This document shows, in pieces, positions 1 to 64,000 of a stretch of DNA of 64,000 bases. The notes beneath the pieces were generated by a model, which saw only the letters and a list, made by a program, of their open reading frames with translations, was not told the DNA's origin and ran no database searches. A program made the translations under genes and the position numbers. This DNA comes from an uncultured Bacillota bacterium (GTDB lineage Bacteria; Bacillota; Clostridia; Christensenellales; Borkfalkiaceae): positions 668 to 64,667 of the forward strand of contig CASDTU010000026.1 in assembly GCA_949283775.1 (NCBI GenBank). The letters are read 5' to 3'. The number at the start of each line of letters is the position of its first letter. The first letter of the stretch is position 1.

Positions 1-665
1 AAAGGCTTATCGTCTTCACGCTGAGGATCGGGGATGTATGCGTCGATCGCATCCATCAAATCGAGTACGCATTTGCATTCGGGAGCAGCGAGAATATCTG
101 CATCCGCAGCACCGGAAGTTGCTTTTTCCAAAGCCTTCAAAGCGGAACCCTTGATGATCGGGGTCTTATCGCCGGGGAAGCCATATTTGGAAAGAAGGTC
201 ACGGATCTCTTCTTCAACGAGTTCAAGAAGTTCAGGATCGTCAACCTGATCGGTCTTGTTCATGAAAACTACGATATAAGGAACGCCTACCTGACGAGCA
301 AGCAAGATGTGCTCACGAGTCTGAGGCATCGGACCATCCGTAGCCGCAACAACGAGGATTGCGCCATCCATCTGTGCTGCGCCCGTGATCATGTTTTTAA
401 CATAGTCAGCGTGTCCCGGGCAGTCAACGTGCGCATAGTGACGTTTGTCTGTCTGGTATTCAACGTGCGCGGTGTTGATCGTGATACCACGAGCCTTTTC
501 TTCCGGCGCTTTGTCGATTTCGTCGTATTTCATCTTTGCAGCCTGACCTTTGGCAGCCATAACCATCGTGATAGCTGCGGTCAGAGTCGTTTTGCCGTGG
601 TCAACGTGGCCGATCGTGCCGACGTTAACGTGGGGTTTGCTTCTGTCGAATTTAGCCTTAGCCAT
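1..665 (-). CDS. tuf: Elongation factor Tu, N-terminal part (gene runs off the window start)
   Basis: Reverse translation from the ATG at 663-665 reads [33 protein letters not shown], the canonical EF-Tu N-terminus with the GHVDHGKT G1 motif. It lies directly downstream of fusA, as in the str operon. It is absent from the ORF track because it is truncated. Confidence 0.95.
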
Positions 666-848
666 TTTAGTTCCTCCAAAAAAATTCTATTTTTAATGAT
701 AACTTGTGCGCCGAGACTTCGGCTCTTGCAGCTATCTATCATTATTTAGATAATTGCAGCTCATACAAGCAAGTATAATTATAACTTAAATTCAAAAGAA
801 TATCAATCTTTTTACTACTTTTTTCAAAAAATTTTTGAACTTTCTCGA

Positions 849-2933
849 TTATTCTGCTTTTTTGCCGCGTTCGCCGATAATTTTTTCAGCGATCGAACGA
901 GGCACTTCACTGTAATGCGAGAACTGCATCGTAAACTGGCCTCTTCCCTGCGTACGCGAACGAAGATCCGTCGCATATCCGAACATTTCAGACAGAGGAA
1001 TCGTAGCGTCGATAACTTTTGCTCCGTTTCTATCTTCCGTGCCCGTGATCGTGCCGCGGCGAGAGGATACGTTGCCCATCAGATCACCGAAATAATCTTC
1101 GGGAGTTACGATCTCCACTTTCATCATCGGTTCAAGCAACACAGGATTCGCTCTCTTTAAACCGTCCTTAAAGCCCATGGAACCTGCGATCTTGAACGCC
1201 ATTTCGGACGAGTCTACTTCGTGATAGCTTCCGTCGTATACGACCGCGCGGAAATCCACCACTTCATATCCGGCCAAATAGCCGTTCTTCGCAGCTTCCT
1301 GAATACCTTTATCAATTGCGGGAATATATTCCTTCGGAATGGATCCGCCGACCGTTTCATCCACAAATTCGTACCCTTCACCAGGTTCACGCGGCTCTAA
1401 GCGCAATTTACAATGACCGTACTGACCTTTACCGCCGGACTGACGGACGTATTTTCCCTCCGCGTCCACCGCTTTACGGAACGTCTCACGATACGCAACC
1501 TGCGGCTTACCGACGTTTGCTTCCACTTTGAATTCGCGCAGAAGTCTGTCAACGATAATTTCAAGGTGCAGCTCGCCCATACCGGCTATAATTGTTTGAC
1601 CGGTTTCCGTATCCGTATACGTCTTGAACGTAGGATCCTCTTCCGCAAGTTTCACGAGCGCAAGCGTCATCTTTTCCTGACCGGCTTTCGTCTTCGGTTC
1701 GATAGCGACCTTGATAACCGGTTCCGGGAATTCCATCTGTTCCAGAACGATCGGGTGCTTTTCATCGCAAAGCGTATCGCCCGTACCCGTATCTTTCAGG
1801 CCGACGATCGCGCAGATATCTCCCGAATAAATCTCGGGAATCTCTTCACGATGATTTGCGTGCATTTGCAGGAGGCGGCCGATCCGTTCTTTTTTCTGCT
1901 TCGTGCTGTTGTACACGTATGAACCGGCTTCCAAAACGCCGGAATATGCGCGGAAGAACGCCAGCTTTCCGACAAACGGATCCGCCGCGATCTTGAACGC
2001 AAGACCGGAGAACGGCTCATTGTCAGACGTCTTTCTCTCTTCCTCTTCGCCCGTTTCGGGGTTGATCCCCTTTACATGGTCGACGTCCAAAGGCGACGGC
2101 AGATAATCCACGATTGCATCCAAAAGGAACTGCACGCCCTTGTTTCTGTAAGAAGAGCCGCACAAAACAGGCGTAACCGCCATTGAAATCGTCGCTTTGC
2201 GCAAACCTTTCTTTAAATCTTCTACCGACAGATCCCCGTCTTCAAAGAATTTTTCCATCAGTTCGTCGTCTTGCTCCGCAACCGCTTCCACAAGTTCCGC
2301 ACGGTATTTTTTTGCCTCTTCCATCATGTCTGCGGGAATTTCCGTCTTTTCAAATTCTTTACCGAGATCGTCTTTATAAATTTCCGCGTTCATGTTGACA
2401 AGGTCTACGATCCCTTTAAAAGTCTCTTCCTTGCCGATCGGAAGCTGAATACGGATCGCCTTTGTTCCGAGACGTTCACGCATCATTTTGACCGCATTGT
2501 CAAAATTTGCGCCGTTGATATCCATTTTATTGACGTAAGCGATACGCGGAACCTTATACTTGTCCGCCTGGCGCCAAACCGTTTCGGACTGCGGTTCTAC
2601 GCCGCCCTTCGCACAGAATGTCGCCACAGCACCGTCGAGGACGCGGAGCGAACGTTCCACTTCGACCGTAAAGTCAACGTGTCCCGGTGTATCGATAATA
2701 TTGATACGGTGTCCCTTCCACGTACAAGTCGTCGCTGCGGACGTGATCGTGATCCCGCGCTCCTGCTCCTGCACCATCCAGTCCATCGTCGCAGCGCCTT
2801 CGTGCGTTTCGCCGAGCTTATGCGTCTTGCCCGTATAGAACAAAATACGCTCCGTCGTCGTCGTTTTTCCCGCATCGATGTGCGCCATGATACCGATATT
2901 TCTTGTTACGTCAAGACCAAATTGTCTAGGCAT
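849..2933 (-). CDS. fusA: Elongation factor G
   Basis: 694-aa ORF with [24 protein letters not shown] (G1) and DTPGHVDF (G3) motifs and a full-length EF-G layout. Positioned between rpsG and tuf. Confidence 0.97.
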
Positions 2934-2945
2934 ACTCTACTCCTT

Positions 2946-3416
2946 TTACCATCTGAAATGCGCAAAAGCCTTGTTTGCTTCCGCCATACGATGGGTATCT
3001 TCTTTCTTCTTGACCGAACCGCCGGTATTGTTGAACGCATCCATCAATTCCGCAGCAAGTTTTTTGGACATCTCGCGCTCGCTTCTCTTTCTCGTATTGA
3101 TGACGATCCAGCGGATCGCAAGCGTCTGACGTCTTTCCGGTCTGATTTCAATAGGAACCTGATAGTTCGCACCGCCGACACGGCGTGCCTTTACTTCCAA
3201 TACAGGCATAACGTTCGCCATTGCCTGATTAAATATTTCTAACGGATCCTGACCGAGCTTTTCTTTCATGATCTCAAAAGCATCGTAAACGATCTTCTGA
3301 GCCGTCGCCTTGTTTCCGTCCAGCATGATCTGGTTGATCAGTTTCGCAACTACCTTGCTGCCGTATACGGGATCGGGCAGAACGTCTCTCTTCGGAACAT
3401 TGCCTCTCCTGGGCAT
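2946..3416 (-). CDS. rpsG: 30S ribosomal protein S7
   Basis: [20 protein letters not shown]... is a typical uS7 N-terminus. The start is trimmed to the ATG at 3414-3416, which follows AAGGAGG (reverse complement of 3424-3430). The 17-aa upstream extension in the ORF track is not uS7-like. Confidence 0.95.
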
Positions 3417-3662
3417 GATTTTTGTCCTCCTTAAATTTTTTGTTTGCTTCGATACGCAACGCCGCATCGAAACAGCATGTAAGGGTCTTACCCTTAGTAC
3501 AGCTATCGCTTGCTCCTTGAAACAGCTTTCCGCTGCAAGTAGTAGCGAATCTTCTGCCTTTCGGCATACTGCCTACTTTACGGGGTATCTGAAAGATAAA
3601 TTTCCGACAAGTAGGGTTTTTTCCGGCTGACGCCGCTTTGTTTCAAATACTCTCTGTCCTGC

Positions 3663-4034
3663 TTATTTAGGACGCTTTGCGCCGTATTTGGAACGAGCCT
3701 GTTTTCTCTTCGCTACGCCTGCGGTATCCAGAGCGCCGCGAATGACATGGTAACGCACACCAGGCAAATCACGCACACGTCCGCCGCGAATCAGAACCGA
3801 GCTGTGTTCGTTTAAGTTGTGGCCTTCACCGGGAATGTAAACGGTACCTTCCTGTTTGTTCGTCAAGCGTACTCTCGCGATTTTACGCAGCGCCGAGTTC
3901 GGCTTTTTCGGAGACGTCGTAGAAACGGAAAGGCATACGCCGCGTTTCTGCGGGCAAGCACTCATGATAGGAGTTTTGCTCTTTTCCGCACGCTGTTCTC
4001 TGCCGTGCTTGATCAATTGGTTAATTGTAGGCAT
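3663..4034 (-). CDS. rpsL: 30S ribosomal protein S12
   Basis: [14 protein letters not shown]...[10 protein letters not shown]... is the uS12 signature. The start is trimmed to the ATG at 4032-4034, preceded by AAGGAGG. Confidence 0.95.
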
Positions 4035-4242
4035 TTTTACCTCCTTGTAAGAATGGAAATTTATCTTAAAATTGCCCTTACGCAATTTAAGAAAGCTTTT
4101 TTTGCAACTTTTTCTCTCTTTCGAAAAACTGCCGCTTTTTTATAAGACAAACGCAAGTTTTACTCCGACATTTCCCCTCTCACGCGGCGTTTTTTCGATA
4201 AAAGGGCGCGAAAATAGAATCGCGCCCGCAGTCGCAAGTAAT

Positions 4243-4272
4243 ATTTTAGCATTTTCACGGGAAATTGTCAAA
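4243..4272 (-). promoter_or_regulatory. Candidate sigma-A promoter upstream of rpsL (TTGACA-N17-TAAAAT)
   Basis: Minus strand reads ttgacaatttcccgtgaaaatgctaaaat. The -35 is at 4267-4272 and the -10 at 4243-4248, with a 17-nt spacer. A terminator-like hairpin follows almost immediately (see findings), so its role is uncertain. Confidence 0.4.
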
Positions 4273-4303
4273 TATTTAAAAGGATTTTCTTCCTCTTTTG
4301 CAT

Positions 4304-4332
4304 AAAAAAACGGACTTGTTTAAGTAAGTCCG
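4304..4332 (-). terminator. Intrinsic terminator downstream of the rubrerythrin gene
   Basis: Stem cggactt/aagtccg (4311-4332). On the minus strand it is followed by a 7-nt U-run (A-run at 4304-4310 on the plus strand). It lies about 20 nt after the stop at 4353. Confidence 0.6.
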
Positions 4333-4352
4333 CCTTTTCTTTCTGCTTTCTG

Positions 4353-4886
4353 TCAGTTTTTGAAATATCTCTTCAAAAGCCCGTTGAAACCTGCACCGTG
4401 ACGCGCTTCGTCCTTCGCCATTTCATGCACGGTATCATGGATCGCGTCGTATCCGAGTTCCTTCGCGCGTTTTGCAATCGCAAGTTTCCCTGCGCAAGCG
4501 CCCGTCTCCGCCGCAACGCGAAGCTCCAGATTCTTCTTCGTCGAATCGGTAATGCATTCACCCAAAAGCTCCGCAAATTTCGATGCGTGCTCCGCTTCTT
4601 CAAACGCATATCTCTTGTACGCTTCCGCAACTTCCGGATATCCCTCTCTCTCGGCTACGCGCGCCATTGCAAGATACATTCCGACTTCCGTGCATTCCCC
4701 TTCAAAATTCGCGCGCAGTCCCGCCACGACTTCTTCGTCCAGACCTTTTGCCACGCCTACTTCGTGTACGCAGGCAAATTTAATGTCCGCACTGTCATCA
4801 ATCGGAACAAATTTCGTCGCCTTGCATACCGGGCATACCGTTACAGAATCTTCAACAACTTCACCGCAAATTGCACATCTTTTCAT
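4353..4886 (-). CDS. Reverse rubrerythrin (N-terminal rubredoxin-like CxxC..CxxC, C-terminal ferritin-like diiron domain)
   Basis: The N-terminus is [17 protein letters not shown]. It is followed by [11 protein letters not shown] and [11 protein letters not shown] (ExxH diiron motifs) and a second EMAKDEARH motif. Confidence 0.85.
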
Positions 4887-5012
4887 TATTTTTAACCTCT
4901 TTGTTTTTTATTTCTTTTTTAAACGGGCCGAACCCGTTTTTCTGCCTCTATTTTACCATTATATACGTCTTTTTTCTGTTGCATATGCAACAAATTCGTT
5001 TGTTTTGCAAAA

Positions 5013-5888
5013 TTATTTCCGCTTTTTGATCAGCACCGTATACGGCTTTATAAGACCTTTCTCGATCAATTCCGCGTCCGATTTATAGGATACATGGAAA
5101 TCCGTATAAATGCAGCCGACATTGGCGATCCCGCGCGAAGCCGCAAACGCATCCAGCAAATTTTTGGCCCGCTTCAACGTGCGGTTTCCGGTAATTTTGA
5201 CGCGCAGAGGCGTATCCATATGCGCCTTGACGGAAGAAACGTCTTCCGCCTTATACGGATTCTCTTTCAGCTCACCGACGGACATCGCAAGATACAGCCA
5301 CAACGTCTTTCCGCGAACGACCAGCTTGGCGATCTTTTCCCCTGCGATGCGGAAATTTTCGCAGCCCTGACACATGCGCGAATGGATGCCGCCAAAGCCC
5401 AAAAGATAATTTTTCAGTTCCGTATAGATGTCCTGCGCCTTTTCGCTCTGAATGATCCTTGCGCGGAAACTCCTGCGGTACCGGATCACTTTTTCATAGC
5501 CCTCTTTCGGCTCCTTCTCGGACAGGTCTTCCTCCGCCAGCTCTTCAAAAGCCAGCTCTTTCAGCGCATCCGATGTATTCGCATCGCCGCGCGCGCTCGC
5601 CCTGTCCGACAGATTTTCATCCGTTTTCTTTTCCGTTTTTTTCTTTTCTTCGTCCTCTTTTTCTAAAATGTCATCGACGATCTCATCCAGTGCGCTCTCC
5701 ATCTTTTCGCGAAAGCGCGCCTTCGCGCAAGGGAACGTTTCCGCCTTGACGCAGTATTTGCACCAACTGCTTGTCCCGCACAAGTCATACCCCGCCTGCT
5801 CGCTCGCCAGCCATTTGTCTATATCGATCATCTTTTGTTCCCTTTCAAATTCTTCCTGTCCGATTGCAGATAAATCCTTGCTTCCCAT
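5013..5888 (-). CDS. Hypothetical protein: N-terminal Cys cluster, acidic linker, C-terminal YRRSF-type domain (paralog 1)
   Basis: Start trimmed to the ATG at 5886-5888 after AGAGGTG. Contains CGTSSWCKYCVKAETFPC, an E/K/D-rich linker, then RYRRSFRARIIQS...LWLYLA...RVKITGNRTLKRA, which is shared with the 7797-9332 protein. Confidence 0.75.
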   Translation of the reverse strand: MGSKDLSAIGQEEFEREQKMIDIDKWLASEQAGYDLCGTSSWCKYCVKAETFPCAKARFREKMESALDEIVDDILEKEDEEKKKTEKKTDENLSDRASARGDANTSDALKELAFEELAEEDLSEKEPKEGYEKVIRYRRSFRARIIQSEKAQDIYTELKNYLLGFGGIHSRMCQGCENFRIAGEKIAKLVVRGKTLWLYLAMSVGELKENPYKAEDVSSVKAHMDTPLRVKITGNRTLKRAKNLLDAFAASRGIANVGCIYTDFHVSYKSDAELIEKGLIKPYTVLIKKRK

Positions 5889-5956
5889 AGCAAAACACCT
5901 CTTTGTTGCATTCGTCCATCCACGCCGCCTCATTCTGCCTGTATTATAGCGCAAAA

Positions 5957-5988
5957 TGAAAAAAAAGGCAAGAAATTTGCCTTTTTTT
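5957..5988 (-). terminator. Intrinsic (bidirectional-looking) terminator after the alarmone synthetase gene
   Basis: Stem aaggcaa/ttgcctt (5965-5983), flanked by an A-run on one side and a T-run on the other. Confidence 0.6.
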
Positions 5989-5995
5989 ACGGCTC

Positions 5996-6709
5996 TTATC
6001 CTTGATTTTCCGCCGCTTCTTTTTCGAGCTTTTCAATGCGCTTTCGGATCCCCAGCATACGCGCATCCGTCGCGGCGATCGTCTCCGCACAGCTTTTCAG
6101 TTCCGCGGCGATCTCCGGCCTGTCCGCACTCTCTTTTTTGTATTTCATCTGATGTTCAAGGCTCGCCCAGAAATCCATCGCAACGGTACGAATCTGGATC
6201 TCCACGCGCATCATCTCTTTCCGATCCGAAAAAAAGACGGGAACTTCTACGATCATGTGATAGCTCCTGTATCCGTTCGGCTTGGGCTTTTGTATGTAAT
6301 CTTTTACCTGCACGACCGTGATATCGTCCTGCTTCGCCAACATCTCCGCAACGTTGTAAATATCGTCGATAAACGAACAGATGACGCGGATCCCCGCAAC
6401 GTCATTGAGGCATTCCGCAATCTTTTCCACCGTTACGGGCTCCCCCAGACGCCGTAGCTTTGCCGCGATGCTCATCGGCTTTTTCACACGCGAGGTTATA
6501 TTCTCAATGGGATTTCGGCTCGTCTTGAACGACAGCTCTTCATTTAAAATCTCAAACTTCGTGCGCACCTCTTTGATCGCCGAATTGTACCGCATCATGA
6601 GTTCCATGAATCGGCTCATTTTGCCGAATGCGTCATCCTCTTCGCCGAGAAATTCGCGAAACAGCTCCTCCCTTTCATCGGCGGATTTTATCTCTTTTGC
6701 CTCTTCCAT
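5996..6709 (-). CDS. Small alarmone synthetase (RelQ/RelP-type GTP pyrophosphokinase, RelA_SpoT synthetase domain only)
   Basis: 237 aa with DVAGIRVICSF, KPNGYRSYHMIV and VEIQIRTVAMDFWASLEHQ, all hallmarks of the (p)ppGpp synthetase fold. No hydrolase or regulatory domains are present. Confidence 0.9.
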   Translation of the reverse strand: MEEAKEIKSADEREELFREFLGEEDDAFGKMSRFMELMMRYNSAIKEVRTKFEILNEELSFKTSRNPIENITSRVKKPMSIAAKLRRLGEPVTVEKIAECLNDVAGIRVICSFIDDIYNVAEMLAKQDDITVVQVKDYIQKPKPNGYRSYHMIVEVPVFFSDRKEMMRVEIQIRTVAMDFWASLEHQMKYKKESADRPEIAAELKSCAETIAATDARMLGIRKRIEKLEKEAAENQG

Positions 6710-6718
6710 TTTATCTCC

Positions 6719-7498
6719 TTAAATGAAAAATTCGGGATTTTTCCTCTCCATGCAATTCGCTTCCAATTTCTGCCGAACCGCATCGATATGCGCGTCTTTA
6801 AATACGCGCGCTTTTGTCGGGCACAGCTTTACGCACGCCGCGCATCCGATGCACTTCCCCGTGTCGGAAAGATCCGCAGCCAGATTGTTGACCGGGCAAA
6901 CCTCCACGCAATGTTTACAGCCGGTACAGCTTTCCTCTACAATGACCGGCGCTTTTTTCGCCTCGCCCATAGAAGGCGACAGCGCTTTGTACGGCCTGTT
7001 TCCCCGTATGCTTTTTTGGATCTCCTGCCCCGCGCTGACCTTTTCGTACGCGATGACCCCGAACGATTCCGCCGCTACCAAATCGTCCCGATCCGGCCGA
7101 CGCGCACCGACCTTTTCCGTATAGGAATGCTCCCCGATAAATGCCGCGGCGGCACACACTTGAAAGCCAGCCGCTGAAAACAAATCCTTCGTTTCCAGCA
7201 AGGCATCGTCGTAATCCCTGTTTCCGTAAACGGAAAGCACCACGGCTCTTGCACCGTTTCCCTTCATGTTTTTAAGTACGTCGCCCAATAAGAGCGGAAC
7301 CCGCCCCGCATAGACCGGAGCGCCGAAAATCAGCACGTCCTCCTGAGAAAACACATACTCTTTCATCCTGGCAACGGCACGCGTCAAATCGACGATCTCC
7401 GTTTTGCACAGCAGACGCTCAAAAAATACTTTCCCCACCGCGCTTACGATTTTCTTCGTCGTATGCGTAGGACTGAAATACATCAATGTCAGTTTCAT
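6719..7498 (-). CDS. Flavodoxin-like protein fused to a 2x[4Fe-4S] ferredoxin domain
   Basis: Start trimmed to the ATG at 7496-7498 after GGAGG. MKLTLMYFSPTHTTKKIV...IFGAPVYAGRVP is flavodoxin-like. The C-terminus has CTGCKHCVEVCP and CIGCAACVKLCP clusters. The stop lies 9 nt before the alarmone synthetase start. Confidence 0.85.
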   Translation of the reverse strand: MKLTLMYFSPTHTTKKIVSAVGKVFFERLLCKTEIVDLTRAVARMKEYVFSQEDVLIFGAPVYAGRVPLLLGDVLKNMKGNGARAVVLSVYGNRDYDDALLETKDLFSAAGFQVCAAAAFIGEHSYTEKVGARRPDRDDLVAAESFGVIAYEKVSAGQEIQKSIRGNRPYKALSPSMGEAKKAPVIVEESCTGCKHCVEVCPVNNLAADLSDTGKCIGCAACVKLCPTKARVFKDAHIDAVRQKLEANCMERKNPEFFI

Positions 7499-7620
7499 AC
7501 CCGCCTCCGAATTACAAATTGTATTGTAACACGCTGGCGCAAAAATGTAAAGAGGAAATTCAAAAATCGCGGCGGGCTCCTTGTTTTCGCAAGCACAAAA
7601 GGATTTTGCTACCAAAAAAT

Positions 7621-7650
7621 GCGGCAAACCGAACTTGCTCGGTTTGCCGC
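7621..7650 (-). terminator. Intrinsic terminator between the 7797-9332 gene and the flavodoxin gene
   Basis: Stem gcggcaaaccga/tcggtttgccgc, with a U-run on the minus strand (attttttgg) and also on the plus strand. Confidence 0.55.
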
Positions 7651-7709
7651 ATCCTTTTTTTGAATTTTTCCAAAGCTCTGCATTTTTAATGATGCTTTCC
7701 TCTTGTAAT

Positions 7710-7810
7710 TTTTACAAAGCATTGCTTTTTTACTGTAATGTTTCCCGTTTTTAGCTTTTACAAAGCATTGTGCTTTTACTGTAAGGCTTCCCGTTTTTAA
7801 TTTTTACGGA
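7710..7810. repeat. 46-bp imperfect tandem repeat, about 2.2 copies
   Basis: The unit ttttacaaagcattg(t)gctttt(tt)actgtaa(t/g)g(t/c)ttcccgtttttaR starts at 7710, 7756 and 7802. The third, partial copy overlaps the stop codon of the 7797-9332 CDS. Confidence 0.7.
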
Positions 7811-9332
7811 GTTTTACGACTTTTCCGCCCGTCAAAACGATCATCTTTACGGCCGCCAATGAAAAGTCCCTCGCCTCGATCGTCAGCGCCTTATCCAAAA
7901 CGCCGCGCGCCAATACTTTGTACGCCGCCGCCTTTTTATCGATGAGTCCGCGCGCCTTCAGCGTTTCGAGGTCCACCGTTTCGCCGTCTTTGAAATTAGC
8001 CGAAATCGTGTCCAGATTGATATACGTCCTTTTGCCCGTTTCCGTGCGAAACTCTTTGCTGTCGGCTAACGCGATCAACTGCTTCGCCGTAGAATCGGTG
8101 ATCAGGCTCTCTGCTTCGTTCACGCTGACCTGATCCGTTACGGTATAGGCGGACATCTTTTCCACCGTCGCACCCTCCGCAATGTATTGCTCCAACTGCT
8201 CTTCGGTAACGTCTTCCCCCGTCTCCCGCTTTGCATAGACCTTGATCAGCTTGCGTTTGATCAGCGGTTCGCGCTCTTCGTAAGGAATGTCCAAATATTC
8301 CTCCACCCGCTTAAAATCCAGATCCTGTTCGCCCGCGGCCTGCTCCAAAAGTTCGATCGCAAATTTCAAGCTACGGCTCCCCGTGATCTTGTAGCGCACG
8401 GGAACGTTTGCGTACCGCTTTTTCTCCGATACGTCCCTGAAATTGTATTTTTCGTCTATCTTTGCCGGATCCAGCGCGAGATATAAAATCAAACTTTTAG
8501 TATTCGCATTGATCTTGGCAAATTGCTTCCTGCCTACGTTAAAGCTGTCATAATTCCAGCTGACGCGCTCTTTCACTTTCAGATAGGACAGGATCTCGCT
8601 GCGCAGCTGATTGTACATCTCCTTTGTTTCTTCCGCCGATTGGATCAGCCTCGCCGTAAAACTGCGGCGGTACTGCACAAAGACTTTCGCCCCCGAAACC
8701 AACGTCACGAGCGCGTTATCGATCTCGTCTCCCTCGCCGGCTTCTTCCGTATCCGCGCTGTCGTCCTCGTCCGCCTCTTCTTCCGCTTCGTCTTCGCGCT
8801 TTTCCGCCTCCGAAGGCTCCGCCGCGGCTGCCTGCGGTATTTCCTTCCGATCTTCCTCTTCGGATCTCTTCTCCACCCCTTCGGCAGCCGCGGCGGCTTC
8901 CGTTTTTTCTTCTTCCGCAGGCAAAAGCTGTTCTTGCTTCTCAACTTTTTGCCAGACGGCATACAAAACGACGCTCTTTCCCGGCATACGGAACACCTTT
9001 CCGACGCCGTTTTTTCCCTCCGCATCGTAACACCATCCGACAAAGCGATATCCTTCCCGCAGAATCGCCCCTTCGCCGCCGGCTATCCGGCTGAGATCTT
9101 CCTCTTTCAGCATCGTATGAAGAGATACTTTTTTCCGAACAGATTTTCCCTGCTCTAATTTTAAAACCAACGTGCGGCGGATACTCAGCAGACAGAGCAT
9201 CACAAGAATGGCTATCACAAAAGCCGCGATCAGCCCCAATCCGATTTTTCCCGCCGTAGACGCGGCAATGCCCTTGATTTTTTCCCAAAACGAGAATGCG
9301 AGCACCGCGCTGCTTTTAAACGCACCGACCAT
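7797..9332 (-). CDS. Membrane-anchored multidomain protein: TM helix, Listeria-Bacteroides (Flg_new)-like repeat, acidic linker, YRRSF-type domain (paralog 2), uL15-like C-terminal domain
   Basis: 511 aa. The hydrophobic helix IGLGLIAAFVIAILVMLCLLSI is followed by RR/KK residues. GYRFVGWCYD...VVLYAVWQKV matches the Flg_new repeat pattern. There is an E/D/A-rich stretch, then QYRRSFTARLIQS...LILYLAL...RYKITGSRSLKFA. The tail YINLD..GETVDLETLKARGLIDKK..YKVLARGVLDKALTIEARDFS..A......GGKV is colinear with the ribosomal uL15 C-terminus. Confidence 0.8.
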   Translation of the reverse strand: MVGAFKSSAVLAFSFWEKIKGIAASTAGKIGLGLIAAFVIAILVMLCLLSIRRTLVLKLEQGKSVRKKVSLHTMLKEEDLSRIAGGEGAILREGYRFVGWCYDAEGKNGVGKVFRMPGKSVVLYAVWQKVEKQEQLLPAEEEKTEAAAAAEGVEKRSEEEDRKEIPQAAAAEPSEAEKREDEAEEEADEDDSADTEEAGEGDEIDNALVTLVSGAKVFVQYRRSFTARLIQSAEETKEMYNQLRSEILSYLKVKERVSWNYDSFNVGRKQFAKINANTKSLILYLALDPAKIDEKYNFRDVSEKKRYANVPVRYKITGSRSLKFAIELLEQAAGEQDLDFKRVEEYLDIPYEEREPLIKRKLIKVYAKRETGEDVTEEQLEQYIAEGATVEKMSAYTVTDQVSVNEAESLITDSTAKQLIALADSKEFRTETGKRTYINLDTISANFKDGETVDLETLKARGLIDKKAAAYKVLARGVLDKALTIEARDFSLAAVKMIVLTGGKVVKLRKN

Positions 9333-9479
9333 ACTGAAAAAACCTCCCTCGTTTTTTGATCTTTTTTATTATACCATTCTTTCTCCGCGCTTTGCAAGCC
9401 TTTCTAAAAATTTCCTGACGTATCCTACTATTTTCAACATTTCCGCCGAAAGCGTAGAAAACGGCCGCACCTTTTTCCA

Positions 9480-10586
9480 CTACTGCGCGCCCCGTTCAAA
9501 ACTGCCGCGCAGGATCGCATACAGCTCGGCTTGCGTAAATTGTACCCTGCAATTTCGGATGCTTTTTCCCTTTGCGGCGATCTGCGCATACTTCATCAGC
9601 GTTTCGTCCGAATACGCCTTCCCGCACCCCAATAAGGCAAACAGCCTCTCGGAGATTTCCGTCTGCGTCATTCCGAGCGCCCGAAGCACCTTTTCCGTCA
9701 GCGCCCTATCCTTTTTTTCACACGCCTTTAAAAAAGCCGGAAGCAGCAAACCGTTTGCCCTGCCGTGCGGTTCTTTATCAAAATAGGTCAGAGAATATCC
9801 CATCGTATGAACGGGACTCGTGCCCGTGTTTGCAATCACCATACCTGCCAGCATCGATCCGTACAGCAGTTTTTCGCGCGATGCAAACGAAATCATGCCG
9901 CTGGCCAACTTTTCCGTTTCCGGCATTAAAATGCGCAGGCTCTCCTCGGCAAGAAGATCCGTCAGCGCATTGGAGCGCACCGAAAACATTCCCTCGACTG
10001 AATGCGAAAGTGCGTCGACAGCCGTATTGACCGTAATGTCCCGCGGCAAATCCTGCGTATAGCGCGCGTCCAAAAACGCCGCTTTGGGAAACAGCGAAGG
10101 CGACGAAACGCTCTTTTTGGTCTGCTCCGTCTCATTTGTAAAAATGGCGTACGGCGTCACTTCGCTGCCCGTCCCCGCCGTCGTCGGAATGTGGATCATC
10201 GGTAGGACGTCCCCCGTGATCGCATGAGTAAAGAGCCCTCCCGGAGCGACGTCCTGCCGCGCGAGGACCGCGATCCCCTTTGCCGCGTCCATGGGCGAGC
10301 CGCCGCCGATCGCGATCAAAAAATCCGCCCTTTCCGCCCGCGCGCGCTTTCCGCCCTCTTCGACGCAGCGCAGGGACGGATTCTGCTCAATTGCATCAAA
10401 TATGCCGTACCGGATCTTTTTCTTTTCCAAAACGGAGCAAACATCCTGCAACGCGCCGTTTTTCGCCGAACTTTTTCCCGTTACGATCAGCGCAGTCTTG
10501 CCGAACGATTGAAAAACGTCCGCGTTCAATTCCACGCAGCGGCTGCCGAAATAAATTTGCACCGGCACAAAATATTGAAGCTGCAT
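9480..10586 (-). CDS. Iron-containing (group III) alcohol dehydrogenase
   Basis: Start trimmed to the ATG at 10584-10586 after GGGAGG. Contains FLIAIGGGSPMDAAKGIA and HIPTTAGTGSEVT motifs and His-rich metal-site regions (HSVEG, PHG). Confidence 0.85.
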   Translation of the reverse strand: MQLQYFVPVQIYFGSRCVELNADVFQSFGKTALIVTGKSSAKNGALQDVCSVLEKKKIRYGIFDAIEQNPSLRCVEEGGKRARAERADFLIAIGGGSPMDAAKGIAVLARQDVAPGGLFTHAITGDVLPMIHIPTTAGTGSEVTPYAIFTNETEQTKKSVSSPSLFPKAAFLDARYTQDLPRDITVNTAVDALSHSVEGMFSVRSNALTDLLAEESLRILMPETEKLASGMISFASREKLLYGSMLAGMVIANTGTSPVHTMGYSLTYFDKEPHGRANGLLLPAFLKACEKKDRALTEKVLRALGMTQTEISERLFALLGCGKAYSDETLMKYAQIAAKGKSIRNCRVQFTQAELYAILRGSFERGAQ

Positions 10587-10825
10587 TTTTCCTCCCGACG
10601 CCCGTTTTTTACAAAACGGACTGATATTATTTTTTTCAACAAAACTATTATACCACGCAGGCGCGCTTTTTTCAACGGATCTTTCCATGTCAAAAACGCC
10701 TGCCGCTCTTAAATTGGAAAAGACTTTTTATAAAGGCTCAAAAAGACCGACGCCGACGATCCTTCTTTCGATTTTCCGCCGCGCGCCGCCTCTCGGCAAA
10801 ACATCTTTCCGAAAAAACGTTTATA

Positions 10826-10870
10826 AGCAAAAACGGGCGGAACAACTTTCAATTGCTCCGCCCGTTTTTC
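10826..10870 (-). terminator. Intrinsic terminator downstream of leuA
   Basis: Stem aaacgggcgga/tccgcccgttt (10831-10867) with flanking A and T runs. It lies about 30 nt after the leuA stop at 10897. Confidence 0.55.
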
Positions 10871-10896
10871 AATTTTTCAACTTTATCACGGCCATT

Positions 10897-12561
10897 CTAT
10901 CTGGAAAGATAGTGATTCAGCGCACTCACCAGCGCATGTATGGAAGATTGGATTATGTCTTCATCTACGCCTGCGCCCCAATACGATTTTCCGTCTTTTT
11001 CCAGCCCGACAAAAGACAGCGCTTTGGAATCGGATTTTTCGCTCATTGCGTGCTGTTCATACGTCGTCAGCGTGAAATCCACTTTGAAATATGCTTTCAG
11101 CGCATTCGTTACGGCGTCCAAACGCCCGTTTCCTTCCGCTTCCGCCAGCGCCGTTTTCCCCTTGCAGGATACGGTTACGCTCGCCGCGATCCCGCCGCCT
11201 TCCAACTGCCTGAAATGCGTTTCCGGCACGTCGAATATTTTCCTGTTTTCAATAAATTCTTCGACGAACACGCGGTATACTTCGGCAGGTTTCAGCTCTT
11301 TATGCGTTCTGTCTGATACGCCTTTCGCCGCATAGCCCATTGCCTCTTTAAATTTCGCAGGCAAATTCAAACCGTAATTTTCCTGCAAAATAAATCCTAC
11401 GCCGCCCTTCCCCGACTGACTGTTGATACGAATGACGTCCGTCTGATACTCTCTGCCGACATCCGCGGGATCGATCGGAAGATACGGCACATTCCAATGC
11501 GGCATCTTGTGCTCCTTGCGCCACTGCATACCCTTTGCGATCGCGTCCTGATGCGATCCGGAAAATGCGGCAAACACCAGCGATCCACCGTACGGCTGGC
11601 GCGGAGATACCTGCATTTGCGTAAAAGACGTATATTTTTCGCAAATTTCCGGCATACACGTAAAATCCAGCTGAGGATCTACGCCCTGTGAATACAGATT
11701 CATTGCGATCGTAACGATATCGGCGTTTCCCGTGCGCTCGCCGTTTCCGAATAGCGTGCCTTCCACACGGTCCGCACCCGCCAAAACGCCCATCTCCGCC
11801 GTTGCGACCGCACAGCCGCGGTCATTGTGCGGATGCAGGCTCAGCACTACGTTTTCACGATAGAGCAGATTTTTGGAAATGTACTCCGCCTGCTGCGCAA
11901 AGACGTGCGGCATCGCATTTTCCACCGTCGTGGGAATATTGATGATCGCTTTTCTGTCCGCCGTCGGCTTCCACACGCCGAGCACCGCATTGCAAACTTC
12001 CAACGCATACTCAGGCTCGGTACCCGAAAAGCTCTCGGGACTGTATTCAAAGCGGTATTTTGCCTCCGCTTCGTCCGTCAGCTGTTTGAGAAGTTTCGCG
12101 CCGTCGACGGCTATTTTGAGAATTTCCGCCTTATCTTTGCGAAACACTTGCTCCCTCTGCGCGACGGAAGTCGAATTGTAAACGTGTACGATCACGTTCT
12201 TTGCGCCCTTGATCGCGTCAAACGTCTTACGGATAATATGCTCGCGCGCCTGCGTCAAAACTTGTATCGTAACATCGTCCGGGATCAGATTGTTGTCGAT
12301 CAGCGTGCGCAAAAATGTATATTCCGTATCGCTTGCCGCAGGAAATCCGACCTCTATTTCTTTAAACCCGACCTTCAACAGCAATTTGAAAAATTCCACT
12401 TTCTGCTCCAAGGACATCGGTTCGATCAAGGACTGGTTTCCGTCCCGCAGATCGACGCTGCACCAAATAGGCGCCTTTTCGATCGAATCTTTCTCCGCCC
12501 AATCCATACACCGGACCGGCGGCAGAAAATATTGTTTCGTATATTTGCTGTAATTTTTCAT
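10897..12561 (-). CDS. leuA: 2-isopropylmalate synthase (long form)
   Basis: Start trimmed to the ATG at 12559-12561 after GGGAGGAG. Contains WCSVDLRDGNQ, HPHNDRGCAVA and GTLFGNGERTGN catalytic motifs and a C-terminal LeuA dimerisation/regulatory region. It is preceded by a Leu T-box leader. Confidence 0.9.
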   Translation of the reverse strand: MKNYSKYTKQYFLPPVRCMDWAEKDSIEKAPIWCSVDLRDGNQSLIEPMSLEQKVEFFKLLLKVGFKEIEVGFPAASDTEYTFLRTLIDNNLIPDDVTIQVLTQAREHIIRKTFDAIKGAKNVIVHVYNSTSVAQREQVFRKDKAEILKIAVDGAKLLKQLTDEAEAKYRFEYSPESFSGTEPEYALEVCNAVLGVWKPTADRKAIINIPTTVENAMPHVFAQQAEYISKNLLYRENVVLSLHPHNDRGCAVATAEMGVLAGADRVEGTLFGNGERTGNADIVTIAMNLYSQGVDPQLDFTCMPEICEKYTSFTQMQVSPRQPYGGSLVFAAFSGSHQDAIAKGMQWRKEHKMPHWNVPYLPIDPADVGREYQTDVIRINSQSGKGGVGFILQENYGLNLPAKFKEAMGYAAKGVSDRTHKELKPAEVYRVFVEEFIENRKIFDVPETHFRQLEGGGIAASVTVSCKGKTALAEAEGNGRLDAVTNALKAYFKVDFTLTTYEQHAMSEKSDSKALSFVGLEKDGKSYWGAGVDEDIIQSSIHALVSALNHYLSR

Positions 12562-12699
12562 TTTGCTCTCCTCCCGTTCTGCTGCATATGCAAAGACATC
12601 TTTGCAAACCTGTTTGAATTTTTGTTTCTCTTCTATGCCGCTGTCCGCTTTGTCATAAATAATCGGCAAAATTTTCAAATCGCGCCTCAAAATTTTTAC

Positions 12700-12985
12700 G
12701 ACTGCATAAAAAATACCTGGTTTCATCTCTGAAAGAGACGAAAACAGGTTTCGCGGTACCACTCTTCTTCGCACAAAAATTGCGCGCACTCCTTTGAAAC
12801 ACGGCTACTTCGGCCATTGTTTCGCCCTTTTAACGGTAAGCCCCCGTTTTGCTTCTACCGGGATAAACCTTTCGAGCAAACCGCTCCGCGGCGAGTTCTT
12901 CCATGCGCTTCGACCGCCTCGCACCTGCCGGCGGCTCTCTGTACCTGCCCAATGAAATACTGTTCCGCATCTCTGCGTTTTTTAT
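12700..12985 (-). promoter_or_regulatory. T-box riboswitch leader, Leu specifier (CUC), with terminator/antiterminator
   Basis: The minus strand has stem I elements AGAGAG and GGUGCGA. The specifier-loop context is GAA-CUC-G (codon at 12893-12895) opposite AACAGUA. The conserved T-box sequence aGUGGUACCGCG is at 12752-12763. A terminator hairpin (12715-12749) follows, then auuuuuuau. Confidence 0.8.
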
Positions 12986-12995
12986 AATTTTATTC

Positions 12996-13024
12996 AGTAT
13001 ACCATATCTTTTGCTCTTTGTAAA
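12996..13024 (-). promoter_or_regulatory. Candidate sigma-A promoter of the leuA T-box leader (TTTACA-N17-TATACT with TG extension)
   Basis: Minus strand reads tttacaaagagcaaaagatatggtatact. The -35 is at 13019-13024 and the -10 at 12996-13001. Confidence 0.5.
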
Positions 13025-13243
13025 GTATTTCCGCCAATTTTTCTGCCGCCTGAGCAGAAGATTTCCCCTTCTCACTTCGTTTTTAACAGGAAGATTTTAA
13101 ATAGGAAGAAATAACTTTTACGATCAAGTGAATACTTACACCCAAAGGATATACTCAGGGAAATGAAACAATCAAAAAAAGTAAGGACGGCAATGATTTA
13201 GAAAATGTACCATAGAATAGTATATCCGCGGAATAGAGCGGTC

Positions 13244-13278
13244 AAAAAAAGGTAAGGGCGGCAACCCTTACCTTTTTT
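13244..13278 (-). terminator. Intrinsic terminator downstream of the 1467-aa gene
   Basis: Stem aggtaaggg/cccttacct (13250-13273), with a 7-nt A-run before and a T-run after, so a U-run follows on either strand. Confidence 0.7.
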
Positions 13279-13352
13279 AAATTTTTAAAACCCGAGAAAA
13301 GGCTCCTCGCCTTAACATCGGCTCTTGCGCGCAAGTTTGCTGTCAAGAAGTT

Positions 13353-16300
13353 CTACACAAGAGAACCTTCGCCTTTATTCCAATTGTCGCCGCTCGCTTT
13401 CTTCTCGCGCTGAACCGTCTGCACCAGCTGCCACTCATACACGCCGGATGCCGTTCCGGAAGAATACTCCTTATCCGGCACCGTCACTCCGTCTTGCGCC
13501 AAAAGATCCAAAATTTTATCGCAATACTCGTCCGTCATCGCATCGCTGCCGGGTGAAGGCTGCGAAATATCAAAATTGATCTTAATCGCGCTCACGATCT
13601 GCAAATCGCCGGATAATCTGGTCAAATCGTACGCTTCCCCGTCCGCTGAAGGGGTGCGCGCAATATTTAAAGTCAGAGCTCCCAATGCGTCGCTCGAAAC
13701 AATCGCGCCCATATTTAAGGAAACGGAATAGACATTCTCCGAAAAGCCGTAGGACCCCACCATTTGACCGGCATCGTATTTTTGTCCGTCGCTGCCGCCG
13801 CCCGTGTTTTTTATCGCATAATCTATAATGTCTTTCGCGGAGGAAGACAAATTCAAAATAAAATACAAATGTTCCATCAAAGCTGCCGTATCGCCGCCCA
13901 AGAACGAATCGAGAGTCATCACTCTGTATTCTGACGTTCCGCTCGCGCGATATGTTAAAAGGCTCGTCACATCATAATAATTTACCGTCCCGAACCAGCC
14001 GCTTCCCGTATATTTATAATACAAATCTTGCGAAGATACCGGATCGCCTTGCAAAACGTTGCGCAGCATATACACGCTGCCGCCCTTTATGACGATTTCC
14101 GTCACCGTATCCGCGCTGATGATCGGAACAAACACCATAGTAGTTTTTTTGACAAACGTGCGAATATAAACGCACAGCTCTTCCGCTTCATCATACCCTA
14201 CACGAATCTCAATATCGATAGGAATATCTTTTATGGAAGCGACGGACATCGTCAGTGTTCCTGAAAGCAGATAGCCGCCGTCCTTGGAATATTTGTAGGC
14301 GCTCAGTACGTCTTGCAGCAAAGTCCCCACCGAGGAAATATCGGTATATGTCTTCGTCAAATCCGGCTGTATTGCGTTAGTCTCCTTCAATGCCGTCAAC
14401 GACAGCCGTATGCTTCCGCCGCCCGCAACGGAAAGATCTCCGATTTTAAGGCAGTAATTTCCGTCTTCCCCGATCCCGAACTGCGCTGCGCCTTCCGGCA
14501 AAACCGCTTTCACATCGCTCTCGGCAGATGCGTATTCTCTGAAAATGCCCAAAACCAAGTTCAGCCACGCGTCCGTATCCATAACTCCAAAAATAGAACT
14601 GTTGATCGTATCGTAACCGCCGCTTAAGATCGCCGTCACAAAATCATAATAATACGGATTTCCCTGCGGCCAAAGGAGCGGACTTAAAATGGGCAGAACC
14701 GTCTCGCCGACGGCAAACAGCTCCTTGATCGGCATGGTGACACGCAGCGCCGTATCGGCATCCATCGCCAAAACCGAATACGATACATACAATTGATCCC
14801 GCAGTACGATCAAATGGATATAATGCGAATCCTGTGCGCTTCCGTCTTCCGCAAACGTGTCGATCTGCGCCGCAAAATCAAGATTTAAAATCACGTTCGG
14901 CACGATCGCATCGGACGTATCTGAAATCTGTTCGTTCTTTTCCAGCTGGATCCTACCCTCGAGCGCCACCGACATTTCCGCCGAGCTGTATCCCATCGAA
15001 AGCCCGATATACTGTGTACCGGCAATGGTTTCATACAGATTCATCGCCAGCTCGAAAATCGTTCCGCATTCTTTCGCGTCTGAAAAATCCGGCACAAAAC
15101 TGCCGTCGGCCGCAAAGATCGTGACGTCTATGCCGACAAGCTCTGCGCCCGATACGCTCAGCTTATCCGTGCGCACGGTAATTGCCGTCCCGTCGGTGCT
15201 AAGCTCGATCGTAACCTCGCCCGTCTTTTCCGACTGCAGCAGCTTTGAAAGATCCATGCTGATTTTCAGCGCGCCGCCCTCCGCTGCCGCCAATCGGAGG
15301 CTCTCGATAAAGCCCGCCAAATCCAAGCCCTCGCTGCTGAACAGCAGCAGAGCCGCTTTATTGTCTCCTTTCGCCTGCGTCTCGTTTATGATCTTCGTCA
15401 ACGTGTCCGAAAGGGAATCCAAATCCGTCTCTTTTAAACGAAGTCCGTATCCCCCGATCTCCAACGCAACTTCCTTTCCGTCATACAATACCTGAAACCG
15501 GACGCCGTTTACGTTTCCGCCCAGATACAGCCACAATCCATCAAAAAAGCGTATCTCGCCGCTCAGCGCCAGCGTCAGCGTTTCCCCTGCCGCCTGCATC
15601 GTTCCGTTGAGCTTAAAACCGATATCCTTCTTCTCGATCAGGTCGCGAACAGGCGCAACAAACTGCAAAAAATCGCCTGCCGAAAGGAAATCCCCTTCGC
15701 CCGTGATATCCTTGACGGTGTCTTCGCTTCCGCCGAACCGCATCTGCGCGCCCGCTGCCGAAAACGCAAAAGTTTGTTCGTCTTTATTATACTTTGCTTC
15801 CAGCTCGCCCAGAGCGATCCCGTTTATGTTCAAAAGCGGTTTCAGCGATTCCAGCAGCGCGTCGCCGTTTATTTTCAGTGCAAATTCCTTTTCCGTCAGC
15901 GAAAGACCGCTCAATACGTCATCGAAATCGATCCCGACAACAAACGCAATGATCTTCGAAAGCTCTACTTCCGTTCCCGAAAGTTCGGGCAGCGTCAACC
16001 CGATTTCAACGAGATCGCTTTGCAATTCGCTCAGCGTGCTCTTGATCCTTGCCTGAAAAATTTCAAGGTAGACCGTCTCGCCCTTCAAAGCAAACGCCAC
16101 GGGCAAACGGATCGTACCGTATTGAATGAGAGCTTCGCCGTAAACGGAGAACGGATCGGCCACGTCTGCCGCGAGCTTGCCGTTGATTGTCAGCCCGATC
16201 TCGGGCGCCGCCAGCTCCCAGCCGTAACTCTCGCTGCCGAGCAGTTCCTGCAAGGACAGGATATACGGCAGCAGATCCACAGCTTTCGTTTCATCGATCG

Positions 16301-17756
16301 CGTCAAACGAAACCTGCTCCGCAGCCGGACAGGCAGCGATTGCAATCTCAATTCCAAACAGCGACAGCTCCGCGCTCAGATCGTTCCAAACGACCGTATT
16401 TTCCGATTCCGTAAAGGAAAAACGCAGCGGAATATCCACCCCCATCAGCGCGAGGTCGCAGGCAATTGTGACCCGATCGCCGTCTTTGACCGGCTCTATG
16501 CCCTCAAATGCGCCTGCCAGGCTATCCATATCCGGCAGTGAACTTTCCCCATCGGAAGGCAGCAGCCCCGTCAGATCGGAAAGGGCGATCTTGCCGATAA
16601 AATCTTTATATTGAACGATGACGGCGCTTCCGGAATAGGCAACGTTCAAATCCCCGAGACGCACCTGCAAAGCGGAAAGCTGCATCTCCTGCATTTTTAA
16701 CAGCACCGCGCCGCAGATCGGCTCGCCCGCCAGCGTCCCGTTTACCTGCAATACGCTTTCGCCGTTTAAAACGGACGCAAACCCTTTACTCAGATAATCG
16801 ATCGCCGTAAGGTCTTCTTGTACGCCGCCCGTCGCCGCGGCGTCGGCGTATTTTGAAAAATATGTATCATACGCCGAAACGTCTATTTTTTCCTCTTCAT
16901 AGTAAAAGTTTATTTCCGAAGAGCCTTCGCACTTCGCATCGACGCCCTTTTTCGACGTATACTTCTCTTGGATCTCTACTTTGTTTACCGTCCAATCCGC
17001 GGCAAAGCGAAAGGTCATTTCCACGGAGGAAAATACGGGCGATTCGTCCAGATTTCCCATCGTGACCATCTGCTTTTTATAATAATACGTCGATTCGTTG
17101 GGTTCCAAAGAAACGGAAAGAACATACTCGCCGCCTTCCTGACTCAATTCGGAGGCAGACAGAAACGTCTCCTCGTTGGTGACATAATCGGAAAACTCCG
17201 TCGCAGGAAGCCCGTATTTTTCCTGCCCCTGCTGCAACGTCAAAATTTCGGAAGGCGCGCCCGTAGACCATTCCACGTCTCCCTTTTCCCAATCCTTTTT
17301 ATCGTTGACTGCCGAACGGACCACCATCGTATCCGCACCGAAAAATTTCTGAATGGCCTTCGAAGGCGCAAACGGATTGCTGCTGATACTCACCGAAGAC
17401 GCCAGCATGATCCCGTCGCTGTAATCCTTCCAGCCGTAAACCGACTGATTCGCCTTGATAAATCCGACCGTCGCTATGACAGTCCCTTCGTTTTCCGTAT
17501 GATACGCATCCCTTCCCGACAATCTGCCGATAAGGAAGCCGACATTGTTCAGCGCGTCATAATTTTCCGGCGTTGTCCCGTCCGTCGGAGGCGCCAGGCA
17601 AATATTGACGCTGTCCGCAGGCTTTACCGAAGCGCGCGGATCTTCTTCGTGCGAAAACGCATACAGCACGATCAGCACGATCGCCGCGATCAAGACGGCC
17701 GCCAGCCCGATTGCTATTACTTTTTTATTTTTCAGTTTTTCAACCGATACTTTCAT
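13353..17756 (-). CDS. Giant signal-anchored protein of unknown function (1467 aa)
   Basis: One uninterrupted ORF with AGGTGA 5 nt before the ATG. The N-terminus MKVSVEKLKNKK + VIAIGLAAVLIAAIVLIVLYAF is a Lys-rich, N-in signal anchor. The remainder is acidic and beta-strand-like, with no motif I recognise. Confidence 0.85.
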   Translation of the reverse strand: MKVSVEKLKNKKVIAIGLAAVLIAAIVLIVLYAFSHEEDPRASVKPADSVNICLAPPTDGTTPENYDALNNVGFLIGRLSGRDAYHTENEGTVIATVGFIKANQSVYGWKDYSDGIMLASSVSISSNPFAPSKAIQKFFGADTMVVRSAVNDKKDWEKGDVEWSTGAPSEILTLQQGQEKYGLPATEFSDYVTNEETFLSASELSQEGGEYVLSVSLEPNESTYYYKKQMVTMGNLDESPVFSSVEMTFRFAADWTVNKVEIQEKYTSKKGVDAKCEGSSEINFYYEEEKIDVSAYDTYFSKYADAAATGGVQEDLTAIDYLSKGFASVLNGESVLQVNGTLAGEPICGAVLLKMQEMQLSALQVRLGDLNVAYSGSAVIVQYKDFIGKIALSDLTGLLPSDGESSLPDMDSLAGAFEGIEPVKDGDRVTIACDLALMGVDIPLRFSFTESENTVVWNDLSAELSLFGIEIAIAACPAAEQVSFDAIDETKAVDLLPYILSLQELLGSESYGWELAAPEIGLTINGKLAADVADPFSVYGEALIQYGTIRLPVAFALKGETVYLEIFQARIKSTLSELQSDLVEIGLTLPELSGTEVELSKIIAFVVGIDFDDVLSGLSLTEKEFALKINGDALLESLKPLLNINGIALGELEAKYNKDEQTFAFSAAGAQMRFGGSEDTVKDITGEGDFLSAGDFLQFVAPVRDLIEKKDIGFKLNGTMQAAGETLTLALSGEIRFFDGLWLYLGGNVNGVRFQVLYDGKEVALEIGGYGLRLKETDLDSLSDTLTKIINETQAKGDNKAALLLFSSEGLDLAGFIESLRLAAAEGGALKISMDLSKLLQSEKTGEVTIELSTDGTAITVRTDKLSVSGAELVGIDVTIFAADGSFVPDFSDAKECGTIFELAMNLYETIAGTQYIGLSMGYSSAEMSVALEGRIQLEKNEQISDTSDAIVPNVILNLDFAAQIDTFAEDGSAQDSHYIHLIVLRDQLYVSYSVLAMDADTALRVTMPIKELFAVGETVLPILSPLLWPQGNPYYYDFVTAILSGGYDTINSSIFGVMDTDAWLNLVLGIFREYASAESDVKAVLPEGAAQFGIGEDGNYCLKIGDLSVAGGGSIRLSLTALKETNAIQPDLTKTYTDISSVGTLLQDVLSAYKYSKDGGYLLSGTLTMSVASIKDIPIDIEIRVGYDEAEELCVYIRTFVKKTTMVFVPIISADTVTEIVIKGGSVYMLRNVLQGDPVSSQDLYYKYTGSGWFGTVNYYDVTSLLTYRASGTSEYRVMTLDSFLGGDTAALMEHLYFILNLSSSAKDIIDYAIKNTGGGSDGQKYDAGQMVGSYGFSENVYSVSLNMGAIVSSDALGALTLNIARTPSADGEAYDLTRLSGDLQIVSAIKINFDISQPSPGSDAMTDEYCDKILDLLAQDGVTVPDKEYSSGTASGVYEWQLVQTVQREKKASGDNWNKGEGSLV

Positions 17757-17886
17757 AAATCACCTGTTGTCATACTATTTTGTGACAAAACCATTATACC
17801 AACTTAAAATTAAGATGTCAAATGAATCATAAGAAAATATGACATTGCATTACTCTGCCGTATAGATCCGTTTCGCCGCAAGCAAA

Positions 17887-17930
17887 AAGAAGCCAAAAAA
17901 GAGCAAAAAAACGCTCTTTTTTGGCTTCTT
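17887..17930 (-). terminator. Perfect 18-bp inverted repeat hairpin (probable terminator of the symporter gene)
   Basis: aagaagccaaaaaagagc (17887-17904) and gctcttttttggcttctt (17913-17930) are exact reverse complements. The stem is A/T-rich. It lies about 140 nt after the stop at 18066. Confidence 0.45.
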
Positions 17931-18065
17931 GCCTCTCTTTTTTGACATTTTTGCCGATATTTTACAGAACAAATGGAAAAAATTCCCGTTTGTAACGCAT
18001 AAAGATCGGCGATTTCTCCGAAAACAAACGGCAAAACCGTATGCGCCGAAATCATTTTACAGAAT

Positions 18066-19727
18066 TTATAGCTTGCTTTCTCCGTCTTCGCCCTCTGTAT
18101 ATTCATCCTCGGAAGGGACCGTCCGCGCAGGGACCGACGTACTTTCGCTGTGCTTTGTCATATACCCTTCCACCGCGGTCTCCACCGCTTCCGACAGCTG
18201 CGCAAACGGACGGAACAGCGTGGAAAGTTTCTCCTGATCGGGCTTTTTGGTAAACAGCGATACGACGGGAACGATGATAAATCCTGCGATCATCGTCCAT
18301 GCCCCGACGTAAATCGAGGAACTGAACAAATATTTGTATAAAAATGAATTTATAAACGACGCCGGCAAGGAAGCGGAACACAGCGAAAGCACCAGCGAAA
18401 CCAGGCTGATCGCAACGCCGAAAACAAAGCAGGTCCAACACGCCGCCTTTGTCGTCTTTTTCCAATACAGGCTCAGAAGATACGGCGCCAAAAACGCGCC
18501 TGCGAGCGCTCCCCAGCTGACTCCCATCATCTGCGCGATAAAGGATAATTTATATGCGTCATAGACGATCGCGATCACCGCGCTGATGACGATAAACACC
18601 GCAACGAATGTGCGGATCAAGAGCATCTGACTCTTATGGCTCAAATCCTTTTTTACGCTGCCGCGGATCAGATCCAGCGTGATCGTGGAGCTGGAACTCA
18701 TGACCAAAGACGACAGAGTGCTCATCGACGCGGATACCACCAATACCAAAACGAGCGCGATCAGGATCGGCGGCAGGCTCTCTTGCAGCATCGCGGGAAT
18801 GATCTCGTCGTATGCGGGACTTTCGTCAAACACGAACGATCTGCCGAATCCGCCCAAGAAATAGCATCCGCCCGCCACGACCAGCGCAAAGACCGTGCTG
18901 ACAATCATTCCGGTACGCACGGAACTCTCGCTTTTCAGCGCATAAAATTTCTGCACCATCTGCGGCAATCCCCACGTTCCTAAACTCGTCAATATCACGA
19001 CCATGATCAAACCGTACAGATCGGGGCCGAAAAAGGATGTATAGGCGCCCTGCATATTCCCGGAAGGAATCTGCGACAGCTCTTCCAATGCGGAATATAA
19101 ACCGCCTTGATTCAACAAAACCGCCGCAACGACCGCTACAATTCCGAACAGCATGATGATCCCCTGCACAAAATCGTTCCACACCGTCGCCATATATCCG
19201 CCCACCAGCACGTAGGCCGCCGTAACGAGCGCCATGATCAGAATACAGACCCAATACGGGATCGCAAACGCCATCGCAAACAAACTTCCGAGCCCTTTAT
19301 ACAGCGACGCCGTATACGGAATCAAAAAGATGAATACGATGATCGACGCCGCGATCTTTAAACGGTTGTCCGAAAAACGTTTCCCGAAATAGTCCGGCAT
19401 TGTCGCCGAATCCAACTGCTGCGTCATCACGCGCGTGCGCCGGCCCAAAACCGCCCATGCAAGGAGCGACCCGATCACCGCGTTGCCGATTCCGATCCAC
19501 GTCGCCGCTACGCCGAAATTCCAACCGAATTGCCCTGCATACCCGATAAATATAACCGCAGAAAAATATGACGTTCCGTACGCAAACGCCGAAAGCCAAG
19601 GGCCGACCGACCTTCCCCCCAGCACAAACCCCTGCACCGACCTGGAAGATCGGCTGTTTTTTATGCCGATCCATATCATGATCGCAAAGTAGACAACCAG
19701 AATGCCTATGTACAATGCAACTTCCAT
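18066..19727 (-). CDS. Sodium:solute symporter family (SSS) transporter
   Basis: Start trimmed to the ATG at 19725-19727 (MEVALYIGILVVYF...). It is polytopic with the SSS-like N-terminal pattern GGRSVGPWLSAFAYGTSYFSA. It carries an acidic roughly 60-aa C-terminal tail. Confidence 0.8.
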   Translation of the reverse strand: MEVALYIGILVVYFAIMIWIGIKNSRSSRSVQGFVLGGRSVGPWLSAFAYGTSYFSAVIFIGYAGQFGWNFGVAATWIGIGNAVIGSLLAWAVLGRRTRVMTQQLDSATMPDYFGKRFSDNRLKIAASIIVFIFLIPYTASLYKGLGSLFAMAFAIPYWVCILIMALVTAAYVLVGGYMATVWNDFVQGIIMLFGIVAVVAAVLLNQGGLYSALEELSQIPSGNMQGAYTSFFGPDLYGLIMVVILTSLGTWGLPQMVQKFYALKSESSVRTGMIVSTVFALVVAGGCYFLGGFGRSFVFDESPAYDEIIPAMLQESLPPILIALVLVLVVSASMSTLSSLVMSSSSTITLDLIRGSVKKDLSHKSQMLLIRTFVAVFIVISAVIAIVYDAYKLSFIAQMMGVSWGALAGAFLAPYLLSLYWKKTTKAACWTCFVFGVAISLVSLVLSLCSASLPASFINSFLYKYLFSSSIYVGAWTMIAGFIIVPVVSLFTKKPDQEKLSTLFRPFAQLSEAVETAVEGYMTKHSESTSVPARTVPSEDEYTEGEDGESKL

Positions 19728-19890
19728 TCTTTCTTTACACCTCACTGCTCCAGCCGCTCTTTCTGAGTTGGAATATTTATACATTTATAAGTATAATTAT
19801 ACATTCCTTTTTTCTCTTTGTCAATCTTTTCTTCTTATAAATGCCAAAAGCGTTCTGAAAAATTTCATTTTCAAAACGGATCGACACCTT

Positions 19891-21207
19891 CTAATAACAT
19901 TTCTTCATGATTTTTACTGCGAAGGGAGGGAGATAAATGTCGTTTAAATTCCGCCTTTCGCCTGTTAAAAGATCGACGCCCTCCGCCTCTTCCACGCGCA
20001 CGGTAACGTCGGCATCCGAAATATTAAAGGCGCAGTAGATCCGCTCTCCGTCCAGCTCTCTGCAATAGCAAAGATACTTGTTGGACAGGACCTTTTTTTC
20101 ATATTGTCCGAAATTAAGAGCCTTTTCCCGCCGTTTGATCGCGTTCAGTTTACAGATAAAGTCGGTCAGAGTAGGATCTTTCTTCGGATCCAGATCGCCG
20201 ATATACGGGCGGAGCATATAATCCCCGTCCGATTTATCCCCCTCTGCCGCCCACTGCGACCCGTAATACACGCAGGGAATCCCCGGCATCGTATACAAGA
20301 CTCCGTACATGGCATAGATTTTCCGCTTGTCCTGCAAAGCGGTATAGGCGCGGATCACGTCGTGATTGTCCGCGAAATTGAAAAGATGCTTGCCCGTATA
20401 CAGGCACCACGGCTCTTTTCCGAAAAGCCGCGTCAGGGAATGCTCGATCTCAAAAAAATTGTCGCTGTTGAGCGCGGACGTGAGCCCCTTGTAACACTCG
20501 TAGTTCGTGATCGAATCCAGACGCTCGGCTGAAAGATTTTTTGCAAAATTCTGACAGTGGATCACTTCCCCCATCAAAAAGAAATCCTGCCTCTTTTCGC
20601 GCACGATCCGACGCAGATATTCAAAAAACCATTCGGGCAGGAGATAGCTCACGTCCAGCCGCAGCCCGTCGATGTGAAAGGTATCGATCCAGAATTCCAC
20701 CGCACGGCGAATATATTCCAACACTCCTTCGTTTTGCAAATTTAATTTCACAAGCTCCATGTGCCCTTCCCAGCCTTCGTACCAAAGTCCGTCGTTATAA
20801 CACGTATTGCCGCCGAAGGAAATATGGAACCACCCCGTTTTATCGCTTTGCTCTCTCTTGGAAAGCACGTCCTGAAAGGCAAAAAATTTGCGCCCGACAT
20901 GGTTGAACACCCCGTCCAGCACCACGCGGATCCCCGCTTCGTGAAATTTTTCCACAAGGCGCCGAAAATCTTCGTTGTCCCCCAGCCGCCTGTCTACCTG
21001 AAAAAAGTCGACCGTATCGTACCCGTGCCGCTCGCTCTCAAACAGCGGATTCAAAAGCACCGCATTGAACCCCTCCGCCTGTATCTGCGGAATGCGCTTT
21101 TCGATCTCGCCGAATCTGTGCCGCGTTTCGCCGAAATCGTTCTCCCGCTCCGCGCCGCAATATCCCAACGGATAAATCTGATAAAATGTACTCTCTTCAA
21201 ACCACAT
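19891..21207 (-). CDS. GH13 alpha-amylase-family glycoside hydrolase (intracellular, no signal peptide)
   Basis: Contains FYQIYP, VLDGVFNHVG (region I), GLRLDV (region II, nucleophile Asp), FLMGEV (region III) and FADNHD (region IV). Confidence 0.85.
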   Translation of the reverse strand: MWFEESTFYQIYPLGYCGAERENDFGETRHRFGEIEKRIPQIQAEGFNAVLLNPLFESERHGYDTVDFFQVDRRLGDNEDFRRLVEKFHEAGIRVVLDGVFNHVGRKFFAFQDVLSKREQSDKTGWFHISFGGNTCYNDGLWYEGWEGHMELVKLNLQNEGVLEYIRRAVEFWIDTFHIDGLRLDVSYLLPEWFFEYLRRIVREKRQDFFLMGEVIHCQNFAKNLSAERLDSITNYECYKGLTSALNSDNFFEIEHSLTRLFGKEPWCLYTGKHLFNFADNHDVIRAYTALQDKRKIYAMYGVLYTMPGIPCVYYGSQWAAEGDKSDGDYMLRPYIGDLDPKKDPTLTDFICKLNAIKRREKALNFGQYEKKVLSNKYLCYCRELDGERIYCAFNISDADVTVRVEEAEGVDLLTGERRNLNDIYLPPFAVKIMKKCY

Positions 21208-21448
21208 ATACGTCTTTCTCCTGCCTTTCTCCTCTTACGGTCTTCCTCGATCGGTATCGAAAATTACTGCTTTTTTCTTTGACCGTTTGTAAATTTTTAT
21301 ACCCGGCTTCTTCCGTTTTCTGCCTTTGTTCCGCTCTGTTTGACCCATAAACGACCGCCGCGCAGAATCGCCACCGCGCGCGAAGCAAACGGGCGGCTCG
21401 ATCGAACCGCCCGCATTTACACTTTTTCAGCCAGAACTTTCCCGCCGC

Positions 21449-21560
21449 AAAAATCTCTGCGTTGAAACTTTTCAAAAGACTCTTTTTTGTCTCAAAAAAA
21501 TCTCTGCGCCGAAACTTTTCAAAAGATCGTTGCATTCAGACTTTTAAAAGATTCTTTGCG
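21449..21560. repeat. Approximately 47-bp tandem repeat carrying three palindromic CTTTT(N)AAAAG boxes
   Basis: aaaaatctctgcgYYgaaacttttcaaaaga occurs at 21449 and 21494. The palindromic cores are at 21468-21478, 21515-21525 and 21541-21550. Confidence 0.7.
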
Positions 21561-21567
21561 TTTTGAC

Positions 21568-21990
21568 TCAGAGTATTTTTTCCGACAAAAGTTTGATGCC
21601 CTTCTTTTCCAGCAGCGCGACAGCTCGGTCGGTATCCTCCACGCGCATCAGAATTTTTGCCGTGTTGTGATTGGTCAGTACAAAGGAATACAGATATTCG
21701 ATATTCATGTTTGCCTCTTCCATCAACGCGACCACTTCCGCCAAAGCGTTGGGCTTATCGTCCACTTCCACGCCGATCAGCTCGGTGATTCCGACCGTGA
21801 ATCCTTCTTTTTTCAAGATCTCGTACGCCTTTTCGTTGTCGCGCGCGATAAAGCGTACAATACCGAAATCCTTCGTATCCGCGATAGAGAGCGTTACAAA
21901 ATCGATGCCTTCTTTTCCCAATGCGTGGGTGAGTTTATACAGCCTTCCCGGTCTGTTCTCCATAAAGACAGACAATTGCTTTACCAACAT
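21568..21990 (-). CDS. ACT domain-containing protein (tandem ACT)
   Basis: 140 aa. MLVKQLSVFMENRPGRLYKLTHALGKEGI is a typical ACT beta-alpha-beta start, and a second copy is present (VEVDDKPNALAEVVALMEEANMNI). It is the last gene of the paaK/ior cluster. Confidence 0.8.
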   Translation of the reverse strand: MLVKQLSVFMENRPGRLYKLTHALGKEGIDFVTLSIADTKDFGIVRFIARDNEKAYEILKKEGFTVGITELIGVEVDDKPNALAEVVALMEEANMNIEYLYSFVLTNHNTAKILMRVEDTDRAVALLEKKGIKLLSEKIL

Positions 21991-22013
21991 AGTTTCTTCC
22001 TCCTTATCCGAAA

Positions 22014-23330
22014 TTATTCTCTTCTGTCCACTACGCGGACGGCTTTTCCTTCACTGCGCTTGATGGAACCGCTCTCGCATAATTTGATCTTTGCGCTCAC
22101 TCCGATATAGGAATTGACTTCCGTCTCCACCTTCTTCTTGATGGATTCCAGATCGGATACTTTATCCGGCGTCAGATCGCCCGCGAGTTCGATGTCGATC
22201 TCCATGACGTCGAGATTGTTGATGCGATCCACATAGATCATGTAATGCGGCGATACGCCCGCGACGTTCATGATCGCGGCTTCGATCTGTGAAGGGAATA
22301 CGTTGACTCCGCGGATAATGAGCATATCGTCCGAACGGCCCTTGACCTTGCCCATCTTGACCGTCGTTCTGCCGCAGGCACACTTTTCGTTGGATAATAC
22401 GCACAGATCGCGCGTGCGGTAACGGATCAACGGCTGGCCCGTCTTGGTGATTGTCGTGAAGACAAGTTCTCCCTCGCTTCCGAAAGGCAGCGGCTCCAGT
22501 GTTTCAGGGTCGATAATTTCCGGAATAAAATGGTCTTCCTGCACGTGGCTGCCGTGCTTTTGCAGGCATTCCATCGCGACGCCCGGCCCGCAAATTTCCG
22601 AAAGCCCGTAAATATCCAGAGCGTCGATGCCCAGCGTCTTTTCGATCTCGTCGCGCATCTGATACGTCCAAGGCTCCGCGCCGAATGCGCCGCCGACCAG
22701 GGAAAAATCCTTGATGTCCATGCCCGCTTTTTTGATTTCCGTACCCAAAAAGATCGCATACGAAGGCGTACAGCAAAGGTGCGTCGCGCCGAAATCGCGC
22801 ATCAGCGTGAGCTGCCGAATGGTGTTTCCCGCGCTCGCCGGCACAGTGGACGCGCCGATCTTCTGCGCGCCGTAATGCGCGCCCAGCCCGCCCGTAAACA
22901 ATCCGTAACCGTATGCGACATGCACCATCGAATCCTTCGTAACTCCCGCCATCGACAGTCCGCGCGCAACGATTTCCGACCATACGTCTATATCGTTTTT
23001 TGTATAGCCTACAACCGTCAGCTTTCCCGTCGTGCCGCTCGACGCATGCACTTCTACGATCTCGCTCGCCGGAGATGAATAAAACCCGAACGGGTATGCT
23101 TCCCGAAGGTCGTGCTTGACCGTAAAGGGAAGTTTGCAAAGGTCGGACACCGAACGGATATCGGACGGCTTTAACTTCAATTCATCCATTTTTGCGCGAT
23201 ACGGTTTGCAGTTGTTGTACACAAGCTCGACCGTCTTGCGCAAACGTTCGCTCTGCAGATTTTCCATTTCCGAGCGGCTCATGCACTCAAACTCGGGATT
23301 ATAAATATGATCTTTCACTTTTCCGGACAT
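22014..23330 (-). CDS. paaK: Phenylacetate-CoA ligase family adenylate-forming enzyme (copy 1)
   Basis: Start trimmed to the ATG at 23328-23330. Contains HASSGTTGK (P-loop), YGLSE and the RYRTRD...GRSDDMLIIRGVNVFPSQIE motifs typical of PaaK. Confidence 0.88.
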   Translation of the reverse strand: MSGKVKDHIYNPEFECMSRSEMENLQSERLRKTVELVYNNCKPYRAKMDELKLKPSDIRSVSDLCKLPFTVKHDLREAYPFGFYSSPASEIVEVHASSGTTGKLTVVGYTKNDIDVWSEIVARGLSMAGVTKDSMVHVAYGYGLFTGGLGAHYGAQKIGASTVPASAGNTIRQLTLMRDFGATHLCCTPSYAIFLGTEIKKAGMDIKDFSLVGGAFGAEPWTYQMRDEIEKTLGIDALDIYGLSEICGPGVAMECLQKHGSHVQEDHFIPEIIDPETLEPLPFGSEGELVFTTITKTGQPLIRYRTRDLCVLSNEKCACGRTTVKMGKVKGRSDDMLIIRGVNVFPSQIEAAIMNVAGVSPHYMIYVDRINNLDVMEIDIELAGDLTPDKVSDLESIKKKVETEVNSYIGVSAKIKLCESGSIKRSEGKAVRVVDRRE

Positions 23331-23364
23331 ATGTTTTTCCTTCTTTGTCAAATTATACGTCAAA

Positions 23365-23916
23365 TTATACGGCGGCATAGCCTAGCTCAAACGCCGTTTT
23401 GTTCATTTCGATTGTCTTTTGCGGTATGCTCGCAAGGAGCGCCTCTTCAAACTTCGCCCTGTCAAAACCGAGCTTTTTGCACAGCGCACCCAGCATGACT
23501 GAATTCGCCGCCTTTGCGTTGCCCGCTTTCAAAGCGAGCGCGAGCGCGTCCACGCCCGTGCCGCGAAGTTTTTCTTCGATCCCCTGCGGATACTCCGCCG
23601 CGCCCGTTACAACCGGCATCGGCATAATCTCTTGCGTGGAATACAAAATTTCCCCGTCTGCCTTTAAATAGTGCGCATAGCGGAGCGCTTCCAGCTTTTC
23701 AAACGCCAAAATAAAATCGGCACACCCCTCGTCGATGATCGGAGAAGCTATTTTCTGCCCGATACGGACATACGTCATCACGCTGCCGCCGCGCTGCGCC
23801 ATTCCGTGCACCTCGCTCAGCTTTACGTCGAATCCGTTGTCCAATGCGTATTTCCCAAGTACGCGGCTGGCGAGCAACGTGCCCTGTCCGCCTACGCCCA
23901 CGATCAATATATCCAT
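23365..23916 (-). CDS. iorB: Indolepyruvate:ferredoxin oxidoreductase, beta subunit
   Basis: 183 aa. MDILIVGVGGQGTLLASR...SEVHGMAQRGGSV is the pyruvate/ketoisovalerate oxidoreductase gamma-type fold. It directly follows iorA with a 1-nt gap. Confidence 0.88.
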   Translation of the reverse strand: MDILIVGVGGQGTLLASRVLGKYALDNGFDVKLSEVHGMAQRGGSVMTYVRIGQKIASPIIDEGCADFILAFEKLEALRYAHYLKADGEILYSTQEIMPMPVVTGAAEYPQGIEEKLRGTGVDALALALKAGNAKAANSVMLGALCKKLGFDRAKFEEALLASIPQKTIEMNKTAFELGYAAV

Positions 23917-23917
23917 C

Positions 23918-25636
23918 TTACTTTACCTCCCCTTCGATCGCACCGAATTTGCATACGTTCTGGCAAAGGCCGCATTCCGTACAGAGCGATACGTCGATCG
24001 TAATTCCGTCTTTTCCGTTCACGATCGCAGGACAACCGAGCTTCAAGCACGCCTTACATTTCTTGCATTTCTCCGTGATGCGGAATCCGCTGTACAATCT
24101 CTTCGTGAGCAATGCGCAAGGTCTCTTTGCGATGATGACCGATACTTCGTCGCGGCCAAGCTCCTCTTTTACCGCCGCTTCTAAGGCGGAGAGGTTGTTC
24201 GGATCCACCGTGCGGACACGCTGCACGCCGACGGCACGGCATACCTCTTCTAAGTTCAGCTCATAGGTAGGTTCGTTTTTGATCGTCTTGCCGGTCGCGG
24301 GGTGATTCTGATGCCCCGTCATGCCCGTCGTACGATTGTCCAAAATCAAAACCGTGATCTTCGCCTTATTATACACCGCATCGATCAGCCCCGTAATGCC
24401 GCTATGAATAAAGGTGGAGTCGCCGATGACCGCCACGGAATGTTTATGCGCTTCCGGATCTGCTTTATCAAATCCGATCGTCATTCCGATGCTTGCGCCC
24501 ATGCAGACGACCGCATCCATCGAACCCAGCGGCGGCACTGCGCCCAATGTATAACAGCCGATATCGCCCAAAACATTCAGTTTTAATTTAGACAAAACAT
24601 AAAATACGCCGCGGTGCGGACAGCCTGCGCAAAGTACCGGAGGACGCGCCGGAATATTGGCCGGCACCGTTTCCCTCTTTTCACCCAGCACGCAGGAACG
24701 GATCAGATTTGCGGAAAATTCGCCGCACAGCGGAAAAATATTCTTTCCTTCCACGGATATGCCCGCCGCCTTGATCATCGTTTCCAGATGCGGCGCAAGC
24801 TCTTCCGCCACGATGCAGCGCTTTACGCTCTTTGCAAACTTTGCGATCAGATCGAACGGCAGCGGATAGACCATCCCGAGTTTCAATACGCTCGCGTCGG
24901 GCAACGCTTCTTTTACATATTGATAGACGCCGCCCGCACAGATGATGCCGAGATCCTTGCCGCCCTCTTCGATGCGGTTGATCGCAAAGGAATTGGAATC
25001 TTCCGATAATTTTTTCGTTCTCTCCTCCACGACTACGTGCTTTACGCGCGCATTCGCAGGCATCATGACATATTTTGAAATATTCCTTTCGTACGGTTTC
25101 ACTTCCGCTTGCACGCGATCGCAAAGCTCGACCAAACTCTGAGAATGCGCCACTCTTGTCGTTACACGCAAGATGATCGGCGTATCGTATTTTTCGGAAA
25201 GCTCAAACGCGAGTTTTGTAAAATCCTTTGCCTCCGCGCTGTCCGACGGTTCCAAAACCGGCACCTTCGCGCTCACCGCCGTGAGCCGCGTATCCTGTTC
25301 GTTCTGCGAACTGAAAACGGACGGGTCGTCCGCCACAGCGATCACCAAACCTCCGTTTACGCCCGTATACGACGCCGTAAACAGCGGATCGCAGGCCACG
25401 TTCAAACCGACGTGTTTCATCGAAACGATCGCGCGCGCGCCGCGGATCGATGCGCCGATCCCCACTTCCAGCGCCACTTTTTCGTTCGGCGACCATTCGC
25501 TGTAAACGTCGTCATAGCGCGCAAGTTCCTCCGTTATTTCCGTAGACGGCGTTCCGGGATAGGCGGACGCGACCGATACCCCCGCTTCCCACGCGCCGCG
25601 CGCTACGGCAAAATCTCCCAACAGCAATTTCTTCAT
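23918..25636 (-). CDS. iorA: Indolepyruvate:ferredoxin oxidoreductase, alpha subunit (TPP-binding, 2x[4Fe-4S])
   Basis: Start trimmed to the ATG at 25634-25636 (MKKLLLGDFAVARGAWEAG). Contains the GDSTFIHSG TPP motif and C-terminal CKKCKACLKLGCP / CTECGLCQNVC clusters. Confidence 0.9.
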   Translation of the reverse strand: MKKLLLGDFAVARGAWEAGVSVASAYPGTPSTEITEELARYDDVYSEWSPNEKVALEVGIGASIRGARAIVSMKHVGLNVACDPLFTASYTGVNGGLVIAVADDPSVFSSQNEQDTRLTAVSAKVPVLEPSDSAEAKDFTKLAFELSEKYDTPIILRVTTRVAHSQSLVELCDRVQAEVKPYERNISKYVMMPANARVKHVVVEERTKKLSEDSNSFAINRIEEGGKDLGIICAGGVYQYVKEALPDASVLKLGMVYPLPFDLIAKFAKSVKRCIVAEELAPHLETMIKAAGISVEGKNIFPLCGEFSANLIRSCVLGEKRETVPANIPARPPVLCAGCPHRGVFYVLSKLKLNVLGDIGCYTLGAVPPLGSMDAVVCMGASIGMTIGFDKADPEAHKHSVAVIGDSTFIHSGITGLIDAVYNKAKITVLILDNRTTGMTGHQNHPATGKTIKNEPTYELNLEEVCRAVGVQRVRTVDPNNLSALEAAVKEELGRDEVSVIIAKRPCALLTKRLYSGFRITEKCKKCKACLKLGCPAIVNGKDGITIDVSLCTECGLCQNVCKFGAIEGEVK

Positions 25637-25687
25637 TCTGTACCTCCGTATGTTCAACCGTTCCGCCCTTGCAGCGGAACCCGTCCG

Positions 25688-26977
25688 TTATTTTCTAAGA
25701 TCCGTTACCCTCTTAACCTTGCCTTCCGCGCGCTTGATCGAGAACGGTTCCACCAACTTTACTTTGACGTCGATCTGCAACACCACGCGCAGATTGTGTT
25801 TGATCTTCGCGACAAGCTCTTCGAGCTTGGAATAATCGGTCAGAAGATTCGCATCGTCCACTTCCACGCGCACTTCCAGCGTATCCATATAATTGACGCG
25901 GTCGACGATGATCTCGTATGTCTTGCCGAGTTCGTTCATCCCCATCAGGACGCTTTCGATCTGCGAAGGAAATACGTTTACCCCGCGAATGATCAGCATA
26001 TCGTCCGTTCTCCCGACGACCCTGGACATCCTCGCCAAAGTGCGGCCGCATTTGCAGGGCTCATATGTGAGCGAAGTGATGTCCTTCGTGCGATAGCGCA
26101 ATACAGGCATCCCTTCCTTCGTAAGCGTCGTAAGGAGAAGTTCTCCTTGTTCTCCCTCGCCTAACACCTGATTCTTTTCCAGGTTGACGATCTCCGGATA
26201 GAACATGTCCTCGTTGATGTGCATGCCGGCTTTTTCTCTGCACTCGCCCGCAACGCCGGGGCCTCCCACCTCCGTGAGCCCATAATTTTCCGTCGGGAAC
26301 GCGCCGAACATCTTTTGAATGGATTCATGCGTTTCCGCCGTCGACGCCTCCGCGCCCATACAGACGAGCCGAAGTTTCAGATCCTGCAATACGCCCATTT
26401 TCTTCGCCGTTTCGGCAAGATACATCGCATAGCTGGGCGTTGCGATCAGTCCCGTTACGCCGAAATCTTTCATCAGCATGATCTGCCGCTCCGTATTTCC
26501 CGAAGACATCGGAACAACCGTCGCACCCAATTTTTCCACGCCGTAATGCAGTCCGAATCCGCCCGTGAAGAGCCCGTATCCGAACGATACCTGGAAAATA
26601 TCTTCATCCGTCGCCCCAGCCATCGCCAAGACGCGCGCTACGCACGTCGACCAGTTATCCAGGTCCTTTCGCGTATACCCGCCCACGATCGGCTTGCCCG
26701 TCGTACCGCTGGAAGCGTGCAGGCGAATGATCTTTTTCATCGGCACCGCAAACAAACCGAAAGGATAATTATCCCTCAGATCGTCTTTGGTCGTTACGGG
26801 AATCTTTTCGATATCTTTCAGCGTCTTGATATGTTCGGGTTTGAGTCCGATCTCGTCAAAGCGCTTTTTATACATAGGAACGTTTTCATAAGCATACGCC
26901 ACAATATGTTTTAAACGCTCCAACTGCATTTCACGCAATACTTTCCGATCGATCTTTTCTATTTCCGGACTGAACAT
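25688..26977 (-). CDS. paaK: Phenylacetate-CoA ligase family adenylate-forming enzyme (copy 2)
   Basis: 429 aa. Contains HASSGTTGKP, YGLTE and RYRTKD...GRTDDMLIIRGVNVFPSQIE. It is a paralog of the 22014-23330 gene. Confidence 0.88.
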   Translation of the reverse strand: MFSPEIEKIDRKVLREMQLERLKHIVAYAYENVPMYKKRFDEIGLKPEHIKTLKDIEKIPVTTKDDLRDNYPFGLFAVPMKKIIRLHASSGTTGKPIVGGYTRKDLDNWSTCVARVLAMAGATDEDIFQVSFGYGLFTGGFGLHYGVEKLGATVVPMSSGNTERQIMLMKDFGVTGLIATPSYAMYLAETAKKMGVLQDLKLRLVCMGAEASTAETHESIQKMFGAFPTENYGLTEVGGPGVAGECREKAGMHINEDMFYPEIVNLEKNQVLGEGEQGELLLTTLTKEGMPVLRYRTKDITSLTYEPCKCGRTLARMSRVVGRTDDMLIIRGVNVFPSQIESVLMGMNELGKTYEIIVDRVNYMDTLEVRVEVDDANLLTDYSKLEELVAKIKHNLRVVLQIDVKVKLVEPFSIKRAEGKVKRVTDLRK

Positions 26978-27076
26978 CTCTCTATACTCCTCATCCGTTT
27001 TTCTATAAAGTCTATATAGAAATTATTTTATCACAAACACCCCGCGATTGTAAACCGTTTCTCCGATACAATCCGC

Positions 27077-27107
27077 AAAAAAAACGGTGCGGTTTTCCAC
27101 CGCACCG
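27077..27107 (-). terminator. Intrinsic terminator closing the maf/mreB-like/membrane-paralog transcription unit
   Basis: Stem cggtgcgg/ccgcaccg (27085-27107). On the minus strand it is followed by an 8-nt U-run (A-run at 27077-27084). Confidence 0.65.
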
Positions 27108-27123
27108 AAAAACTATATGCTTT

Positions 27124-28641
27124 TTATTCTTTGGACGAATTTTCGTCTTTTGCTCCGGCAAAACGGGGAATATTCGTTTCTTTCCCTGCTCCGTCCGAAC
27201 CGCTTACGGCTGTTGCTTCCGCCGGCGCAGTTGCTTCCGCCGGCGCAACCTTTTTATTTTTGCTGTCGAACAACACCGCCGCCAAAACAAACATCAGGCC
27301 GATCAGCATCAACACGAATATGCTCAAAACTTTTTCGTACGGATACAGCAATTTTAAAAACTCAAATTCCGAGCCGAGATACAGTACCAAATAGAACACG
27401 AGCGCCAAGCCGGCTGCAACAGATATATTTACGACGGACGCCGTCCCGACGCCGGTACCTCTCCATATTCTGCGCAAAGCCGTGAAGAACACCACCGCAA
27501 CCATTGCAAATAAGCCCAGATACAGGGCGGCGGGAACGGCAAAATTCAATATCGTCAGCGTCATGCCTTCCCCTTCTTCCAGCGCAAAACCGTCAAAGCA
27601 ATGCAAGCCGAATACCGAACCGATCTTGTCGACCAATCCGCCGAACTCCACCAACTTTCCGTAGCAAATGCAGCAGCAGACAAAGGATAAAATTGCGACC
27701 ACGCTGTCCGAAGTCAGCGCCAAAACATCCTTCGCTCCGCTTACCTTTCTGCCGGTAAGCACGGAGCCGATCAGGTACAGTCCGCCCAACACGGCAGTGA
27801 TCACAAAACAGAAAATTCCGACGCAGTTGATCCCCGTCGCCGTAAGCTGGCAGAGAGCAAACATCGCAAAAAATCCGATCAGATACATCAGGAAAAATTT
27901 CCCCGCTTTGATCTCTTTCCCGAAAATGAAACCGATCGAAAAATAAATCAAAAAAATCAAAGATACGACCTGCAAATAGAGATATGCCGCCGTTTCGCCT
28001 GTCAGCAGAATCGAACGAAACATCGTATCGTCGGCATACTTGACCATGGCTTCCGTAGTCGTTTCGCTTTGGGCGTATTGAATTTCCGCCTCTAACCGAT
28101 CGATCTTAATTATGTTGATATTGTCAAAACTTGCCACAATCTCATCTGCGATCTTTTCATACAGATCCAACAGCTCTTCCGCAGCTTTGGAACTGCCCGC
28201 CTCGACCTGGGTGGTAAGATCCGCAATTTCCATGCTGTATTTTTGAACCAATTCGCCCATCGTCGATTCCATCTTATCAACCAGCTTGCTGTATTCTTCC
28301 TGCGCCGCTTCCAAATCGTCCGTAGAAATAATAAGCGCCATGATCGCGTTGAAATAATTCTGTTCAAAAGGCTTTGCCAAAATTATTTCCGTAAAATCAT
28401 AGGAACTTCCTTCCATATCCACTTTCGTCTGAACCTGTTCCATCGGCATAAAAGTCATGCGCATAAAAAATCCGCTGACAAACACGATAAAACACAGCGC
28501 ACAGACGATCGCACGCAAGACGTATTTATTCAGTACGTTTTTAAAGTTTTCAAACGTACCGACTTTCTCCTTTTTGCCTTGCGGCAAATCCTTTGCCTTC
28601 TCACTACATCCTGCCGTAGCATTCACTGCCGCTTCTGCCAT
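27124..28641 (-). CDS. Polytopic membrane protein of unknown family, paralog A (about 8 TM, large helical loop after TM1)
   Basis: Start trimmed to the ATG at 28639-28641 after GGGAGGGAG. It shares long strings with the upstream gene: LRAIVCALCFIVFVSGFFM, KAGKFFLMYLIGFFAMFALCQLTATGIN and VEFGGLVDKIGSVFGLHCF. The C-terminal tail holds a perfect APAEAT x2 repeat. Confidence 0.8.
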   Translation of the reverse strand: MAEAAVNATAGCSEKAKDLPQGKKEKVGTFENFKNVLNKYVLRAIVCALCFIVFVSGFFMRMTFMPMEQVQTKVDMEGSSYDFTEIILAKPFEQNYFNAIMALIISTDDLEAAQEEYSKLVDKMESTMGELVQKYSMEIADLTTQVEAGSSKAAEELLDLYEKIADEIVASFDNINIIKIDRLEAEIQYAQSETTTEAMVKYADDTMFRSILLTGETAAYLYLQVVSLIFLIYFSIGFIFGKEIKAGKFFLMYLIGFFAMFALCQLTATGINCVGIFCFVITAVLGGLYLIGSVLTGRKVSGAKDVLALTSDSVVAILSFVCCCICYGKLVEFGGLVDKIGSVFGLHCFDGFALEEGEGMTLTILNFAVPAALYLGLFAMVAVVFFTALRRIWRGTGVGTASVVNISVAAGLALVFYLVLYLGSEFEFLKLLYPYEKVLSIFVLMLIGLMFVLAAVLFDSKNKKVAPAEATAPAEATAVSGSDGAGKETNIPRFAGAKDENSSKE

Positions 28642-28797
28642 AACTCCCTCCCTAAAAAATGTATTCTGAAACGGTTTAAACCGTATCCATTCCCTTTTGG
28701 TCCATCGAACGCCATTCAATGCCTCTTGAAATATTTTCTTATTCGTTCATCAAGTCTTTTTATTTCTTTGTCTTACAGCCGCAATGCCGTAAAACGA

Positions 28798-30288
28798 TCA
28801 GAGCTCCTCGCCTATCTGATCGGATTCGGTCTGTAAACATTTCTCCGACTCGGTTTCCCTCTTTACGGACGCATTTTTCTGCGCCTTTGCGCTGATAAAC
28901 GACGCTATCACAAAAATGAAAGCCATAAAGTTCATCACGATCAAAGCGACAGAGCCGCCGAGCGGATACAAAACTTCTAAAAATCCTACTTGCGAACCGA
29001 TAAACAGAATTAAATAAAAAACCGCAGAAAATGCCGCAGAAAGACTCGTAAAGACGATCGCGTGCACAGCCACCCCTTTCCCGGTTTGCATACGGCGAAG
29101 CGCCATGAAAAAAACGAACGCCGAAAAGGTGAGCGCCGCCAAATACAAAATACCCGGCATGAGCAGATTCATCAGCGTCATTTTCAAACCTTCGCCCTCT
29201 TCAAAAGCGTATTCTTCAAAACAGTGCAATCCGAACACGCCGCCGATCTTGTCGACTTTGCCGCCGAATTCCACCAGGCTTCCGTAGCACAGACAGCACG
29301 CCACAAAAACAAAGACCGCACTTAAACTTTCCGCCACGAGCGCAAAAACACCGCTTGCCTGCACCTTGCGGTTTGCCAGCATATCGCCGATCAGATACAG
29401 TCCGCCCAATACGACGGTGATCACAAAACAGAACATTCCGACGCCGTTGATCCACGTCGCCGTGAGCTGGCAAAAAGCAAACATCGCAAAGAATCCGATC
29501 AGATACATCAGGAAAAATTTCCCAGCCTTCACGCGCTTTTTGCCGATAAAGCCCAATCCGAAAAGGATCAAAAACACCATCGACGTCACTTGCAGATACA
29601 GATACGCCGCCGTTTCCCCGATCAGAAGTATGTTTCGGATCAACATGTCGTTCGCAACTTTTTCAATCTGATAGTCCGGCCCTTCGGCAATCGAATACGA
29701 ATACTCGGCGATCATGCGATCATATTTGATCACGTTGATTTCCGACAGCCGAACGCAGTATTCATCGAGAACTTTTTTCAGAAAATCGATGAGTTTATTT
29801 TCAGCGCCGGCCTCTCCAGCCTCTATCGCCGCTCGAAGCTCCATGAGTTCGTCACGATAGTCTTCAAAAATATTAGTGTTTATGGATGTTATCTTTTCCT
29901 CAAATTCCTGACATCCTTCCAAATTTTTTTCCGGATCCGTACCGACCGTCGCGGCAAAAATCGCATTGAAATAGTTCTGCTCAACTTTCAATACATCTCC
30001 CTCCAAGAGATCGTTCAATCCTTGGATACCAACAATATTCAACTCTATGTCGGAATTGATATCGTCCAACGACGTATATTGCATTTGCATAAAAAATCCA
30101 CTGACAAACACGATAAAGCACAGCGCACACACAATAGAGCGCAGCACAAACGCATTCATCACCGTGCGAAAACGCTCAAATCCTTTTCCCTTTGCGTTGC
30201 CGTTTTCCGCACCGTCGCACTCTCGATACGTACCCGCATCCGTTTTGTCCGCCGAAACGCTCATCGTTTCTCCTTCCACTTTTTCCAT
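28798..30288 (-). CDS. Polytopic membrane protein of unknown family, paralog B
   Basis: 496-aa ORF. An alternative start, the ATG at 30262-30264, follows a stronger AAGGAG site. It has the same architecture and shared strings as paralog A: LRSIVCALCFIVFVSGFFM, KAGKFFLMYLIGFFAMFAFCQLTATWIN and VEFGGKVDKIGGVFGLHCF. Confidence 0.8.
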   Translation of the reverse strand: MEKVEGETMSVSADKTDAGTYRECDGAENGNAKGKGFERFRTVMNAFVLRSIVCALCFIVFVSGFFMQMQYTSLDDINSDIELNIVGIQGLNDLLEGDVLKVEQNYFNAIFAATVGTDPEKNLEGCQEFEEKITSINTNIFEDYRDELMELRAAIEAGEAGAENKLIDFLKKVLDEYCVRLSEINVIKYDRMIAEYSYSIAEGPDYQIEKVANDMLIRNILLIGETAAYLYLQVTSMVFLILFGLGFIGKKRVKAGKFFLMYLIGFFAMFAFCQLTATWINGVGMFCFVITVVLGGLYLIGDMLANRKVQASGVFALVAESLSAVFVFVACCLCYGSLVEFGGKVDKIGGVFGLHCFEEYAFEEGEGLKMTLMNLLMPGILYLAALTFSAFVFFMALRRMQTGKGVAVHAIVFTSLSAAFSAVFYLILFIGSQVGFLEVLYPLGGSVALIVMNFMAFIFVIASFISAKAQKNASVKRETESEKCLQTESDQIGEEL

Positions 30289-30416
30289 ATCCTACCTCTG
30301 ATTTTATTTGAAGCGGATCGCTCCGCATTCATTCCCTCTTAATTCTCTCTTAAAAAACTCTGCTTCCTTTGGCTTTTGCCGACTTAACTTGTCTCTGTTT
30401 TTATTGAATCCGACGT

Positions 30417-31415
30417 TTAGTAATCGATCCGCACCGTCTCCAAAAGATCGGTATTTCCGATCGCGCTACCGCCGCCGAACACGACCGCCATCTGCGGCTC
30501 TTCGGCCACGCTGACATCCATTTGCAATTTCCGCGACATATAATCGTCCAAACCCAAAAGTTTAGCCGTGCCGCCCGACAGAAAAATCCCGCTGTGCCAG
30601 ATCGAAGCCGAAACCTCCGCCGGAAGTTTCGCAAGCAGCATTTCCGTATATTCTATGACTTTATCCGCAAACACTTTCACACATTCGTAAATATCTTTGG
30701 AAGAAACGGAAACCGACCGAGGCCTGCCCGTGGTGATATCCCTTCCGTTTACGATCATGCTCTCATCGTCGCCCGCATAGAGACTTCCGACCGTCATCTT
30801 TAATTTTTCGCTCGTTTGCAAACCGATCTTTAAATTAAACGATTCGGCCACTCGGTCGATGATATGGCTGTCAATATTTCCGCCGCCGATATTCAGTCCG
30901 ATCCCCGCAATGATCCCGTCCAGCGAAAATGCCGCAATGTTCGTGCTCCCGCCGCCGATATCCACGATAAAAAGCGGATTCGTTTCGTTCAGCGCCAAGT
31001 TCTGACCGAAAGCGGACAAAAACGGAACTTCAATAAAATTTGTAACCGCTATGCCGCACGCCTCCGACAGGCGGTAATATTTGTCCAGAAGATCGTTTTC
31101 GGCGCCGCACGGCACGCTGAAAACTACTTCCGTCTTTTTTGCACGCGCGCGGCTTATGCCGATTTTCTGCAAAAAATAGGACAGCATCGTCGCCGCCATC
31201 GGCTCATTGACGATGTCCGCTTCAAAAACGGGAAACACGATCGTCGTATATTCCGCCGTTTTGCCGATCAGCCGCTTTGCCTCCTCTCCGATCGCCTTCA
31301 CCGTCGAAGAACCGGTGGCCACCGCAACGCAGCTCGCCTCCGCCAAAACGATCCCGCTCCCGATTTTAAATATTTTCGTTACCGAAGATCCCAAATCTAT
31401 CGCTAATTTAATCAT
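30417..31415 (-). CDS. Divergent MreB/Mbl-family actin-like ATPase
   Basis: 332 aa and colinear with MreB. AIDLGSSVTKIF is phosphate 1, FIVDIGGGSTNIA is phosphate 2, and FLSGGTAKLLGL is the adenosine motif. Many positions that are otherwise invariant in MreB are substituted. The start ATG overlaps the maf stop (ATGA at 31412-31415). Confidence 0.8.
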   Translation of the reverse strand: MIKLAIDLGSSVTKIFKIGSGIVLAEASCVAVATGSSTVKAIGEEAKRLIGKTAEYTTIVFPVFEADIVNEPMAATMLSYFLQKIGISRARAKKTEVVFSVPCGAENDLLDKYYRLSEACGIAVTNFIEVPFLSAFGQNLALNETNPLFIVDIGGGSTNIAAFSLDGIIAGIGLNIGGGNIDSHIIDRVAESFNLKIGLQTSEKLKMTVGSLYAGDDESMIVNGRDITTGRPRSVSVSSKDIYECVKVFADKVIEYTEMLLAKLPAEVSASIWHSGIFLSGGTAKLLGLDDYMSRKLQMDVSVAEEPQMAVVFGGGSAIGNTDLLETVRIDY

Positions 31416-31972
31416 TTTATCACACCGATCTTTTCTAATTCGTCTTTGATTTTTTCTTGCGGCAGTCCTACAATGTTTGTGTAGCTGCCTTCGTACCGCT
31501 CCACCAGCCGGGCATCGTCCTGTATGCCGTAGCTCCCCGCCTTGTCCAAAGGTTTTCCGCTTCGGACGTATTCATCTATAAACTCTACCGAAAGACTGCG
31601 GAAAAATACCTTCGTACAGCAAACGCCTTCTGTCCTACCTTCCCGTCGACATATACAATATCCCGTATAGACCCTATGTTCTTTTCCGGACAGCTTTAAA
31701 AGCGTATCCTTCGCGTCCTGCGCATTGGAAGGTTTGCCTAAATATTCCCCTTCGAACCAGACGATCGTATCCGCACCGAGAACAACGGCATCCGGATTTT
31801 TTTCAAAAACATTCTCCGCCTTTGCCCGCGCCAATGCAGCCACATACTCTTCCGGCGGCAAACGCCTGTCCGGCTTTTCCTCTTCGCTCGAAGGAATTAC
31901 CTCAAAGACCGGCAGCAGCTTTGACAAAATCTCTCTGCGGCGCGGCGAAGCGCTCGCCAATAAAAAACGCAT
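31412..31972 (-). CDS. maf: Maf-like nucleoside triphosphate pyrophosphatase / septum formation protein
   Basis: Start trimmed to the ATG at 31970-31972. MRFLLASASPRRREIL...GADTIV...GKP...AGSYGIQ are Maf signatures. Confidence 0.9.
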   Translation of the reverse strand: MRFLLASASPRRREILSKLLPVFEVIPSSEEEKPDRRLPPEEYVAALARAKAENVFEKNPDAVVLGADTIVWFEGEYLGKPSNAQDAKDTLLKLSGKEHRVYTGYCICRREGRTEGVCCTKVFFRSLSVEFIDEYVRSGKPLDKAGSYGIQDDARLVERYEGSYTNIVGLPQEKIKDELEKIGVIK

Positions 31973-32024
31973 ATCCTCTCCATAAAAAGATAGCCGCAAT
32001 TTTTCTTTGCGGCTACTTCTGTCA

Positions 32025-33539
32025 TTATAAGATTTCCAGATTCTTCCGGAAAGACTTACGGAATTCCGCGTTCGCCGTCATCGCATCTCGAATTTCCAAA
32101 GACGCATCTCCGTCCACTTCCGTCTTCATAATGACGGAATCGCCGAGCACGTCGCAATTGATTCCCTTGATCACACCGGAACTGCTTCGGTCCAAACTTT
32201 CCGCTATCCGCAGCATTACGCCCAATTTGCGCACCGCTTCCAGATCCTCTTCCAAAACGATATCTTTGTATTTCATCCAATCTGCCGCAGAAATATCCTC
32301 TTTCTTATGGCAGCCTGCCACAAACGCGGCCAACACAATCTCCCGATGCGTGATCCCGTACAGCGTGGCGTTTAAAATCATATAACAACTGTGCTTTTGA
32401 TGATTGTAAAATTTAATGCGGTTTCCGCAATCGTGCAGCGTCGCCGCCACTTTCAGGATCTTTAAATATTGCCGAGGGAATTTATGCAATACGCGCAGCT
32501 GTTTGAAAAGCTGTACCGATAAGTTTACTACCTGCTCCACGTGCTTCTCATCACATTCATAATACTGCACAAGGCTCATCAGACTGTATCCCAAAATATC
32601 CGAAATCGGCTTTTCCATCGTTATGGGCATCGCCTGATTGAACATGATCCCTTCCCGCAATCCCGATCCGCCGATCGTAAAACGGTCAAAATGCATAAAA
32701 GACGTAAACGATTTCACGACCGCAAGCGCTGCGGGCAAGATGTCCGCACGCCCCGACGAAAGTCCTTTGATCTTCTTTTTCTTGTCGAGGTCGAGCACTT
32801 TGATCATGTCATAGATCGATTCAAAATCTTCCACCGGCAAATTGTAGTTGTGCACCGTGTCCAACGGATATTTGCGCACCATTTTGCTGATCTTGAAAAT
32901 ATTTCGGAACGATCCGCCCACGCCGATCATCTGCGTGTCCGGATCGACCTGCGACAACCATTCGATTCCCGTAAGCTGCTCTGTGAAAAACTCTTCGACT
33001 TTTGCCGTCTGCTCTTCCGGCGACAAACCGTCGTTTTTGAACAGATCGGTCAGCGTCACCGCGCCGAACGGCAGCGTCACATAATTGAGCATGTTCCGCC
33101 GGTTGTAATAGACGATCTTCGTGCTGCCGCCGCCGATCTCCAAGATCAGCCCCTTCGGAATATCCATCGAATTGATCACGCCGCGATACACGAGCGTAGC
33201 CTCTTCCTCTTCGCTCAGAACTTTCACCTTTATTCCGCACGTTGCCTGTATTTCATCCAAAAAGCTGCGCTGATTTTTTGCACGGCGAACTGCCGCTGTC
33301 GCAACGGCTATGATCCTGTCCACTTTGCTTGCATCGGCAAGTTTTTTAAACATTTTTAACGTCTTGATCGTCTCCGCGACCCGCTGCGGTTTCAAAAAAC
33401 CGTCTCTCTCCATGTCCTGCCCGAGCCGCACACTCTCTTTCAGCTCATCCACAACCATAAAATGCCCGTCTCCGAATAATTCGACAATCACAAGCCGCGC
33501 CGAATTCGAGCCAAGATCAATAATCCCTAACTTTTCCAC
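32025..33539 (-). CDS. ppx: Ppx/GppA-family exopolyphosphatase with C-terminal HD domain
   Basis: GTG start at 33537-33539 after AGAGGTG. GIIDLGSNSARLVI and ILEIGGGSTKIV are ASKHA phosphate motifs. The C-terminal half has LHDCG (HD). Confidence 0.88.
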   Translation of the reverse strand: MEKLGIIDLGSNSARLVIVELFGDGHFMVVDELKESVRLGQDMERDGFLKPQRVAETIKTLKMFKKLADASKVDRIIAVATAAVRRAKNQRSFLDEIQATCGIKVKVLSEEEEATLVYRGVINSMDIPKGLILEIGGGSTKIVYYNRRNMLNYVTLPFGAVTLTDLFKNDGLSPEEQTAKVEEFFTEQLTGIEWLSQVDPDTQMIGVGGSFRNIFKISKMVRKYPLDTVHNYNLPVEDFESIYDMIKVLDLDKKKKIKGLSSGRADILPAALAVVKSFTSFMHFDRFTIGGSGLREGIMFNQAMPITMEKPISDILGYSLMSLVQYYECDEKHVEQVVNLSVQLFKQLRVLHKFPRQYLKILKVAATLHDCGNRIKFYNHQKHSCYMILNATLYGITHREIVLAAFVAGCHKKEDISAADWMKYKDIVLEEDLEAVRKLGVMLRIAESLDRSSSGVIKGINCDVLGDSVIMKTEVDGDASLEIRDAMTANAEFRKSFRKNLEIL

Positions 33540-33875
33540 AATACACCTCTGCTGTCAAGATAATAAAACCGATTTTTATTCGTTTTTTCCGTTCTTTTTA
33601 TTTTACACTATTATAAAATCAAAATTAAACCGAACTTATTATACCATTGAGTTTGCGTTTTGTACATAGCTTTTTTGAAAAATTGTGCATATTTTTTGCA
33701 AAATTTCTCAATTTTCATCAAATTGATCATAAAAAACACTATTTATGTAAATTATTAACTTTTTTTACAATTTTATACGCAAAAATGAACGTTTAGAACA
33801 AAAAAAGGGAGTGTACAAACTGCACAAACCCCCTTTTTTACGTTTTTTAATTTCCCCCCGTTGCGTTTCAGAAGA

Positions 33876-34538
33876 TCAGCTTTCTGTTAAAAGCAAGCGC
33901 ATCAAATCGCGGTAATCGTCGGCAATTTCATCTGCTTTTGCCTGCTCCAGCTCGCCTTGTTCCGAAAAGCCGATGCGGATCCCGATACATTTTATTCCGC
34001 ACGCGTGCGCTCCGTATACGTCGTAATTTCGATCCCCGATCAGCACGGCGCGCGACAAATCGCCTTTCAACCCGAGCTGCGAAAGAGCATATGCCAAAAC
34101 GTCCGCTTTTTCTACGCGCGAATCGTCCAAAAGCGCTCCTGCCACCACGGCGAAATAGTCCCGCATCTGAAACCGCTTTAAAATCGCTTCCGCATGCACC
34201 TCCGGTTTCGACGTCGCGATCGAAAGGCGCACGCCCTCTGCCTTTAACTTTGTCAGGCATTCTTTTGCGCCCGCATACGGACAGCACTCGAATACCCCTT
34301 TTTCCGCATAATATTTCCGGAAAAACGCCTTTGCCTTTTCCGCATTTTCCGCATCCATACCGTAAAAATTGCGGAATGCCGCCGTTACCGGCGGACCTAT
34401 GAATCGCTGCAGCTGCGCCCTCTCTTTTACTTCGATCCCCATTTGCGTCAGCGCATACTGTGCCGCATTCATGATCCCTTCCCCCGTATTGAACAGGGTC
34501 CCGTCAAAATCAAACAAGATATCCGTATATTTTACCAT
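33876..34538 (-). CDS. HAD-superfamily hydrolase (phosphoglycolate phosphatase-like)
   Basis: Start trimmed to the ATG at 34536-34538. ILFDFDGTLFNT is motif I (DxDGT), SIATSK is motif II, and LIGDRNYDVYGA is motif IV. Confidence 0.85.
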   Translation of the reverse strand: MVKYTDILFDFDGTLFNTGEGIMNAAQYALTQMGIEVKERAQLQRFIGPPVTAAFRNFYGMDAENAEKAKAFFRKYYAEKGVFECCPYAGAKECLTKLKAEGVRLSIATSKPEVHAEAILKRFQMRDYFAVVAGALLDDSRVEKADVLAYALSQLGLKGDLSRAVLIGDRNYDVYGAHACGIKCIGIRIGFSEQGELEQAKADEIADDYRDLMRLLLTES

Positions 34539-34659
34539 AAGTGAAATTTCATTCTCCGCAATCGGCTTGCATGAGCGCATCCTTCCGCTTTGCGCTCACG
34601 TTTTCTCTTCTTTCGGCCTTTTTTCCAAGCACAAGCCCTTTCGGTCTGCGCTGCCACAC

Positions 34660-35454
34660 TCAATGTTCTTTAATACATTTGCGCGGACATTTTTCCACGC
34701 ACTTCATGCAGCCGACACACTTTGCATAATCGATCTCCGGCAATCCGTTTTTCATCGCGATCGCGCCCTCCGGACAATTCTTGGCGCACAGTCCGCAGCC
34801 GATACAGCCGTGCTGGCACAGCTCCATGACGTCCTTGCCCTTCCCGTGATTGGAGCAGGCAATATAGACTTTTGCGCTCTTCGGAATGCGGCCGATGATC
34901 CCCTTCGGACAGTTCGATATACACACGCCGCAAGAGATACACTTTTCTTTCTTTACGATCGCATATCCGCCGTCTTCAACGGCGATCGCGCCGTACGGGC
35001 ATACGTCCACGCACGTCTTCTTCCCGATACAGCCGACAGGACACGCCTTGATGCCGCCTGCGATCAGTTCGCAGGACGCACAGTTTCCGTATCCCTGATA
35101 ATCATACTTGTTGTAGCAGGCGTTGCCGCCGTTGCAATGCACCACGGCGACCGTCTCTTCCCCGACTTCGCCGCCCCCTAAAATCTCCGCGATCTTTTCT
35201 TTGTTCGCTTTCGGCGTCGCCCTGCAATCGGACAGTTTTGCTTCCCCTTTCACGAGCGCTTCCGCAAATTGCGCGCAGCCGGCCCTGCCGCATCCGCCGC
35301 AATTGGATTTCGCAAGCAGGCTTTCCACTTTTTCCACGCGCTCGTCCTTTTTGATCGCCAGCGCATTGGAACAAATCATCAATATAAAACCGAACACGAC
35401 GGCGATCGCAAGCATGATGCCGCCGGCGAGCAGAATCTGAATCACTGTTTCCAT
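34660..35454 (-). CDS. rnfB: Rnf complex subunit B (ferredoxin-type, multiple [4Fe-4S])
   Basis: N-terminal TM helix, then the CGGCGRAGCAQFAEAL motif and several CxxCxxCxxxCP clusters. It is the last gene of rnfCDGEAB. Confidence 0.9.
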   Translation of the reverse strand: METVIQILLAGGIMLAIAVVFGFILMICSNALAIKKDERVEKVESLLAKSNCGGCGRAGCAQFAEALVKGEAKLSDCRATPKANKEKIAEILGGGEVGEETVAVVHCNGGNACYNKYDYQGYGNCASCELIAGGIKACPVGCIGKKTCVDVCPYGAIAVEDGGYAIVKKEKCISCGVCISNCPKGIIGRIPKSAKVYIACSNHGKGKDVMELCQHGCIGCGLCAKNCPEGAIAMKNGLPEIDYAKCVGCMKCVEKCPRKCIKEH

Positions 35455-35460
35455 CTCTCT

Positions 35461-36048
35461 TTACCCCGCCAAAATGCCCGAAAATCCGGCGAACGCCATC
35501 GCCATGATCGCAGCCGTCACCAGCGTGATCGGAAAGCCTTTGAAACATGCGGGTATATCCGCTTTGTCCGTTTTCAGCCGCACGCCCGCAAGCAGGCAGA
35601 TCGCAAATAAAAATCCGATGCCCGTCGCGATCGACACCCCGAACGTGTATAAAAAATTGTAACTGTTAAATACGACCGCGCTGTTCGCCGTTCCCAAGAT
35701 CGCACAGTTCGTCGTTATGAGCGGCAAATATACGCCCAAGGCGCTGTAAAGCGTAGGCGAAAAGCGCTTTAAAATCATCTCCAACAGCTGCACGAGGCTC
35801 GCGATCACCAAAATAAACGCCATTGTATACAGATATTCGATTTCCAGCGGTAAGAGAATATAATTGTACGCCAGCCAGCAGAAAACCGAGGAAATGGCAA
35901 GCACAAAGATGACCGCAAAGCCCATTCCGACCGCGCTGGACATCTTCTTCGACACCCCCAAAAACGGACAGATGCCCTGGTATTGGGAGAGGACGATATT
36001 ATTTGATATAACCGCCGAAAACATTACGGATATAATCGATACTGTCAT
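35461..36048 (-). CDS. rnfA: Rnf complex subunit A
   Basis: 195-aa, 6-TM protein. NNIVLSQYQGICPFLGVSKK is an RnfA/NqrE-type signature. There is a 4-nt overlap with rnfE. Confidence 0.9.
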   Translation of the reverse strand: MTVSIISVMFSAVISNNIVLSQYQGICPFLGVSKKMSSAVGMGFAVIFVLAISSVFCWLAYNYILLPLEIEYLYTMAFILVIASLVQLLEMILKRFSPTLYSALGVYLPLITTNCAILGTANSAVVFNSYNFLYTFGVSIATGIGFLFAICLLAGVRLKTDKADIPACFKGFPITLVTAAIMAMAFAGFSGILAG

Positions 36049-36716
36049 TTTACGGCCTCCATCGGCTCAACTTCCCCGGTAGACAGGGGCAGTACGGCCC
36101 TCTTTGCTCTTTCTTTCTTCTCGTTGATCTTCTGCATGACGAAATTAAACAGCGCCATCATGCAGCCGAACACGATAAACCCGAACGCGCTCGCACCCAC
36201 GCCGCTCATCGCGGGAAACCCGGGGATCGCCATTCCTGCAAACGCTCCGCCGGCAAAAAACTCGCGGACGATCCCGATCAGACTGAGCGCACACGTAAAC
36301 CCGAGCCCCATGGACAGTCCGTCCAGCATGCTCAAAAGCGGCTTGTTGCAGGACGCGAAACTTTCCGCCCGCGCCAAAATGATGCAGTTGACTACGATCA
36401 ATGCGATAAACGCCTGCATCGTTCCGTATAAGTCGGGCAGATATTTGCGCATCACCATCTGTACGATGATGACAAAGGTCGATATGATCACGATATAGCA
36501 CGGGATGCGCACTTTATCGGGAATCACGTTGCGCAAAAGACTTACGAACAGGTTGGAAAAAATCAATACAAACGTCGTCGCTACGCCCATCGCAAACGCC
36601 TGAAACAGGCTCGTCGTCATGGCGATCGTCGGGCAGGTCCCGAGCACGAGCACAAACGTCGGATTGTTTTTAATGAATCCGCCTAAAAGCGTTTCTTTTA
36701 CTTTTTGCTTATTCAT
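36045..36716 (-). CDS. rnfE: Rnf complex subunit E
   Basis: Start trimmed to the ATG at 36714-36716. NNPTFVLVLGTCPTIAMTTS is an RnfE/NqrD-type signature. Confidence 0.9.
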   Translation of the reverse strand: MNKQKVKETLLGGFIKNNPTFVLVLGTCPTIAMTTSLFQAFAMGVATTFVLIFSNLFVSLLRNVIPDKVRIPCYIVIISTFVIIVQMVMRKYLPDLYGTMQAFIALIVVNCIILARAESFASCNKPLLSMLDGLSMGLGFTCALSLIGIVREFFAGGAFAGMAIPGFPAMSGVGASAFGFIVFGCMMALFNFVMQKINEKKERAKRAVLPLSTGEVEPMEAVK

Positions 36717-37254
36717 GCGCTTTCCCCCCCACGTTTTCATTGTAATACTGCACGGCGGTATCAATTCCATCTTTAACTGCATTGGACGTATACGTTGAAC
36801 CCGTAACAAAATCGCCGCCTAACTGCGGATCCAACTTTGATAGCTCTACCCCGTAAAACTGTTCGAAAAAACCCGCTTTTTCTAAATTTACAACATATTC
36901 ATCGTTATTTTCACCGACAACGATTTTATAAATTTTATCTTCACGAATATATACAAACATCTGAAATTCACCGCCGCGTTTGCTCTGTGAACTCGTAAGA
37001 AACGCATGAATTCCGTCCTGTTCGGAAACCGCATAATATACAATTGCACCAGGTCCGATCTCTATCCTTTCGTCTACAACCATAGTAAACTCGCCTTTGG
37101 CTCCGCTGTCTTCACGAAATCCGTCCAACGTGCTTTGTAAAGGATCGACATACGTCAGTTTATTGAAAAAACCGAGCAGCAGTCCGCTGCACAGCGCGAT
37201 CAGTGCCAAAACGAGAACGCCTTGCAGGATCGGCTTCATTTTTGCTCTATCCAT
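36709..37254 (-). CDS. rnfG: Rnf complex subunit G (FMN-binding)
   Basis: Start at the ATG 37252-37254 after GGAGGG, overlapping the rnfD stop by 8 nt. It has a signal anchor plus an FMN_bind-like C-terminus, VTGSTYTSNAV. Confidence 0.85.
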   Translation of the reverse strand: MDRAKMKPILQGVLVLALIALCSGLLLGFFNKLTYVDPLQSTLDGFREDSGAKGEFTMVVDERIEIGPGAIVYYAVSEQDGIHAFLTSSQSKRGGEFQMFVYIREDKIYKIVVGENNDEYVVNLEKAGFFEQFYGVELSKLDPQLGGDFVTGSTYTSNAVKDGIDTAVQYYNENVGGKAHE

Positions 37255-38689
37255 TCGACTTGCCCTCCATTTCACGCTTCGCGTAATCGAAACTCTCTAA
37301 GAGCATATCGCGCAGAGCCGTGTTCGTGATCGTAGCCGACGTTTCCGAATCCGTTGAAAGATCGTCCCCCTCCATTCCCGCAATCTCTGACCGCGTTTTG
37401 CCGAGGAACAATGACAGCTCCGCAATATAACCGTATTGATTTTCCTTGATCGCCTCGATGGAAGAAACCCGCATCGTTTCGGCATCGATCACCACCCGAT
37501 ACGCCCGCTCTTGATCCCATTGGCCGATACGGAAAGTGCCGCCGATCTCCATGGAATAATCTCCCTGCGCCGTATATTCCGCGCTCTGAACATATTTGTA
37601 TTCCTCCGGTTGCAGCGCCATGACCGGCACCGCTATGATCAGCGCAAGCGCCATCAGCGCGCATATTGCGCGCATCGCCCACTGCATGACGGGAAAAACA
37701 GGCTTTCCGCTTTTTCGGAGCTGCCCGAACCGTACGGGCAAAAGATATTTATCCAGAATGGGAACAAACAGGTTCATGATCAAAATTGCCAGGGACGTAC
37801 CCTCCGGATACGTACCATAACGGCGGATCAAAACCGTTACGACACCCAGTCCCACCGCATACAAAACGCGGTTGTATCTCCATTTGGGCGACGTCGCGTA
37901 ATCGGTCGCCATAAAGACGGCGCCGAACAGCAAACCGCCCGACAAAAGCTGCAAAAGGATCTCATCCGCGCTCTGATAGCAGACCAGCACCATGACCGCC
38001 GACGTCAGGATATACACGAGCGGGATGCGCCAATCGATCACTTTGCGCGCCGTCAGATAAATGCCGCCGGCCAAAACGGCGATCTTACAGGTCTCGCCGA
38101 TACTGCCACCGACCGCGCCGAGCAGCAGCTGCAAAACATACCCCCAATACCCATCTGCGCCGCCGAACGTACTCTTCAATGCATCGAGTCCGCCCCCTAA
38201 ATAAGTAGGCGCCGTCACGACGTCCGCCGATAAAAGATTGTCGCTTACGTTTGCGCCGATAAACTGCGTCATCACCGTGCTGTAAGCGAGCAATAAAAAT
38301 ACGCGCGCCGTCGCCGCAGGATTGGCAAAGTTTTTCCCCAACCCGCCGAACAGCATCTTTACGATGATGATCGCAAACACGCCGCCGATCACCGGAATAT
38401 ACCACGGCGCACGCGGCGGAAGATTCAATCCTAAGATCATTCCCGTCACGAGCGCAGACAAGTCGAACGTAAACGGCTTTTTCCTCGCCAAATTATAAAT
38501 CTGTTCGCTCAAAAAGCAAGTTGCCATACAGATGACAACCAAAAGCAGCGCACACAGTCCGAAATACACGACGCCGCAGATCAGGCAAGGCACGAGCGCA
38601 ATCAGTACGTCCAGCATGATCCTGCGCGTAGAAGACGAGTCCAATTTGTGCGGAGAGGCGGCAACTTTATAATTCTTGATTTCTGCCAT
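37247..38689 (-). CDS. rnfD: Rnf complex subunit D with an about 160-aa C-terminal extension (extra TM + FMN_bind-like domain)
   Basis: The RnfD/NqrB core spans aa 1 to about 320 (ASPH...MLDVLIAL...FMATDY.TSP). Then come the helix MQWAMRAICALMALALIIAVPVMAL and a domain ending LSTDSETSATITNTAL. Confidence 0.88.
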   Translation of the reverse strand: MAEIKNYKVAASPHKLDSSSTRRIMLDVLIALVPCLICGVVYFGLCALLLVVICMATCFLSEQIYNLARKKPFTFDLSALVTGMILGLNLPPRAPWYIPVIGGVFAIIIVKMLFGGLGKNFANPAATARVFLLLAYSTVMTQFIGANVSDNLLSADVVTAPTYLGGGLDALKSTFGGADGYWGYVLQLLLGAVGGSIGETCKIAVLAGGIYLTARKVIDWRIPLVYILTSAVMVLVCYQSADEILLQLLSGGLLFGAVFMATDYATSPKWRYNRVLYAVGLGVVTVLIRRYGTYPEGTSLAILIMNLFVPILDKYLLPVRFGQLRKSGKPVFPVMQWAMRAICALMALALIIAVPVMALQPEEYKYVQSAEYTAQGDYSMEIGGTFRIGQWDQERAYRVVIDAETMRVSSIEAIKENQYGYIAELSLFLGKTRSEIAGMEGDDLSTDSETSATITNTALRDMLLESFDYAKREMEGKSNG

Positions 38690-39999
38690 CAGATCTTTCT
38701 CTCCTTAATGATTTTTTTAGCCAACTTCACGCTCTGCGCAAGATATCGTTTTGCCGGACAGACATACGAACAGCAGCCGCAGCTGATACAGGAAGAAGCG
38801 CCATAACGCTTCGCCTCTTCATAGTCTTTGCGGAACAGCGCGTCCTCAATAAACGTGGGCGAAAGCCCCATCGGACAAGCCTGTACGCATCTGCCGCAGC
38901 CGATACACACCGACGCCGTCTTACTTACGCACTCGCTCTCATCCAAAAACAGCAAGCTCGACATCGTTTTGCTCGTGCAGACTTTTAAAGAAAAGACGGG
39001 TTCGCCCATCATCGGACCGCCGCTCACGATGCGCGCGCAGTTCTCTTCCGCGCCGCAAAACTCCGCTACTTCTTTGAGCGGCGTACCGTTCTTTACCCAA
39101 AGATTCTGCGGCCGCGCCACCGCCTTTCCGCTCACCGTCATAACGCGCTCATAGCAGGGTATGTTTTCTTCCACCGCGCGGCAGATCGAAAACGCCGTAT
39201 GCACGTTCACCACGACGACGCCCGCGTCGACGGGCAGCTTCCCTTCCGGAACCGCGCGCCCCGTGCAGCTTTTGATCAACTGTTTCTCCGCGCCCTGCGG
39301 ATACCGCGTCCGAAGCGGACAGACCCGAACTGCGCCCGAACAACGCTTGGAAAGTTTATCGATCGCTTCCGGCTTGTTTTTCTCTATTCCGATGATCGCC
39401 TCTTTTGCGCCGCACGCAAGCATCGCAAGCTCGATCCCGCGCAGCAACTCATCCGTATATTCCAGCATCACGCGCTCGTCGCAGGTAATGTACGGCTCGC
39501 ATTCCGCTCCGTTTACCACCAACACGTCCGCTCTGCCCGAAACGCTCAGCTTTGCCGCCGTAGGAAATCCGGCTCCCCCCATTCCGACGATGCCCGCCTC
39601 CTCGATCCGCCCAAGCACGCTCTGCGCATCGATTGCCGCCAAAGGCTCCAAAGACACGCTTTCATCCGTAAAATCATTCTCTATCCGGATATGTTCTCTC
39701 TTTTTGCCCGCTATCGTAATGTGCCCCGTTACTCCCTTCACGATCCCGGCGATCGGCGAATACACGTTCGCAGACAAGCCGTCCGCCTTTTTTGCGATCA
39801 GCTGGCCGCGCAAGACGCGCTCGCCTTCCGCAACGACCGGCACTGCCGGCGCGCCGATGTGCTGCGACAGCGGCAGCCATACGCAGGAAGGCTCCGGACA
39901 TCTGCCGATCTCTGCCTTTGCCGTAAGTTCTTTGCATCCGCGCGGATGCACTCCCTTTCTAAATGACGCCAAGAAACTCCCCTCCGACTCCGCCGTCAC
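38689..39999 (-). CDS. rnfC: Rnf complex subunit C (NADH/FMN-binding, 2x[4Fe-4S])
   Basis: Contains FRKGVHP, GIVGMGGAGFPT and the clusters CIGCGRCVQACP and CISCGCCSYVCP. It is the first gene of the operon. Confidence 0.9.
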   Translation of the reverse strand: MTAESEGSFLASFRKGVHPRGCKELTAKAEIGRCPEPSCVWLPLSQHIGAPAVPVVAEGERVLRGQLIAKKADGLSANVYSPIAGIVKGVTGHITIAGKKREHIRIENDFTDESVSLEPLAAIDAQSVLGRIEEAGIVGMGGAGFPTAAKLSVSGRADVLVVNGAECEPYITCDERVMLEYTDELLRGIELAMLACGAKEAIIGIEKNKPEAIDKLSKRCSGAVRVCPLRTRYPQGAEKQLIKSCTGRAVPEGKLPVDAGVVVVNVHTAFSICRAVEENIPCYERVMTVSGKAVARPQNLWVKNGTPLKEVAEFCGAEENCARIVSGGPMMGEPVFSLKVCTSKTMSSLLFLDESECVSKTASVCIGCGRCVQACPMGLSPTFIEDALFRKDYEEAKRYGASSCISCGCCSYVCPAKRYLAQSVKLAKKIIKERKI

Positions 40000-40106
40000 C
40001 CCTTTTCGGGATCTCTTTTTTCGGCGGTTATTTCCTTGTTTATCTGCATTATTTTATCATATTTTACCAAATGTGTAAACAAATTGAAAGCGGCGTTAAA
40101 AATTTT

Positions 40107-40535
40107 TCACCGCGCCGCCCCTGTCTTTTTCGCGCCCCCTGTCCGTCCTGCACCCGACCGCGCTTTATCGATCGCCGCGCGGATCGCCGAAACAAACTGA
40201 AAGACGGACAAAACACATAAAAACAGACCGAAGCCCATCCGCAAAGTCCCTGCCGATACTCCTTGCACAAAGATCGCTCCCAATACCGACAAGACGGTCG
40301 CCGGTACAATCGTCCATATGATATCTTTTGTATCCAACAATCCGTTTTTTGCGTGAACTTTCAGAGAAATGCCGGACATCGGCACAAAGGAAAACAAATT
40401 TGCCGACTGCGCCAAATGCTGCGGAACGCCGCACAGCACCGTAAGCGCCGGGATCAGGATCGTCCCGCCGCCCATTCCCATGCCGCCCAATAATCCCCCG
40501 AAAAATCCGACCGCCAAATAAATGATAAACCGCAA
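40107..40535 (-). CDS. Half-size (4-TM) TauE/SafE (TSUP) family permease
   Basis: TTG start at 40533-40535, 8 nt after AAGGAG. FFGGLLGGMGMGGGTILIPALT is the Gly-rich TSUP repeat motif. A basic roughly 25-aa C-terminal tail follows. Confidence 0.75.
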   Translation of the reverse strand: MRFIIYLAVGFFGGLLGGMGMGGGTILIPALTVLCGVPQHLAQSANLFSFVPMSGISLKVHAKNGLLDTKDIIWTIVPATVLSVLGAIFVQGVSAGTLRMGFGLFLCVLSVFQFVSAIRAAIDKARSGAGRTGGAKKTGAAR

Positions 40536-40595
40536 TATTCTTTCTCCTTCCTTATAAATTTTTCTTAAAAACTTTTGTCTTTTCCCGTTTCTTAA

Positions 40596-40640
40596 TTTTT
40601 ATATACCGCATTTTTATATACCGCATTTTTATATATTGTT
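40596..40640. repeat. 15-bp tandem repeat x3 (tttttatataccgca)
   Basis: Copies at 40596-40610, 40611-40625 and 40626-40640. The third is degenerate (tttttatatattgtt). Confidence 0.75.
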
Positions 40641-40702
40641 TCCATAACGCTTCGCCGCTTTCTCCCGATCGCAAAAAATAAAAAACGTTTGCGCCTTTCG
40701 CT

Positions 40703-40781
40703 TTTTAAGGCATACCTTTTTTTAAGGTATAATAATTTTAAAGACATAAAACAGTTTTAAGGCATAACAGTTTTAAGGTAT
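40703..40781. repeat. Five phased copies of TTTTAARGNAT at about 17-bp spacing
   Basis: ttttaaggcat at 40703, ttttaaggtat at 40720, ttttaaagacat at 40737, ttttaaggcat at 40755 and ttttaaggtat at 40771. Confidence 0.7.
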
Positions 40782-40812
40782 TAAAACTCTGCGGCGCGTT
40801 TAGAGATATTTT

Positions 40813-41175
40813 TTAAAAAATCATTTTGATTCCGGCCGCAAACATGACGATCGCAAAGAGGGCCACGGCGGCGGACGGCGAGATCCGGTTTAAAATCTTC
40901 GCTCCGGCAGCGCCGCCGAGCAAAACCCCGATGCTGACCGATAAAAAAAGCTCCGTATCAAACTGTCCGCTGAAGATATAGATCATCGCGCTCGCAAGGC
41001 ACACGGGAAGAATGATCAGAATCGCCGTAGCGTGCGCGACGAGCGGCGGCTTTTTACAGACTCCCGTCAGAAGCGGCACGACGATCATGCCCCCGCCTCC
41101 GCCGAAAATTCCGTTCACGATCCCCACCAAACAGCCGCAGGCGCATAAAATGGCTTTGTTTTTTATCCCGTTCAT
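40813..41175 (-). CDS. Half-size (4-TM) TauE/SafE (TSUP) family permease
   Basis: 120 aa. GIVNGIFGGGGGMIVVPLLT is the TSUP repeat motif, with 4 predicted TM helices. The RBS is weak. Confidence 0.7.
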   Translation of the reverse strand: MNGIKNKAILCACGCLVGIVNGIFGGGGGMIVVPLLTGVCKKPPLVAHATAILIILPVCLASAMIYIFSGQFDTELFLSVSIGVLLGGAAGAKILNRISPSAAVALFAIVMFAAGIKMIF

Positions 41176-41358
41176 CGCTTTGCTTTTTTGCTCTCCTTTT
41201 TATCTTTTTATTCAGTTTGCGCGTTTACAGAAAAAATAATGAGATTTTCACCTTTTTTTTATCTTTATTGCTTGCTTTTAATCCTCTTTTATATTAAAAT
41301 AGTATAGTACGATTTTAATTTATTTAAATTCATAATTATCTACAAAAAGGGTGTTCAA

Positions 41359-44300
41359 ATGGCAAAAAGCAATCAAACAAAGAAACTGAAAATCGCTACT
41401 TTGGTGCTGACTCTCGTTATGTTGCTTTCGTTTTGCTCCTTCCTGTTTACGGCTTGCAGCAAATCGAACAGTTCTGACGACGATGACGATTCGTCCGTTC
41501 AAAAGACGGATACGCAGACTTTTGCAAATGCTGATTTTGAGTTCTTTAACGACAACAGCGAAACTTATCTGATCGCAACCCCGGACAGCTGGACAAGCTC
41601 CACCGTTTCCAACGACAGCGGCATCAGCTCCAGCTCTTCCATCGCAAAGTCGGGTATCGTCGATACGTCCATCGATTGGAAACAATTTGTACAGGCATTC
41701 GACGACTATGAATATTACAGCAGCCTCGACGACGACGATGAAGCCCTGGAAGATGCGGAATACTATAAAGATATCGATAATAATTACGATATCCCCGGTT
41801 GGGATCTCGCCAAAGCGAAGAAAACCGGCAACGACAGCGAAGATACCGATCCCACGACGGAAGAGATCACCGCAGAATCGACCGCTCTTAATCCCGGAAC
41901 GCATTGGTCCGATGCCAGCGATAAGGCTGACCTCGACGAGAAAAACGGCACGCACGTGTTGATGCTGCACAACTACCGCTCCAACGGTAAAACGACGGCA
42001 ACAAAATATACGTCCGCTTCCATTACTCTCTCCGCCGGTACCGCCGCTTCTTTCTCCGTCTGGGTAAAGACCGCAGGCCTTACTTACAACAACGGCACAT
42101 CGGTCAACGGAAACCGCGGCGCTTTCATCGAAGTATCCACCACCGTGGGCAGCACCGAGAAGTCGAACCTCGTCGTACGCAACATCGATACTTCCGATGT
42201 TCAGGATAACAACGGCTGGGAACAGTACACTTTCTATGTAAAGGCATCGCAGTATGCGGCAACTTCCTTTACGGTTTCCCTCGGCCTCGGCAGACAAACC
42301 GAAAGCACTTCCGCAAACGAATACGAATACGTGCAGGGCTACGCTTTCTTCGACGATCTGCAATATTCCATGATGACTGCCCAGCAGTTCGACGCGGATC
42401 TCGCGACGAACGTTCCGGACGCTTCGCAGAGAACGAAACTTGACCTCACGTTCGACAACGACCTCGATAAATTTGACGCGCAGGAAGCAAGAACGAAAAA
42501 TGCTTTCTCGATCGACCTCAACGACATCGCTCCCGAAGCGATCTCCTTTAACGGCGTTACCGCAGAGAAAACTTCGGATAAGCGCGCGCAAGTCGTCAAT
42601 ACCGTTGACAGCTATTTCGGAGCGCAAGGCTTGGAATTGACTGCCAACGAACAAACCGACCTTGAACTGTCCGGATTCCACAACGCAAGCGATTTTGTTT
42701 CCGGTTCAAAATATAACACCACTTTCTTAAAGGCCTTTGAAAACTTTAATTCTCTCCCCTTCGGCGGTGACAATCAAAAAGTTTTGGTCCTTTACAGCAG
42801 TCTCGGCGCACCGTATACCGCAAAGATGGGAAAAGGATATGATGCAACGTCCGCTTCCACGAGTTCCATTTCGGACATCTTTACGCTGGACGATGAATCG
42901 CGTATGCTTATCTCCTTCTGGGTAAAAACAAATGAGCTGCAAGGCGGAACAGGCGCTACCGTAACGTTAGTCAACAACGATACGAAATCTACGATCGGCG
43001 CAGTCGATACGACGACGCTCGACACCGTCAACATTAAAGACGATTCCTCTACCAACGCCAATAAAGACGTTTGGGAAGATATCTTCGACGGATGGAAAAA
43101 ATGCTCCTTCTATGTATCCAATTATACGGGCGAAACTGTTTCCTTCTCTTTGGAATTCAACTTCGGCCCCACAGCGATCGCCGGTACTTCGATCTCCTCG
43201 TTTGTCCCCGGTTTCGCCGCTTTCACCGGATTCGAAGCAACCATTCTGTCCGATGAACAATACAATTTGAAGAGTACGGATTCGTATGCGGTCGACGTGG
43301 CTTTGTCCGCTGAAACTTCTAATGCATCCAACTCCTTCGACGAACCTGCCTATACCCGTCCCGACGAAATTGAAACGGATCTCGCAGACCTTCGCAATTA
43401 CACCGGCGTTTACGGCAACAGCCTGGCAGTCGGCGGAACCGAAAATACGGGTTACAACCTCAACTCGAACGCAGGTCTGATCAGCAAAGAATATGCGGAT
43501 AAAGGCAATTACACAAACAAAGAATGGCTCGATATCGTCTGCAATTCCTATTCCGGCTATACGGATACTTTGACAAGCGAGTTATGGAATGAGATCTTCG
43601 GAGCAGACACGACACAGCCCCTGCTCATCGCTAATACAGTCGAACAGGCATACGGCTTCATCGCAAACGCCTCTACTACTTTGTCTGCTTCTTCCTATAA
43701 GGCTGTAACGGTTCGCGTAAAACTCAGTCCGGGCGCTACGGCTAATATTTATCTGATCGACACAAAAGCTCCGGAAGAATCTTCGGATAAGAGCTTTACA
43801 AATTCCTTAGGCTTTGCTTCCGGCGTTTCCTACCGCCACGATAAGGACGGCAATATCGTGACCAAAGATCCGGATGCGGATGATTTCAGCAATAAGACGG
43901 ACATCCTCTTCTATTATAATGAGGAAACCGGTCTGTGGGCTCCGACCAAAAATTATACCGGCGACGTCTTCTACGCAAACTTGGCAAACTATGAAAAAGA
44001 TGAAGACGGCAATCTGATCGCTTCCGATAAGAGCATCATCTACTATGCGGATGATAATACGGAAGAATCGGGCGTATATTACAGATACAGCGACGACGAC
44101 GGAAAACTCTCCGTAAAAGTCAAAGACTTCACAAAATCCGATAAGAGCGCAGACGATCTGAAAAAAGCTACGCTGCAAAATTCCGTTACAAAAGAAAACG
44201 CACTGGTGCAGACCGTAACGAATCCCAGCGCAACGAAAGTGTCCGATTGGATCTATGTTCGCTTCTTTATCGCTATCGGCGATGAAAGCAAAGATTACAG

Positions 44301-45159
44301 ATTGGAAGTCTGGTCCGGAAGCCGCGACGGTGTCACCAAAAATGCTGCCGACAGCTTTGTGATCTTTGACCTCGTAAATTACGGCGATCTGACCAGCGAA
44401 GTGTTTACCGCACTGAGCGAATCGAGACTTGAAAAACTTGCAAAAGAAGTTCTCGGCGAAGATGCGACCGTCGAAGATCTGGAAGAAGCGTACCGCGAAG
44501 ATCCCAATGCTTTCATTGAAGACAACGAACTCGTTTACTTCCATTATTCCCTCTACGACGATAAGGACTATGCTCCGTACAACGCCGATTACACGTCCGC
44601 GACCAACCCTTATGAAGGTTATACGGCGTCCACCTATTCCGACACTTTGGCTTATCTGAAGTATTCCTTCACGGATGAGTCCGGAAATCTTTGCTACGAT
44701 ACGATCGTCAATTACTCCGCTGCCGAAGTTGCCGTAACGGCAAGCTCTTCGGATGACAGCGATTCCACGGACGATACGGCTTCCGGCGATTCCGATACGA
44801 ACGTATGGCTGCTCGTTGCTTCCATCGTGCTCGCCGCAGTCCTCGTATTCACCTTGATCGCACTGGTTGTCCGTAAACTCCTCAGCAACATCAAGAAGCG
44901 CAATGTTCGCAAAGTTGCTCCCACGTACGACGGAAAACGGAAACGCTATATCCGCAAACTTCGTTTGGAAGAGTCCGAAAAGGACGACCTCGCAAACGAC
45001 GTGCTCCCCGATGAGGATGAGATTCCCGAAGAAGATCTGTATAAAGTAGACACGATCGAAACGGAGTTGCAGGAATCTGAGGAGCAGAAACCTGAACAAA
45101 GCGAAACGACGGAAAACACTTCATCCGAAGATGAATCTTCCGACAAAAAGGATGACTGA
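41359..45159 (+). CDS. Giant lipoprotein (1266 aa) with three jelly-roll/CBM-like modules, C-terminal TM helix and acidic cytoplasmic tail
   Basis: The signal peptide KKLKIATLVLTLVMLLSFCSFLFTAC has a lipobox-like FTAC (Cys32). Three modules recur with the SFSVWVKT / LISFWVKT / VTVRVKL and GWEQYTFYV / GWKKCSFYV / DWIYVRFFI patterns. The helix VWLLVASIVLAAVLVFTLIALVV is followed by RK-rich and then E/D/S-rich residues. Confidence 0.85.
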   Translation: MAKSNQTKKLKIATLVLTLVMLLSFCSFLFTACSKSNSSDDDDDSSVQKTDTQTFANADFEFFNDNSETYLIATPDSWTSSTVSNDSGISSSSSIAKSGIVDTSIDWKQFVQAFDDYEYYSSLDDDDEALEDAEYYKDIDNNYDIPGWDLAKAKKTGNDSEDTDPTTEEITAESTALNPGTHWSDASDKADLDEKNGTHVLMLHNYRSNGKTTATKYTSASITLSAGTAASFSVWVKTAGLTYNNGTSVNGNRGAFIEVSTTVGSTEKSNLVVRNIDTSDVQDNNGWEQYTFYVKASQYAATSFTVSLGLGRQTESTSANEYEYVQGYAFFDDLQYSMMTAQQFDADLATNVPDASQRTKLDLTFDNDLDKFDAQEARTKNAFSIDLNDIAPEAISFNGVTAEKTSDKRAQVVNTVDSYFGAQGLELTANEQTDLELSGFHNASDFVSGSKYNTTFLKAFENFNSLPFGGDNQKVLVLYSSLGAPYTAKMGKGYDATSASTSSISDIFTLDDESRMLISFWVKTNELQGGTGATVTLVNNDTKSTIGAVDTTTLDTVNIKDDSSTNANKDVWEDIFDGWKKCSFYVSNYTGETVSFSLEFNFGPTAIAGTSISSFVPGFAAFTGFEATILSDEQYNLKSTDSYAVDVALSAETSNASNSFDEPAYTRPDEIETDLADLRNYTGVYGNSLAVGGTENTGYNLNSNAGLISKEYADKGNYTNKEWLDIVCNSYSGYTDTLTSELWNEIFGADTTQPLLIANTVEQAYGFIANASTTLSASSYKAVTVRVKLSPGATANIYLIDTKAPEESSDKSFTNSLGFASGVSYRHDKDGNIVTKDPDADDFSNKTDILFYYNEETGLWAPTKNYTGDVFYANLANYEKDEDGNLIASDKSIIYYADDNTEESGVYYRYSDDDGKLSVKVKDFTKSDKSADDLKKATLQNSVTKENALVQTVTNPSATKVSDWIYVRFFIAIGDESKDYRLEVWSGSRDGVTKNAADSFVIFDLVNYGDLTSEVFTALSESRLEKLAKEVLGEDATVEDLEEAYREDPNAFIEDNELVYFHYSLYDDKDYAPYNADYTSATNPYEGYTASTYSDTLAYLKYSFTDESGNLCYDTIVNYSAAEVAVTASSSDDSDSTDDTASGDSDTNVWLLVASIVLAAVLVFTLIALVVRKLLSNIKKRNVRKVAPTYDGKRKRYIRKLRLEESEKDDLANDVLPDEDEIPEEDLYKVDTIETELQESEEQKPEQSETTENTSSEDESSDKKDD

Positions 45160-45175
45160 TCCTTGTAAATAAAAA

Positions 45176-45210
45176 GAAGCGGAACAAATATTTGTTCCGC
45201 TTCCTTTTTA
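45176..45210 (+). terminator. Intrinsic terminator after the 1266-aa gene
   Basis: Stem gaagcggaacaaa/tttgttccgcttc (45176-45203), followed by ctttttatttt. Confidence 0.75.
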
Positions 45211-45507
45211 TTTTATCGAAACTGTTTTGCCTTTTTATGTTATAGGCAAACCTCTTTTTTCTTAGTAAGACTGCCGATCGGCAGCATTATCCTTTTTTAT
45301 ATGCCTACCGAACTCATATAGAATACACCCGCGCAGACTCGCCTTTGAATCGTCTCAGAAAAGAATTCGAGCTTTTTATTTTTATAGAAAAACAACAAAA
45401 ATGGTCTTGATTATACAGCAACGAACAGCTTAAAACTGGCTGCAAGAATGTTTTATCTTACCGTGCGCCGGCAAAAACAGCCGCATCCGGCCGTTTTTTG
45501 AATAGTC

Positions 45508-46785
45508 TTATCTCCGGCGCAAGCCTTTCGGATAATGATTCTTTACGACGCCGTCGCTCGCTTTTCCCAAACCGACGGGAAATCTTCCAAACAGTACGCC
45601 GCACCACCCCTTTACTTCCCGGGCGCAGGAGAGCGTTTCACCTTTCAAATACCGCAGGATATCTTCCTGCGAATATTCAAGCGGCAGCGCAAAATCCTCT
45701 TTTTTCAGTCCCATCGCAAGCGAATGCGCAGGCTCAAAACGGCTGCCGAGCAAATCGCCCAATTTCCAACCTGCCCGCAAAACTTTCAGCCCGTACAGGG
45801 GAAACAGCTCCTCGGGCATCACGCATAGACTGTTTCCGAACAAGTAAAAATGGCCGCCGAGCTGTCGGTCTTTTAAAAAATCTTTCTCAAAGCCGCGGTA
45901 CAGAGACATCGCGCTCTTACCGGCATAGCTTTTGTTGCGCGGAAGATCCTTTCTTTCGCCCTCTTTTTTATGCAGCAATGCCGCAAAATGCCCTTCGCCT
46001 TCCTCTCTGTGCGGGAAAATTTTCTTTTGCTCTAAGAAGTCGTACTGCGGATTTTTTTTAAGAAAATCCGCTATTGTCCCTTCATCCTCTTCGGGAGAAA
46101 ACGTACAAGTCGAATACACCAGCTTCCCTCCGCCCGCAAGCATTTTGTTTGCCGACTCCAAAATTTTTCTCTGCCGCTGCGCGCACATCGCTACGGCTTC
46201 CGGACTCCAATTTTCGATCGCCGCTGGCTCTTTTCGAAACATCCCTTCGCCCGAACAGGGCGCATCCACTAAAATTTTATCGAAATAAGAGGGAAAAAAC
46301 TCCGACAACGCCGACGGGTCCATATTGGTAACGATCGCATTGCGTATTCCGAGCCGCTCGACGTTCTGCAATACAATTTTAGCCCGATCGGGAATTTTTT
46401 CGTTCAATACGAGTACGCCCGCTCCGCGCATTGCCTGCGCGATCTGCGTGCCTTTGCCGCCCGGCGCCGAACATAGATCCAATACTCTTTCTCCCGGCTG
46501 TACGTCCAGCAGCGGCACGGCGCACATAGCGCTCGGTTCCTGCACATAAAAAAGTCCGGCGTCATGATAGATACTTTTCCCCGGCTTGTCTTCTTCAATA
46601 TAAAATCCGTTTTCCTCCCAGCGAACGGGCTTTAATGAAAACGGTGAACACGCTTGAAACGTCTCTGCATCAATTTTCAAAGTGTTTACGCGAATCGCGC
46701 GATACGGCTGTCTTTGCAGACAATCGGCATACGCATCAAAATCCGGCAAAAGAGCGCGCATTCTGCTGAAATATTCTTCTAACAT
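45508..46785 (-). CDS. rsmF: RsmB/RsmF-family 16S rRNA m5C methyltransferase (NOL1/NOP2/Sun)
   Basis: Start trimmed to the ATG at 46783-46785 after GGAGG. DLCSAPGGKGTQIA is the SAM motif. DAPCSGEGMFRK and YSTCTFSPEE carry the catalytic Cys motifs. An RsmF-like C-terminal domain is present. Confidence 0.85.
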   Translation of the reverse strand: MLEEYFSRMRALLPDFDAYADCLQRQPYRAIRVNTLKIDAETFQACSPFSLKPVRWEENGFYIEEDKPGKSIYHDAGLFYVQEPSAMCAVPLLDVQPGERVLDLCSAPGGKGTQIAQAMRGAGVLVLNEKIPDRAKIVLQNVERLGIRNAIVTNMDPSALSEFFPSYFDKILVDAPCSGEGMFRKEPAAIENWSPEAVAMCAQRQRKILESANKMLAGGGKLVYSTCTFSPEEDEGTIADFLKKNPQYDFLEQKKIFPHREEGEGHFAALLHKKEGERKDLPRNKSYAGKSAMSLYRGFEKDFLKDRQLGGHFYLFGNSLCVMPEELFPLYGLKVLRAGWKLGDLLGSRFEPAHSLAMGLKKEDFALPLEYSQEDILRYLKGETLSCAREVKGWCGVLFGRFPVGLGKASDGVVKNHYPKGLRRR

Positions 46786-47756
46786 TCGTCCTCCACCGCA
46801 TACTTTTGACAAAATTCCGAAACCGAACAGATCTCCGCTATCTTTCCGTCTTCCTTCAATTTATAGGCGGTAGATCGCCGCACGCTGGCATCTTCCGTGT
46901 CTTCTACATATACGTTGCAGGCTGATAGTTTCATGGAGTACTTTCCGCCGCGCGAAACGAGCGCTTTCACCATTTTTTTTGCCAGCGGCAGGTTTTCTTC
47001 AATACTCCTTGAAAAACTGAACCGCTTTCCTTTCAGCTCCTGCGAAGTCGGACGCACCCGGTATCCATACACAAAATCGTTGAATTTCGCCCGCTTTTCG
47101 CCGCGTTTTCTCTTTTCGATATTCTTTTCTTTTAAATATTCGTTGCGGCGGCGCGCGGAACAGTTGTGAAACTGATATTCCTCGATTTTTCCCAAATTGA
47201 TATCGTATTTTTGCAAAAATTCCAAAAGACTGCACTGCGCCCTTTCACACATTTCCTGCGCGATCCGCATCGTCGCATACGCGTCGTCCGCCGCACAGTG
47301 CGCCGTATAATCGACTTCAAATATCTGCGTCAAAGACTCTAAACCGGCCTGTCTGTCAAACGTCTCTGTCAGAGCCATGTACAAGATCTGCGTATCCGCA
47401 AACCGAAATGAAAACGAGGGAAGCTGATATCGCTTTGTTTCCAAATTCAGATATTTTACATCGTTAATGACCGCGTGGCCGAGCACCAGCTTATCGTCGC
47501 CCTCCAACAATTCTTTGATCTGCGGATAAAAAACTTTAAAATCCGGATATTTCTTGAACTCCCGATAATCATACGGCAAAACGATGCCTTCCCCGTCTCG
47601 ATCCGTCAAATGAAATTTTCCGTTCGGATTGATAAGAATGTCCCTCTTTTCCAATATCTGAAACTTCTCGTCCGCTACGACGTATCCGAAAGCACAAATT
47701 TTGGCAGTATTTTTATAGACACAAGCACATTCAATATCAAAAAAAATAAATTTCAT
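46779..47756 (-). CDS. DEDDh 3'-5' exonuclease (DnaQ-like) with C-terminal BRCT-like domain
   Basis: Start trimmed to the ATG at 47754-47756. FFDIECA is ExoI, LVLGHAVINDVKYL is ExoII and HCAADDAYAT is ExoIII (H-x4-D). The tail LKGKRFSFS...GGKYSMKLS..NVYV......K..EDG.IAEICSVSEF fits the BRCT pattern. It overlaps the rsmF start by 7 nt. Confidence 0.75.
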   Translation of the reverse strand: MKFIFFDIECACVYKNTAKICAFGYVVADEKFQILEKRDILINPNGKFHLTDRDGEGIVLPYDYREFKKYPDFKVFYPQIKELLEGDDKLVLGHAVINDVKYLNLETKRYQLPSFSFRFADTQILYMALTETFDRQAGLESLTQIFEVDYTAHCAADDAYATMRIAQEMCERAQCSLLEFLQKYDINLGKIEEYQFHNCSARRRNEYLKEKNIEKRKRGEKRAKFNDFVYGYRVRPTSQELKGKRFSFSRSIEENLPLAKKMVKALVSRGGKYSMKLSACNVYVEDTEDASVRRSTAYKLKEDGKIAEICSVSEFCQKYAVEDEC

Positions 47757-48142
47757 ACCTTTTGCAGTCCCGCACTTTCTTTCCTTCAAATTATATCATA
47801 TGCAAAAGCGATTGTAAAGCACATATTTTAATCATCGCCGCTGTTTTTTTAACCTTTTCATCGCTCTATGCAATGCGCCCAGCCCTGTTTTTTACTGAAA
47901 AAATCTAAACGCCGCGAAGAAAAAGTATGTTTTCTCTTTTCCGCCGTCAGCCTTACTTCCTGCAATCGAGCAGGCCTCCTTTGTATTGGTTTGCTTTTCT
48001 TCGCATTTTTATACGCCGCAATTTGCGGTTTTTCTGACAGGCTTTATTTTGTCTGTGAAACAATAAAATCGCGTGCGATATCATTGCAAAATTCAGCGTT
48101 TTTTGCTACAATATTAGTTGTTGAAACAGGAGGACTTTCCCC

Positions 48143-48796
48143 ATGCTTACGATCCTCATTGCTATGCAAAAAGAGGCCGACATCCTATTAAAAGGCTCTG
48201 AAATCATAAAATCTTATTTCCTTTACGGGAAATCCGTTACAGAAGCGACCTATCAAGGCAAGCCTTACCGCCTGATCATAACGGGCGTGGGAAAGACCAA
48301 TGCGGCCGCGGCGGCTATGCTCGCCATCGCTACCGGCGCAGATATACTTCTCAATATCGGCGTTGCCGGAGGCTTGACGCCCAAAGCAAAGATCGGCGCG
48401 CTCTTGCAGATCCAGCAAGCCGTTCAATTTGATTTTGATCTGAGCCCCGTTAACCATACGCCCGTCGGAACGCTTGACGAATACCTTTCACCCTATTTTC
48501 CCCTCGCCGTCATTGGAAACTCGTTCCCCTATGCGACGCTTGCCACCGCCGATCATTTCGGGTGCGGCGGCGACGGCGAGATCTTACAAGATCTTTGCGC
48601 CGACGTCCGCGATATGGAAGGCGCCGCCATTGCACACGTCGCCTTTGCGGCAGAAATACCCTGCTTTATGTTTAAGGCGATTTCCGATAGCGCCGGCGAA
48701 GAGAGCGTTTTAGAATACAGTGAAAATTTGGCCATCGCATTAAACTCTTTGAAAACCGCCTTGCCGCAAATTTTTTCCGAGGTCTTCTATGAATAA
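48143..48796 (+). CDS. mtnN: 5'-methylthioadenosine/S-adenosylhomocysteine nucleosidase
   Basis: Contains ILIAMQKEA, ITGVGKTNAAAAA and VRDMEGAAIAHV motifs of the PNP_UDP_1 / Pfs family. Confidence 0.85.
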   Translation: MLTILIAMQKEADILLKGSEIIKSYFLYGKSVTEATYQGKPYRLIITGVGKTNAAAAAMLAIATGADILLNIGVAGGLTPKAKIGALLQIQQAVQFDFDLSPVNHTPVGTLDEYLSPYFPLAVIGNSFPYATLATADHFGCGGDGEILQDLCADVRDMEGAAIAHVAFAAEIPCFMFKAISDSAGEESVLEYSENLAIALNSLKTALPQIFSEVFYE

Positions 48797-49280
48797 AATT
48801 CCTTCTTTTCAAAAAAATCACGATCTTTTACTGCCCGGGTTTTACTTTTCGACCTATCAAAAAGGCGTTTCCACCTTCGATCTGCGCTTTAAAAAACCCA
48901 ACGCAAACGATTTTATTTCTCCCAAAGCGCTCCACAGCATTGAGCATATGCTGGCTACCGCGCTTCGAAACGGTCCCGACGCCGACAATGTCATTTATTT
49001 CGGACCCATGGGATGCCGCACGGGGTTTTATCTTCTGACCGTAAACCTGTCTTATCTGCAAGCGCTCAAAGCGGTTGCAGCGGCACTGAAAGTTTGCGAA
49101 TCCTTTAATGAAGTTCCCGGCGCCGCAAAAGCAGAGTGCGGCAATTATACCGAGCACGACCTTGCAGACGCCAAGAGAGAATGTGCCGCATATCTCGCCC
49201 TTTTAAACGGTTTATCCGAACAGGAAATCCGAAAACAACAAGAAATTGAAAACATTAAAAGGCAGGCGAATTCACTATGA
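48789..49280 (+). CDS. luxS: S-ribosylhomocysteine lyase
   Basis: Contains FDLRF, the metal motif HSIEHMLA and GCRTGFYL. There is an 8-nt overlap with mtnN. Confidence 0.9.
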   Translation: MNKIPSFQKNHDLLLPGFYFSTYQKGVSTFDLRFKKPNANDFISPKALHSIEHMLATALRNGPDADNVIYFGPMGCRTGFYLLTVNLSYLQALKAVAAALKVCESFNEVPGAAKAECGNYTEHDLADAKRECAAYLALLNGLSEQEIRKQQEIENIKRQANSL

Positions 49281-49948
49281 TACGTTTGGGCGGCGGCTGG
49301 GATGAAGTGCTTGCTTCGCTGTTTGCAAGCGAAAATTATTTGAAAATCCGCAGCTTTTTAAAAGAAGAATACTCCCGCCATATCGTGTATCCCGATATGA
49401 ACGATATCTTCAATTGTTTTAAACTGACTCCCTTTGACAAGGTGAAAGTCGTTTTATTGGGGCAGGACCCTTACCACAACGAAGGACAAGCTCACGGACT
49501 GTGCTTTTCCGTAAAAGACCCCGTTGAGCCACCCCCTTCGCTGATCAATATTTTTAAAGAACTGCACGACGATCTGGGTTGCCCGATCCCGAAATCCGGA
49601 AACCTCACCAAGTGGGCAAGAGAAGGCGTTTTGCTTTTAAATACCGCATTGACTGTTCGCGCGCACATGGCAAATTCGCATAAAAACTGCGGCTGGACTT
49701 GGTTTACGGACAGTATCATTCAACTTTTAAACGATCAAAAAGAACATCTCGTATTTATTTTATGGGGCGGAAATGCGCGTTCCAAAAAAGTCTTTATCGA
49801 TCCATCAAAACATAAAATTTTAGAGTGCGCTCACCCTTCCCCTCTTTCCGCTTACAACGGTTTTTTCGGATGCAGGCACTTCTCGAAAACCAATCAATAT
49901 TTACAGTCCTGCGGAATTTCTCCTATCGATTGGGATCTTACAAAATAA
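49277..49948 (+). CDS. ung: Uracil-DNA glycosylase (family 1)
   Basis: Contains GQDPYHNEGQAHGLCFSV (water-activating loop), LLLNTALTV and HPSPLS motifs. There is a 4-nt overlap with luxS. Confidence 0.92.
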   Translation: MIRLGGGWDEVLASLFASENYLKIRSFLKEEYSRHIVYPDMNDIFNCFKLTPFDKVKVVLLGQDPYHNEGQAHGLCFSVKDPVEPPPSLINIFKELHDDLGCPIPKSGNLTKWAREGVLLLNTALTVRAHMANSHKNCGWTWFTDSIIQLLNDQKEHLVFILWGGNARSKKVFIDPSKHKILECAHPSPLSAYNGFFGCRHFSKTNQYLQSCGISPIDWDLTK

Positions 49949-50135
49949 TTTACTCTCTTCTTCTGTCAGCACTGTTTCAAGGTCGAAACGCTTTTTAGAA
50001 GGAGCAAAAACAAGTTTTTGACATTGAAAAATTTTATATTTTTACATTCGAAAACTTGTTAAAAACAACTTCCGCACACCTTTAAAACTGAAATTTTTAT
50101 CATCGTTGCAATCTTGGATTGCAAAAGGAGACCTC

Positions 50136-51347
50136 GTGAAATATATAGTTGTTCTCGGCGACGGCATGGCCGATTATAAAATTCCTTCCTTAGGCAACAA
50201 AACGCCCTTGCAGGCAGCAAATAAGCCCATGATCGACTCTCTGGCAAAACAAGCGGAGATCGGGCTCTGCAAAACGGTCCCCGACGGCTTTAAACCCGGC
50301 AGCGACGTTGCTAATTTATCCGTAATGGGATATAACCCCGAAGACTGCTATACGGGCCGCTCTCCGCTGGAAGCCGTATCGATCGGCATTCAACTGAAAG
50401 ATACCGACGTTACGCTGCGCTGCAACCTCGTAACGCTCAGCGATGAACCCGTGTACGAGGACAAGACCATGCTCGATTACAGCGCCGGCGAAATTTCTTC
50501 CGCCGAGGCGAAAGAGCTGATCGATTACCTGAAAAAATATTTCGATTCCGATCGATTTACTTTGTACAACGGCGTAAGCTATCGGCACTGCCTGGTATCG
50601 GCCGGCGGCAAAACCGGCCACGATCTGACCCCGCCGCATGACATATCGCAAAAGCCTATCAAAAACTATCTGCCCAAAAGCCCCGATGCGGACGCATATC
50701 TTGCAATGATGAAGCGCTCCGCACAGCTTTTAAAAGATCATCCGATCAACCAGGCCCGCATTGCCGCAGGCAAGCGCCCTGCAAATTCCGTATGGTTTTG
50801 GGGAGAGGGCACAAAGCCCGCTCTAGAAAATTTTGAGACAAAATTCGGAATAAAAGGAGCCGTCATCTCTGCCGTTGACCTCGTTAAGGGCATCGGAATC
50901 CTCGCGGGAATGAAAATCATCGAAGTGCCGGGCGCAACGGGAAATTACGATACGAATTTTTCCGGCAAAGCGGAAGCGGCGCTCAATGCCCTTGAAAGCG
51001 GATACGATTATGTCTACATTCACATGGAAGCCCCCGATGAATGCGGACATCAGGGCGATATCGCCCATAAGATCTACTCTATTGAGCAAATCGATGAAAA
51101 AGTCGTCAAAAAAATCGTTACGCAGTTACGAGCAAGCGGCGAACCGTTCCGAATGCTGATCTGTCCCGATCACCCTACTCCGATCAGCGTCCGTACGCAT
51201 ACGGCCGACCCCGTTCCCTATCTGCTCTACAAGAGCGATGCAACTGTCTCCTCCGGCGCTGCGTCCTACGACGAAGACAGCGCGGCTCAAACCGGCATCT
51301 TTTTGGACAAGGGTTGGAATTTGATAAAAAAATTATTGGAAAAATAA
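50136..51347 (+). CDS. apgM: Cofactor-independent phosphoglycerate mutase, archaeal (ApgM) type
   Basis: Probable GTG start at 50136, 5 nt after AAGGAG. VKYIVVLGDGMAD is a metalloenzyme N-terminus. YVYIHMEAPDECGHQGD and ICPDHPTP are also present. Confidence 0.82.
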   Translation: MKYIVVLGDGMADYKIPSLGNKTPLQAANKPMIDSLAKQAEIGLCKTVPDGFKPGSDVANLSVMGYNPEDCYTGRSPLEAVSIGIQLKDTDVTLRCNLVTLSDEPVYEDKTMLDYSAGEISSAEAKELIDYLKKYFDSDRFTLYNGVSYRHCLVSAGGKTGHDLTPPHDISQKPIKNYLPKSPDADAYLAMMKRSAQLLKDHPINQARIAAGKRPANSVWFWGEGTKPALENFETKFGIKGAVISAVDLVKGIGILAGMKIIEVPGATGNYDTNFSGKAEAALNALESGYDYVYIHMEAPDECGHQGDIAHKIYSIEQIDEKVVKKIVTQLRASGEPFRMLICPDHPTPISVRTHTADPVPYLLYKSDATVSSGAASYDEDSAAQTGIFLDKGWNLIKKLLEK

Positions 51348-51438
51348 ATTTTCCTGCCGTATCCCAGCATTTACTCCTATGCGGATAGGAATAGCGAGAA
51401 AATAAATTTTTCCATGCCATATCCCAACATTTACTCCT
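51341..51438. repeat. 58-bp-period imperfect direct repeat (2 copies of an about 38-bp core)
   Basis: aaaataaattttcctgccgtatcccagcatttactcct is at 51341-51378 and aaaataaatttttccatgccatatcccaacatttactcct at 51399-51438. Copy 1 contains the apgM stop codon. Confidence 0.7.
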
Positions 51439-51582
51439 TTATTGGTTTAAAAACAATTGCAAACTCATTTTTACCGCATTGCCGCAATGTTTTCGGGCAA
51501 AACTGCATTGAAACAGCCCTTCCCCTTTGCTATCGAAAGGTCATCCCTTCTCTTCTGTACGCATATTTATTTCTTAATCGAA

Positions 51583-51618
51583 AACGCGCAAATCAAACGA
51601 ATAATTTGATTTGCGCGT
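51583..51618 (+). terminator. Strong hairpin with 3' U-run (terminator-like) in an ORF-less spacer
   Basis: Stem aacgcgcaaatcaaa/tttgatttgcgcgtt with a 6-nt loop, followed by ttcg. It lies about 235 nt downstream of the apgM stop. Confidence 0.5.
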
Positions 51619-51825
51619 TTTCGTGTTTACTCAATCGGCTTCCTTTTTTTAATTTTTTATCCGACGGTTTCGACTTTTATTTTTATATCCGCAAATCTTT
51701 CGTCCCGTTATATAGAATACGGCTTGATAAAAACCGTATCGATCTGGCGGATGAATACAAAAGACGGCCAAAGAGCAAAACTTTGACGATAAAATACTTT
51801 TTCCAAAATTTGACAAAAAAAAGAG

Positions 51826-51848
51826 CGCATACTGCGCTCTTTTTTTGT
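51826..51848 (-). terminator. Intrinsic terminator just after tRNA-Gly
   Basis: Stem agagcgca/tgcgctct (51824-51842), flanked by A and T runs (bidirectional form). Confidence 0.65.
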
Positions 51849-51849
51849 T

Positions 51850-51924
51850 TGGAGCGGGAGACGGGAATCGAACCCGCGGGAATCAGCTTGGGAAGCTGAC
51901 GCCATACCATTAGGCGACTCCCGC
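51850..51924 (-). tRNA. tRNA-Gly (anticodon CCC), CCA encoded
   Basis: The minus strand reads GCGGGAGTCGCCTAATGGTATGGCGTCAGCTTCCCAAGCTGATTCCCGCGGGTTCGATTCCCGTCTCCCGCTCCA. It folds as a cloverleaf: 7-bp acceptor, anticodon stem TCAGC/GCTGA with loop TTCCCAA, and T arm GCGGG-TTCGATT-CCCGT. Confidence 0.93.
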
Positions 51925-52091
51925 ATCAGAACGATAGTATTATACAACACAAAGAGAAAAAAAGCAAGCAATTCTCACCTTTTGCCGTATGATTTTTTAG
52001 CTTTTGCGCTCAAAGCGAAATGCATCCGCAACCGCTACAATAGGAACAAAGCCCCTGAAATAATTTTTTTGCCTCTTGCCGCACCTTTCAA

Positions 52092-52129
52092 AAAAATACG
52101 GAGCTCGGCTTTTACTTTGCCAAGCTCCG
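52092..52129 (-). terminator. Intrinsic terminator downstream of the PrsA-like gene
   Basis: Stem cggagct(c)gg/cc(a)agctccg (52099-52129). On the minus strand it is followed by tattttttt. Confidence 0.6.
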
Positions 52130-52179
52130 CACATTTATTCTGCTAAAATATAACTGACGTTTCTTTCTGCCGCTACCGT

Positions 52180-54480
52180 TTAAGCGCCGATGCTGGTCAG
52201 ATCACTGTATCTCTTTTCGTATTTAACTACGATTTTATCGCCATCCAACAGTGTCGTATTGACATCGCTCTGTTTATCGGTCTGATAATTGGATACAACC
52301 GTCTCTTTCTTTGCCTTATAGAAGTAATAGGAGAAGGTACCTTCGATCGTTCTGGAATCGTAATTGAAACCGTCGCTGCCGTAAACTTCTTCGCCCGTAA
52401 ATACGAAGGACACATACAGAATATGCCAGCCGTAATCCGTACCGACTACATAATAGGCTCCCGCACCGTCATCCAGCGCTTTCTGAGCGGCATATTCAAA
52501 CTCCTTTACATAGCTCGTGGAATCTTCTTTCGCTGCGATCGAATAGCCGAAATACGTGTTCAATGCCGCCGTATCCGTCGTATACGCAAACATCAGCTCA
52601 TTGACAGCCGACAGCGCTTTATAGGAAACCGCCGTCGTTTCCTCCGTATCATGGCGCAGATATTCCGCCGCAGAGACATCCTTGACGCCGTTAACGCTTC
52701 CGGTATAATAAATCATCTTGCTGTAATCGATCGTATTGTCCGCGCTGTTCCAGAAATCAGCTGCGCTCAATTGATAAAAATCGTTAATGGAATCGCTCGT
52801 ATCTTCGCCTTTGCTGTTCTTCACATCGCCATAAGCATACGTACCCGAAGCATACCCTGTCTGCCCGCTTGCCGTTGCGCCCGTCACATAATTGATATAT
52901 CCTTCCATTTCCGCAATAAATTCGTCGATCGAAATTTCATTCGGCGTCAATTTATACTTTCCGTCTTTGTCTTTTTCGCCGACCTTTCCGTTGTAAGGAT
53001 ATTTTCCGGCATACCGATCAATGCCGTCTTCCGATTTCACCAGACTGTCTTCAAAGAACAAACAGCTGCTGTTGCTGCCCGAATTGTAATAGTCTACGCC
53101 CTTTTCCGCAGCGTCAAAACTGTAATCTTCCGAACCGTTGAACCAGGAAGAACGCTGATCTGTCGCCTTGATATGCTGGAATAATTTATTCCTTTCGGCA
53201 TAATATTCTTTCGTTTCCGTGCCGAATTTATTTTGCAGTTCTTTCAGCGCCAGATTGGATTGTTCGGAGCTGAACGGGAGCAAAATATTATATACATATC
53301 CGTACGTTCTGCCTTTGGGCGAATATACGATGAAGGTCGTATCGGAAATGCTGTCCATCGTCGTAACAAAATCTGTCTGACTGCTCACTTTCTGCGCATC
53401 TATTTCGTCCTGATATGCCTTTTGGATCGTTGCCTCCGTTACTCTGTCCGACATATCCAACGCCAACGTAGCCGCATATTTTGCAATAACCAACTGCTCC
53501 ATTTGCGTTTTAAGCTCCATCTGATAGTACGCCAAATCGGTAATGGACAGAATATCTTCGCCGTCGGAGATCAGATAATTCTTTTTCAGAGAATCGATAA
53601 AACGGACATAGGCTCTTGCGCGCGTTACTGCCGTGGAACCGTCCACTTTTTCATATTCGCCGCAATCGCTCACTTTATTGTTGCCCGTTGCGGTATAAAT
53701 ATCGTAATCCAATACGCTGCCAGACTCACCCGTCTTTTTCGGATAATAGTAATCGGATTTTTCATTCGCTCCGGTCGGAATCGCGCGCGTCTCTTCGCTC
53801 GACGAATCCGAATCGCTCTGAGCTGAAATAATTTCTTCCTCATATGAATCGATCGCGTCGTTGATAGAAGTTTTGACTACATATTCCGCATAGTTGATCT
53901 CATCCTGCGTGAGGAAATAGGAATATCCCGCAACAGCCGCTTCATCTCCCGTTTTCCCTTCGATCGCATCCAAATAGCCTTCCACGCTGATCTCGCCCTT
54001 CATCTTCATGCCGTTGCTGCCCTGCACCGCTTCATAATACGCATCGGTCGTATCGAAACTCGCACGGTCGACGACCACTTCGCCTGCATTCAGATAATAA
54101 ACGGTAGCGAACTGTGCCGTGATCTTCCGTTCCACAAGGGCGTCCATCAGCATATTGAACACTTCCGAATAACTGCTGCCCTGGGAAACATAGTTGTAGC
54201 CGTAACTCAAAAAATACGCGATCAAATCTCTCTTGTAAATTTCATCCGTTACCGCTATGCTTTTCAGCTGATCGTCGGTCAGGTTCAGCGTCTTATCGCT
54301 TCCGAGCAAACTAAACGCCGTATCCAACGCTTCACGGTCGTTGGTAATGTTGACTTCCGCCACAACCAACTCCATGTCTTTTTTATTATCGGTGGTGATC
54401 AAATCGCAGCCGGCAAACATACCGACCAAAAAGACAACCGCCAATAATCCGCTAATCAATTTTATGAGTTTTTTCTTCAT
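52180..54480 (-). CDS. Expanded PrsA/SurA-like lipoprotein (766 aa) with a degenerate parvulin-like C-terminus
   Basis: The signal peptide MKKKLIKLISGLLAVVFLVGMFAGC has a lipobox. The C-terminal ...YVKEFEYAAQKALDDGAGAYYVVGTDYGWHILYVS resembles the end of a PpiC/parvulin domain (xGYHIIxV). Its position directly after mfd matches the prsA-like gene of many Clostridia. Confidence 0.65.
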   Translation of the reverse strand: MKKKLIKLISGLLAVVFLVGMFAGCDLITTDNKKDMELVVAEVNITNDREALDTAFSLLGSDKTLNLTDDQLKSIAVTDEIYKRDLIAYFLSYGYNYVSQGSSYSEVFNMLMDALVERKITAQFATVYYLNAGEVVVDRASFDTTDAYYEAVQGSNGMKMKGEISVEGYLDAIEGKTGDEAAVAGYSYFLTQDEINYAEYVVKTSINDAIDSYEEEIISAQSDSDSSSEETRAIPTGANEKSDYYYPKKTGESGSVLDYDIYTATGNNKVSDCGEYEKVDGSTAVTRARAYVRFIDSLKKNYLISDGEDILSITDLAYYQMELKTQMEQLVIAKYAATLALDMSDRVTEATIQKAYQDEIDAQKVSSQTDFVTTMDSISDTTFIVYSPKGRTYGYVYNILLPFSSEQSNLALKELQNKFGTETKEYYAERNKLFQHIKATDQRSSWFNGSEDYSFDAAEKGVDYYNSGSNSSCLFFEDSLVKSEDGIDRYAGKYPYNGKVGEKDKDGKYKLTPNEISIDEFIAEMEGYINYVTGATASGQTGYASGTYAYGDVKNSKGEDTSDSINDFYQLSAADFWNSADNTIDYSKMIYYTGSVNGVKDVSAAEYLRHDTEETTAVSYKALSAVNELMFAYTTDTAALNTYFGYSIAAKEDSTSYVKEFEYAAQKALDDGAGAYYVVGTDYGWHILYVSFVFTGEEVYGSDGFNYDSRTIEGTFSYYFYKAKKETVVSNYQTDKQSDVNTTLLDGDKIVVKYEKRYSDLTSIGA

Positions 54481-54589
54481 AGAATCCGCTCCGGTACTTT
54501 ATAGAATCGCAATATACTTTATTATACCTTATTTCACGCAGAAAAGCAATCGTATTTTTATGAAAAACCTGTTAAATTATAGAAAAATT

Positions 54590-57500
54590 CTATGCTTTCA
54601 GGCAGCGGCCTGCATTGTCCGCAAATTTCAGAAAATTTGTCATTTCCAGCATGACTTTCCGCGCGCTCGCCCCTGCGGAAAACTCGATCGCGGGACATTT
54701 CGACATCTCCAAACTCGCTTCGGGATATTGATCCAATGCCGCCGCCAGCCTTTTATCCGCCAGGCTGCTCACGGACGGAAGTTCCATTCGCCCGCCCTTT
54801 TGACTCACGGCGATCTTCCGAACGTTGAATTTGGCGGCAAAGCTCTTCATCACGGCGATGATCAAAAGATTTAAAACCTCGTCCGGCATTTTTCCGTAAT
54901 TTTCTTCCATGGAGACACAGACGCGCTTATAATCGGCGACGCTCCGGATCTCCGCGATCTGTTTGTAGCAATCCAGCCTCGAAGCGCTCGCTTCGATATA
55001 TGTTTCCGGAATGAACGCATCAGCACGGATATCCAGCTCGGCCACCGTCTGCTCTTCGCCTGTCAGCTCCTCTTTCAAAAGTTTTGCATACAGTTCATAC
55101 CCCACTTTATCCATGTGTCCGTGCTGTTCCCTGCCCAATACGTTACCTGCGCCGCGGATCTCCAAGTCCCGCATCGCAATTTTAAAGCCAGATCCGAGCT
55201 CCGTAAATTCCATGATCGCCTGCAAACGTTTGCTCGCCGTCTCCGTCATCACCTTTTCCGGCTTAAACGTGAAATACGCGTGCGCCAGCATCGAACCGCG
55301 CCCTACGCGGCCGCGCAGCTGGTATAACTGCGAAATTCCCAATCTGTCCGCGTCGATCACGATCAGCGTGTTTGCTTTGGGCAGATCGATCCCGTTTTCT
55401 ATGATCGTCGTCGACACCAGAATGTTGGTTTCACCCTTATAAAAATTCATGATGCCGTTTTCCAGAACGTTCTTATCCATTCTGCCGTGCGCCACGCAGA
55501 TACGCCCCTCCGGCACGATCTGTTCGATCTTCGCCGCAAACGAATAGATGCTCTCCACGCGGTTGTATAAGATAAACACCTGCCCTCCGCGCGCAAGCTC
55601 GCGCACGCAGGCGTCGCGGATCAGCGTTTCCGTCTCTTCCACCACATACGTCTGCACGGGCAGGCGGTTGGACGGCGGCGTATCGATCGTCGATATATCC
55701 CGTATCCCCGACAGCGACATATGCAGCGTGCGCGGGATCGGCGTCGCCGTCATCGTCAGACAATCCACCGCCGCTTTCATGTTCTTGATCTTTTCCTTAT
55801 GCTCTACCCCGAAACGCTGCTCTTCGTCCAGGATCAGAATTCCCAAATCTTTGAACTTGACATCCGAAGACAGCAGACGGTGCGTTCCGATGATCAGATC
55901 GACCTCTCCGCGCGCAAGCCGCGCTAAAATTTTATCCTGCTGCTGGGGCGTACGGAATCGGTTCAAGACTTCCACGTTGACCCCGAAATCCGCAAATCGT
56001 TTTCGCGCCGTTTCATAATGCTGCTGACACAGGATCGTATTCGGACACATCAGCGCCGCCTGCTTTCCGTTCAGGATGCAAAGATATGCCGCGCGGAACG
56101 CTACCTCCGTCTTGCCGTATCCGACGTCGCCGCACAAAAGTCTGTCCATCACCTTTTTCGAGCACATGTCCGCTTTGATCTCTTCGATGGACGCAAGCTG
56201 ATCGGGCGTCTCTTCGTATTCGAAAGCCGCTTCGAATTCCGCCATTTCCTCCTCGTACGCCGAAAATTCATAGCCGCGCTTTTCCGCCCGCTCCGCGTAC
56301 AACTTTTTCAGATCGAACGCCATTTTCTTCAAGGACGCCCGAACCCGCTGTTTTACCTTTTCAAACTCCGCGCCGCCGATCTTGGAAAGAGAAGGCGTTT
56401 CCTCGCCCATATAACGGGACAAAATATCCATCTGTTCCACGGGTACATACAGCATATCGCCGCCGCGGTATTCCAAGGCAATGTATTCCTTCGACCCGTC
56501 CGTCGTCTCGATCACTTTCGTACCGGTGATCCGCCCGACTCCGTGCGTTTCATGAACGGCATAATCCCCGACCTCCGGCGACGTAAACATATCGTTGCGC
56601 TTGCGGCGGATACGCTTTTTCGCCGCGGACTTCGTGTACAGATCGCCTGTGCCGATGACGACGAGCTTTTGCTCGTGCAGGATCAATCCGGTATCCAGCT
56701 CTTCTTCCAAGATCGCCGTACCCTTGAAAAGTTCCAACGATTCCGGACATTTGGATACGGGAATCCGCTCGTCTTCGAAAAGCTCGCGCATCTTTTGCGC
56801 GCGGGATGCGGTGCCGCAATACAGCAAAACGCGGTATTGATTGCTGCGCCAACTTCGAATATCGTTCACGAGGTTGGTAAATCCGCTTAGATATTTTCCG
56901 ATCGGGCTGGAATGAAAATTATAGACTTTTAAAGGCTCGAACAAACCCACCGAAGACGCGAAATTCTGCACCGCCGCGCGGCGAACGGAAGAAAAGATCG
57001 ACTCCGCTTCTTCCTTCGATAAATACTGCTCGCGCGTAAAAGAAAACGCTTCCCCTCCGCGCCGCAGAACGGAATACCGCTCTTCATGCTCCTTATACAG
57101 CGCGTTCATCTTTTCCGCAATGCGCTTGCCTTCGTCAAAAATATACAGGGCATCCCCGATAAACGTCTTAAAATCTACCGTATTTTTCAGAAGCGGTAAT
57201 AAGTATCCCGCCCCCGCAAAAGACGTACCCGATTCCAATTTTGCGCAGAGATCTCCCGCGATCGTCTGCGCGCGCTCGTAAGCCGCCGCATCCTTGAACG
57301 ACGGCAATTCCCCGTACAGCGCGTCGCGGATCCCGCCGATCTCATCGCTTTCGATCAGAACGTCCGTCGCCGCCGCGATCTCCGTTTCCTCCACGGTCGG
57401 AAGTCTCTCCCCCGTAACAAAATTGTACGGCTTGATCTTCTCCACCGTGTCGCCGAAAAAATCGACGCGCACGGGATTTTCCGAATTGATCGGAAATATA

Positions 57501-58018
57501 TCCAAAATGTCCCCGTGCAGCGCAAAGTTTCCCTTGCTTTCCACCGTTGCCGAGCGCGTATAGCCAAGCTGAACAAGTTTCAGCGGCAAAGCCGTAAAGT
57601 CGTACTCTTTCCCTTCTTGCAGCGTAAAAAAAGGCACCTTCCGCGGAAACAGCTGCAACAGACTTTCCACGTCGCAGACAATTTTTTGAGCCCCCCTCTG
57701 GATTTCCAGCAAAGCGTTCAGCCTCTTAAATTGCGCGTCTTTGGACACGGCGTCCTTATATAAGAGCACTTCGTCCTTTGCGCAGAGCAGGACGGGCGCT
57801 TCTCCCGCAAAGCCGCCGATCTCCGACGCCATGGATGCCGCCGCCTGCGCGCTGTCCGTAACGTAGACCGTCTTCATCGGTACGCAACACGCCGCAAGAA
57901 GCGCTTTCTGCGCCTGCGACAATCCGAAAACCGCCGTAGGGCTGCCCAAGCGGAAATCTTTTTCCAGCTCAAGATATTCGCCGCCTAAATTATGCGAATG
58001 AAAAAATTGTTTCGGCAT
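54590..58018 (-). CDS. mfd: Transcription-repair coupling factor
   Basis: 1142 aa. It has a UvrB-homology N-terminus, a CarD-like RID (GDYAVHETHGVGR), SF2 helicase motifs (GDVGYGKTEVA, DEEQRFGV) and a TRG motif region. Confidence 0.95.
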   Translation of the reverse strand: MPKQFFHSHNLGGEYLELEKDFRLGSPTAVFGLSQAQKALLAACCVPMKTVYVTDSAQAAASMASEIGGFAGEAPVLLCAKDEVLLYKDAVSKDAQFKRLNALLEIQRGAQKIVCDVESLLQLFPRKVPFFTLQEGKEYDFTALPLKLVQLGYTRSATVESKGNFALHGDILDIFPINSENPVRVDFFGDTVEKIKPYNFVTGERLPTVEETEIAAATDVLIESDEIGGIRDALYGELPSFKDAAAYERAQTIAGDLCAKLESGTSFAGAGYLLPLLKNTVDFKTFIGDALYIFDEGKRIAEKMNALYKEHEERYSVLRRGGEAFSFTREQYLSKEEAESIFSSVRRAAVQNFASSVGLFEPLKVYNFHSSPIGKYLSGFTNLVNDIRSWRSNQYRVLLYCGTASRAQKMRELFEDERIPVSKCPESLELFKGTAILEEELDTGLILHEQKLVVIGTGDLYTKSAAKKRIRRKRNDMFTSPEVGDYAVHETHGVGRITGTKVIETTDGSKEYIALEYRGGDMLYVPVEQMDILSRYMGEETPSLSKIGGAEFEKVKQRVRASLKKMAFDLKKLYAERAEKRGYEFSAYEEEMAEFEAAFEYEETPDQLASIEEIKADMCSKKVMDRLLCGDVGYGKTEVAFRAAYLCILNGKQAALMCPNTILCQQHYETARKRFADFGVNVEVLNRFRTPQQQDKILARLARGEVDLIIGTHRLLSSDVKFKDLGILILDEEQRFGVEHKEKIKNMKAAVDCLTMTATPIPRTLHMSLSGIRDISTIDTPPSNRLPVQTYVVEETETLIRDACVRELARGGQVFILYNRVESIYSFAAKIEQIVPEGRICVAHGRMDKNVLENGIMNFYKGETNILVSTTIIENGIDLPKANTLIVIDADRLGISQLYQLRGRVGRGSMLAHAYFTFKPEKVMTETASKRLQAIMEFTELGSGFKIAMRDLEIRGAGNVLGREQHGHMDKVGYELYAKLLKEELTGEEQTVAELDIRADAFIPETYIEASASRLDCYKQIAEIRSVADYKRVCVSMEENYGKMPDEVLNLLIIAVMKSFAAKFNVRKIAVSQKGGRMELPSVSSLADKRLAAALDQYPEASLEMSKCPAIEFSAGASARKVMLEMTNFLKFADNAGRCLKA

Positions 58019-58080
58019 ATCTTTTCTGCGCCCTCCTTTTTCCGATTTTTCGTCGCTTTCAGCTTTGCCTTCTTACAACA

Positions 58081-58647
58081 TTATTTCCCGTTGTACGCGC
58101 TCATCACGTTTTCGATGCTTTCGCCCTGTGCAAAGCGGATCGCCGCGTCCGCCGCCGCGGAACAGGCGTCCGCAAATAAGGGATAATCCTCTTTGCGGAT
58201 GTCGGCAAGGACATAATTGATGATCGGAATATTGACTTCCGGATCTTTGATGCCGATGCGGATACGCGGAAATTCGCTCGTGCCGATCTCCCCGATAATG
58301 CTCCGCATTCCGTTATGCGTTCCCGCGCTTCCGGATGCGCGGATCCGCAGCTTTCCCTTCGGCATATCAAAATCATCGTAGATCACGAGCAATTCTTGCG
58401 GTTCGACCTTGTATTTTGCCATCAGCTGTTTGACCGCGCGTCCGCTCGCGTTCATGTACGTCACCGGACGGGCAAGAATCACCTTTTCGCCGCCGATAAA
58501 CGCTTCCGCGACCGACGCTTCACACTCTTTCTTTTTAAATTTAACGCCCAATTTGTCCGCCATTTCGCCTATGGCAAGAAAGCCCATATTGTGAAAGGTC
58601 GTTTCATATTTCTTTTCCGGATTTCCTAAACCGACAATTAAATACAT
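58081..58647 (-). CDS. pth: Peptidyl-tRNA hydrolase
   Basis: Start trimmed to the ATG at 58645-58647. MYLIVGLGNPEKKYETTFHNMGF and GSAGTHNGMRSI are Pth signatures. Confidence 0.93.
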   Translation of the reverse strand: MYLIVGLGNPEKKYETTFHNMGFLAIGEMADKLGVKFKKKECEASVAEAFIGGEKVILARPVTYMNASGRAVKQLMAKYKVEPQELLVIYDDFDMPKGKLRIRASGSAGTHNGMRSIIGEIGTSEFPRIRIGIKDPEVNIPIINYVLADIRKEDYPLFADACSAAADAAIRFAQGESIENVMSAYNGK

Positions 58648-58872
58648 ATCTTCCCTCTTTTCTTTGCTCCTTGCTTGCATTGATCTGCCCCGATCTTATT
58701 TGCAGGCACAGTCTTACAAAAATTTCTATGAACGCAGGAACGCCGCGTTTTTTCAAAAACGCGGCAATGTTCGTTTCTATAATATTGTATCGACAGCAAA
58801 ATTCATATCGCTTTCCGATATTTTATTTATTCGCTCTCCGTTCGGCCGTCAAGCATTTTGCTCTTTCGTGTA

Positions 58873-59826
58873 TCAGTCGTAAATTTTCGACATCGGCTTA
58901 TCAAGGTACACGTTCTCGATCGCAGCGGCAAAGATATCCGCAACAGAAATAACTTTGATCTTATCCAGCTTCTTTTCGGGAGGAAGATTGATCGTATCCA
59001 AAATCGCAAGCTCTTTGATCGGCGCTTTTTCCAACCGCTCCATAGCGGGGCCGCTGAATACCGCGTGCGTGCAGCACGCATACACTTCTTTTGCACCGTG
59101 ATCCATCAGCGCCTGCGCGCCCTGGCAGATCGTGCCGGCCGTATCAATCATATCGTCGACCATCAGGCATTTTTTTCCCTCAATGTCGCCGATAATGTTC
59201 ATGACTTCCATCACGTTCGCTTTCGGGCGGCGCTTATCGATGATCGCCATCTGGCAATTCAATTTCATCGCGACGTTCCTCGCACGCGTGACCGAACCGA
59301 TATCGGGCGATACCACCACAAAGTTTTCGTCGATGATCTTTTTCGACTTAAAATAATTATAAAGCGTAGGTCCGCCCAGCAAATGATCGAGCGGAATATT
59401 GAAAAATCCCTGAATCTGCGCTGCGTGCAAATCCATCGTAAGCACACGGTCCGCTCCGGCAGCCGTAATAAGATCCGCTACGAGCTTTGCCGTGATCGGA
59501 TCGCGGGAACGCGCCTTCCTGTCCTGACGGGCATATCCGAAATAGGGCATAACCGCCGTAATGCGTCCCGCACTTGCGCGGCGCGCCGCATCGATCAGGA
59601 TCAAAAGTTCCATCAGGTTGTCGTTGACCGGCGCCGACGTGGACTGAATAATAAACAGATCCCTTCCGCGCACGGTCTCATCCAGATGAACTGCGGTCTC
59701 CCCGTCGCTGAACTGCCCGACTTCCGCTCCGCCAAGTTCCGTGTTCAGCTTCTTTGCGATCGCTTCCGCCAACGGTCTGTTTGAATTGCCCGCAAACAGC
59801 TTGATCTCATTGCCGTGTGTTATCAT
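58873..59826 (-). CDS. prs: Ribose-phosphate pyrophosphokinase
   Basis: Start trimmed to the ATG at 59824-59826 after GGAGGT. Contains [23 protein letters not shown] and the PRPP loop [11 protein letters not shown]. Confidence 0.93.
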
Positions 59827-60018
59827 GTGTACCTCCGAAATTACGCTATATTTTTCCGGCTTGCGCCGCTTTTTACCAAATAAACGCGATTCGACGGCTT
59901 TTTTTGTAAGCCGACAAAACTTTTTTGCTTTGCCTTCCCCTTTTCGGCAGCGTTTTCTATACGTTGCGCTCTCTAAACGACCGCTCCCGGTTTTCCCCGC
60001 AAAACGATCGGTAATATT

Positions 60019-60047
60019 ATTGTAAAAGTTTTGTAAAAAATAGTCAA
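60019..60047 (-). promoter_or_regulatory. Candidate sigma-A promoter for prs (TTGACT-N17-TACAAT)
   Basis: Minus strand reads ttgactattttttacaaaacttttacaat. The -35 is at 60042-60047 and the -10 at 60019-60024. This leaves a leader of about 185 nt. Confidence 0.5.
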
Positions 60048-60081
60048 ACGTTTTACACGGACAATCCCAATTTCCCAAAAA

Positions 60082-60113
60082 GAAAAAATTTCCTCTGTGA
60101 ATAGAGGAAATTT
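60082..60113 (-). terminator. Intrinsic terminator downstream of tadA
   Basis: Stem aaatttcctct/agaggaaattt (60087-60113), with a U-run on the minus strand. Confidence 0.65.
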
Positions 60114-60238
60114 TTCTGTCTTCCTTTTTATAATTTGACTTTTTTTTCTCGGATTTCGCGCGCAATCCTAAATCTTTCCACGCCGCCGCGGCAAAACTTT
60201 AAATTGCGCACAATTTTTTGGACATTTTTTCGATCGGC

Positions 60239-60742
60239 TCATTTAAAATCTTTCTCCGTCTGTTTTTCTGCTTTTTGCGCCTGAATTTTGCCCGCTTTTA
60301 AACGCATAGACCGAAAAAAATCGGAAAGAAGCGCCGAACATTCCTCTTCCAACACACCTCCCTCCACCTCGAGAGTATGATTCAACAGATTGCTCTGCGC
60401 AAGATCCTGCGTCATCGATCGCCCTTTTTGCTCATAGGCGCCGAAATAAACTTTGCGGATCCGCGCGTTCAACGCCGCGCCCATACACATCGGACAAGGT
60501 TCGAGCGTAACATATAGATCGCAATCGTTCAGCCGCCAGCTCTTCAACTTAGCGCAGGCCCGATCGATCGCGTACATCTCCGCGTGCGACGAGGCCTTTT
60601 GCGTCTTTGCGCGGCGGTTATATCCCGAACCGATGATCTTTCCTTCCAATACTACGACAGCGCCGACGGGCACCTCACCCTGTTTTAAACCGTTTTTCGC
60701 TCTTTTGAGCGCGGCACGCATAAATTTGAATTTATCTTCCAT
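60239..60742 (-). CDS. tadA: tRNA-specific adenosine deaminase
   Basis: Start trimmed to the ATG at 60740-60742. Contains the zinc motifs HAEMYAI and TLEPCPMCMGA. It carries a roughly 20-aa basic C-terminal tail. Confidence 0.9.
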   Translation of the reverse strand: MEDKFKFMRAALKRAKNGLKQGEVPVGAVVVLEGKIIGSGYNRRAKTQKASSHAEMYAIDRACAKLKSWRLNDCDLYVTLEPCPMCMGAALNARIRKVYFGAYEQKGRSMTQDLAQSNLLNHTLEVEGGVLEEECSALLSDFFRSMRLKAGKIQAQKAEKQTEKDFK

Positions 60743-61565
60743 TGAAAAGCTCCTTTGCAAGCCGCACGGCAACTCCTTTGTTTTCTCTGACCAACGCGGA
60801 AAGCGCCCTCTCCGTCAACGGGTGCGCATATTCGTCCGATCCCGCTTCGATCGTAAAGGAAGGGATATTGAGCGCTTTGATACACCAATCTTTATAGCCG
60901 CCGCAGCTCCCGAAAGTTTCCGCGACTCGATAGCCCGTCTCCCGCGACAGGGCGGCGGCAAGGCGCTCCGAGCGCTGTCTTTGCCGCCCTTTCTGGCCGT
61001 AAAACGCGTAGATCTCGGCGCCTTTCGTATGGTAGCTGACCGTAGCGTCGGGTCTGACCTTCCGCGTAAATTTTGCAAGCGCCCGCGTTTCCGGCTCCGA
61101 AAAAGGCTTTGTTCCGATATAATTTTCACTGCCCGGAACCGTCACGTTTTTTACGCCCTTTCCCCAATCCGCCGCAAAATTTACGTTCAGATCCACCGCG
61201 TTTGCATTTGCCTTCCACAGCGAAAAATCTTCTCCGCCGTTGATTTCGATCAATCGCTGCGCGCGCTCTCCCGGCAGCCCCTGCAAAAAATCTGCGCCCC
61301 GAATAGAAAGCGCCGCGCCGTCCGGATTGGTAAGCGGCAAAAACCATGCGCCGCCCTCCGATGCGCCTTCGGCGATTTGTTCGAGCGCCAAAAGCGACGT
61401 TATCCATTCGCGCGCGTGAATGGAGTATTGCAGCAAAATCTGCGGATACCCCCACCCTCCGCTATGCAGCGCTACGAGCGGCTGTCCGCAGACGCTTTGG
61501 CCGTAAATACATTTTTCTCCCGCGTATCGTTCGTAAAAACCGTATACCTTTCCGATCGCATCCAT
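60732..61565 (-). CDS. M14-family zinc carboxypeptidase (gamma-D-glutamyl-diamino acid peptidase-like)
   Basis: Contains IHAREWIT (HxxE zinc site), NPDG, VDLNVNF and SYHTKG (third zinc ligand region). No signal peptide is evident. There is an 11-nt overlap with tadA. Confidence 0.8.
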   Translation of the reverse strand: MDAIGKVYGFYERYAGEKCIYGQSVCGQPLVALHSGGWGYPQILLQYSIHAREWITSLLALEQIAEGASEGGAWFLPLTNPDGAALSIRGADFLQGLPGERAQRLIEINGGEDFSLWKANANAVDLNVNFAADWGKGVKNVTVPGSENYIGTKPFSEPETRALAKFTRKVRPDATVSYHTKGAEIYAFYGQKGRQRQRSERLAAALSRETGYRVAETFGSCGGYKDWCIKALNIPSFTIEAGSDEYAHPLTERALSALVRENKGVAVRLAKELFNGR

Positions 61566-61689
61566 ATTCTATGTATACGGCGCCCGAAATAAATTTGCAA
61601 CTTTTTTCGCTTACAACAGCCCCTGACAGCTTTTGCGCCGAACGGCTCGCTTTGACATCCCTGTCTTTTACTTTCGAGATCCCCGTCTT

Positions 61690-62127
61690 TTACTTATGAT
61701 ACTCGCTTCCCGAATTGATCATAAACGCGCGGTAGATCTGTTCGCACAGTATCACGCGCATCAACTGATGCGGAAAAGTCATATCCGAAAAAGAAAGCAG
61801 CTCCTGACATTGCCGCTTCACCCGCTCGTCCATGCCGCAGGAAGAGCCGATCACAAAAGTGATCTCTTTTCCCGCATCGCACAGCGCGCGTATCTGCCGC
61901 GCAAACCCCTCGCTGGAAGTCTTTTTTCCCTCTACGGCAAGCGCTATGCTGTACCCTTTCAGCTCCGACAATAAAAGCGGCGCCTCTTCCGCCAATGTGC
62001 GCTTTTCGGGAAGCTCCCGCACCGTTACGCTCGCAAAACGGCTCAGCCGCTTTAAATATTCCGCCACGGCGTCCGCGTAAAATTTTTCTTTACACTTCCC
62101 TATACAAACTAAATTGATCTTTTGCAT
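61690..62127 (-). CDS. rlmH: 23S rRNA (pseudouridine1915-N3)-methyltransferase
   Basis: 145 aa with a SPOUT fold. MQKINLVCIGKCKEKF...FVIGSSCGMDE...LSFSDMTFPHQLMRVIL.EQIYRAF is a typical RlmH pattern. Confidence 0.9.
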   Translation of the reverse strand: MQKINLVCIGKCKEKFYADAVAEYLKRLSRFASVTVRELPEKRTLAEEAPLLLSELKGYSIALAVEGKKTSSEGFARQIRALCDAGKEITFVIGSSCGMDERVKRQCQELLSFSDMTFPHQLMRVILCEQIYRAFMINSGSEYHK

Positions 62128-63102
62128 TTATCCTACGATCCCGGAAAAAAGATTGACGATCCAAAGAATGACGCACAGCGCTACGCCGATCAGCGATGCC
62201 AAAACGAAGGGTTTGAGTTTACCTTCCTTTTTGCGGTTTAACTTTTTGTCGATAAAGAGCATATACGCCATCGCTCCGATCAGGCAAAGTGCGGATACGA
62301 CATAAATGACAACGGACCCCGCCGTACCGATCTTTTCCAAAAAGGAAAATTTCAGATCGAACACGACGACGGCATTGTTTAAAAAATGCAAGACGACCGC
62401 CGGCAGGATCGAATCCGCCCGAAGCACGAGGAGCGCAAACACGCAGCCGCATAAAAACTGATAGATCGTCTGCGCGGGATTTTGGTGAAAGATCGAAAAC
62501 AGCGCGCCGCAGACCAGGCAGGCCGCTACCGTACCGCAATCTTTGATGCCTTCCAAAAGAATGCCGCGGAAGATCGTCTCTTCGCACAGCGCCGGCAGGA
62601 CGGCGATCACCAATAGAACGAGCAAAAACCGCGCCCCCTCCACGGACGGAACGGACGAATCCGGCATCTGATAGCCGATCTTAGAAAGCGCCTCTAAAAA
62701 CAGGGTATTGACCCAATTTAAACTGAAAAGTAGTCCGAAAGCCAATAAAAAGGCCAGCAAAAAATACTTCGGATGCGTCTTTCTGTACCCAAGCGCGCGA
62801 AAACTCGTCTTATCGATCTTTTTGTAAACCACAATAAAGACGGCAAAAACGACCTGGTACAGCAGATAGGAGCAGTATTTATACCACTCCGTTTCCGTCA
62901 AAGCGTCTATGCTCTGCCCGCTCTGCCGCGCCGCCATTGCGAGCGTAAAGGAAAACAGCAAAGATACAAACAGCATCGCGAGAATCACGCCCGAAAACGC
63001 CATGCCAGCCATCGTCTTTTTGCTGCGTGAAATCATTTCCGGCCCCGCATTATTCGGTTCCGTGCCAAAGGCCCCGTTTGAAAAATTTTGTTCCTGTTTC
63101 AT
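62128..63102 (-). CDS. CPBP-family intramembrane glutamic endopeptidase (CAAX protease-like)
   Basis: Contains the motifs EETIFRG, FSIFH and HFLNN in a polytopic protein. The start is uncertain: the ATG at 63100-63102 was chosen, and the ORF extends to 63159. Confidence 0.8.
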   Translation of the reverse strand: MKQEQNFSNGAFGTEPNNAGPEMISRSKKTMAGMAFSGVILAMLFVSLLFSFTLAMAARQSGQSIDALTETEWYKYCSYLLYQVVFAVFIVVYKKIDKTSFRALGYRKTHPKYFLLAFLLAFGLLFSLNWVNTLFLEALSKIGYQMPDSSVPSVEGARFLLVLLVIAVLPALCEETIFRGILLEGIKDCGTVAACLVCGALFSIFHQNPAQTIYQFLCGCVFALLVLRADSILPAVVLHFLNNAVVVFDLKFSFLEKIGTAGSVVIYVVSALCLIGAMAYMLFIDKKLNRKKEGKLKPFVLASLIGVALCVILWIVNLFSGIVG

Positions 63103-63207
63103 GCCTTTATTATATAGGAAAAAAATTTTTAAGTAAATAAAAATCTTTCCCTTTTTCAAATTTTTCTGCTATAATACTGTTGAATCATTTTACAAAGGAC
63201 TTCTACT

Positions 63208-64000
63208 ATGCGCACAGTCAACAGTAGTCAAATCGAAAATTGCGTTTACGATCTTGCCAAACGCGCCTGTCTGCACCTCATTCCCTCCTGCAAGGCCGCT
63301 TTAACGGCTGCTTTGGCGCAGGAAGAGAGCGGCAGCGCCGCCGCGTTCGCGCTGGAAACGGTTTTGAAAAACGCCGATACCGCCGCCGCAGAACAAATGG
63401 CTGTCTGCCAGGATACCGGCTACGCCGTCGTATTGGCGGAGATCGGACAGGACGTTCATATCGAAGGCGATCTCCTATCCGATTGCGTCGATCGGGGCGT
63501 GCGGCGCGCTTATCAGGATTTTTGTTTCCGCAAAAGCGTCTGCGATCCCCTTACCCGCGTCAATACCGCGGATAATACGCCCGCCGCACTGCACGTTCAA
63601 ATCGTGCCGGGCGACGCCGTAAAACTTACCTTTCTTCCCAAAGGCTTCGGCAGCGAAAATATGTCGAAACTCTTTATGCTCACCCCCGCAAAAGGGAAAG
63701 AGGGTATCCTCGAAGCCATCGTCGAAACCGTGCGCCTGGCCGGAAGCAAACCCTGTCCTCCCGTCTACGTCGGCGTAGGCATCGGCGGAACGTTTGATAC
63801 CTGCGCATTCCTTGCAAAAAAGGCGCTCACGCGCGAAATCGGCTCAAAAAATCCGCGCGAAGACGTCGCCGCAATCGAAAAGGAAGCCCTCGCAAGGATC
63901 AACGCGCTGCAAATCGGCGCACAGGGATTCGGCGGAAAAGTAACCGCCCTCGGCGTATCCTGCGAAATAGCCCCCACGCACATCGCGGGGCTTCCCGTCG
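63208..64000 (+). CDS. Class I (Fe-S) fumarate hydratase / tartrate dehydratase alpha-type subunit, N-terminal part (runs off the window end)
   Basis: My own translation from the ATG at 63208 reads MRTVNSSQIENCVYDL...MAVCQDTGYAVV...KGFGSENMSKL...PCPPVYVGVGIGGTFD, the Fe-S hydro-lyase alpha-domain signatures. There is no stop before the window end, so it is absent from the ORF track. Confidence 0.85.
   Translation, partial: MRTVNSSQIENCVYDLAKRACLHLIPSCKAALTAALAQEESGSAAAFALETVLKNADTAAAEQMAVCQDTGYAVVLAEIGQDVHIEGDLLSDCVDRGVRRAYQDFCFRKSVCDPLTRVNTADNTPAALHVQIVPGDAVKLTFLPKGFGSENMSKLFMLTPAKGKEGILEAIVETVRLAGSKPCPPVYVGVGIGGTFDTCAFLAKKALTREIGSKNPREDVAAIEKEALARINALQIGAQGFGGKVTALGVSCEIAPTHIAGLPV

Follow-up and report, generated by a model that had tools for sequence, protein, structure and literature searches.

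A divergent maf-coupled MreB-like gene and two orphan eight-helix membrane protein genes in a Borkfalkia-type bacterium: probably neighbours rather than obligate partners

In Firmicutes the classical gene order is maf–(radC)–mreBCD, and rod growth normally uses a hydrolysing MreB plus MreC, a bitopic protein with a β-rich periplasmic domain, and MreD, which is about 170 aa long and has 5-6 transmembrane (TM) helices. The 64-kb stretch of DNA analysed here (the window) carries a maf gene followed by a divergent mreB-like gene and then by two paralogous genes for proteins with 8 TM helices, which raises the question of whether the latter serve the MreB-like protein as dedicated partners in the membrane or are only its neighbours. 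A sequence-only reading had proposed a specialised actin-like module with the duplicated polytopic protein as its membrane partner; of this proposal, the atypical maf-coupled MreB without adjacent mreC/mreD held up in our analysis, and the dedicated partnership of the 8-TM proteins did not. The features described for maf, the MreB-like gene and the two TM genes were all recovered, all on the minus strand, and the locus is laid out as follows.

32025 to 33539, minus strand: ppx, Ppx/GppA-family phosphatase (Pfam Ppx-GppA, 179.9 bits, and Ppx-GppA_III), which opens the conserved ppx–maf–mreB-like triad
31990 to 32016, minus strand: terminator-like hairpin in the ppx/maf gap (consensus scan and sequence; 10-bp stem, then CTTTTTAT)
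31412 to 31972, minus strand: maf, Maf-family nucleotide pyrophosphatase (Pfam Maf and TIGR00172), its stop overlapping the MreB-like start (ATGA)
30417 to 31415, minus strand: divergent MreB-family actin-like gene, 332 aa (Pfam and NCBIfam profiles, alignment to Geobacillus MreB)
28798 to 30264, minus strand: orphan 8-TM paralog A, 488 aa from the ATG at 30264 (496 aa from an alternative ATG at 30288)
27124 to 28641, minus strand: orphan 8-TM paralog B, 505 aa, tandem duplicate of A, with AGGGAGGG before its ATG
27085 to 27107, minus strand: strong intrinsic terminator, which ends the maf–mreB-like–TM-A–TM-B gene string

The Maf protein gave a full-length match (PF02545, 194.4 bits against a cut-off of 27; TIGR00172, 162.3 against 117.15); its open reading frame spans 31412-31999, and the likely start is the ATG at 31972, with GGAGAGG upstream of it. 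The overlap between the maf stop and the MreB-like start could be read directly at 31415-31412 ('...ATAAAATGATTAAA'), and the MreB-like gene would thus be translationally coupled to maf. For paralog A, the ATG at 30264 is preceded by GGAAGGAG, a better ribosome-binding site than that of the ATG at 30288. Scanning of the two intergenic gaps (mreB-like/TM-A and TM-A/TM-B) revealed no promoter-like and no convincing terminator-like site. The sole strong intrinsic terminator in the gene string is the one at 27107-27085 (9-bp stem with 7 G-C pairs, then T8), in agreement with the earlier statement that none occurs until 27077-27107. Since the gaps are free of such signals and a strong terminator comes only after paralog B, co-transcription of the TM genes with maf–mreB-like is probable. 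The hairpin between ppx and maf may attenuate read-through out of ppx.

The divergent actin-like protein turned out to be a real but atypical member of the MreB family. It matched Pfam PF06723 (MreB_Mbl) with 241.6 bits (cut-off 27) over residues 3-324, which lie on profile positions 3-324 of 327, but stayed under all three NCBIfam cut-offs, the curated scores by which NCBI names MreB/MreBH (NF010539, 239.4 vs 293; TIGR00904, 213.9 vs 365.75; NF010540, 215.3 vs 515). Its best relative in the PDB was Geobacillus MreB (181.6 bits, 35% identity), which bears out the match of about one third to canonical MreB estimated by eye. The nucleotide-binding motifs previously reported (LAIDLGSS, VDIGGGST, SGGTAKLL) are present in the translation, and AIDLGSS (phosphate 1), VDIGGGST (phosphate 2) and LSGGTAKL (adenosine) align with the corresponding Geobacillus MreB loops. 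Judged by sequence, the maf-linked MreB-like proteins are a coherent MreB subfamily that has kept its nucleotide-binding loops.

The hydrolysis motif E…T-X-[D/E] was then read at the positions of CcMreB E140, T167 and E169 in the window protein and in 120 representatives of its clade. In the window protein all three residues are replaced (V130, S157, N159). Across the clade, Glu was found at the E140 position in 0/120 representatives, which have V, T, A, I or S instead; Thr was kept at the T167 position in 9/120, with replacements including S, V, N, C and K; and an acidic residue stood at the E169 position in 2/120, N and S being the replacements. Of all MreBs, 95.8% retain this motif, and Spiroplasma MreB3 releases Pi slowly on account of having lost it; MreB3 coexists with paralogs bearing the motif (PMC9597168). 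As in MreB3, all three motif positions are substituted here, but by V/S/N and not by D/K/S, and the comparison showed no subfamily tie between the two at the sequence level (PDB 7E1C scored 137 bits, below canonical MreBs). The hosts differ too, a wall-less swimmer for MreB3 and a rod-shaped Clostridia bacterium with a wall for the protein described here. From the loss of the motif we infer that the MreB-like protein would bind ATP and hydrolyse it slowly or not at all.

The membrane anchors are affected as well. In Geobacillus MreB a hydrophobic N-terminus and the α2-β7 loop have both been shown to act as membrane anchors (PMC10718530). The window protein has only 'MIK' ahead of β1, and its α2-β7 loop reads ISRARAKK where Geobacillus MreB has GLFA; in the clade the N-terminus is equally short and the consensus loop is basic or shortened. 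The predicted protein is therefore without both anchors mapped in Geobacillus MreB, and because its own anchors are missing some membrane adaptor is plausible; it would reach the membrane, if at all, via the basic loop or through other proteins. Compared with Firmicutes MreB/Mbl/MreBH, as represented by Geobacillus stearothermophilus MreB (PDB 7ZPT), the window protein is thus alike in its colinear full length, its nucleotide loops and the position of its gene directly after maf, and it differs in being 35% identical, in the loss of the hydrolysis motif, the hydrophobic N-terminus and the GLFA loop, and in having no mreC/mreD after its gene.

Paralogs A and B are 48% identical across 463 aa (E 2e-142), and the strings proposed to be common to them (LR[AS]IVCALCFIVFVSGFFM, KAGKFFLMYLIGFFAMFA.CQLTAT and VEFGG.VDKIG.VFGLHCF) occur in both. 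A hydropathy scan and an AlphaFold model agreed on 8 TM helices with an N-in/C-in topology and on a helical, acidic outside loop that links TM1 to TM2 and is about 160 aa long (33 D/E vs 13 K/R), so that the N-in head, helical outer loop (about 180 aa as first given) and roughly 8 TM helices described before were confirmed. A word-indexed protein search with TM-A returned a 99% identical copy as its sole match, and the family was for this reason found only by an exhaustive profile search, which gave 21 representatives among 1.84 billion. Among the genome hits of the family, the named ones are all Ca. Borkfalkia species and the remaining ones Clostridia MAGs. Most orthologues begin with a cytoplasmic CxxC…CxxC zinc ribbon (PF13240, 35 bits, cut-off 25) ahead of a TM helix, as do zinc-ribbon-headed Firmicutes membrane proteins (Zn_Ribbon_1/DZR), but the rest of the protein fits no described family. 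This head is absent from both window paralogs and from 3 further family representatives; by comparison with their orthologues, the window paralogs have lost it.

No family could be assigned to these proteins, as the sequence-only reading had already stated for A and B. The two window proteins had no match in Pfam or NCBIfam, and the family had none in Pfam (12 members, E ≤ 10), PADLOC, PHROGs or PDB sequences apart from the zinc ribbon, matched in 5/12 members. In Foldseek comparisons with PDB folds, neither the whole AlphaFold model nor the TM core gave a match at E ≤ 0.001; since these models, built from 12 sequences, are of moderate confidence (pLDDT 71-72), a remote fold relationship may have been missed. 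TTYH2, the best whole-model match, was rejected as a fold relative (E 0.19, TM-score 0.15, model pLDDT 72). For the 7-TM core, TARP γ2/claudin-like four-helix bundles and VKOR were regarded as generic helix-bundle matches and not as homology (E 0.1-1, TMq about 0.4, pLDDT 71). A VKOR-like redox role was considered because the TM proteins are Cys-rich (11-12 Cys), and was dropped because they have no conserved CxxC and their near-invariant Cys positions are all single ones.

The comparison with the known partners of MreB was equally negative. The 8-TM proteins gave no hit to MreC (PF04085) or MreD (PF04093) in 12 members at E ≤ 10, and none in NCBIfam; they resemble MreC/MreD in lying downstream of mreB and differ in their length (about 490-500 aa), their 8 TM helices and their all-helical outside domain. 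RodZ has a cytoplasmic HTH head, a single TM helix and a periplasmic C-terminal domain. It offers a functional model for an MreB tether, and the 8-TM proteins are like it by analogy only (an N-in head, an extracytoplasmic domain and, sometimes, a place near cell-shape genes); unlike RodZ, they are N-in/C-in, carry a zinc ribbon or no head domain, match no HTH, and share with it neither Pfam or sequence similarity nor conserved linkage.

Turning to the related loci, the ppx–maf–mreB-like order was found in every relative examined, with MreB-like identities of 55-100%; Ppx is 75-94% identical and syntenic in all of them, and the 4-7 bp overlap between maf and mreB-like is retained in the gene-called relatives. 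In these gene-called loci no mreC or mreD Pfam family was present among the gene calls downstream of the MreB-like gene, nor was either found among the roughly 50 open reading frames of the window. Likewise, a second MreB, MreC, MreD, RodA or Min did not appear in the 64-kb window or the related loci, which cover a small fraction of the genome. The papers on Borkfalkia that were consulted make no mention of MreB, MreC or MreD, and literature searched for MreB together with Christensenellales yielded nothing relevant.

The TM gene behaves differently from this unit. When its contexts were compared across the numbered loci of related genomes (L001-L035 series), it followed the MreB-like gene in L009-15, L023-29 and L034-35 and was missing from that slot in L001-4 and L006-8. 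Close relatives, with MreB-like proteins 77-82% identical, have TraX or nothing in the slot, and more distant ones a kinase pair, a SUKH-like protein or an HTH gene. The 279-aa protein encoded in it in L007 was considered as a divergent MreC and set aside, as it showed only a weak SUKH/SMI1 match. Elsewhere the TM gene lies after argB (L018, L030-32), after rpsI (L016/17) or behind GT2, Fic and mobile-element genes (L021/22); one orthologue adjoins Fic, collagen-like and conjugative-element-type genes. Its linkage to the AMP-ligase/UvrBA block lying downstream is no less consistent than that to the MreB-like gene, and its position relative to this block is constant across deep divergence, which indicates vertical inheritance. 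Because the argB, rpsI and GT2 loci keep the TM gene by AMP-ligase/UvrBA, rearrangement breakpoints must lie on both its sides. In at least 4 deeply divergent TM sequence groups the gene comes after mreB-like in the same orientation with a gap of 33-112 bp, an operon-like arrangement. The MreB clade is far wider than the TM family. A conserved co-occurrence and adjacency of the two was not observed, the slot being without the TM gene or the gene elsewhere in many loci.

The evolutionary rates point in the same direction. Among species with MreB-like proteins 77-85% and Ppx 91-94% identical, the TM proteins share 29-47% identity, and between the window and L005, which belongs to the same species, the TM genes carry 7 non-synonymous and 4 synonymous changes against 0 and 1 in mreB-like; the rate of change in the TM family is several times that of the MreB-like protein. 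Within the family, A is closest to B and B to A (46-48% identical), and the duplication is thus lineage-specific.

Taken together, we consider it fairly probable that an old ppx–maf–mreB-like unit stands beside a young, fast-evolving TM accessory gene and that the two are neighbours and not obligate partners. Two units of different age would happen to lie side by side, with the TM gene, tandemly duplicated in the window species, in the variable slot that separates the MreB-like gene from the following conserved block. Its product would be a lineage-specific envelope or surface protein of a sensor or scaffold type, whose acidic helical bundle (about 160 aa) may be exposed at the cell surface and subject to selection that is relaxed or diversifying. 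Counting against this explanation are the operon-like placement behind mreB-like in at least 4 deeply divergent TM groups, the missing anchors of the MreB-like protein, which make some adaptor plausible, and the fact that all named TM-family genomes are Ca. Borkfalkia, the genus also carrying the MreB-like clade. It is unlikely, in our view, that the 8-TM proteins are membrane partners of an MreB-like filament, analogous to RodZ or MreC/MreD, with the N-terminal head tethering the anchor-less MreB and the outer bundle linking it to the wall. The shared strand without signals between the genes, the gaps of 33-112 bp in L009-L015, the recurrence of the adjacency in many Borkfalkia-type loci, the missing hydrophobic N-terminus and α2-β7 anchor, the N-in head with its zinc ribbon in most orthologues and the lack of adjacent mreC/mreD in any locus examined would all fit such a role; against it, however, the slot is without the TM gene in relatives whose MreB-like proteins, 77-82% identical, agree with that of the window in loop, N-terminus and motif, the argB, rpsI and GT2/mobile-element contexts hold it apart from mreB-like and beside AMP-ligase/UvrBA with breakpoints on both sides, the head is missing in both window paralogs and 3 other representatives, the several-fold rate gap is unlike that of tightly interacting partners, and the adjacency amounts to roughly one evolutionary event within one genus. 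The proposed replacement of MreC/MreD by the 8-TM duplicates fails on the slots that lack them, the other placements and the differing rates; inherited synteny is the best reading of the adjacency. The TM genes, being a fast-evolving local duplicate that is absent or elsewhere in related genomes, are probably not dedicated partners of the MreB-like protein, and a facultative interaction may be compatible with the comparative data. It seems very unlikely that the TM genes came as cargo with a mobile or defence island inserted behind mreB-like, encoding for instance an abortive-infection or exclusion protein of the membrane: the patchy presence in a variable slot, the fast evolution with local duplication and the orthologue near Fic, collagen-like and conjugative-element-type genes are offset by the lack of a PADLOC or informative PHROG match, of integrase, repeats or tRNA at the slot in the mapped loci, by a GC content at 27-30 kb (0.46-0.50) inside the range of the window, and by the vertically inherited position relative to AMP-ligase/UvrBA.

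A separate question, limited to the MreB part and leaving the preferred reading of neighbouring units intact, is whether the MreB-like protein is an accessory paralog with a regulatory or structural side role, the rod being made by a canonical motif-bearing MreB with mreC/mreD, rodA and pbp2 encoded elsewhere. We regard the chances of this as evenly balanced. The cells of Ca. Borkfalkia ceftriaxensis are rod-shaped and measure 1.5 x 0.8 µm (PMC6839795). The hydrolysis motif is missing clade-wide, Firmicutes rods normally use a hydrolysing MreB, and the precedent of Spiroplasma MreB3 involves coexisting motif-bearing paralogs; on the other hand, the gene occupies the classical maf–mreB position, its product is 77-85% conserved within the genus, as expected of an important protein, and the small part of the genome covered by the window and the loci holds no second MreB, MreC, MreD, RodA or Min. 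We give little credence to the bolder idea that the MreB-like protein is the sole actin-like cytoskeleton of rod-shaped, MreC/MreD-less Borkfalkia-type bacteria, a static ATP-bound scaffold recruited by polytopic proteins such as the zinc-ribbon/8-TM family; if true, their rods would be shaped by a system that departs in construction from canonical MreBCD–RodZ.

The 8-TM family is a clean case of a genus-restricted, fast-evolving surface membrane protein without a known fold relative. The data do not support calling it an MreC/MreD substitute, and adjacency within one genus with conserved synteny counts as about one observation, not many. For the MreB-like protein, to our knowledge motif loss in MreB has so far been studied mainly in the wall-less Spiroplasma. 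Here, a walled, rod-shaped gut Firmicute lineage keeps an MreB that is predicted to be unable to hydrolyse ATP by the standard mechanism and to have no intrinsic anchor, and this, if confirmed biochemically, would bear on the long-standing question of what hydrolysis and direct membrane binding do for MreB.

The gene string outlined by the sequence-only reading, in which maf runs into a divergent MreB-family gene followed by two paralogous 8-TM genes (A and B), was confirmed in its coordinates, ATGA overlap, A/B paralogy, quoted strings, topology and terminator, and is made up of the following features:

32025-33539, minus strand, Ppx/GppA phosphatase gene (Pfam 179.9 bits)
31990-32016, minus strand, terminator-like hairpin between the ppx stop and the maf ribosome-binding site, a 10-bp stem then CTTTTTAT (scan and sequence)
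31412-31972, minus strand, maf, start ATG after GGAGAGG (Pfam Maf 194.4 bits; TIGR00172 above cut-off)
30417-31415, minus strand, MreB-family gene (332 aa), here called mreB-like
28798-30264, minus strand, 8-TM gene A (best ribosome-binding site at 30264; upstream ATG at 30288 possible)
27124-28641, minus strand, 8-TM gene B
27085-27107, minus strand, strong intrinsic terminator

The ATGA at 31415-31412 is the maf stop overlapping the mreB-like start. The hairpin upstream of maf may attenuate read-through from ppx to maf–mreB-like; scanning of the mreB-like/A and A/B gaps gave no promoter-like and no convincing terminator-like site, and weak hairpins within coding sequence were close to the shuffled-sequence level (11 found vs 8.8 expected). 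The terminator is followed immediately by an aromatic-acid fermentation cluster (21568-26977, minus strand), which also includes an ACT-domain protein:

25688-26977 and 22014-23378, minus strand, PaaK-type ligases
23918-25657 and 23365-23916, minus strand, indolepyruvate:ferredoxin oxidoreductase IorA/IorB-like genes

Since other Borkfalkia loci hold a convergent AMP-ligase and UvrBA after the TM gene, a rearrangement breakpoint is placed just past gene B of the window.

The order ppx–maf–mreB-like, with the maf/mreB-like overlap, recurs in 7/7 gene-called orthologue loci (55-82% MreB-like identity), and the nearer of the seven additionally carry Rnf and a HAD hydrolase upstream. The gene after mreB-like is TraX in loci L001 and L002, a histidine kinase with a LytTR regulator in L006, a 279-aa protein with a weak SUKH match in L007 and a small HTH gene in L008; in L003 and L004 no gene separates mreB-like from the convergent AMP-ligase. 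Neither mreC nor mreD was found in these seven loci (L001-4, L006-8), and among the ~50 ORFs of the 64-kb window there was no match to MreC, MreD, RodA, PBP or Min.

L007 and L008 also share features with a separate part of the window. A TauE/SafE exporter is encoded there as two ORFs (40107-40535 and 40813-41175, minus strand) corresponding to the N- and C-terminal halves of the Pfam model; as the two-gene form occurs in L007 and L008 too, it is not an assembly frameshift artefact. The split pair adjoins a 1266-aa ORF (41359-45159, plus strand) without Pfam match and with a lipoprotein-like N-terminus (…LFTAC), homologues of which (32-34%) stand beside TauE in both loci. Each of two further ORFs of 1467 and 766 aa (13353-17756 and 52180-54480, minus strand) has a signal/TM-like N-terminus, and neither matches Pfam at E ≤ 0.1. 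In a 511-aa ORF (7797-9332, minus strand) only the final 70 residues gave a match, to ribosomal protein L15 (Ribosomal_L27A); the start of this ORF was probably called too far upstream, or the ORF conceals another gene.

The MreB-like protein is colinear with the entire Pfam MreB/Mbl profile (241.6 bits) and falls below the NCBIfam MreB cut-offs (239 vs 293, 214 vs 366 and 215 vs 515); it is a true member of the Pfam family, yet an outlier. Its closest solved relative is Geobacillus MreB (181.6 bits, 35% identity), a Ca. Borkfalkia excrementavium protein sits in a 77% identical cluster, and relatives at 55-57% carry the names Ca. Gallimonas sp. and Clostridia bacterium. The protein also matches phrog_22570, a phage family of unknown function (E 3.7e-36, 682-position profile), from which it follows that MreB-like domains are present in some phage proteins.

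The nucleotide-binding loops are retained. The hydrolysis motif E…T-X-[D/E] (CcMreB E140, T167, E169) is changed at each of its three positions, to V130, S157 and N159. The Glu of 'IEEP' is taken as equivalent to E. coli E143. In the 120 cluster representatives nearest to the MreB-like protein (52-100% identity), the first motif position is Glu in 0/120, the second is Thr in nine and the third is acidic in two, a clade-wide loss of the motif. By comparison, it occurs in 95.8% of non-Spiroplasma MreBs, and Spiroplasma MreB3 releases Pi slowly because it lacks the motif (Takahashi et al., PMC9597168). Geobacillus MreB is anchored to lipid by two elements, FGIGTK at its hydrophobic N-terminus and GLFA in the α2-β7 loop (PMC10718530). 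The MreB-like protein lacks both: its N-terminus is MIK-β1 and its α2-β7 loop is basic (ISRARAKK), a pattern of short N-terminus and basic loop common to the whole clade. The claim of a divergent, maf-coupled MreB without adjacent mreCD is thus upheld, and is strengthened in that the hydrolysis motif and both membrane anchors are lost throughout the clade. As far as sequence can tell, this variant of MreB would bind ATP and hydrolyse it poorly, and its approach to the membrane would require electrostatics or other proteins.

A and B share 48% identity (463 aa), including the strings quoted in the sequence-only reading. The AlphaFold model agrees with hydropathy and the positive-inside rule on 8 TM helices, N-in/C-in. 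TM1 and TM2 are separated by an outside domain that is acidic and entirely helical (residues ~58-221; 33 D/E vs 13 K/R), and the outside loop between TM5 and TM6 is conserved (EFGGxVDKIGxVFGLH). With a word-indexed search the sole match was a 99% copy in L005, a short contig from the window species; exhaustive profile searching across 1.84 billion representatives gave 21 family proteins, of which 11 reached E ≤ 1e-30 and ~10 were full length, and the TM-core motifs are conserved in the family alignment. Searching this alignment against the genome collection returned 5 loci, from Candidatus Borkfalkia excrementigallinarum, B. stercoripullorum, B. excrementipullorum and two Clostridia MAGs. A zinc ribbon (CxxC…CxxC; PF13240, 35 bits vs cut-off 25) stands at the N-terminus of 5/12 members and is missing from both window paralogs; beyond it, the family had no match in Pfam, NCBIfam, PADLOC, PHROGs or PDB sequences. 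Moderately confident AlphaFold models (pLDDT 72.1 and pTM 0.67 for the whole protein; pLDDT 71.3 for the TM core) gave nothing at E ≤ 0.001 in Foldseek, the top matches (TTYH2, TARP γ2/claudin-like, VKOR, sensor four-helix bundles; E > 0.001) being generic helical bundles.

Mapping of the window proteins and neighbouring markers onto the 35 comparison loci resolved five arrangements:

a (L009-15, L023-29, L034-35), Rnf–HAD–Ppx–Maf–MreB-like–TM–(convergent AMP-ligase)–x–x–UvrB–UvrA
b (L018, L030-32), argC–argJ–argB–TM–(AMP-ligase)–UvrB
c (L021/22), mobile-element-type genes–Fic–collagen-like–(divergent GT2)–TM–(AMP-ligase)–UvrB–UvrA
d (L016/17), rplM–rpsI–TM–PHP–PFK
e (window), MreB-like–TM-A–TM-B–terminator–PaaK–IorAB, without AMP-ligase/UvrBA

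In L001-4 the TM slot is vacant or differently occupied, and their MreB-like proteins are as near to that of the window (77-82%) as those of TM-bearing species. The five arrangements and the slot without TM in L001-4 imply that the TM gene was ancestrally fixed between two conserved blocks, with rearrangement cuts on both sides and several losses. Before the TM gene, L021 (1-7410) carries PcfK, DUF4121 and DUF4313 (conjugative-element-type), Fic, a collagen-repeat protein and a divergent GT2/TPR glycosyltransferase, which looks like a mobile-element insertion or rearrangement beside the TM slot.

The sequence-only reading had proposed that the duplicated 8-TM proteins are the membrane partners of the MreB-like protein in place of MreC/MreD. 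Arrangement a leaves 33-112 bp between mreB-like and TM, so the two are likely co-transcribed there; in arrangement c a divergent intergenic region of 590 bp precedes the TM gene, which is therefore able to stand alone, and the gene stays beside AMP-ligase/UvrBA at least as often as beside mreB-like. Between arrangement-a species, identity is 29-47% for TM, 77-85% for MreB-like, 91-94% for Ppx and 76-85% for RnfB. The window and L005 (99.6% nucleotide identity) differ by 5 non-synonymous and 3 synonymous substitutions in A, 2 and 1 in B (partial) and 0 and 1 in mreB-like, counts that are small and point in the same direction as the faster TM divergence. A and B are closer to one another (46-48%) than either is to any other member (≤36-37%), hence a tandem duplication specific to the window lineage. 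This rate pattern fits a surface-exposed TM protein under relaxed or diversifying selection, and fits poorly with stoichiometric partnership to a well-conserved cytoskeletal protein. Phyletic pattern, context and rate thus lend the partnership no support and the headline claim of a module is weakened; a facultative interaction could still occur. With modest confidence, we regard the 8-TM family as a lineage-specific envelope or surface protein, co-expressed in the window species via operon position.

Ca. Borkfalkia ceftriaxensis was described as rod-shaped (1.5 x 0.8 µm) and predicted to form spores (PMC6839795), and loss of the hydrolysis motif in the MreB of a walled rod is moderately surprising. 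The locus places an uncharacterised orphan membrane family beside this MreB subfamily.
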